Below, piece after piece: positions 1-32,000 of a stretch of 32,000 nucleotides of DNA (positions are counted from its first letter, which is position 1; each line of letters begins with the position of its first letter). A program made the position numbers and the translations under genes. The stretch covers positions 750,001 through 782,000 of the forward strand of contig NC_022349.1 in NCBI RefSeq assembly GCF_000354175.2, in the 5' to 3' direction. The notes beneath the pieces were generated by a model that searched no databases, was not told where the DNA came from, and saw only the letters and a list, made by a program, of their open reading frames with translations. Source of the DNA: Vibrio alginolyticus NBRC 15630 = ATCC 17749 (GTDB lineage: Bacteria; Pseudomonadota; Gammaproteobacteria; Enterobacterales; Vibrionaceae).

Positions 1-3000
1 AGAGGCTTCGTATCGGTATCAAACACAACGTGCGTAAGCTGATCATCGGCCACATGCGTAAAGTCTTCACTGTCAGGTTTGTCGTTTACTGGCGTGACAT
101 CGACGTTAACAATGGTGGATTCACTGACACCACCGGAGGTGACGATGTAGGTGAAGCTGTCTGCCCCGTGGAAGTTGTCGTTTGGCGTGTAAGTGACGCT
201 GCCGTCCGGGTTGACCGAGACCGTGCCGTTGGCTGGACCGTTATTGCTATCGAGCGACACCACTTTGTCGTCGCCTTCGAACGTGTCGTTACCTAAAACC
301 TTGATGATGGTTGGTGTGTCTTCCACAACCGTCGCGCGGTCAGATTCAATATCTGCCACAGGCGCCACTGTGAAGTTCACCGTTTGGCTAACGCTTTCAC
401 CGCTTGGATCGGTGGCAGTAAAGGTCAACGCTTCAGAGCCGTTCCAGTCCGCAGTTGGGCTAATGGTCGCGATGCCATTTTCAATCGACACCAACACGTT
501 GCTGTTGCCGGACACTGAGAAGTTCAATGCGGAGTCGCTGTCTTTAAATGCGTCGTTTAAATCAATCGTGTAGATCGTAAAATCTTCTGCTAACACTTGA
601 TCTGAAATCACATTGTCGACTGTTGGTGCATCGTTAACGCGATTCACAATCAAACTATCACTGTCGCTAACCGTTGGATTAACACCATCCGATACTGATG
701 CGCTGATCGTTAGGTCTTTAAGGTTGAGTTCGTCGTTGTTAACCGCGTCAACACCCGCTTGAGTCAGTTTGACTTCATCGCCAACTAGCGCAAAGTAGCC
801 GTTTGAGTTGTTTTCTAAAGAAACGGTTAATTGCTCTTCTGGCGTGTCGATATCAGCGACTTCCAACGTTGCCACTACCGTACCGGTATTCACTGCATCT
901 TCAGTGATACTTTCTACAGCATCGACCTTGATCGTTGGCGCATCGTTTACTGGGTTAACGGTAACAGCTACTTTCGCTTGGTCAGTCAGCGAACCATCAG
1001 TGATGGTGTAAGTGATTTCGGCGTCACCATGGAAGTTCTCAGCCGGTGTGAAGACCAGTTTGCCATCAACGATCTCAACTGTGCCTTGTGTTTCAGGTAC
1101 GGAAGCCGATTCAATCGACAGCTTATCACCATCAATATCGGTGTCGTTTGGCAGGACATCAATCGTCACTGGCGTGTCTTCGTCAGTGACAGCGGTATCA
1201 TCTTTTGCCACTGGCGCGTCATTCACTGGCGTGACATCGACGTTCACCGCGGTGGACTCCGATACCCCACCGGAGGTGACGATGTAGGTGAAGCTGTCTG
1301 TACCGTGGTAGTTGTCGTTTGGCGTGTAAGTGACGCTGCCATCAGGGTTGACCGAGACCGTGCCGTTCGCTGGACCGTGATTGCTATCGAGCGACACCAC
1401 TTTGTCGTCGCCTTCGAACGTGTCGTTACCTAAAACCTTGATGATGGTTGGTGTGTCTTCCACAACCGTCGCGCGGTCAGATTCAATATCTGCCACAGGC
1501 GCCACTGTGAAGTTCACCGTTTGGCTAACGCTTTCACCGCTTGGATCGGTGGCGGTAAAGGTTAGGGTTTCTGAGCCATTCCAGTCTGCGGTTGGAGTGA
1601 ACGTAGCAATGCCATTGACGATCGCCACTTGAATGTTGCTATTACCAGAAACGCTAAACGTTAACTCACCATCGGCGTTATCCACATCACTGAAGGCCGT
1701 ATTCAGATCGATGCTGTATGGCGTAAAATCTTCCGCCAAGGTTTGGTCTGCAATGTTGCTTTCAACCACAGGCGTGTCGTTCACCGCATTCACGGTGACG
1801 TTGACCGTTGCTTGGTCAGTCAGTGCACCATCAGTAATCGTGTAAGTAATTTCAGCGTCACCATGGAAGTTCTCAGCTGGCGTGAACACCAACTTGCCGT
1901 CAACAATCTCGACTGTCCCTTGCTCACTCGGCACAGACGCCGAGTCAATCCACAGCTTATCGCCATCAATATCGGTGTCGTTTGGCAGGACATCAATCGT
2001 GACAGCGGTATCTTCTTGTGTTGTGGCCGTGTCATCGTTTGCCACTGGCGCGTCATTCACTGGCGTCACATCGACGTTCACTGTGGTGGACTCCGATACC
2101 CCACCCGATGTAACGATGTAGGTAAAACTGTCTGCCCCGTGATAGTTGTCGTTTGGCGTGTAAGTGACACTGCCGTCCGGGTTGACCGAGACCGTGCCGT
2201 TGGCTGGGCCGTGATTGGTATCCAGCGACACCAATTTGTCGTCGCCTTCGAACGTGTCGTTACCTAAAACCTTGATGATGGTCGGCGTGTCTTCCACAAC
2301 CGTCGCGTTGTCTGCCACGATGTCCGCCACTGGCGCTACCGTGAAGTTCACCGTTTGGCTAACGCTTTCACCGCTTGGATCGGTGGCCGTAAAGATTAGG
2401 ATTTCTGAGCCGTTCCAGTCTGCCGTTGGGCTAATGGTCGCGATGCCATTTTCAATCGAAACCAACACGTTGCTGTTGCCAGAGACACTGAAGCTCAGCT
2501 CGCCATCTACGTTATCCACATCGCTGAAAGCGGTATTTAGATCGATGCTGTATGGCGTAAAATCTTCCGCCAAGGTTTGGTCTGCAATGTTGCTTTCAAC
2601 CACAGGCGTGTCGTTCACCGCATTCACGGTGACGTTGACCGTCGCTTGGTCAGTCAGTGAACCATCGGTCACGGTGTAAGTGATTTCAGCGTCACCATGG
2701 AAGTTCTCGGCCGGTGTGAACACCAGTTTGCCATCAACAATCTCAACTGTCCCTTGGTCACTCGGCACAGACGCCGAGTCAATACGTAATGTATCACCAT
2801 CGATGTCAGTATCGTTTGGCAAGACATCAATCGTAACAGCGGTATCTTCTTGTGTTGTTGCCGCGTCATCGTTTGCCACTGGCGCATCGTTGACTGGCGT
2901 CACATCGACGTTCACTGTGGTGGACTCCGATACCCCACCCGAGGTAACGATGTAGGTAAAACTGTCTGCCCCGTGATAGTTGTCGTTTGGCGTGTAAGTG

Positions 3001-6000
3001 ACACTGCCGTCCGGGTTGACCGAGACCGTGCCGTTGGCTGGACCGTGATTGGTATCCAGCGACACCACTTTATCGTCGCCTTCGAACGTGTCGTTACCTA
3101 AGACCTTGATGATGGTTGGCGTGTCTTCCACAACCGTCGCGCGGTCAGATTCAATATCTGCCACAGGCGCAACTGTGAAGTTCACCGTTTGGCTAACGCT
3201 CTCGCCGCTTGGATCGGTGGCCGTAAAGGTTAACGCTTCTGAGCCGTTCCAGTCTGCGGTTGGAGTGAACGTAGCAATACCATTGACGATCGCCACTTGA
3301 ATGTTGCTGTTGCCAGAGACAGTGAAGCTCAGCTCGCCATCAACATTATCCACATCGCTGAAAGCGGTATTCAGATTGATGCTGTATGGCGTAAAGTCTT
3401 CTGCTAAGGTTTGATCTGCGATGTTGCTCTCAACCACAGGCGCGTCGTTCACCGCATTCACGGTGACGTTAACCGTCGCTTGGTCAGTCAGCGCACCATC
3501 AGTGACGGTGTAAGTGATTTCAGCGTCACCATGGAAGTTCTCAGCTGGCGTGAACACCAGTTTGCCATCAACAATTTCAACTGTCCCTTGGTCACTCGGC
3601 ACAGATGCCGAGTCAATACGTAATGCATCACCATCGATGTCAGTATCGTTTGGCAGAACATCAATCGTCACTGGTGTATCTTCGTCAGTAACGGCATTGT
3701 CATTGGTCGCCACTGGCGCATCATTCACTGGTGTGACATCGACGTTCACCGTGGTGGACTCCGATACCCCACCGGACGTGGCGATGTAGGTGAAGCTGTC
3801 TGTACCGTGGAAGTTGTCGTTTGGCGTGTAAGTGACGCTGCCATCCGGGTTGACCGAGACCGTGCCGTTAGCTGGACCGTTGTTGGTATCCAGCGACACC
3901 ACTTTGTCGTCGCCTTCAAACGTGTCGTTACCTAAGACCTTGATGATGGTTGGCGTATCTTCCACAACCGTCGCTTTGTCTGCCACGATGTCCGCCACAG
4001 GGGCTACCGTGAAGTTCACCGTTTGGCTGACGCTTTCACCGCTTGGATCGGTAGCCGTAAAGGTCAATGCTTCTGAGCCGTTCCAGTCTGCGGTTGGAGT
4101 GAACGTAGCAATCCCATTGACGATCGCCACTTGAATGTTGCTATTACCAGAAACGCTGAAGCTCAAATCGCCATCGGCGTTATCCACATCACTGAAAGCG
4201 GTATTTAGATCGATGCTGTATGGCGTAAAATCTTCCGCCAAGGTTTGGTCTGCAATGTTGCTTTCAACCACAGGCGTGTCGTTCACCGCATTCACGGTGA
4301 CGTTGACCGTTGCTTGGTCAGTCAGTGCACCATCAGTAATCGTGTAAGTGATTTCAGCGTCACCATGGAAGTTCTCAGCTGGCGTGAACACCAACTTGCC
4401 GTCAACAATCTCGACTGTCCCTTGCTCACTCGGCACAGACGCCGAGTCAATCCACAGCTTATCGCCATCAATATCGGTGTCGTTTGGCAGGACATCAATC
4501 GTGACAGCGGTATCTTCTTGTGTTGTGGCCGTGTCATCGTTTGCCACTGGCGCATCATTCACTGGCGTCACATCGACGTTCACTGTGGTGGACTCCGATA
4601 CCCCACCCGATGTAACGATGTAGGTAAAACTGTCTGCCCCGTGATAGTTATCGTTTGGCGTGTAAGTGACGCTGCCGTCCGGGTTGACCGAGACCGTGTC
4701 GTTAGCTGGACCGTTGTTGGTATCCAGCGACACCACTTTGTCGTCGCCTTCGAACGTGTCGTTACCTAAGACCTTGATGATGGTTGGCGTATCTTCCACA
4801 ACCGTCGCTTTGTCTGCCACGATGTCCGCCACAGGGGCTACTGTGAAGTTCACCGTTTGGCTGACGCTTTCACCGCTTGGATCGGTAGCAGTAAAGGTCA
4901 ATGCTTCTGAGCCGTTCCAGTCTGCGGTTGGAGTGAACGTAGCAATCCCATTGACGATCGCCACTTGAATGTTGCTATTACCAGAGACGCTGAAGCTCAG
5001 CTCGCCATCCACGTTATCCACATCGCTGAAAGCGGTATTTAGATCGATGCTGTATGGCGTAAAGTCTTCCGCCAAGGTTTGGTCTGCAATGTTGCTTTCA
5101 ACCACAGGCGTGTCGTTCACCGCATTCACGGTGACGTTGACCGTCGCTTGGTCAGTCAGCGCACCATCGGTAACGGTGTAAGTGATTTCAGCGTCACCAT
5201 GGAAGTTCTCAGCCGGTGTGAACACCAGTTTTCCATCAACAATCTCGACTGTCCCTTGCTCACTCGGCACAGACGCCGAGTCAATCGACAGCGTATCGCC
5301 ATCAATGTCGGTGTCGTTTGGCAGGACATCAATCGTCACTGGCGTGTCTTCGTCAGTAACAGCGGTATCATCTTTTGCCACTGGCGCATCGTTGACTGGC
5401 GTGACATCGACGTTCACCTTGGTGGATTCACTGACGCCACCGGACGTCACGATGTAGGTGAAGCTGTCTGTACCGTGGTAGTTGTCGTTCGGCGTGTAAG
5501 TCACGCTGCCGTCCGGGTTGACCGAGACCGTACCGTTAGCTGGACCGTGATTGCTATCCAGCGACACCACTTTATCGTCGCCTTCGAACGTGTCGTTACC
5601 TAAGACCTTGATGATGGTCGGCGTGTCTTCCACAACCGTCGCGTTGTCTGCCACGATGTCCGCCACAGGGGCTACCGTGAAGTTCACCGTTTGGCTAACG
5701 CTTTCACCGCTTGGATCGGTCGCCGTAAAGGTCAACGCTTCAGAGCCGTTCCAGTCCGCAGTTGGAGTGAACGTAGCAATGCCATTGACGATCGCCACTT
5801 GAATGTTGCTGTTGCCAGAAACGCTGAAGCTCAGCTCGCCATCCACGTTATCTACATCGCTGAAAGCGGTATTTAGATCGATGCTGTATGGCGTAAAATC
5901 TTCCGCCAAGGTTTGGTCTGCAATGTTGCTTTCAACCACAGGCGTGTCGTTCACCGCATTCACGGTGACGTTGACCGTTGCTTGGTCAGTCAGTGCACCA

Positions 6001-9000
6001 TCAGTAATCGTGTAAGTAATTTCAGCGTCACCATGGAAGTTCTCAGCTGGCGTGAACACCAACTTGCCGTCAACAATCTCAACTGTGCCTTGCGCTTCAG
6101 GTACAGACGCCGATTCAATCGACAGCTTATCGCCATCGATGTCAGTATCGTTTGGCAGAACATCAATCGTCACTGGCGTATCTTCGTCAGTAACAGCGGT
6201 ATCATCTTTTGCCGCTGGCGCATCGTTGACTGGCGTGACATCGACGTTCACCGCGGTGGACTCCGATACCCCACCGGAGGTGACGATGTAGGTGAAGCTG
6301 TCTGTACCGTGGTAGTTGTCGTTTGGCGTGTAAGTGACGCTGCCATCCGGGTTGACCGAGACCGTGCCGTTCGCTGGACCGTTGTTGGTATCCAGCGACA
6401 CCACTTTGTCGTCGCCTTCGAACGTGTCGTTCTCTAAGACCTTGATGATGGTTGGCGTATCTTCCACAACCGTCGCTTTGTCTGCCACGATGTCCGCCAC
6501 AGGGGCTACTGTGAAGTTCACCGTTTGGCTGACGCTTTCACCGCTTGGATCGGTAGCAGTAAAGGTCAATGCTTCTGAGCCGTTCCAGTCTGCGGTTGGA
6601 GTGAACGTAGCAATCCCATTGACGATCGCCACTTGAATGTTGCTATTACCAGAAACGCTGAAGCTCAGATCGCCATCCACGTTATCCACATCGCTGAAAG
6701 CGGTATTCAGATTGATGCTGTATGGGGTGAAATCTTCCGCCAAGGTTTGGTCTGCAATGCTACTTTCAACCACAGGCGTGTCGTTCACCGCATTCACGGT
6801 GACGTTGACCGTCGCTTGGTCAGTCAGTGCACCATCGCTAACGGTGTAAGTGATTTCAGCGTCACCATGGAAGTTCTCAGCCGGTGTGAACACCAACTTG
6901 CCGTCAACAATTTCAACTGTACCTTGGTCACTCGGCACAGACGCCGAATCAATGCTTAACGTATCACCATCGATGTCAGTATCGTTTGGTAGGACATCAA
7001 TCGTCACTGGCGTGTCTTCGCCAGTGACAGCGGTATCATCTTTTGCCACTGGCGCATCGTTGACTGGCGTGACATCGACGTTCACCGTGGTGAATTCCGA
7101 TACCCCACCGGAGGTAACGATGTACGTGAAGCTGTCTGTACCGTGGTAGTTGTCGTTTGGCGTGTAAGTGACGCTGCCGTCCAGGTTGACCGAGACCGTG
7201 CCGTTGGCTGGACCGTGATTGGTATCCAGCGACACCACTTTGTCGTCGCCTTCGAACGTGTCGTTACCTAAAACCTTAATGATGGTTGGTGTGTCTTCCA
7301 CAACCGTCGCGCGGTCAGATTCAATATCTGCCACAGGCGCAACTGTGAAGTTCACCGTTTGGCTAACGCTTTCGCTGCTTGGATCGGTGGCGGTAAAGGT
7401 TAGGGTTTCTGAGCCGTTCCAGTCTGCGGTTGGAGTGAACGTAGCAATGCCATTGACGATCGCCACTTGAATGTTGCTGTTGCCGGAGACACTGAAGGTC
7501 AGATCGCCATCCACGTTATCTACATCGCTGAAAGCAGTATTTAGATCGATGCTGTATGGGGTGAAATCTTCCGCCAAGGTTTGGTCTGCAATGCTGCTTT
7601 CAACCACAGGCGTGTCGTTCACCGCATTCACGGTGACGTTGACCGTCGCTTGGTCAGTCAGTGCACCATCGGTGATGGTGTAAGTGATTTCGGCGTCACC
7701 ATGGAAGTTCTCAGCCGGTGTGAACACCAACTTACCATCAACAATCTCGACTGTCCCTTGCTCACTCGGCACAGACGCCGAATCAATGCTTAACGTATCA
7801 CCATCGATGTCAGTATCGTTTGGCAGAACATCAATCGTCACTGGTGTATCTTCGTCAGTAACAGCGGTATCATCGTTTGCCACTGGCGCATCATTCACTG
7901 GTGTGACATCGACGTTCACCGTGGTGGACTCACTGACCCCACCCGACGTAACGATGTACGTGAAGCTGTCTGTACCGTGGTAGTTGTCGTTCGGCGTGTA
8001 AGTGACGCTGCCGTCCGGGTTGACAGAGACCGTGCCGTTGGCTGGACCGTTATTGGTATCCAGCGACACCACTTTGTCGTCGCCTTCGAACGTGTCGTTA
8101 TCTAAGACCTTGATGATGGTTGGCGTGTCTTCCACAACCGTCGCGTTGTCTGCCACGATGTCCGCCACAGGCGCAACCGTGAAGTTCACCGTTTGGCTAA
8201 CGCTTTCGCCGCTTGGATCGGTCGCCGTAAAGGTCAATGCTTCTGAGCCGTTCCAGTCTGCCGTTGGAGTGAACGTAGCAATACCATTGACGATCGCCAC
8301 TTGAATGTTGCTATTACCAGAGACGCTAAACGTTAACTCGCCATCCACGTTATCTACATCGCTGAAAGCGGTATTCAGATCGATGCTGTATGGCGTAAAG
8401 TCTTCTGCCAAGGTTTGGTCTGCAATGCTGCTTTCAACCACAGGCGTGTCGTTCACCGCATTCACGGTGACGTTAACCGTCGCTTGGTCAGTCAGTGCAC
8501 CATCGGTCACGGTGTAAGTGATTTCGGCGTCGCCATAGAAGTTCTCGGCCGGTGTGAACACCAATTTGCCGTCAACAATCTCGACTGTGCCTTGCGCTTC
8601 AGGTACAGACGCTGATTGGATAGACAGCGTATCACCATCAATATCGGTGTCGTTTGGCAGGACATCAATCGTCACTGGCGTGTCTTCGTCAGTGACAGCG
8701 GTATCATCTTTTGCTACTGGCGCGTCATTGACTGGTGTGACATCGACGTTCACCGTGGTGGACTCACTGACGCCCCCGGAGGTAACGATGTACGTGAAGC
8801 TGTCTGTACCGTGGAAGTTGTCGTTTGGCGTGTAAGTGACGCTGCCATCCGGGTTGACCGAGACCGTGCCGTTGGCTGGACCGTTATTGGTATCCAGCGA
8901 CACCACTTTATCGTCGCCTTCGAACGTGTCGTTACCTAAGACCTTGATGATGGTTGGCGTGTCTTCCACGACCGTTGCTTTATCTGCCACGATGTCCGCC

Positions 9001-11417
9001 ACAGGCGCAACTGTGAAGTTCACCGTTTGGCTAACGCTTTCACCGCTTGGATCGGTCGCCGTAAAGGTCAATGCTTCTGATCCGTTCCAGTCTGCGGTTG
9101 GAGTGATCGTGGCAATGCCGTTGACGATCGCCACTTGAATGTTGCTGTTACCAGAGACGCTGAACGTTAACTCGCCATCCACGTTATCCACATCGCTGAA
9201 AGCGGTATTCAGATCGATGCTGTATGGCGTAAAGTCTTCCGCCAAGGTTTGGTCTGCAATGCTGCTTTCAACCACAGGCGTGTCGTTCACCGCATTCACG
9301 GTGACGTTGACCGTCGCTTGGTCAGTCAGTGCACCATCGGTCACGGTGTAAGTGATTTCGGCGTCGCCATAGAAGTTCTCGGCCGGTGTGAACACCAATT
9401 TGCCGTCAACAATCTCGACTGTGCCTTGCGCTTCAGGTACAGACGCTGATTGGATAGACAGCGTATCACCATCAATATCGGTGTCGTTTGGCAGGACATC
9501 AATCGTCACTGGCGTGTCTTCGTCAGTGACAGCGGTATCATCTTTTGCTACTGGCGCGTCATTGACTGGTGTGACATCGACGTTCACCGTGGTGGACTCC
9601 GATACCCCACCGGAGGTGACGATGTAGGTAAAGCTGTCTGCCCCGTGGAAGTTGTCGTTTGGCGTGTAAGTGACGCTGCCATCCGGGTTGACCGAGACCG
9701 TGCCATTGGCTGGACCGTTATTGGTATCGAGCGACACCACTTTATCGTCGCCTTCAAACGTGTCGTTACCTAAGACCTTAATGATGGTTGGTGTGTCTTC
9801 CACAACCGTCGCGTTGTCTGCCACGATGTCCGCCACTGGCGCAACTGTGAAGTTCACCGTTTGGCTAACGCTCTCGCCGCTTGGATCGGTGGCCGTAAAC
9901 GTCAACGCTTCTGAGCCGTTCCAGTCTGCGGTTGGAGTGAACGTAGCAATACCATTGACGATCGCCACTTGAATGTTGCTGTTGCCAGAAACGCTGAAGC
10001 TCAGCTCGCCATCCACGTTATCCACATCGCTGAAGGCCGTATTCAGATCGATGCTGTATGGCGTAAAGTCTTCCGCCAAGGCTTGGTCTGCAATGCTGCT
10101 TTCAACCACAGGCGCGTCGTTCACCGCATTCACGGTGACGTTGACCGTCGCTTGGTCAGTCAGCGCACCATCGGTGACGGTGTAAGTGATTTCAGCATCG
10201 CCATGGAAGTTCTCAGCCGGTGTGAACACCAGTTTGCCGTCAACAATCTCGACTGTCCCTTGGTCACTCGGCACAGATGCCGAGTCAATCGACAGCGTAT
10301 CGCCATCAATATCGGTGTCGTTTGGCAGGACATCAACCGTTACTGAGCTATCTTCCTCTGTAATTGTTGTATCATTAGAGGCAATAGGCGCATCGTTAAC
10401 TGAGTTTACTGTTACCGAAACTTGAGCTTCATCCTCTAACTCACCATCTGTGATGGTGTAGCTAATCGTTGCATTACCGTTGAAATTTTCAGCCGGAGTG
10501 AAAACAAGCTTACCATCGATAATCTCAACGATACCTTGCTCTTCTGGTACAGAAGCAGAGGTAATGATTAAATCATCACCTTCAATATCACTGTCGTTAG
10601 CGAGCACATCAATTACAACCTGGGAATCCTCGTCAGTTTGAATCGCATCATTAGTTGCTATTGGCGCGTCATTAACAGGCGTAATATCTAAGTTAGCAGT
10701 GCCATTAATAACACCGCCATCGTTATCAATAATGTCATAGGAGAATGACACTTCAGTGTCATCATCAGCCTCTGGAATGTAAGTCCAAGATCCATCGCTG
10801 TTATCAATTAAGGTGCCATTCCCACTCTCAATAGTGACGTTTGTAATGACAAGAGTATCGGCATCATCAATATTGACATTAGATAGTAATTCTTCAGTAG
10901 TTATCGTGATTGGATCGCTATCTTCCTCAACAGCGCTTAATGTCACTGGAGAATTAGTAAGTGGCTTACTTGAGCCATCCCCACTTGTCTCGATACCTGT
11001 TGTGAAGAAGTCATTTAAGGTCAACGCTTGTGTTTCAGATAAGCCGAGGGATTCTAGGCCAATAGTTTCAAAGTTTGTTGAGGCTAGCACTTCAGTACCA
11101 TCTCGTACAATCGTGGCACTATTTTGCAAACTGGAGCCACTATTTTCACCCGCTGCAGGTGCGAGTTCTTCATCAATAGCAGAAGGGTCTTGACCTTGCT
11201 CAATAGCACTAATAATCTGTGCTACATCGTCTGAAATATCTTTTAAGCCTTGCTCTTGAGCAAGCTGAATTTTCAGGTCTTGAGGCGCAGCATCTGTCAT
11301 TGCCACTATCACTTCACCTGGTAGAGGCTGCTGTCCTTCTGCAAGGACTCTCAGCTGCCCATCCAAACCTATTACGACGACTTGATTACCGAGTGGCACT
11401 AATGCTGTACGATCCAT
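1..11417 (-). CDS. Giant repetitive surface adhesin, LapA/BapA-like type I secretion substrate (partial: N-terminal 3,805 codons; C-terminus lies beyond the left window edge)
   Basis: Own minus-strand translation from ATG (complement of 11415-11417). AAGG lies 5 nt upstream and an in-frame TGA lies 8 codons upstream. N-terminus: MDRTALVPLGNQVVVIGLDGQLRVLAEGQQPLPGEVIVAMTDAAPQDLKIQLAQEQG... The frame (codon high coordinate = 2 mod 3) was translated in full for 10100-11417, 575-1020 and 3-107. It was spot-checked at 4973 and 8326 and stayed open with sensible domain sequence, but I did not inspect every codon. The gene is absent from the ORF track because it has no stop in the window. Confidence 0.9.
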   Translation of the reverse strand, partial: MDRTALVPLGNQVVVIGLDGQLRVLAEGQQPLPGEVIVAMTDAAPQDLKIQLAQEQGLKDISDDVAQIISAIEQGQDPSAIDEELAPAAGENSGSSLQNSATIVRDGTEVLASTNFETIGLESLGLSETQALTLNDFFTTGIETSGDGSSKPLTNSPVTLSAVEEDSDPITITTEELLSNVNIDDADTLVITNVTIESGNGTLIDNSDGSWTYIPEADDDTEVSFSYDIIDNDGGVINGTANLDITPVNDAPIATNDAIQTDEDSQVVIDVLANDSDIEGDDLIITSASVPEEQGIVEIIDGKLVFTPAENFNGNATISYTITDGELEDEAQVSVTVNSVNDAPIASNDTTITEEDSSVTVDVLPNDTDIDGDTLSIDSASVPSDQGTVEIVDGKLVFTPAENFHGDAEITYTVTDGALTDQATVNVTVNAVNDAPVVESSIADQALAEDFTPYSIDLNTAFSDVDNVDGELSFSVSGNSNIQVAIVNGIATFTPTADWNGSEALTFTATDPSGESVSQTVNFTVAPVADIVADNATVVEDTPTIIKVLGNDTFEGDDKVVSLDTNNGPANGTVSVNPDGSVTYTPNDNFHGADSFTYIVTSGGVSESTTVNVDVTPVNDAPVAKDDTAVTDEDTPVTIDVLPNDTDIDGDTLSIQSASVPEAQGTVEIVDGKLVFTPAENFYGDAEITYTVTDGALTDQATVNVTVNAVNDTPVVESSIADQTLAEDFTPYSIDLNTAFSDVDNVDGELTFSVSGNSNIQVAIVNGIATITPTADWNGSEALTFTATDPSGESVSQTVNFTVAPVADIVADKATVVEDTPTIIKVLGNDTFEGDDKVVSLDTNNGPANGTVSVNPDGSVTYTPNDNFHGTDSFTYIVTSGGVSESTTVNVDVTPVNDAPVAKDDTAVTDEDTPVTIDVLPNDTDIDGDTLSIQSASVPEAQGTVEIVDGKLVFTPAENFYGDAEITYTVTDGALTDQATVNVTVNAVNDTPVVESSIADQTLAEDFTPYSIDLNTAFSDVDNVDGELTFSVSGNSNIQVAIVNGIATFTPTADWNGSEALTFTATDPSGESVSQTVNFTVAPVADIVADNATVVEDTPTIIKVLDNDTFEGDDKVVSLDTNNGPANGTVSVNPDGSVTYTPNDNYHGTDSFTYIVTSGGVSESTTVNVDVTPVNDAPVANDDTAVTDEDTPVTIDVLPNDTDIDGDTLSIDSASVPSEQGTVEIVDGKLVFTPAENFHGDAEITYTITDGALTDQATVNVTVNAVNDTPVVESSIADQTLAEDFTPYSIDLNTAFSDVDNVDGDLTFSVSGNSNIQVAIVNGIATFTPTADWNGSETLTFTATDPSSESVSQTVNFTVAPVADIESDRATVVEDTPTIIKVLGNDTFEGDDKVVSLDTNHGPANGTVSVNLDGSVTYTPNDNYHGTDSFTYIVTSGGVSEFTTVNVDVTPVNDAPVAKDDTAVTGEDTPVTIDVLPNDTDIDGDTLSIDSASVPSDQGTVEIVDGKLVFTPAENFHGDAEITYTVSDGALTDQATVNVTVNAVNDTPVVESSIADQTLAEDFTPYSINLNTAFSDVDNVDGDLSFSVSGNSNIQVAIVNGIATFTPTADWNGSEALTFTATDPSGESVSQTVNFTVAPVADIVADKATVVEDTPTIIKVLENDTFEGDDKVVSLDTNNGPANGTVSVNPDGSVTYTPNDNYHGTDSFTYIVTSGGVSESTAVNVDVTPVNDAPAAKDDTAVTDEDTPVTIDVLPNDTDIDGDKLSIESASVPEAQGTVEIVDGKLVFTPAENFHGDAEITYTITDGALTDQATVNVTVNAVNDTPVVESNIADQTLAEDFTPYSIDLNTAFSDVDNVDGELSFSVSGNSNIQVAIVNGIATFTPTADWNGSEALTFTATDPSGESVSQTVNFTVAPVADIVADNATVVEDTPTIIKVLGNDTFEGDDKVVSLDSNHGPANGTVSVNPDGSVTYTPNDNYHGTDSFTYIVTSGGVSESTKVNVDVTPVNDAPVAKDDTAVTDEDTPVTIDVLPNDTDIDGDTLSIDSASVPSEQGTVEIVDGKLVFTPAENFHGDAEITYTVTDGALTDQATVNVTVNAVNDTPVVESNIADQTLAEDFTPYSIDLNTAFSDVDNVDGELSFSVSGNSNIQVAIVNGIATFTPTADWNGSEALTFTATDPSGESVSQTVNFTVAPVADIVADKATVVEDTPTIIKVLGNDTFEGDDKVVSLDTNNGPANDTVSVNPDGSVTYTPNDNYHGADSFTYIVTSGGVSESTTVNVDVTPVNDAPVANDDTATTQEDTAVTIDVLPNDTDIDGDKLWIDSASVPSEQGTVEIVDGKLVFTPAENFHGDAEITYTITDGALTDQATVNVTVNAVNDTPVVESNIADQTLAEDFTPYSIDLNTAFSDVDNADGDLSFSVSGNSNIQVAIVNGIATFTPTADWNGSEALTFTATDPSGESVSQTVNFTVAPVADIVADKATVVEDTPTIIKVLGNDTFEGDDKVVSLDTNNGPANGTVSVNPDGSVTYTPNDNFHGTDSFTYIATSGGVSESTTVNVDVTPVNDAPVATNDNAVTDEDTPVTIDVLPNDTDIDGDALRIDSASVPSDQGTVEIVDGKLVFTPAENFHGDAEITYTVTDGALTDQATVNVTVNAVNDAPVVESNIADQTLAEDFTPYSINLNTAFSDVDNVDGELSFTVSGNSNIQVAIVNGIATFTPTADWNGSEALTFTATDPSGESVSQTVNFTVAPVADIESDRATVVEDTPTIIKVLGNDTFEGDDKVVSLDTNHGPANGTVSVNPDGSVTYTPNDNYHGADSFTYIVTSGGVSESTTVNVDVTPVNDAPVANDDAATTQEDTAVTIDVLPNDTDIDGDTLRIDSASVPSDQGTVEIVDGKLVFTPAENFHGDAEITYTVTDGSLTDQATVNVTVNAVNDTPVVESNIADQTLAEDFTPYSIDLNTAFSDVDNVDGELSFSVSGNSNVLVSIENGIATISPTADWNGSEILIFTATDPSGESVSQTVNFTVAPVADIVADNATVVEDTPTIIKVLGNDTFEGDDKLVSLDTNHGPANGTVSVNPDGSVTYTPNDNYHGADSFTYIVTSGGVSESTTVNVDVTPVNDAPVANDDTATTQEDTAVTIDVLPNDTDIDGDKLWIDSASVPSEQGTVEIVDGKLVFTPAENFHGDAEITYTITDGALTDQATVNVTVNAVNDTPVVESNIADQTLAEDFTPYSIDLNTAFSDVDNADGELTFSVSGNSNIQVAIVNGIATFTPTADWNGSETLTFTATDPSGESVSQTVNFTVAPVADIESDRATVVEDTPTIIKVLGNDTFEGDDKVVSLDSNHGPANGTVSVNPDGSVTYTPNDNYHGTDSFTYIVTSGGVSESTAVNVDVTPVNDAPVAKDDTAVTDEDTPVTIDVLPNDTDIDGDKLSIESASVPETQGTVEIVDGKLVFTPAENFHGDAEITYTITDGSLTDQAKVAVTVNPVNDAPTIKVDAVESITEDAVNTGTVVATLEVADIDTPEEQLTVSLENNSNGYFALVGDEVKLTQAGVDAVNNDELNLKDLTISASVSDGVNPTVSDSDSLIVNRVNDAPTVDNVISDQVLAEDFTIYTIDLNDAFKDSDSALNFSVSGNSNVLVSIENGIATISPTADWNGSEALTFTATDPSGESVSQTVNFTVAPVADIESDRATVVEDTPTIIKVLGNDTFEGDDKVVSLDSNNGPANGTVSVNPDGSVTYTPNDNFHGADSFTYIVTSGGVSESTIVNVDVTPVNDKPDSEDFTHVADDQLTHVVFDTDTKP
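75..10385 (-). repeat. In-frame tandem array of 12 x 834 bp (278 codons). Each unit holds three ~92-93-aa cadherin-like/Ig-like domains (A-B-C). The last unit is interrupted by a unique 312-bp domain.
   Basis: Period markers (atgttgct/acgttgct) sit at 1633, 2467, 3301, 4135, 4969, 5803, 6637, 7471, 8305, 9139 and 9973, exactly 834 bp apart. VND(A/T/K)P linker codons are at 10386-10400, 10110-10124, 1212-1226, 936-950, 624-638 and 75-89. Domain A: VAKDDTAVTDEDTPVTIDVLPNDTDIDGDTLSI..GTVEIVDGKLVFTPAENF.GDAEITYTVTDGALTDQATVNVTVNAVND.P. Domain B: VVESSIADQ.LAEDFTPYSIDLNTAFSDVDNVDGEL.FSVSGNSNIQVAIVNGIAT.TPTADWNGSEALTFTATDPSGESVSQTVNFTVAPV. Domain C: ADIVAD.ATVVEDTPTIIKVLGNDTFEGDDKVVSLDTNNGPANGTVSVNPDGSVTYTPNDNFHGADSFTYIVTSGGVSETTVNVDVTPVNDAP. 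Confidence 0.9.
624..935 (-). other. Unique 104-aa classical-cadherin-like domain inserted between domain A and domain B of the last repeat unit
   Basis: Translation: TIKVDAVESITEDAVNTGTVVATLEVADIDTPEEQLTVSLENNSNGYFALVGDEVKLTQAGVDAVNNDELNLKDLTISASVSDGVNPTVSDSDSLIVNRVNDAP. The DNA here is unlike every other unit. The marker spacing 496 to 1633 is 1137 bp, which equals 834 + 303 bp. Confidence 0.8.
10386..10661 (-). other. Divergent founder copy of the A-type domain, lying N-terminal to the high-identity array
   Basis: Translation: IATNDAIQTDEDSQVVIDVLANDSDIEGDDLIITSASVPEEQGIVEIIDGKLVFTPAENFNGNATISYTITDGELEDEAQVSVTVNSVNDAP. It has the same 92-aa architecture as domain A but much lower DNA identity and lower GC. 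Confidence 0.75.
11148..11417 (-). other. N-terminal retention-module-like region ending at a PAAG di-alanine motif (candidate LapG-type protease site)
   Basis: Residues 1-90 resemble the beta-rich N-terminus of LapA-like retention modules. The pattern is V.LG..V.V....G..R.L..G..L..GE.I. Residues 87-90 are PAAG (complement of 11148-11159, cct gca gcg ggt). This fits the published (T/A/P)AA(G/V) motif and its residue 70-150 position. Confidence 0.55.
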
Positions 11418-11817
11418 ATAAACCTTAACCCTAAATAACTGTCAAGTTTTTGACTAACAATACTAATTTGCTATATATTGCCCTAATATATAGTGCAATA
11501 ACAGCAATTTGATGCTCAATAAAGTAATTATGTGTCATACATCAATAAGAATCCAGATGCATAAGTGTTTTATTTTATTAAAATCTGGACACTCGTTTCT
11601 AGCCATTACCTCCATCTTTAATTTGAGATCTTAATTCAAGTTTTAGGCAGATTTAGTAGGTTGATTTATCAAAATTGAAACAAATGAACAGCGAATCAAC
11701 AGGTTACTTCATCGCATATTAATGTTATTGTGCGCTAAATTATTGACGCCCTTATAAGTATTCCACTTATAAGCCCTATCACCTCGAGAATTTTTACCAT
11801 TATCTAGGAGAATCACA
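11418..11817. promoter_or_regulatory. 400-bp AT-rich divergent control region between the adhesin gene (-) and the TolC-family gene (+)
   Basis: No credible ORF. Dyads present: CTATATAT-N7-ATATATAG (11471-11493); TCCAGAT-N24-ATCTGGA (11552-11589); and two copies of the palindrome CTTATAAG (11751-11758 and 11766-11773). The CTTATAAG copies overlap a possible TTGACG (11743-11748) / TATAAG promoter for the TolC gene. Confidence 0.5.
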
Positions 11818-13128
11818 GTGAAGTGGACTCGTGCCAACGCCTTTTGTATTGGTATGTTCACCGCTAGTCATGCGTTTGGGCAAACGCTAGAGCAAGCGGT
11901 TGAAAACACATTAAAAACCAATCCTGACATCAAAAGTGCGTTCAATGAATTCGTTAGCAAGCAGTATGTGAATGAAGCATCTGGTGGTGCTTACCTCCCA
12001 TCCGTAGACTTAGATGCCGGTATCGGTTACGAAGGAATCAAACCCGCAGAGTCAGGGCGAGATTCAACCGACCTGACAAGAAAAGAAGCCACCGTGACAC
12101 TAACCCAGCTAATATGGGATGGCTCAGCGACACTTAATGATATGGATCGAACAGCAGCTGATGCTGAATCGGTCCGTTATCAACTTCTAGCTGATGCCCA
12201 AGACACCGCTCTAGAGGTCGCGAAAGTTTATTTAGACTCAGTAAAAGCTTATGAAATTCTTACACTTTCCGAGAATAACTTGAAAGTGCATAAGAAGATC
12301 TATGAAGACATTAAAAAGCGAGTTAACTCAGGTATCGGTTCTACAGCAGACCTAACCCAGGTAGAGGCTCGTTTAGCAAAGGCTCACGGTAACTTGGTGG
12401 CAGCTCAGAACAACTTATATGACAGCCACACCACCTTTACACGCCTTGTCGGACAGTCACCACAAGGATTGATTTTCCCAAGAGCGGACCAAAACTTTAT
12501 TCCCTACACCATCGATGAAGCGATTGACTTGGCATTCGAGTCACACCCAGTAATCAAAATCTCGGTAGCTGATGTGGACTCTGCAAAGTTCCAATACAAG
12601 CAATCTAAGGGAGCTTACTACCCAACGATATCGGTAGAAGCGGCTCAAACATGGCGTGATGATGCAAGCGGTATTGAAGGAAGCAGCGAAGAGACAACAG
12701 CGATGTTGCGCATGCGTTACAACCTCTTTAACGGTGGTAGTGACGTAGCCAACGCTGAAAGTTTTGCCTACCAACTAAATAAAGCAAAAGACTTAAGAGA
12801 ACGTGCATACCGCCAAGTCGAAGAAGGTCTTCGTCTATCTTGGAGTGCGTTAGATTTAACACTTCAACAAAAAGAGTTCCTAGCGGATCACGTAGATTCG
12901 GCCTCTGAAACTGTCATCGCCTACGAAAAGCAGTATCGCATTGGAAAACGCACTCTGCTGGACTTGTTAAATACTGAAAACGAACTTTTCGAAGCGAGAA
13001 AGAACTACTTGGATGCTCGATACTCAGAGCAGTACGCCAAGTACCGCGTTATGAACGCGACTGGCCAATTGTTAAATGCCTTGCGTGTCGATGTACCTAC
13101 AGAATGGAATGAAAAGGTGGAGTACTGA
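11818..13128 (+). CDS. TolC-family outer-membrane protein of a type I secretion system (AggA/LapE-like)
   Basis: GTG start with AGGAG (11806-11810) 7 nt upstream. Signal peptide ends ...SHAFG|QT. 436 aa. The N-terminal LEQAVENTLKTNPDIKSA and the overall two-repeat TolC architecture are recognised from the family. It is divergent from the adhesin gene. Confidence 0.85.
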   Translation: MKWTRANAFCIGMFTASHAFGQTLEQAVENTLKTNPDIKSAFNEFVSKQYVNEASGGAYLPSVDLDAGIGYEGIKPAESGRDSTDLTRKEATVTLTQLIWDGSATLNDMDRTAADAESVRYQLLADAQDTALEVAKVYLDSVKAYEILTLSENNLKVHKKIYEDIKKRVNSGIGSTADLTQVEARLAKAHGNLVAAQNNLYDSHTTFTRLVGQSPQGLIFPRADQNFIPYTIDEAIDLAFESHPVIKISVADVDSAKFQYKQSKGAYYPTISVEAAQTWRDDASGIEGSSEETTAMLRMRYNLFNGGSDVANAESFAYQLNKAKDLRERAYRQVEEGLRLSWSALDLTLQQKEFLADHVDSASETVIAYEKQYRIGKRTLLDLLNTENELFEARKNYLDARYSEQYAKYRVMNATGQLLNALRVDVPTEWNEKVEY

Positions 13129-13130
13129 TC

Positions 13131-13745
13131 ATGAAACCAGTGAAGATTCTATTTGCATTGGGTATGCTCGCCATCACTCAACACGTTGTTGCTGAAGACG
13201 AATATGAGTATCGTCCTGTACCAAATGCAGAACAAATAGCAGATTTGCAAGATGACGATAACGATGGTGTCATCAATGCTCGAGATATGTGCCCAGGTAC
13301 ACCTGAAGGCTCAGAGGTCGACAACGACGGTTGTGGAGAATACATTAAAGCATCAGATAACATGCAAGTGCGGATACTTTTTGCTAACGACTCTGATGAG
13401 ATCAATCCAGTCTTCAGAAGACAAGTCCGAGAGCTTTCCGACTTTTTAAAAGAGTACCCTACTACTTCGATAGAGCTGCACGGCTATGCTAGTAAAGTTG
13501 GTGGTTCAAAGCATAACCAAGATCTTTCTGAAAGACGAGCACGCAATGTACGTGAAGCCCTACTAAGCTACGACATCGAACCGAGTAGAGTCCGCATTGT
13601 TGGTTTTGGTGACACTCACTTAGCACAGCAAGGGACCGATGAAGTCAGCCATGCTTTAAATCGTCGAGTAACCGCATCAGTCGTTGGTTACAAAGGCGAG
13701 ATAAAAAGAGAGTGGACAATATTCACAACTCTTCCAGAAAGGTAA
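13131..13745 (+). CDS. OmpA-family protein with thrombospondin type-3-like Ca-binding repeats and an OmpA C-terminal-like peptidoglycan-binding domain
   Basis: The ATG is 2 nt after the TolC stop (tgatcATG), with AAGGTGGAG upstream, so the genes are translationally coupled. Signal peptide: MKPVKILFALGMLAITQHVVA. TSP3-like motifs: DDDNDGVINARDMCPGTPEGSEVDNDGCGE. OmpA_C core: ILFANDSDEI...ELHGYASKVGGSKHNQDLSERRARNVREAL...NRRVTASV. Confidence 0.8.
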   Translation: MKPVKILFALGMLAITQHVVAEDEYEYRPVPNAEQIADLQDDDNDGVINARDMCPGTPEGSEVDNDGCGEYIKASDNMQVRILFANDSDEINPVFRRQVRELSDFLKEYPTTSIELHGYASKVGGSKHNQDLSERRARNVREALLSYDIEPSRVRIVGFGDTHLAQQGTDEVSHALNRRVTASVVGYKGEIKREWTIFTTLPER

Positions 13746-13811
13746 AGTACCTGTTTTTGTTTGCTCTGCAAGCACAAAGCAAACAAAAACGAGTGAATAC
13801 TTAACCTCAGA

Positions 13812-13838
13812 AAAGGAGCTTCGGCTCCTTTATTTTTA
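13812..13838 (+). terminator. Rho-independent terminator after the TolC/OmpA pair
   Basis: AAAGGAGC-ttcg-GCTCCTTT followed by ATTTTTA. It is preceded by a second 13-bp perfect AT-rich hairpin at 13753-13790. Confidence 0.8.
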
Positions 13839-13920
13839 CTCATTTCGACAACCGTATTATGCTTTAGGAATCGGCACTTTAGTGTTACTCTAGCCACGTC
13901 ATAACAACGAGAGTTTTGAA

Positions 13921-14274
13921 ATGAGCAAACTTACATCAGATATCCAAGCGAACCTTGACCTTTTTGTTGCAGAAACGAAAGAAAACCAATTGGTTTGGGG
14001 TTTACGCAATGAAGAAGGTTGGCTATCTTGCGATTCAACTGAATTCGAAAACAGCGAAGTCATGCCTTTCTGGTCTTCTAAAGAAGATGCAGAAGCACAT
14101 AATGTTGAAGAATGGGCAGATTTTACTGTACTAGAAATCCCATTAGATATCTTTGTTGAAGATTGGCTTTTGACTCTTGCTGAAGATGGTGTTCTTGTTG
14201 GAACTAACTGGAACGATCAGTTAGAAGGCAAAGAAATGGAGCCTCAAGATCTAGCAAAGCTTTACATTGATTAA
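13921..14274 (+). CDS. DUF2750 domain protein (small acidic protein of unknown function)
   Basis: 117 aa. The pattern ...LVWGLRNEEGW...VMPFWSSKEDAEAH...FVEDWLLTLAEDGVLVGTNWNDQLEGKEMEP matches my recollection of the DUF2750 family. The gene has its own terminators on both sides. Confidence 0.65.
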   Translation: MSKLTSDIQANLDLFVAETKENQLVWGLRNEEGWLSCDSTEFENSEVMPFWSSKEDAEAHNVEEWADFTVLEIPLDIFVEDWLLTLAEDGVLVGTNWNDQLEGKEMEPQDLAKLYID

Positions 14275-14282
14275 AGATTTCT

Positions 14283-14315
14283 GACCTCAACTTTATGTTG
14301 AGGTCTTTCTTTTTA
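14283..14315 (+). terminator. Rho-independent terminator after the DUF2750 gene
   Basis: GACCTCAAC-tttat-GTTGAGGTC followed by TTTCTTTTTA. Confidence 0.8.
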
Positions 14316-14460
14316 TGCCTCTTCTTTCAATATCTCGACCAAGTGCATAGTTTCACTACTCTTTTTCTTAGTACACCCAACTTAATCACAACGCTGATGC
14401 GTTAAAAGCGCTATGATAACTCAACTTTAAAGGCACCTTAAATTAAAGGCTCGTTTAAAC

Positions 14461-16431
14461 ATGCGCGTGCTCTATCCCTTGCTTGCGTCACTTTTGCTCA
14501 CTCCAGTATATGCAAGCGACACTCAAGATATTGAACCAAACCAAAATATCACACAGTGGCACTCTGTCTACCAAACCACACTACGAAGCAACCCTGAGTC
14601 GGCATTGAGCATGCTTCAAGATCGCTACCATACAGCGAAATCGGACAGCGAAAAGCTCTACGTAAGTGGATTGATTTATGAATATATGTCAAACATAAAT
14701 CAGCCTTACTACGGCAGCAGTCAAGTCTTAGACAACCCTTTTTCTCAATTAGAATCAGAATATATTCTTGCCTTAAATGAACGTAAGCATGGTAGTTACG
14801 AGGCCTCAGTAGATAGCTTTTCTTCTTTGCGACAGACAATGAAGAAAATATCCGATTCCGAAGGCAAGGCTCTGATGAACTATCAACTTTGTTATACGCT
14901 GAATCAACAAGGTCGTTATCACAAAGCAAACTTTTATTGCTCATCCATAGAGAGCCACTTAAATCATAAGCATCAAGAAAACTTCCCTGTTGATCTTGCT
15001 TTGCGCGTGGTAGCAAATAACTACAATTACCGTGGTGACTATGAAAAAGCCTTAAGTTTGTATCGACAGTTGATGGCCAACATGTCGACGCAAAGCGATC
15101 CTTCAGGGATTTACAATGACGTCGGCAATTTACTTGCAGAGCTGGGGCAATTTGAACAATCAGAGCAATATCTCATTCAAGCCTTACTGGTTCGCCAAGA
15201 TGAAGGGACACCTCTTGAAGTTGCGCAAGTCGAACATAGTCTAGGAGCGATGTACAGAAAATCCAAAGAACTCGATAAGTCCATCAGCCACTACAAAAAT
15301 GCATTAACGATTCTCGAACAACTTCATTATCCATACGGGCAAGGGTTGACCTATTTAGGGTTATCTGCTGCTTTGGCCGATTCTGGGCAATTGGATACCG
15401 CGGTAGATTACATTGGAAGAGCATTAAACATTGCCCAAACTTATGAGAATACGCACCTTGAAACAGAGGGTCATTTGGCTGCTGGATTGGCATATTTAAA
15501 GAACCATACACCCGAAAAATCGATTGAACACGGTACAATTGCGTTAAGATTAGCGGTAAAAAACGCTAGGCCCTTATTGCAAGCGCAAGCCCAATTACTC
15601 CTCTCAAAAGCATACCAAGCTCAAAATGATTACAAAAAGGCGCTGGAGCATCACAAGGCCTACTCGACGATTGAACTAACGAACCGAGACGCGAGTAATA
15701 TCAAGGCGTTAGAGGCACTAGATCTCACTAAAAAAGAGTATGAATATGATCTACAAGTCGCGCAGTTGAACAACGAAACTCTTCAAAGTCAGTACCAGTT
15801 TGAAAAACTCACAGACCAACAACGCACTTATAATTTTGTTGTTTTCTGTTTATTGGTTCTCCTCGCTCTGGCATTGATGGTTCAGCGACAAACACGCTTA
15901 AAAGCCAAAATAGACAGCTTAACGTGTGCATTAAACAGAGCGGCAATTATAGAGACGATTAAAAGCCACACCTCCAAAGCGGAAGGAGACTTCCGCTACG
16001 TTCTAGCATTAATCGATCTAGATGACTTTAAGGCGATTAATGATCAGTATGGTCATCCGACTGGCGACTTAGTACTACAACAGGTATGCAAAGCGCTTAA
16101 AGCTAAACTTAATAAGGGAGAGTACTTGGGTCGTTTAGGTGGAGAAGAGTTTATCTTGCTATTGAAAAACGTCGATGAGATTGACGTTCCCTTTAGAATA
16201 CAAAGTCTGCATAAAACAATTTCAGAAAAGAGTGTACATTCGCTTAATAACCATCAATTGAATATATCTGCGAGTCTGGCCTATCTATCAACCTCAATGC
16301 CACTCACCAACTTTGATGAGCTCTATTCGATATTAGACCAAGCGTTATACAATGCTAAGAAGCAAGGAAAAAACTCCCTTGTGGATGCATACAACGAGCC
16401 GATCAGTTTAAGTGCTGAGTATATTCTCTAA
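14461..16431 (+). CDS. Membrane-bound diguanylate cyclase with domain order signal peptide, periplasmic TPR-repeat domain, TM helix, GGDEF (GGEEF) domain
   Basis: Signal peptide: MRVLYPLLASLLLTPVYA|SD. About 430 aa of TPR-like helical repeats follow (YNYRGDYEKALSLYRQL, LGAMYRKSKELDKSISHYKNAL, LSKAYQAQNDYKKALEHHKA). TM helix: FVVFCLLVLLALALMV (about residues 458-478). GGDEF domain: LALIDLDDFKAINDQYGHPTGD...RLGGEEFILLL (GGEEF at 16138-16152). The position equivalent to the RxxD I-site reads NKGE. Confidence 0.85.
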   Translation: MRVLYPLLASLLLTPVYASDTQDIEPNQNITQWHSVYQTTLRSNPESALSMLQDRYHTAKSDSEKLYVSGLIYEYMSNINQPYYGSSQVLDNPFSQLESEYILALNERKHGSYEASVDSFSSLRQTMKKISDSEGKALMNYQLCYTLNQQGRYHKANFYCSSIESHLNHKHQENFPVDLALRVVANNYNYRGDYEKALSLYRQLMANMSTQSDPSGIYNDVGNLLAELGQFEQSEQYLIQALLVRQDEGTPLEVAQVEHSLGAMYRKSKELDKSISHYKNALTILEQLHYPYGQGLTYLGLSAALADSGQLDTAVDYIGRALNIAQTYENTHLETEGHLAAGLAYLKNHTPEKSIEHGTIALRLAVKNARPLLQAQAQLLLSKAYQAQNDYKKALEHHKAYSTIELTNRDASNIKALEALDLTKKEYEYDLQVAQLNNETLQSQYQFEKLTDQQRTYNFVVFCLLVLLALALMVQRQTRLKAKIDSLTCALNRAAIIETIKSHTSKAEGDFRYVLALIDLDDFKAINDQYGHPTGDLVLQQVCKALKAKLNKGEYLGRLGGEEFILLLKNVDEIDVPFRIQSLHKTISEKSVHSLNNHQLNISASLAYLSTSMPLTNFDELYSILDQALYNAKKQGKNSLVDAYNEPISLSAEYIL

Positions 16432-16437
16432 TAAAAC

Positions 16438-16460
16438 CAAACCACCAGCGTAGTGGTTTG
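16438..16460 (+). terminator. Possible terminator hairpin after the diguanylate cyclase gene
   Basis: CAAACCAC-cagcgta-GTGGTTTG followed by TTATAGG (weak T-tract). Confidence 0.4.
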
Positions 16461-16518
16461 TTATAGGTGGAAGCATCAGTAAGCCATTCAGATGCAACAC
16501 CATCATCAAGGAGTCTTT

Positions 16519-17217
16519 GTGCCCAAGGCAAGAAAAAACATTCAGTCTCTAGAGCGAGGTTTTCTAATCCTCGAGTTGCTCTCGATGAGTGAGTCTCCCC
16601 TATCATTACAGACGATCAGTAATGCGATCCAGTTAAATAAGACGACTGTTCACGGGTTACTTGCGACTCTACACTCTCTTGGATATGTATCCAAACACAA
16701 CCATAGCTACAGCCTAGGGTTTAGATGCTATGAACTGTCTAAGCCGATTGAACAAAAAAACGAAGCTATCCGACAGCATTTTGTTCCATTGCTGAAAAAA
16801 ATGGCCCAAATGACTAACAACACTGCTTACCTCGCTGTACAAAGTGGCGCTAAAGAGTACTTGTATATCGATGCTATAGAGCAGGATAACCCTCTTACTA
16901 TCCGTAGCCCGAGAGGGAAACGAGAAGGACTCACAACATCTGCGATCGGCAAGGTTTTTCTTAGTTTTGATGATGAGCTTCGCCGAACATTGCGCCTTGA
17001 AAGCCAAATATCCCCCACGTTAGAAACTGAACTTAATCAGGTTGTATTATCAGGTTACGCACTCGATTTAGAAGAGGCAGAGCCAAACCTCAATTGCTTA
17101 GCGATCCCCCTTTATTTGGATGGTAAAGTCGTTGCTGTTGCAGGTGTTAGCGGTGCTGCCTCCGAACTGACGGTCACTAGGCTAAAACACTTTGCCAGCA
17201 TCTTTCTCAAATTTTAA
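16519..17217 (+). CDS. IclR-family transcriptional regulator
   Basis: The N-terminal wHTH (SLERGFLILELLSMSESPLSLQTISNAIQLNKTTVHGLLATLHSLGYV) plus a C-terminal effector domain are typical of IclR. The GTG at 16519 has AAGGAG 5 nt upstream. The longest ORF starts at the ATG at 16492, which has no SD. Confidence 0.8.
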   Translation: MPKARKNIQSLERGFLILELLSMSESPLSLQTISNAIQLNKTTVHGLLATLHSLGYVSKHNHSYSLGFRCYELSKPIEQKNEAIRQHFVPLLKKMAQMTNNTAYLAVQSGAKEYLYIDAIEQDNPLTIRSPRGKREGLTTSAIGKVFLSFDDELRRTLRLESQISPTLETELNQVVLSGYALDLEEAEPNLNCLAIPLYLDGKVVAVAGVSGAASELTVTRLKHFASIFLKF

Positions 17218-17323
17218 GATTTGACAATGTCGAATCCTAGGCCATTTTTATACTGTTTTGATTACATGCTTATACGTCGCCTCTAATATGGTCGTTGTTC
17301 AACTCAACAACGTAGGAGAAGCG

Positions 17324-18016
17324 ATGTCTACTGTATTAATCACCGGCGCTAACCGTGGCTTAGGCTTGCAATTTGTCCGCCACTACCTTGGAAAAGGTTG
17401 GCAAGTTATCGCAACTTGTCGTTCACCAGAAAATGCTAAGCAGCTCAATGAACTAGTAACCCAATCCAATCAACTTCAACTGATGGCTCTAGACGTCACT
17501 AACCAACAAGATATCGATCAGTTAGCCACTCAATTAGCGGATCGTCCGCTCGATCATTTAGTTCTTAATGCAGGTGTATTAGGCGAAGAGTGTGCAAAGC
17601 TTGGCGAAATGACCCAGAAAAAATGGCTAGAAGTACTAAACATAAATACCGTCGCACCTGCCCTGCTAATTCAAGCCCTACAAGACAACGTTGCGAAAAG
17701 TCAGCACAAAACCATCGTGGGAATCTCAACCCGAGTTGCGAGTTTAAGCGATAACAGTTCAGGTAACATGTACAGTTATCGAGCATCTAAAGCAGCGCTT
17801 AATCAGGTTCTAGTATCAGCAGCACGCAATCTCGAATCGCGAGGAGTAAAAACCGTCGCAGTTCATCCCGGCTGGGTAAAAACCGATATGGGCGGTGAGG
17901 ACGCAACCTTTTCTGCCGAGGAAAGTGTTGCAGGCATTGTTTCGGTCGCAGAACAGCTAACACTTAAGCTATCCGGAAGCTTCCGCGTATTTGATGGCTC
18001 TACAATCGAATGGTAA
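17324..18016 (+). CDS. Short-chain dehydrogenase/reductase (SDR) family oxidoreductase
   Basis: MSTVLITGANRGLG contains the TGxxxGxG cofactor motif. YSYRASK is the YxxxK catalytic motif. AGGAGA (17314-17319) lies 4 nt upstream of the ATG at 17324. The track ORF from 17258 adds 22 unlikely residues. Confidence 0.85.
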   Translation: MSTVLITGANRGLGLQFVRHYLGKGWQVIATCRSPENAKQLNELVTQSNQLQLMALDVTNQQDIDQLATQLADRPLDHLVLNAGVLGEECAKLGEMTQKKWLEVLNINTVAPALLIQALQDNVAKSQHKTIVGISTRVASLSDNSSGNMYSYRASKAALNQVLVSAARNLESRGVKTVAVHPGWVKTDMGGEDATFSAEESVAGIVSVAEQLTLKLSGSFRVFDGSTIEW

Positions 18017-18034
18017 CTGTTCTCTAAATGACGT

Positions 18035-18060
18035 CTCCCGGCCAAATTGAAGGCCGGGAG
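18035..18060. terminator. Hairpin between the convergent SDR and AKR genes (possible terminator)
   Basis: CTCCCGGCC-aaattgaa-GGCCGGGAG, a 9-bp GC-rich stem with no clear T-tract on either side. Confidence 0.35.
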
Positions 18061-18214
18061 AATACAGTAAACTAATAGGCCAAAAAGATAAAAGCTCGCA
18101 CTATCGTCAGACAAGCGAGCCGTTATCGTCTATGGTGTTGTACTACCGTCAAACGCTGAGGAAGTCAGCGATTGCAGAGGTGTCATTTAGACAATGATTT
18201 CCCGTGAAACTCAC

Positions 18215-19015
18215 TCAATCATCCCACTCAGGCGCTAGCCCTTCAGGGTTTACTTCGCGGCCATTTCTTTCCAACGCATCTATCTTTGCAATCGTCTCTT
18301 CACTCAGATTAAGTTCAAGTGCTTTCAGGTTACTTGCCAAATTCTCTCGTTTAGTTGAAGACGGGATCACCGCGTAACCTTTTGACAAAGCCCAAGCAAG
18401 CGCGACTTGAGCGGGCGTGGCCTGATAGTCCTCAGCAATACCTGCAATAGTTGGGTCCCCAAGTACTTTCCCATATGCCAAGGTCATGTAAGACGTTACC
18501 TGAATATCGTTTTCCTGCATGAAGCTGACCAACTTACGATTTTGCAAATAAGGGCTAAGCTCGATTTGGTTAGTAACAATATTCTCTTTACCGACCACTT
18601 CTATCGCTTGTTGCAACAAGTCAATATTAAAGTTGGATACGCCAATATTACGGGTTAACCCTTGCGATTTAGCTTCAAGTAATGAAGCCATGTATTCGTT
18701 CAAGTTATTGTTATTGCCAGGCCAGTGGATCAAGGTCAAATCCACATAATCTGTATTTAGCTTTTCTAAGCTCTCTTTTAGACTTGGAATGAGTTGTTCC
18801 GTGTTCATGTTATCAACCCAGATCTTGGTCGTAATGAATAGCTCATCACGTGCAATACCGGACTGTGTCAATACTTCACCGATTTCTGCCTCATTACCGT
18901 AAATCTGTGCAGTATCAATTACGCGGTAACCCACTTCTAACGCATTACGGACTGAATCCTTAACTACTTCACCCTCTAAACGAAACGTGCCGACGCCAAA
19001 TGATGGTACTTTCAT
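18215..19015 (-). CDS. dkgB: Aldo/keto reductase, 2,5-didehydrogluconate reductase B-like
   Basis: 266 aa, colinear with my recollection of E. coli DkgB. Shared blocks: [119 protein letters not shown]. Confidence 0.8.
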
Positions 19016-19127
19016 CTAAATCTCCTGACTTATCGATTTTATAGTTGATTCGAAGCAAAACTTTACCCCGCAAGAAACTTTCCGTAAAGTTAACAATACT
19101 CAAATCTAATTTGAAATATATTCAACA

Positions 19128-20033
19128 ATGAAAGCTACTCTAGATGAAATGCGCACCTTTATGGCCGTGGTCGATACGGGTTCAATCAGCTCTGCGGCTG
19201 AACTGTTATCGATGACCGTCTCTGCGGTGAGTCGATCGGTATCTCGGCTAGAAGCCAAACTCGAAACGACCTTGTTAAATCGCACAACCCGTAAGTTAGA
19301 TGTTACTAATGAAGGAACGATATACCTCGATAAAGTCAGACATATTGTAGAAGCAGTAGAGAATGCCGAAGCACAACTGAAAAGCCAGAAATATAAGCCT
19401 TCTGGCCTCCTACGAATAAACGCAGCTACCCCCTTCTTACTGCACGTACTAACGCCGCACATTGCTAAATATCAGAGCTTGTATCCAGAAGTCGAAATCG
19501 ATCTCAATTCCAATGAGGAAAATATTAGCCTTTTGGGAACAAAAACCGATATTGCTTTTCGTATCGGTGAGCTACAAAACTCAACCATGCGCGCGATATT
19601 TCTTGGTAAAAGTCGGATTCGAATCGTCGCGAGTCCAGAGTATTTAAGACAACATGGTACTCCAACCTCAATAGATCAGTTACTCAATCACAAGCTACTT
19701 GGATTCAACAAGCCGGAGTATCTTAAGGAATGGCCGATCATGGATGATAAGAACAAACTTCTGCGTATTATGAGTAGCCTAAGATCTGATAATGGCGAGA
19801 CGCTAAGATGTTTAGCCTTACATGGTGCGGGGATAGCTTGCCTGTCTGACTTTATGACCTACTCTGACCGACAAGCTGGTCGCTTAGTGGGCGTGCTTAG
19901 TGAACACACGCATAATGTCGAACAGCCCGTTCATGCGGTGTATTACAAAAATGCCAGTACCTCACGCCGGATCAGCTCTTTTATTGACTTCATCAAGCAA
20001 GAAATCAAGGTAGAGAACCAGCAGTTCCTTTAA
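19128..20033 (+). CDS. LysR-family transcriptional regulator (divergent from the AKR gene)
   Basis: N-terminal HTH: MRTFMAVVDTGSISSAAELLSMTVSAVSRSVSRLEAKLETTLLNRTTRKL. A LysR substrate-binding domain follows. 301 aa. Confidence 0.85.
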   Translation: MKATLDEMRTFMAVVDTGSISSAAELLSMTVSAVSRSVSRLEAKLETTLLNRTTRKLDVTNEGTIYLDKVRHIVEAVENAEAQLKSQKYKPSGLLRINAATPFLLHVLTPHIAKYQSLYPEVEIDLNSNEENISLLGTKTDIAFRIGELQNSTMRAIFLGKSRIRIVASPEYLRQHGTPTSIDQLLNHKLLGFNKPEYLKEWPIMDDKNKLLRIMSSLRSDNGETLRCLALHGAGIACLSDFMTYSDRQAGRLVGVLSEHTHNVEQPVHAVYYKNASTSRRISSFIDFIKQEIKVENQQFL

Positions 20034-20165
20034 AGACCACCGCTGTTTGTGGCAAAACACTTTTGTCTTTTTGCCGCTTTTTCTCACAACAAAAATCTCA
20101 TAGTGTCCTGAATATCAGGGAGGCACCTTGCCTCCTAGTACTCAAAGTAATAGTCAGGCTTCATA

Positions 20166-21071
20166 ATGCATAAAGATTTAAGTAACAGATTCACCATCGG
20201 GGTTGAGCTCCCCCTAGATAATGACTGGACCCAAGAAGGCCAGAAAAAACGCCTGCTCCAACGAGAACCGTTCGGCGTACCAGACATGAGTGCACATAAA
20301 CAGCGTATTATGTTAGCCGATAAGTTAGGCTTTAACGTAGCGTGGGTGAGAGATGTCCCGTTGTACGACCCTAACTTTGGAGACGCGGCACAAATTTATG
20401 AACCGTTCAGTTATCTTGGCTATCTCTCTGCGTGCACCGACAACATTCTACTAGGGACAGCAGCGATAGTATTACCGTTAAGACAACCTTGGCTAGTGAA
20501 AAAAGCCGCTGCGACCATCAACGAGTTAAGTGGTGACCGCCTGATACTCGGTGTGGCTAGTGGAGACCGCCCTAGTGAATATCCCGTTTTTAATGCCAAC
20601 TTTGACAGCCGTGGCTCAGCTTTTCGAGAAAGTGTAGAGATTTTGAAAGATACGCAAAATGATAAGCTGGGTAACGATCTACAGTTATTACCCGAGTTTG
20701 CTGATATTCCTATCTATGTCGCAGGGTTAGCGCAGCAAAGTCCACAATGGATAGGAGAAAACCTAGACGGCTGGCTCGCCTACCCAGGCACACCTGATGA
20801 TCATGAACACCGCGTTGCACTTTGGCGCTCCGTAGCGGGAAACAAACCCTACGCCAGCTTTATTCATCTTGATTTAGTCGATAACCCAAATGCACCAGTC
20901 GTTCGGCATCATTTTGGTATCCAGGCCGGAGTCAATGGCTTGAGCGATGAGCTAGAAAAAATGCAAGAAGCAGGAGTCAATCACATCGGGTTGCATTTCC
21001 GTCGTAATAGCCAACCAATTGATAAATCAATGGAACAGATCGCTCAGTACGTGTTGCCACGCTTTAACTAA
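20166..21071 (+). CDS. Luciferase-like monooxygenase (LLM) class flavin-dependent oxidoreductase
   Basis: 301 aa. The TIM-barrel LLM pattern is recognised from the family (FTIGVELPLDNDW..., VWVRDVP..., LGTAAIVLPLRQPWLVKKAAATINELSGDRLILGVASGDRPSEY). The subfamily assignment is uncertain. Confidence 0.65.
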   Translation: MHKDLSNRFTIGVELPLDNDWTQEGQKKRLLQREPFGVPDMSAHKQRIMLADKLGFNVAWVRDVPLYDPNFGDAAQIYEPFSYLGYLSACTDNILLGTAAIVLPLRQPWLVKKAAATINELSGDRLILGVASGDRPSEYPVFNANFDSRGSAFRESVEILKDTQNDKLGNDLQLLPEFADIPIYVAGLAQQSPQWIGENLDGWLAYPGTPDDHEHRVALWRSVAGNKPYASFIHLDLVDNPNAPVVRHHFGIQAGVNGLSDELEKMQEAGVNHIGLHFRRNSQPIDKSMEQIAQYVLPRFN

Positions 21072-21087
21072 GATCAAATAAAAATAT

Positions 21088-21112
21088 GTGCCACCTTACT
21101 AAGGGGTGGCAC
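21088..21112 (-). terminator. Terminator hairpin, best oriented for the minus-strand LysR gene and possibly bidirectional
   Basis: GTGCCACC-ttactaagg-GGTGGCAC. On the minus strand the stem is followed by ATATTTTTATTT. Confidence 0.55.
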
Positions 21113-21186
21113 GCTAGGCTTGGCAGTTGGAAAAACAAAAGCCGCAATAACGGCAAAACTCTTTTGTTAAAACAACAATAATAGTG

Positions 21187-22071
21187 TTATTTTAAAGTAA
21201 GTCTTGGTTGAATAAAGTCGATGAACGCGGAAATACGTTTAGAGACTGAAGAAGATTTGTAGAACACAGCATTGACCTGTTCTCGTCCAGTATTTGTGAT
21301 TTTTTCCGATTCAAACAATGCCACTAACCGTCCAGAATCAAGATCACCTTTCACCATAAAGCCAGATAAACATGCAATGCCGTTCCCTGCCAACACTAAC
21401 TGTCTAACCGTTTCACCACTGCTGGATAGGATATCAGGCTCTATCATCTCAAACCCTCGTAATGGCCACTGATTTAACACTTTAGCGCCAGAAAAACCGA
21501 TCAAGTTATGACTGCGCAAATCGCTCACCGCTTCAGGGAAACCTCGTTTAGATAAATAACCAGGCGTGGCAACGATAAATAGTGGGCTTGTTCCTAAAGG
21601 TTTAGCATGCAGTGTTGAATCCGATAATCGTCCAATACGTATCGCCACATCGGTTCTTTTTTCCAATAGATCCACAAAACCCTCATTAGAGGTAAGATCG
21701 AGTTGAATATCAGGATAAGCCTCTTTAAATGGCTGAATTAACGGCACGAGTTGATGTAAAACAAATGGGCTAGCGGCATCAACTCTTAAGCGCCCCTTGG
21801 GTAATTCACCTCGTGTGATGATCTCTTCTTCAGCTTGCTGTATTTGTAGTAAACCTAAGCGAACCGCTTCAACAAACTGATGCCCTTCCTCAGTAACTTC
21901 CACTCTGCGCGTCGTGCGATTCAGCAAGGTTACCCCCAGCTGTGATTCAACTTTACTAACCGCACGAGATACCCTAGCGACTTGAATACCTAGTGCATCA
22001 GCAGCGGAAGAAAATCCACCACTATCCACAACTGCCATAAGAATCTCTAATTCATCTGATCGGGTTAACAT
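21187..22071 (-). CDS. LysR-family transcriptional regulator
   Basis: LEILMAVVDSGGFSSAADALGIQVARVSRAVSKVESQLGVTLLNRTTRRV forms the HTH. 294 aa. It is a paralogue-like relative of the 19128 regulator and is divergent from the MFS gene. Confidence 0.85.
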   Translation of the reverse strand: MLTRSDELEILMAVVDSGGFSSAADALGIQVARVSRAVSKVESQLGVTLLNRTTRRVEVTEEGHQFVEAVRLGLLQIQQAEEEIITRGELPKGRLRVDAASPFVLHQLVPLIQPFKEAYPDIQLDLTSNEGFVDLLEKRTDVAIRIGRLSDSTLHAKPLGTSPLFIVATPGYLSKRGFPEAVSDLRSHNLIGFSGAKVLNQWPLRGFEMIEPDILSSSGETVRQLVLAGNGIACLSGFMVKGDLDSGRLVALFESEKITNTGREQVNAVFYKSSSVSKRISAFIDFIQPRLTLK

Positions 22072-22105
22072 TTCATCCCCTTTCCTAACTGCGCATTTCC
22101 TTCAC

Positions 22106-22130
22106 TTATAACAAAAGTATTTTGTAATAA
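22106..22130. promoter_or_regulatory. Candidate LysR-type operator dyad in the LysR/MFS divergent promoter
   Basis: TTATAACAAAA-gta-TTTTGTAATAA, an imperfect inverted repeat (10 of 11 positions) in the 159-bp intergenic region. Confidence 0.4.
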
Positions 22131-22230
22131 ACACCATTTTTCGCAACGAATAACTCTTTAATAATACACGACATGGAAACGGGCTATTCGTTTATCCATT
22201 CATATTCAATGATTATAAGAGAGAGTTGTT

Positions 22231-23412
22231 ATGCCTTTAGCTTTACTTGCATTGACGCTTAGCGCCTTTGCTATTGGAACCACGGAGTTTGTAATTGTCG
22301 GTCTGATACCGACTATGGCCTCCGACCTCAACGTATCATTACCTTCAGCGGGTCTTTTAGTTAGCCTGTACGCACTTGGTGTTGCGGTTGGTGCTCCCGT
22401 TTTAACAGCGCTGACTGGTAACTGGAAAAGAAAGTACGTTCTGCTTTCTGTTATGGCACTGTTTGTTCTTGGCAATCTGTTAGCCTGGCAAGCACCTGGA
22501 TACAACACACTAGTTACAGCAAGGATACTGACCGGGCTTGCACACGGTGTGTTCTTTTCGATCGGCTCGACTATCGCCACTGGCCTAGTGTCAAAAGAAA
22601 AAGCCGCTAGCGCAATTGCTATTATGTTTACCGGTCTGACCGTAGCTCTAGTGACGGGCGTGCCACTTGGAACCTGGATTGGCCAGACATTTGGTTGGCA
22701 GGCAACCTTCCTAATCGTCGCGATCCTTGGAATCATCGCACTGATAGGAAGCGCTCTACTAGTGCCGAGTAATCTGAAACAACCACCAGCAACCAAGCTG
22801 TCATCGCAAGTAAAAGTCTTGACTCAGCCTCGTCTACTTTTGGTGTACGCAATCACCGCGCTCGGTTACGGTGGTACGTTCACAGCCTTCACTTACTTGG
22901 CTCCTATTTTGGAAGAAGTTTCGGGGTTTGGCTCTAGCGCTATCAGCCTAATTATGTTGGTTTATGGTGTATCAGTCGCATTCGGCAACATCTGGGGCGG
23001 AAAGATGGCCGACTCTATGGGGCCAATCAAAGCTCTGACAGCGATTTTCTCGGGCCTAATTGTGGTATTGCTCGTGTTTAGTGTCACAGCATTTAATCCA
23101 ATTTCTGCAGTAGTGACCATTCTTGTCTGGGGTGCCTTTGCCTTTGGTAACGTTCCAGGACTTCAAGTTTATGTTGTCAAACTAGCAGAGAAATATTCAC
23201 CTGATGCAGTCGACGTCGCTTCTGGTCTCAACATTGCTGCATTTAACGTAGGTATTGCACTGGGTTCTTGGGGCGGTGGCCTTATCGTGGCCAATGCTGG
23301 GCTGATGCACACACCTTGGATTGGCGCGATCGTAGTATTAGGTGCTCTACTACTAACCCGTTTCAGCGGAATGCTAGACAAGCGTGGAGAGCAGCACGCA
23401 ACGGCACACTGA
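22231..23412 (+). CDS. MFS transporter (DHA1-type, YdhP/NepI-like efflux family)
   Basis: 393 aa with about 12 predicted hydrophobic helices. The N-terminal LSAFAIGTTEFVIVGLIPTMASDLNVSLPSAGLLVSLYALGVAVGAPVL is typical of this MFS subgroup. Confidence 0.8.
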   Translation: MPLALLALTLSAFAIGTTEFVIVGLIPTMASDLNVSLPSAGLLVSLYALGVAVGAPVLTALTGNWKRKYVLLSVMALFVLGNLLAWQAPGYNTLVTARILTGLAHGVFFSIGSTIATGLVSKEKAASAIAIMFTGLTVALVTGVPLGTWIGQTFGWQATFLIVAILGIIALIGSALLVPSNLKQPPATKLSSQVKVLTQPRLLLVYAITALGYGGTFTAFTYLAPILEEVSGFGSSAISLIMLVYGVSVAFGNIWGGKMADSMGPIKALTAIFSGLIVVLLVFSVTAFNPISAVVTILVWGAFAFGNVPGLQVYVVKLAEKYSPDAVDVASGLNIAAFNVGIALGSWGGGLIVANAGLMHTPWIGAIVVLGALLLTRFSGMLDKRGEQHATAH

Positions 23413-23446
23413 TTCACGTTCCAAATCGATAAAAATCACTTAAATT

Positions 23447-23467
23447 AGCCCGGCATTACGTCGGGCT
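23447..23467 (+). terminator. Possible terminator after the MFS gene
   Basis: AGCCCG-gcattacgt-CGGGCT followed by TTC (weak T-tract). Confidence 0.4.
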
Positions 23468-23500
23468 TTCAATACAGAGTTCAAATACACCATTGACTGA

Positions 23501-23520
23501 GGTAGAAAGTTTATTCTACC
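23501..23520. promoter_or_regulatory. Candidate TetR operator
   Basis: Perfect dyad GGTAGAA-agttta-TTCTACC lies 27 nt upstream of the TetR start. A third half-site TTCTACC sits at 23538-23544. Confidence 0.5.
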
Positions 23521-23546
23521 CTTAGGTAAAACAAACGTTCTACCTG

Positions 23547-24077
23547 GTGTATCAAATAGTGAAAGAAAAAATCGCAGCAAGCCTAGAAAAAGCATTCAGT
23601 CAGTATGGCTTCGCCGAGCCTAGCGTACCCCAACTCAAAAACGCCTGCGAAGTCAGCCTGAGAACCCTGTACAAATACTACCCCTCCAAGGAAGCGATGA
23701 TTGTTGCAGCTCTCGAGCATCGCCATCAAAGGTATTTGAGTTTTTTGCTCGAAGACGCCCCTGCCAATGGAACACCGGCTGTATTACACCTATTCACTCG
23801 CCTCGAGGATTGGATGAAGGAGTTTGCACCGAATGGCTGCATGTCCATCAATGCATTAGCAGCCTATCCAGAAAATCTATCAATTAATCAAGCAGTAAAA
23901 CAACACAAATTGGCGGTTCGTCAGCTTATGGTCCAACTAAGTCAGCGAGAAGACCTCGCAACCACACTCTTCTTGTTACATGAAGGTCTATCCAACGCAT
24001 GGCCGGTTCTCGGTCACGCTGCCTTTGCATCCGCTGAACACACTCTGCTAGAACTAATGAAGGAGAACAATCAATGA
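23547..24077 (+). CDS. TetR/AcrR-family transcriptional regulator
   Basis: The HTH region PSVPQLKNACEVSLRTLYKYYPSKEAMIVAAL is followed by a helical ligand-binding domain. GTG start (alternative GTG at 23559). The stop overlaps the next gene's start (ATGA). Confidence 0.75.
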   Translation: MYQIVKEKIAASLEKAFSQYGFAEPSVPQLKNACEVSLRTLYKYYPSKEAMIVAALEHRHQRYLSFLLEDAPANGTPAVLHLFTRLEDWMKEFAPNGCMSINALAAYPENLSINQAVKQHKLAVRQLMVQLSQREDLATTLFLLHEGLSNAWPVLGHAAFASAEHTLLELMKENNQ

Positions 24078-25123
24078 CCACAATCCCGAAAGTCATGAAA
24101 GGCGTCCAACTTATCGGTCATGGTGGGCCAGATATGCTTCGTTACCGCGATGATCTACCTGTACCAGTCCCCTCGCCTGATGATGTATTGATCCAAGTTG
24201 CCGCCGCCGGAGTCAATAACACCGACATCAATACCCGAACAGCATGGTATTCTAAAAACGACGCCAATAGCATGGATGCAAGCTGGTCAGGAGACGCGCT
24301 ATCTCTCCCTCGAATCCAAGGTGCCGATGTATGCGGTACCATCGTCGCTGTTGGTGAGAATATCTGCCCATCACGAATCGGTCAGCGTGTGCTTATCGAA
24401 CCATGTATTACGCGCTTCAACAGTCAAGCACTTAGCTCGCCTTGGTACTTCGGTTCAGAGTGTGATGGTGGCTTTGCTCAGTTCACTGTTGTTGACAGTG
24501 AACATGCATATGCAGTGAATAGTAGTTTATCGGATATCGACTTGGCCTCCTTCCCTTGTTCTTATTCAACTGCCGAGAACATGCTTGTCCGCTCTAATGT
24601 CACAGCGAGCGATACCGTACTGATTTCAGGGGCATCCGGTGGTGTTGGCTCTGCCGCAATCCAACTGGCGAAGGCGCGTGGAGCATACGTCATTGCTATC
24701 GCCAGCCCAGAAAAGAAAGAACAGATCACGGCATTAGGAGCAAACCAAGTTATCCCTCGCGATGCAAATTTGCCGGCGACTCTCGGAGAAAACAGCGTTG
24801 ACGTAGTGATTGATCTGGTCGCAGGAGAGCAGTGGCCACAATTTCTTCAGGTACTAAAACCAGGATCAAGATACGCTGTTTCCGGCGCCATAGGCGGTCC
24901 AATTGTCGAGCTGGATGTAAGAACTCTTTACCTTAAAGACCTAGCGTTATTTGGTTGTACCGTTTTGGCACCAGAAGTATTCGGTAACTTGGTTCGCTAT
25001 ATCGAACAGAACGCAATTCGCCCCTTAGTCGCGGAGTCATTTCCCTTAAACCAGATAGGTCAAGCGCAAGAAGTATTTTCACGCAAGCAACATACTGGGA
25101 AACTGGTTTTGGAAATCACATAG
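24074..25123 (+). CDS. Medium-chain (zinc-type) alcohol dehydrogenase / quinone oxidoreductase family protein
   Basis: 349 aa. GHGGPDML...DVLIQVAAAGVNNTDI forms the GroES-like fold. ISGASGGVGSAAIQLAK is the Rossmann motif. It has a 4-bp overlap with the TetR gene. Confidence 0.85.
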   Translation: MTTIPKVMKGVQLIGHGGPDMLRYRDDLPVPVPSPDDVLIQVAAAGVNNTDINTRTAWYSKNDANSMDASWSGDALSLPRIQGADVCGTIVAVGENICPSRIGQRVLIEPCITRFNSQALSSPWYFGSECDGGFAQFTVVDSEHAYAVNSSLSDIDLASFPCSYSTAENMLVRSNVTASDTVLISGASGGVGSAAIQLAKARGAYVIAIASPEKKEQITALGANQVIPRDANLPATLGENSVDVVIDLVAGEQWPQFLQVLKPGSRYAVSGAIGGPIVELDVRTLYLKDLALFGCTVLAPEVFGNLVRYIEQNAIRPLVAESFPLNQIGQAQEVFSRKQHTGKLVLEIT

Positions 25124-25324
25124 CTTTTCGATTAACAGCGGCCTATACAAGTCGTTGTAATTTGAGAACACTTTAAGCATCCTAAAAAGTTCTCAATACT
25201 TAGAAGATCGCTACGGTTGGCTTAGCTTGTTATCCCTTTTCATCACGCTAAGCCAGCTTGTAAAAATACGTGTTTGTTTCTGAGTTATAAATGTTTAATA
25301 CCAACATTATCTTACTTCTGGCGT

Positions 25325-26236
25325 TTATGAACAGAACCGAGATCTGAACGACTTTGGTGTTAAACCTACGATCCTATTAAATATTTTCCTGAACGCGCTC
25401 ACATCTTGGTAACCCACTCTAAATGATATTGCGTCAAATGTTAGGGTTGTCGACTCAAGTAAATCACAAGCTTTTTGGACTCTTAAGCTTTGTATGTATT
25501 GGTTAACATTGAAACCTGTCGCCTTTTTAAAGCGTCGCTGCAATGTCCTTTCTGTTAAACAACTCAACTCTGCAAGCTCTTTATTGCTCAGTTTTCCTTG
25601 ATAATGATCGTTTATATAGTGCTGTAGTTGAACAATTACCTCATCACCATGTTGGAAGTTTGGGGTAAACTGTTGATAAAAGCGTTGCTCTCTCGGACCA
25701 GTATCAATAACCAACATTTTTCCTAACAGGCGCATTACTGCCGGTGACGCAAATAAGGAAACCAATTCCAAGCCTAAATCCACCCATGACATCATACCCC
25801 CAGCCGTAATGATCGTTCCTTCGTTAATAAGGATGGCTTCTTGTCTTACGTGGATATCGGGAAACTGACTCGCTAATGAAAGAGCCAAGCCCCAGTGTGT
25901 TGTGCAAGACTTATTGGTCAACAACTGGGTTTGAGCAAGAATAAAAGTACCAGCGCAGGCGGAGGCTAAAATCGCACCTTTACTATATTGGACATTTAAC
26001 CAGTCGAGTAGCTCTGGCTCTGGTTCTAAGTAATATTGACCAGTACCGCTAGGCGGAATCATTACCGCTGTTTTCACATCGAAGTGCGTGTTTGGCCAGT
26101 GATCCAATATCTCTACTTCAAAGTGCACATCAACGCCCAATTTAGCCGCCGCACGGTTTGCCATCTCGAAGAGTTCGCTTAAACCATATACGGAGGCTTG
26201 CGAGCTATCTGGGTAATTAACGAGTGCTATTTTCAT
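25325..26236 (-). CDS. GlxA-family transcriptional regulator (DJ-1/PfpI-like domain plus AraC-type HTH)
   Basis: 303 aa. The N-terminal DJ-1/PfpI-like fold includes ...ILASACAGTFILAQTQLL. The C-terminal AraC HTH includes LSNKELAELSCLTERTLQRRFKKATGFNVNQYIQSLRVQKACDLLEST...ISFRVGYQDVSAFRKIFNRIVGLTP. Confidence 0.85.
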   Translation of the reverse strand: MKIALVNYPDSSQASVYGLSELFEMANRAAAKLGVDVHFEVEILDHWPNTHFDVKTAVMIPPSGTGQYYLEPEPELLDWLNVQYSKGAILASACAGTFILAQTQLLTNKSCTTHWGLALSLASQFPDIHVRQEAILINEGTIITAGGMMSWVDLGLELVSLFASPAVMRLLGKMLVIDTGPREQRFYQQFTPNFQHGDEVIVQLQHYINDHYQGKLSNKELAELSCLTERTLQRRFKKATGFNVNQYIQSLRVQKACDLLESTTLTFDAISFRVGYQDVSAFRKIFNRIVGLTPKSFRSRFCS

Positions 26237-26349
26237 TTATCTTCAAGTGTCGCTTTTTGACTCTTTTGTGTCATTTTAGACTCTAAAGGAGGTGGCTAAA
26301 AGTCTTTATATTATTCTTATCGCAATGATCCTCAATAAAGGAAAAGAAA

Positions 26350-26868
26350 ATGACTCAAAAAGCCCTACTTGTAATTGATTTGCAAAACGACTATTTCCCA
26401 GACGGAAAGTTTCCTTTATGGAATACAGAATCGACTTTAGACAATGTTAAGAGAGCAATAACTAAAGCCAATGGGCAAAACATTCCTGTGATTCATATTC
26501 AGCATATTGCCGATCCTGACATGGGCATTGCCCCATTCTTCAATGAAGGCAACGACGGTGCCAATATTCACCCAGAAGTTCTTGCTTTAGCACCGAATTC
26601 CGAAATCGTGGTAAAGCACTTCGCAGATAGCTTTGAAGGAACACGTTTAGAAGAAGTATTGGCAAGCAAAAATGTAACGGAGTTACTTGTATGCGGAATG
26701 ATGACACAAAACTGCGTGACACATACAGCTATCTCAAAATCTGCGGACAAGTATGATGTTTCGATCTTAATCGATAGCTGTACCACGGTCGATGAAATGA
26801 TTCACAACATTGCACTTCACGCTGTCTCAACGAGAGTTCCCCTCGTAACTATTGAAGATAAGCTGTAA
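26350..26868 (+). CDS. Cysteine hydrolase / isochorismatase-family protein
   Basis: 172 aa. ALLVIDLQNDYF contains the catalytic Asp motif and LLVCGMMTQNCV contains the catalytic Cys. It is divergent from the GlxA regulator, which is a common pairing. Confidence 0.85.
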   Translation: MTQKALLVIDLQNDYFPDGKFPLWNTESTLDNVKRAITKANGQNIPVIHIQHIADPDMGIAPFFNEGNDGANIHPEVLALAPNSEIVVKHFADSFEGTRLEEVLASKNVTELLVCGMMTQNCVTHTAISKSADKYDVSILIDSCTTVDEMIHNIALHAVSTRVPLVTIEDKL

Positions 26869-26878
26869 TACACGCAAA

Positions 26879-26909
26879 ACCTTTCGCTCACACAATGCGG
26901 GCGAAAGGT
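26879..26909 (+). terminator. Possible terminator hairpin after the isochorismatase gene
   Basis: ACCTTTCGC-13 nt-GCGAAAGGT, with no T-tract. Confidence 0.3.
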
Positions 26910-26988
26910 CACACATATATGCACTTTCATTGATATTTGCTTACTTTGTGTTAAACATTGGTTTCCAAATAGTTACAAGGAAACGTTT

Positions 26989-27750
26989 ATGAAATGGATA
27001 GTCGTATTGTTTATTAGCTTATTTTCAGTTTTCAGCCATGCGAAAGAGTGGAAACAAATTCGCTTCACTGTTGAAGGGGCTTACCCCCCATTTAGCTGGA
27101 CGACAAAAGAGGGAAAGCTAGAAGGGTTTGAAGTCGACCTCGCTAACGCGTTATGCAAAGAGTTAGAAGTAAAGTGCGTTATCTCAAAAATGGATTGGGA
27201 TGGCATCATCCCTTCTCTCCTTAGTCGCAAGAACGATGCGATTATTGCTGCAATGACAATCACAGAAGAACGAGAAAAGAAAGTCGATTTCACCGTCCCT
27301 TATGCAAAAGTACCGACTCGTTTTGTAATGAAAAATGATAGAGAAATCAACATGGATGACGGCAGCCTAAATCGTTTATCTATTGGAGTTCAAAGAGCCA
27401 CAATTGGTGATAAGTACCTTTCTGCCTTGTATCCAGATATTGATATTCGTCGTTATGGTACGTTCGATGAGGCATTTACCGATCTACTCAATGGACGGTT
27501 AGATGCTGTATTTGGCGGCTCAATCGGTTTAAGTGCTGGTTTTCTTGAAACTGCACAAGGTGAAGGCTATCACTTTACTGGACCAGCGTTTACAGAGGAA
27601 AAGTGGTTCGGCCGTGGCATTGGCGTAGCAGTGAGAAAACAAGACAAAGAATTAAAAGCATTACTCGATAGCGGAATACAAAAATTGATCCAGAGCGGTA
27701 AGCATAAAACCATCGCCAGCAAGTATTTCTCCTATAGTATTTACGAGTAA
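26989..27750 (+). CDS. Periplasmic amino-acid-binding protein (family 3 SBP, HisJ/ArgT-like)
   Basis: Signal peptide: MKWIVVLFISLFSVFSHA. IRFTVEGAYPPFSW...GFEVDLANALCKELEVKC...DWDGIIPSLLSRKNDAIIAAMTITEEREKKVDF is colinear with my recollection of LAO/HisJ-type binding proteins. Confidence 0.8.
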   Translation: MKWIVVLFISLFSVFSHAKEWKQIRFTVEGAYPPFSWTTKEGKLEGFEVDLANALCKELEVKCVISKMDWDGIIPSLLSRKNDAIIAAMTITEEREKKVDFTVPYAKVPTRFVMKNDREINMDDGSLNRLSIGVQRATIGDKYLSALYPDIDIRRYGTFDEAFTDLLNGRLDAVFGGSIGLSAGFLETAQGEGYHFTGPAFTEEKWFGRGIGVAVRKQDKELKALLDSGIQKLIQSGKHKTIASKYFSYSIYE

Positions 27751-27810
27751 CCCCGTTATTTTTTTACAGTCTGCGCGGTATAGGAAACTTCCCTTTCCCT
27801 ATATGGCGAC

Positions 27811-27850
27811 AAAAACAGAGCCCTCGAGCAATCGCCCGAGGGTTATTTTT
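27811..27850. terminator. Bidirectional terminator between the convergent SBP and permease genes
   Basis: CCCTCG-agcaatcgc-CGAGGG (27821-27842). It is flanked by AAAAA upstream and TTATTTTTAT downstream, giving a T-tract on both strands. Confidence 0.6.
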
Positions 27851-28961
27851 ATAAAAAAGCCCACGTATATAAGTAACCCGCTCCCATGGCCATCGTTAAG
27901 ATAACGATTAGGAAGGCAGCAATCATCTGGTTCTTAAAAATTGATTTCAACAAAATCACTTCTGTAAGACTTGCGCCAGCACTACCAATAATAAGCGCCA
28001 TAACAGATCCAAGAGCCATACCTTTTTGTACTAGTGCCGCGCTAAGTGGAATGACCGCCTCTGCACGGATGTACAATGGAATACCAATGATTGCTGCGAC
28101 CGGAATCGCGTACCACTTCGCTTCACCTGCGAACTCCGCAATGAACTCCGTCGGGATGAAGCCATAGATAAATGAACCAATCGCAATGCCCATCATGAGA
28201 TAAGGGAACACTTGCTTAAAGTCTTTCCAAGTTGATTGCCAAATACGTACCCAGCGGCTAGGCTCTTTCTCTTCCACGACTGTCGCTGTTGCACTACCGT
28301 CTGATGAACAGCAGGACACTTCCACTTTAGGTTCAGGTTTTGGTGCATCACCACAACAAGATGTTTTCGCCGCAACTGGCGTAGGTTCATTGCAGGCGCT
28401 GGTATCACAGATTGATGCTGGTCTCGCTTCTTCTTTTTTCTTGCTTGAATCGCCACAAGAAGTACCGCACGAAGAAGAACCTACCGCTTGATATGCTTCT
28501 GGTTTGACGTAACGTTCAAACCCTAGTTTTTCAAGTACATAGCCTGCTACCACTGATACTGACATCGCAATAGCAAAGTAAAATACCGCAACTTTCCAAC
28601 CAAAAGTCACCACAAACAAGCCAATAATCACTGGGTTAAGCAACGGGCTTGCAAATAGGAACACCATCATAGGTCCAAAACCTGCTCTTGCACGCAACAA
28701 GCCTTTTAAGAAAGGAATGGTCGAACACGAACAGAAAGGCGTAATCGAGCCTAGCAACGCAGCAATGAAGTAACCTTTACCCTTTTTCGAGCTGAGAATA
28801 GATTGAATTTTTTCTGGCGTTAGAAAATCTTGCAACACACCGACAATGTAGCTAATTGCCAGAAATAAGATGATAAGTTCAGTTGCTAGAAACGCAAACA
28901 TATCCAGCGCTTCTTTAGCCATAGTTATAATTTCTGTATTCACATTTACTCTCCTCGTCAT
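27849..28961 (-). CDS. ArsP-like permease (PF03773/DUF318-type) with a cysteine-rich central loop
   Basis: The ITPFCSCSTIPF vicinal-Cys motif (C77/C79) is as in ArsP-type permeases. There are about 8-10 TM helices. The loop at residues ~161-225 carries 8 Cys (SCGTSCG, ICDTSAC, SCCG, SCCS). The start is uncertain: ATG at 28961, GTG at 28943 (AGGAGA 6 nt upstream) or ATG at 28922. Confidence 0.75.
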   Translation of the reverse strand: MTRRVNVNTEIITMAKEALDMFAFLATELIILFLAISYIVGVLQDFLTPEKIQSILSSKKGKGYFIAALLGSITPFCSCSTIPFLKGLLRARAGFGPMMVFLFASPLLNPVIIGLFVVTFGWKVAVFYFAIAMSVSVVAGYVLEKLGFERYVKPEAYQAVGSSSCGTSCGDSSKKKEEARPASICDTSACNEPTPVAAKTSCCGDAPKPEPKVEVSCCSSDGSATATVVEEKEPSRWVRIWQSTWKDFKQVFPYLMMGIAIGSFIYGFIPTEFIAEFAGEAKWYAIPVAAIIGIPLYIRAEAVIPLSAALVQKGMALGSVMALIIGSAGASLTEVILLKSIFKNQMIAAFLIVILTMAMGAGYLYTWAFL

Positions 28962-29268
28962 TTTTCTCTAACAAGCTTACCTGATAGATAAGCCTTTATT
29001 TCGACATTTCCGGAATTATAGAATCGCAAAACAAAAGATCAACAAAATATTTCCATAAAAATGGAATAATAAAACTAGTCATTACTTATCATAAAGTTAC
29101 ATGTCGTTAGCTATGCAGACTGGTTGTCGATGATAATTTCAGAGCATCTCGAATCCTTTTTATCAAACATAATCTAAAATTATCAAAATAAGAAAAAACC
29201 ATAATTATTGCAGCAGCACCCTCTGAGTTAGTATGACTTTCGACCATTCTTAATAATAAGGAAAACCT

Positions 29269-30261
29269 ATGAGAGCGATAACTTACCAACGAGATAAAGA
29301 TACTTTCTCTTTATCCGAATTACCTACACCAAAACTAGAAACCCAATTTGATGTATTGGTTAAAGTTAACGCTGTTGGTTTGAACCCTGTCGATGCAAAA
29401 ATTCATTATTGGTCAGACATGGTCACTAACATGAATAACAATTTTGTTGGCGGGTTAGACGTATCAGGAGAAATAGTCTCTGTAGGCGATGCGGTCGTTG
29501 ATTGGAAGGTTGGCGATAAAGTGTTGTATCACGGAAACATGAGACGCCATCACGGTGGATTCGCTGAATTTGCTATCCATGATTCAAGAACGCTCATAAA
29601 GCACCCTCAGGTTTCGGTTGAAGTGGCAGCATCTACACCTTGCGCAGCCTGGACCGCATATCGCGCTTTGGTAGACAAGCTCGGTATTTCAAATCGAAGC
29701 AGCATTTTTATCGCCGGAGGTGCTGGCGGCGTTGGAAGCTTTGCTATTCAGTTAGCAAAGACATTTGGTGTTGAACAGATCATTGCTACTAGTTCAGAAG
29801 CTAATCACGCATATTTGTCCTCGTTAGGAGCAACCCATACGATTGATTATCATCATGAAGATGTAGTTCAACGAGTAATGGACATTACCGGAAATCATGG
29901 CGTTGAGGTTGCACTCGATTGTGTAGGCGGTGATAACGACCGAATTGCAGCCTCGGTGTTAACCTTTGAGGGAGAAATGGTGGAGCTCGTCAAGACTGTC
30001 GACCCTTCTCAATATCCAGATGCCTTCTTAAAAGGCTTGGGCTTCCACCAAATAAGTTTGGGCTCTGGTCATGTCTTTGGCGAGAGAGGGTTTGCAAGTA
30101 TCGTTAATGCCGGAAAGGAAGTGTCGGAGCTATTAGAAAATGGAGAATTGGAAGTACCGAAACTGAAGATCATCGGCTTAGAGGATGTAGGTAACGCACT
30201 CTTGGACATGCGAAATCAGAGAACAGTTGGAAAGATTGTCGTTAATCTGAACCAAAAATAA
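29269..30261 (+). CDS. Medium-chain dehydrogenase/reductase (quinone oxidoreductase-like) family protein
   Basis: 330 aa. DVLVKVNAVGLNPVD forms the GroES-like fold and IAGGAGGVGSFAIQLAK forms the Rossmann motif. AAGGAAAA lies upstream of the ATG. Confidence 0.85.
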   Translation: MRAITYQRDKDTFSLSELPTPKLETQFDVLVKVNAVGLNPVDAKIHYWSDMVTNMNNNFVGGLDVSGEIVSVGDAVVDWKVGDKVLYHGNMRRHHGGFAEFAIHDSRTLIKHPQVSVEVAASTPCAAWTAYRALVDKLGISNRSSIFIAGGAGGVGSFAIQLAKTFGVEQIIATSSEANHAYLSSLGATHTIDYHHEDVVQRVMDITGNHGVEVALDCVGGDNDRIAASVLTFEGEMVELVKTVDPSQYPDAFLKGLGFHQISLGSGHVFGERGFASIVNAGKEVSELLENGELEVPKLKIIGLEDVGNALLDMRNQRTVGKIVVNLNQK

Positions 30262-30283
30262 TTAATAAAAATCTCGAGGCAAA

Positions 30284-30328
30284 CTGGCAAAGTAATGAGC
30301 AAGTTAAAGCATCTTGTTACTTTGCCAG
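30284..30328. terminator. Long hairpin between the convergent MDR and methyltransferase genes (probable bidirectional terminator)
   Basis: Perfect 12-bp stem CTGGCAAAGTAA ... TTACTTTGCCAG, with additional inner CAAG/CTTG pairing. Confidence 0.5.
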
Positions 30329-30408
30329 ATACGAAAGACCTTTATTTTATCTATAACGATGAATGAAAAACAAAATCTCTTGTCATACTTCCCTGCGCTT
30401 CACCAAAA

Positions 30409-31311
30409 TTAGGCGTTTTCGAGAGTGTCTCTCCAAGTCGCTAGCAGTTTAATATGACGTGGTTCAATCCCACAGCAACCACCAATAATGCTTGCTCCCT
30501 GCGCATGCCACGTTTTAGCATACTCAAGATATTCAGTCGGAGAGAAATGACGAACTTCCTGAATGGTCTCGTTGGCTTGGTGCGCTTGCTTTATCGGAGC
30601 AAAGCTATTTGCGAAAACACCTATCGTCAATTCTCTACCTGACTCACTCAATACTGCTTGTGTATCAATGATCGCTTGCTCGACAACTTCAGGAATAGAG
30701 CAATTGAAAAAGATACCTGAAACATTTGTTTTCAACAGCGTATTAACCGCGACTTTGAGAGATTCCCCTGAGCGAAGACGAGGCAAAGAGTTAGGCTCAT
30801 CCATTAAGGTGAAAGCAATATAATTGGGCTTATCTGTTTTGGCTAAAATTATTGATAGAACTTCAACTTCAGCGAGGCTAGACACGGTCTCAGCTAACCA
30901 AATATCAACATATTGATCTTGAGCTTCAAATAACTCAGAAGCCACTTCCAGTGCCCTTTTCGGCTCGAATAATTCAGGCCTGTAAGACCCCATTACAGGA
31001 GGAAGAGAACCCGCAACGAGCACTCTATCGTTAGAGCTGGTGACTACATCTCTGGCAATTTTAGCAGCAGATTTTGCTAACTCAGTCCCTCGCTTTGCAT
31101 AGAGTTCCTCGCCTAAGTGAAATGGAACACATGCATAACTGTTGACAGTGACAATCTCTGCGCCAGCGTCTATGAAATTCTCATGGGCCATTTTTACATA
31201 TTGTGGTGATTCAATTAGCGCTTGTGCACTCCAAAGCGGCTGAGAAAAAGGGGCGCCAATACGTTTCAACTCTCGCCCCATGCCACCATCTAAAATTGTT
31301 ACTTTCTTCAT
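30409..31311 (-). CDS. Homocysteine S-methyltransferase family protein (MmuM/YbgG-like)
   Basis: 300 aa. ILDGGMGREL...PLWSA is the N-terminal motif. The Zn-ligand cysteines are in FFNCS and GGCCGIEPRHI. Confidence 0.8.
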   Translation of the reverse strand: MKKVTILDGGMGRELKRIGAPFSQPLWSAQALIESPQYVKMAHENFIDAGAEIVTVNSYACVPFHLGEELYAKRGTELAKSAAKIARDVVTSSNDRVLVAGSLPPVMGSYRPELFEPKRALEVASELFEAQDQYVDIWLAETVSSLAEVEVLSIILAKTDKPNYIAFTLMDEPNSLPRLRSGESLKVAVNTLLKTNVSGIFFNCSIPEVVEQAIIDTQAVLSESGRELTIGVFANSFAPIKQAHQANETIQEVRHFSPTEYLEYAKTWHAQGASIIGGCCGIEPRHIKLLATWRDTLENA

Positions 31312-31550
31312 TTAGACATCCATACCGCCAAACATCCATAAGCTCTATTCAAACACAATTTTTATCAATTCAAAATGAAATTGTTATGTTTAAAGTGAAC
31401 AAAGACTTAATGGCTGATTAAACACTTTAGTATTTACCAGACCTTTCATTCGGACCAAGCTAATGTTATCGCCATTAACTTCGAGTAAAAAGCCCATTAT
31501 CTATGTCTCTCGGCGAGGCGAACGTTACGAGCCACAATAGTGCATGAAGT

Positions 31551-31573
31551 GATTGAGGGACTCGCCCTCAATC
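31551..31573. terminator. Hairpin 14 nt downstream of the ABC ATPase stop (probable terminator; orientation ambiguous)
   Basis: GATTGAGGG-actcg-CCCTCAATC. The T-tract (AAATTTTCTTTTT) is on the + strand side only. Confidence 0.35.
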
Positions 31574-31587
31574 AAATTTTCTTTTTA

Positions 31588-32000
31588 TTATAAGACTTTA
31601 GATAAAAACTTCTGCAATCTAGGGTTGGTGGGGTTATCAAAAAATCGCTCAGGAGAGTCAGAAACCAAAAGCTCACCATCTTCCATAAACAACACCCTAT
31701 CAGCGACCTCTTTTGCGAAACCCATTTCATGAGTAACCACGACCATCGTCATTCCGTCCTTGGCCAAATCTTTCATCACATCAAGAACTTCTCCAACCAT
31801 TTCAGGGTCTAGTGCTGATGTGGGTTCATCAAACAACATAATATTGGGCTTCATTGCTAACGCACGAGCGATTGCGACGCGCTGCTGCTGTCCACCTGAT
31901 AAATGATTAGGATAATTATCCATTCTCTCCGACAGACCGACTTTATAAAGCAAATCTTTTGCTTCTTTCTTCATCGATTCAGGGTCACGTTTAGAAACCT
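31588..32000 (-). CDS. Amino-acid ABC transporter ATP-binding protein (GlnQ/HisP-like); C-terminal part only, N-terminus beyond the right edge
   Basis: ABC signature [15 protein letters not shown], Walker [13 protein letters not shown] and H-loop VVVTHEM are present. The frame stays open upstream of the track's Met at 31974 through to position 32000 (..[12 protein letters not shown]..), and the Walker A motif is not in the window. Confidence 0.85.

Follow-up and report, generated by a model that had tools for sequence, protein, structure and literature searches.

Gene layout of the locus

The window is a 32,000-nucleotide stretch of Vibrio alginolyticus DNA. It carries the 5' part of a giant adhesin gene and four plus-strand open reading frames, which encode a TolC-type pore, an OmpA-like protein, a DUF2750 protein and a TPR-GGDEF diguanylate cyclase (DGC). 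The original prediction placed these four genes opposite the adhesin, and open reading frame and profile matches confirmed all of them and their coordinates.

1 to 11417, minus strand: giant FrhA/LapA-class adhesin, 5' part, at least 3805 codons, leaving the window at its left edge
11418 to 11817, no strand: divergent intergenic region between adhesin and tolC, with the putative promoters of both; 400 bp, weak sigma-70-like matches only
11818 to 13128, plus strand: LapE-type TolC outer-membrane channel of a type I secretion system (T1SS); 436 aa, signal peptide
13131 to 13745, plus strand: exported OmpA_C-like protein; 204 aa, type-I signal peptide, translationally coupled to tolC
13812 to 13831, plus strand: intrinsic-terminator-like hairpin closing the tolC-ompA unit, AAAGGAGCTTCGGCTCCTTT then a T-run
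13921 to 14274, plus strand: DUF2750 (Imm16-family) cytoplasmic protein; 117 aa, acidic, pI 4.05; PF11042 at 112 bits
14283 to 14305, plus strand: terminator-like hairpin after DUF2750, kept in 41 of 56 loci
14461 to 16431, plus strand: membrane diguanylate cyclase, TPR-GGDEF, with signal peptide, periplasmic TPR, one TM and cytoplasmic GGEEF

The adhesin starts at 11417, divergent from tolC and 400 bp away from it. The adhesin has an N-terminal retention-type module, a LapG-type site, PAAG, was found at residues 87-90, and a profile search found Cadherin_5/Big_9/tandem-95 repeats downstream of that module. The retention_LapA model scores 36 bits on the adhesin, under its cut-off of 50, and the adhesin's N-terminus is 41-88% identical to the N-termini adjoining TolC in related Vibrio loci. 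The tolC gene begins with GTG behind an AGGAG Shine-Dalgarno sequence, and its product matches Pfam OEP at 204 bits and NCBIfam TIGR01844 (type_I_sec_TolC) at 403 bits, where the cut-off is 225. The ATG of the ompA-like gene lies 2 nt past the TolC stop, and AAGGTGGAG is located in the 3' end of tolC.

Hairpin terminators were called by pattern match on the DNA. After the ompA-like gene, a hairpin and T-run occur in 44 of 56 orthologous intergenic regions, with stems that differ in sequence. Because of the terminator-like hairpins at 13812-13831 and 14283-14305, which are pattern matches, the four genes probably form three transcription units and not one.

The TolC/OmpA-like pair in other genomes and known systems

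The order of adhesin N-terminus on the minus strand followed by TolC and OmpA on the plus strand was found in 79 of 85 Vibrio loci. In three of the six exceptions the contig stops inside tolC or a little upstream of it, and the other three have no adhesin in the 8.6 kb upstream. The pore gene and the OmpA-like gene are in every case coupled, and in all 85 loci the distance that separates the TolC stop from the start of OmpA is -1 to +11 nt. Genomes hold up to three copies of the module, as in V. diabolicus (L006, L023 and L076) and V. rotiferianus (L013, L025 and L032). The conjugative plasmid p1 of V. harveyi carries adhesin, TolC and OmpA only, and plasmid p1 of V. crassostreae carries ABC-HlyD-TolC-OmpA close to a tandem-95 adhesin. 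The trio of adhesin, TolC and OmpA-like protein is a modular, duplicable cassette in Vibrio, where the ABC transporter, the membrane-fusion protein (MFP) and LapG/LapD are encoded away from it.

Salinivibrio and Photobacterium have a Lap operon in the order MFP-TolC-OmpA-LapG(Peptidase_C93)-LapD(LapD_MoxY_N/HAMP/GGDEF/EAL)-ABC, and a V. fluvialis record has an adhesin and then TolC-OmpA-MFP-LapG-LapD-ABC. In Arcobacter cloacae, ACLO_RS13850 is a fused TolC-TSP3-OmpA protein of 860 aa (two OEP matches, TSP_3 at 32 bits, OmpA at 102 bits), and downstream of it are genes for a T1SS ABC transporter, for HlyD and for a protein that exceeds 3400 aa. This coupling in every Vibrio locus, the co-duplication, the plasmid and Lap operon copies and the Arcobacter fusion support the prediction that the adhesin's TolC pore has a dedicated partner in the OmpA/TSP3-like protein.

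The TolC-then-OmpA order mentioned for the Shewanella bpfA locus is indeed there, as aggA (SO4320) and SO4321 (PMC4523816, PMC3672883). SO4321 was said to have no defined function; its deletion impairs biofilm formation, and it is co-transcribed with T1SS genes in the 7-gene bpfA operon (PMC4523816, PMC3672883). It is counted as a T1SS component in PMC8938473. The Shewanella Bpf cluster (bpfA-aggCBA-SO4321-bpfG-bpfD; Sputcn32_3591-3597 in S. putrefaciens) resembles the present locus in having an OmpA-like gene straight after the TolC-type gene, and by gene position SO4321 is the putative counterpart of the V. alginolyticus gene. Salinivibrio and Photobacterium share Shewanella's TolC-OmpA-LapG-LapD order, whereas the V. 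alginolyticus adhesin keeps only a divergent TolC-OmpA pair, with ABC, MFP and LapG/LapD elsewhere.

V. cholerae FrhA (VC1620), with the LapE-like VC1621, shares the cadherin-type repeats, retention module, LapG site and split layout (PMC6890996): lapBCDG is on chromosome 2, and only VC1621 adjoins frhA (PMC6890996). The corresponding V. cholerae locus holds an adhesin, TolC (73%) and an OmpA-like gene (65%), and the last of these has no occurrence in the FrhA paper (PMC6890996). Unlike the present locus, it is without DUF2750 and DGC, which are both elsewhere in V. cholerae. The P. fluorescens Lap system (LapA, LapEBC, LapG, LapD) is similar in its adhesin plugged in a TolC-type pore, in di-alanine cleavage by LapG and in c-di-GMP control through LapD (PMC6890996), but no OmpA-like gene appears in its lapA cluster in Figure 1A of PMC4523816.

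The OmpA-like protein and a proposed brace for the pore

Entries from V. alginolyticus match the OmpA-like protein at 100% identity, and no experiments on the Vibrio protein were found in the literature searched. The protein matches Pfam OmpA at 62 bits, its mature N-terminus is EDEYEY, and it ends in a conserved tail, EWTIFTTLP. AF2, applied to this protein by itself, gave a poor model (pLDDT 54). The protein was described as having Ca-binding TSP3 repeats. What was found is a TSP3-like DxDxDG Ca-type motif with two Cys: the motif DxDxDGVINxRDxCP...NDGC is invariant across orthologues and the Arcobacter fusion passes the Pfam threshold, but TSP_3 gives a single match here, at 15.7-18.8 bits, under the threshold of 25.

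Judged by sequence, the OmpA_C domain has the same fold as the wall anchors OprF and AbOmpA (5u1h at 3e-17, 3td3 at 5e-13), and a match to the OmpA-family protein 5wtl spans residues 41-184, the TSP3-like part included. Unlike those anchors, this OmpA-like subfamily has no beta-barrel and has AS/TS for the TD of the canonical GHTD. Ser121 stands in the place of the canonical DAP-binding Asp; each of the 85 Vibrio proteins has Ser at this position, and so do the homologues from Salinivibrio and Arcobacter. This invariant Asp-to-Ser swap is a new detail that marks the subfamily. Because the peptidoglycan-binding Asp is an invariant Ser, simple wall tethering is uncertain; judged from sequence, the swap argues against a textbook OmpA-type anchor, and peptidoglycan binding by the protein is not assured. 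A lipid anchor is missing in 70 of the 85 Vibrio proteins, and therefore any outer-membrane link of these would be via protein contacts. Some of the paralogues are lipoproteins.

The favoured reading, which we hold to be fairly probable, is of one bicistronic accessory unit, tolC with the ompA-like gene, divergent from a LapG-cleavable adhesin and followed by two unrelated neighbours, with the OmpA-like protein bracing the pore. The TolC-type trimer would be the outer-membrane pore that holds the adhesin's N-terminal retention module. The co-translated OmpA/TSP3-like protein would be exported into the periplasm, in some paralogues as a lipoprotein, and would form a complex with the pore. Its task there would most likely be to brace the pore, or to keep it in position, against the cell-wall layer by means of its Ca-binding TSP3-like loop and atypical OmpA_C domain. 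A pore braced in this way may keep a load-bearing adhesin from being pulled out of the membrane.

A different role for the same protein is possible and was considered doubtful: it may be a pore partner and not a peptidoglycan anchor, its OmpA_C fold re-purposed as a Ca-dependent gate, chaperone or assembly factor. It might then have a different ligand, such as the periplasmic retention module of the adhesin, the equatorial domain of TolC or the tip of the MFP. The invariance of the Asp-to-Ser swap over Vibrio, Salinivibrio and Arcobacter is consistent with this, as are the conserved features outside the OmpA fold, namely a DEYDY mature N-terminus, the disulfide-framed TSP3-like loop and an EWTIFT tail. 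However, the Arg of LSxRRA and the remaining pocket are retained, and wall-anchoring OmpA_C/MotB-like accessories recur in other secretion machines, including the SPI-4 adhesin T1SS of Salmonella. There SiiA, a peptidoglycan-binding OmpA/MotB-like accessory of the T1SS for the giant adhesin SiiE (preprint 10.1101/641415), sits in the inner membrane as a MotB-like stator partner of SiiB, whereas the OmpA-like protein is soluble or lipidated in the periplasm, is paired with an outer-membrane component and lacks the canonical Asp. In line with a role other than anchoring, the Shewanella authors proposed one in adhesin localisation or translocation and not in wall binding (PMC4523816).

DUF2750 and the diguanylate cyclase

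In the DGC, the TPRs run between residues of about 140 and 400, one TM segment lies at about 454-478 and GGEEF is at 560. Its substrate and metal residues align with those of solved cyclases, and an RxxD I-site was not found in the sequence. It is predicted to be an active, periplasmic-sensing enzyme that feeds the cellular c-di-GMP pool, and it probably corresponds to VA1419 in the c-di-GMP catalogue of V. alginolyticus; VA1419 is far from lapD, which is VA3814. Among the Vibrionaceae, DUF2750 is a core gene in its own right, and it and the DGC are each probably monocistronic.

The presence of DUF2750 and DGC beside the module was scored in 81 loci: both are there in 44, DUF2750 alone in 8, neither in 23 and DGC alone in none. 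The Harveyi-clade module paralogues, which are nested in clades that have both, are without either, and neither gene was found in a paralogous or plasmid copy of the module among the 23 loci and the V. harveyi plasmid record. Nearly all species have queC, queE, HAD and NUDIX genes 3' of the DGC. In V. cholerae and V. plantisponsor the DGC orthologue adjoins queC-queE-HAD, and neither an adhesin nor TolC, OmpA or DUF2750 is near it; a third taxon also has the DGC beside queC without the module. Nothing links the DGC specifically to this adhesin.

The original prediction joined all four genes in a local unit, in which the OmpA/TSP3 protein would tether the loaded pore to the wall in a Ca-dependent manner, the DGC would provide LapD with a local c-di-GMP signal that retains the adhesin at the surface, and DUF2750 is a fourth part. 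The TolC/OmpA-like pair survives from this proposal; as a whole it is very unlikely. The same gene order is found in the 44 loci, an active DGC is predicted in the window and in 37 of 45 orthologues, and the V. alginolyticus catalogue marked the neighbours of VA1419 as biofilm-related. A V. harveyi paralogue adjoins another cyclase, a dCache-GGDEF protein. GcbC of P. fluorescens is an established local DGC signalling to LapD and so a precedent, whereas the V. alginolyticus DGC is of the TPR-sensor type. The general circuit is described in PMC6890996, whose authors suggested a link as possible for V. cholerae craA, also beside a DGC.

However, the 44 co-occurrences come from one broad lineage in the TolC+OmpA tree with the same downstream queC, queE and HAD, and they are not independent events, since this pattern is expected of a single orthologous chromosomal locus. 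Neither DUF2750 nor the DGC shows conserved synteny with giant adhesins. Both are missing from duplicated and plasmid-borne modules, DUF2750 is elsewhere in V. cholerae and V. fluvialis, the parts are separated in V. cholerae and V. plantisponsor, and it is queC-queE that is the DGC's constant neighbour. Conserved terminator-like hairpins lie between the units, and the catalytic motif is degenerate despite adjacency in V. navarrensis (NGTEF) and Vibrio sp. CAU 1672 (GSNEL). With about 60 c-di-GMP genes per Vibrio genome, chance adjacency is expected now and then. The two genes are probably beside the module through ancestral Vibrio gene order, near queC-queE in most species; a lineage-specific functional link to the module may exist where the adjacency is kept.

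It is unlikely that DUF2750 is an orphan polymorphic-toxin immunity protein stranded at the locus with no role in adhesion. The family is named Imm16 in a polymorphic-toxin survey and is tied to Ntox8 and L,D-peptidase toxins (PMC3482391; bioRxiv 10.1101/2020.02.18.954545), and the protein is strongly acidic, without signal peptide or TM. Against this, no adjoining toxin gene was seen in any context inspected, and the sole match in a fold search was an uncharacterised Thermus protein. DUF2750 is also 76-100% identical over Vibrio, Aliivibrio, Enterovibrio and Veronia, which is far beyond the usual conservation of immunity genes and points to a housekeeping partner. The orthologues in V. cholerae and V. 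fluvialis are 80-81% identical and have unrelated surroundings, and in V. cholerae the module, DUF2750 and the DGC are at three separate sites. In Aliivibrio fischeri, DUF2750 and a TAAG-bearing adhesin are immediate, divergent neighbours, and neither TolC nor OmpA lies between the two.

Genes at the adhesin locus

The locus combines an adhesin of the FrhA/Bpf type with an OmpA-like partner and a pore of the LapE type. The adhesin frame begins at 11417 on the - strand and meets no stop over 3805 codons or more, up to the window edge. After a gap of 400 bp come four genes on the + strand, opposite the adhesin and at the coordinates that the original prediction had given them:

11417 to the window edge, - strand: giant adhesin
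11818-13128, + strand: tolC, the pore gene
13131-13745, + strand: OmpA-like gene (204-aa exported protein)
13921-14274, + strand: DUF2750 gene
14461-16431, + strand: TPR-GGDEF diguanylate cyclase (DGC)
16432-32000: unrelated genes (IclR, SDR, AKR, two LysR, luciferase-like, MFS, TetR, ADH, AraC/DJ-1, SBP and permease)

On its sequence features the adhesin is a giant adhesin of the FrhA/LapA class, because it combines a weak retention_LapA match (36 bits against a cut-off of 50) with a PAAG LapG-type site at residues 87-90 and with Cadherin_5, Big_9 and tandem-95 repeats. Tandem Repeats Finder, run with a period limit of 500 nt, reported no repeats in the adhesin, whose actual period, taken from ORF spacing, is 834 nt. 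Many + strand "ORFs" of 80-175 aa at 1-10400 come at a spacing of 834 nt, such as 3514/4348/5182 and 4245/5079/5913; these are no genes but shadow frames that mirror the 278-aa repeats of the adhesin. GC content is about 52-54% in the adhesin repeats versus about 40-46% elsewhere in the window. No ABC transporter, MFP, LapG, LapD or other T1SS/Lap gene was found in the remaining 15.5 kb (16.5-32 kb), and the V. alginolyticus LapD has been catalogued as VA3814 (PMC10552763).

The pore gene and its companion

The first + strand gene, divergent from this adhesin of LapG-cleavable type, had been called a T1SS TolC-family pore, and the type_I_sec_TolC model TIGR01844 bears this out with 403 bits against a curated cut-off of 225; two OEP stretches were also matched (204 bits). 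The ATG of the OmpA-like gene lies 2 nt past the TolC stop. The translational coupling predicted from this gap recurs across Vibrio, with a TolC-OmpA junction of -1 to +11 nt in 85 of 85 loci. A profile scan with the OmpA-like alignment over one genome per species gave at least 80 loci, all Vibrio among the matches listed, and 80 scan loci with 5 more from look-ups make up the set, which was searched by tblastn with the window proteins and whose downstream ORFs were clustered.

The order of adhesin N-terminus (- strand), TolC and OmpA was kept in 79 of the 85 loci. In three exceptions (L046, L051 and L074) the contig ends within or just upstream of tolC, and in the other three (L011, L060 and L066) tblastn gave no upstream match to the window's adhesin N-terminus. 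TolC-OmpA-DUF2750 is present in L011 (Vibrio sp. AND4) and L066 (Vibrio sp. WXL210), with the DGC too in L011, where a second TolC/OmpA match occupies the place of the adhesin N-terminus. These two loci may reflect loss or replacement of the adhesin.

Genomes carry up to three adhesin-TolC-OmpA copies. Some copies are in tandem on the chromosome, as in V. diabolicus (L006 and L023 on CCKK01000020.1, about 13.9 kb apart) and V. owensii (L010 and L016), with the second TolC-OmpA pair just past the 3' end of the first adhesin; a second module of this kind may lie to the left of the window. A conjugative V. harveyi plasmid carries only adhesin, TolC and OmpA, and a V. crassostreae plasmid has ABC-HlyD-TolC-OmpA close to a tandem-95 adhesin. 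In Salinivibrio and Photobacterium the OmpA-like gene lies within the Lap operon itself, in the order MFP-TolC-OmpA-LapG-LapD-ABC, where LapG is a Peptidase_C93 protein and LapD has LapD_MoxY_N/HAMP/GGDEF/EAL domains. A V. fluvialis record shows an adhesin followed by TolC-OmpA-MFP-LapG-LapD-ABC.

In Arcobacter cloacae the two genes are one. ACLO_RS13850 on plasmid pACLO (L093:9916-12498) encodes an 860-aa protein with TolC (two OEP domains), TSP_3 (32.1 bits) and OmpA (102 bits) regions, and is, going by these domain matches, a Rosetta-stone fusion; downstream are genes for a T1SS ABC protein, HlyD, a response regulator and a product exceeding 3400 aa. A match on a Marinobacter adhaerens plasmid was rejected as a TolC partner, being a classical barrel-OmpA beside Ig-like proteins.

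As far as gene order and sequence can tell, the pore gene of Vibrionaceae has a single constant companion, a small OmpA-like gene. A role with the pore is supported well beyond adjacency, by coupling, co-duplication, gene fusion and the position inside Lap operons.

Possible roles of the OmpA-like protein

The window protein is 100% identical to V. alginolyticus entries and matches Pfam OmpA (PF00691) with 62.4 bits against a gathering score of 27.2. The TSP3 repeats of the original prediction stand only in part. Pfam gives a single TSP_3 (PF02412) stretch, residues 40-59, at 15.7-18.8 bits, below the gathering score of 25, but the motif DxDxDGVINxRDxCP...NDGC is invariant among orthologues. 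The export signal is type-I in 70 of 85 loci and a lipobox in 15, and (G/E)DEY(D/E)Y opens the mature N-terminus in all of them, with a disulfide-framed TSP3-like acidic loop, an OmpA_C domain and a conserved EWTIFT tail making up the protein. An AF2 model built on a 13-sequence alignment had a pLDDT of 54, with the N-terminal 76 residues below 50, and was discarded as too poor a basis for a fold search.

The Asp of the GHTD motif contacts diaminopimelate in domains of the OprF, AbOmpA and Pal types. In the window protein this canonical Asp (AbOmpA D271 position) is replaced by Ser121, within GYAS at residues 118-121. All 85 Vibrio loci have Ser here (AS in 79, TS in 6), and so do homologues in Salinivibrio (GHASA, L092:11998-12606) and the Arcobacter fusion (GHASK, L093:11896-12498). 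The partner Arg of the LSxxRA motif (AbOmpA R286 position) is retained as an invariant R136. The change from Asp to Ser argues against a textbook wall anchor.

Two readings were weighed. Translational coupling with TolC suggests that the two proteins are produced together and form a complex; on the preferred reading the OmpA-like protein would brace the adhesin-loaded pore against the cell-wall layer. A serious rival is a re-purposed OmpA fold whose ligand is something other than peptidoglycan; it is serious because the Asp-to-Ser change extends across Vibrio, Salinivibrio and Arcobacter; the retained Arg counts against it. The coupling, co-duplication, operon and fusion evidence sharpens the question of what the partner does, and the Asp-to-Ser signature complicates it. 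At a little under even confidence, we propose that Lap-type adhesin T1SSs in Vibrionaceae, Shewanella and some Campylobacterota have a fourth, dedicated structural subunit, the AS-type OmpA/TSP3-like protein, which would dock on the LapE-type pore and, with Ca, link it either to the wall or to the adhesin's retention module. This subfamily is marked by Ser where the wall-binding Asp would stand, by the DEYDY mature N-terminus and by the EWTIFT tail. If the fourth-subunit reading is true, it would explain how an adhesin can bear mechanical load when only its plug in the outer-membrane pore holds it. For giant retention-module adhesins (LapA, FrhA, BpfA, MpIBP), the current model covers secretion and release and not the pore's own anchoring, and the OmpA-like gene offers an inexpensive, well-defined target for experiments on an adhesin relevant to pathogens.

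The TolC-then-OmpA arrangement that the original prediction gave for Shewanella was found in the literature. SO4321, the gene after aggA in the bpfA operon, is the positional equivalent of the OmpA-like gene, following the TolC gene of an adhesin T1SS. It is co-transcribed in the bpfA operon and its deletion lowers biofilm formation (PMC4523816, PMC3672883), and its role is stated as unknown (PMC4523816, PMC3672883, PMC8938473). In the paper on V. cholerae FrhA, VC1621 is called LapE-like and the OmpA-like gene receives no mention (PMC6890996).

DUF2750 and the diguanylate cyclase

The original prediction had treated all four + strand genes as one local unit. TolC and OmpA were always together, but DUF2750 and the DGC occur with them in one lineage and are separated from them in V. 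cholerae. Terminator-like hairpins, found as pattern matches, lie at 13812-13831 after the OmpA-like gene and at 14283-14305 after DUF2750. Comparable T-run hairpins with different stem sequences follow the OmpA-like gene in 44 of 56 orthologous loci and DUF2750 in 41 of 56. Because these hairpins are conserved whereas the TolC-OmpA junction is tight in 85 loci, three transcription units are predicted (tolC-ompA, DUF2750 and DGC), and a four-gene operon was rejected.

DUF2750 follows OmpA in 54 of 81 scored loci. Both DUF2750 and the DGC are present in 44 loci, DUF2750 alone in 8 and neither in 23; the DGC was never found without DUF2750. In a tree of TolC and OmpA, the loci with these genes form one broad lineage with common downstream genes, as expected for a single orthologous chromosomal locus, and Harveyi-clade paralogues nested within this lineage lack both genes, as does the plasmid copy. 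In almost every species queC, queE, a HAD hydrolase and a NUDIX/PAP2 gene follow downstream of the DGC; this flank is core-genome backbone.

In V. cholerae (L028) adhesin, TolC and OmpA sit together at one place, the DUF2750 orthologue (80% identical) has a chemoreceptor gene and a PRA-PH gene as its flanks, and the TPR-GGDEF orthologue (in a cluster of 1122 sequences) is convergent with queC-queE-HAD, with no adhesin, TolC, OmpA or DUF2750 nearby. VC1367 was considered as the identity of this orthologue beside queC, but a literature search on VC1366-VC1368 gave no usable support, and no locus tag is assigned to it. DUF2750 of V. fluvialis is likewise away from the adhesin module, and in V. 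plantisponsor and a third taxon the DGC orthologue is beside queC without the module. Because its parts separate in other species, the four-gene module fails, for DUF2750 and the DGC, the synteny test that the original prediction had set for it. Co-inheritance of the DGC with the Lap machinery, in the manner of GcbC, also fails; paralogous and plasmid modules are without it. Both genes, attractive candidates at the outset, are removed as unsupported and should be dropped from the proposed module, short of experiments to the contrary.

The DUF2750 gene of Aliivibrio fischeri stands directly divergent from a TAAG-bearing adhesin, and TolC and OmpA are absent between the two, a layout that may reflect ancestral gene order more than a functional tie. 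In V. harveyi a paralogous adhesin-TolC-OmpA module has a different dCache-GGDEF gene (L036:10714-12255, - strand) lying convergent to its OmpA-like gene, a second and non-homologous DGC adjacency.

DUF2750 (PF11042, 111.8 bits against 27) appears as Imm16 in a polymorphic-toxin survey (PMC3482391). No toxin domains were found among its neighbours in the window, in L001-L005 or in L086-L088, the last three being further DUF2750 contexts. The protein is 76-100% identical across Vibrio, Aliivibrio, Enterovibrio and Veronia and is a Vibrionaceae core gene product. OmpA (53-94%), TolC (65-97%) and the DGC (33-86%) are less conserved, and the neighbours of DUF2750 differ between lineages (window 13921-14274, L086, L087 and L088). 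Its model (pLDDT 75) matched in fold only an uncharacterised Thermus protein, 2z0r, at a TM of about 0.6, which offered no lead on function.

The DGC, of 656 aa, combines a signal peptide and TPR repeats with a single TM and a GGEEF domain (GGEEF at 560). Its DxDxFKxxND..GHxxGD and ALYxAKxxGKN motifs align to solved DGCs with substrate, metal and catalytic residues intact, so that the original reading of a predicted active cyclase stands. An RxxD I-site upstream of GGEEF was found neither in the window protein nor in any of 37 GGEEF-bearing orthologues; an active cyclase need not have this site. The family is small, with about 16 full-length representatives at 50% clustering (Vibrio, Aliivibrio and Pseudoalteromonas), the most distant relatives being from Aliivibrio sifiae and Pseudoalteromonas. 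The protein probably corresponds to VA1419 in the c-di-GMP catalogue for V. alginolyticus, where VA1419 has 657 aa, RxGGEEF and no I-site, is the only TPR-type GGDEF protein and has neighbours called biofilm-related (PMC10552763). Orthologues in L004/L005 (V. navarrensis), L018, L022, L026, L027, L029 and L080 have NGTEF, GSNEL or SGEEF for GGEEF. The degenerate forms NGTEF and GSNEL occur in some species that keep the DGC adjacent to the module, and the altered motifs suggest that some lineages keep the gene without (full) cyclase activity.

Most Vibrio species, V. diabolicus among them, have the DGC convergent with queC-queE-HAD-NUDIX; in the window that place is taken, over at least 15.5 kb, by regulators, oxidoreductases and transporters, which suggests an insertion or rearrangement specific to V. 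alginolyticus at the 3' end of the DGC. Between the DGC stop at 16431 and the IclR start at 16492 lies a hairpin with a 10-bp stem (16438-16460), scored as a terminator for the - strand only.
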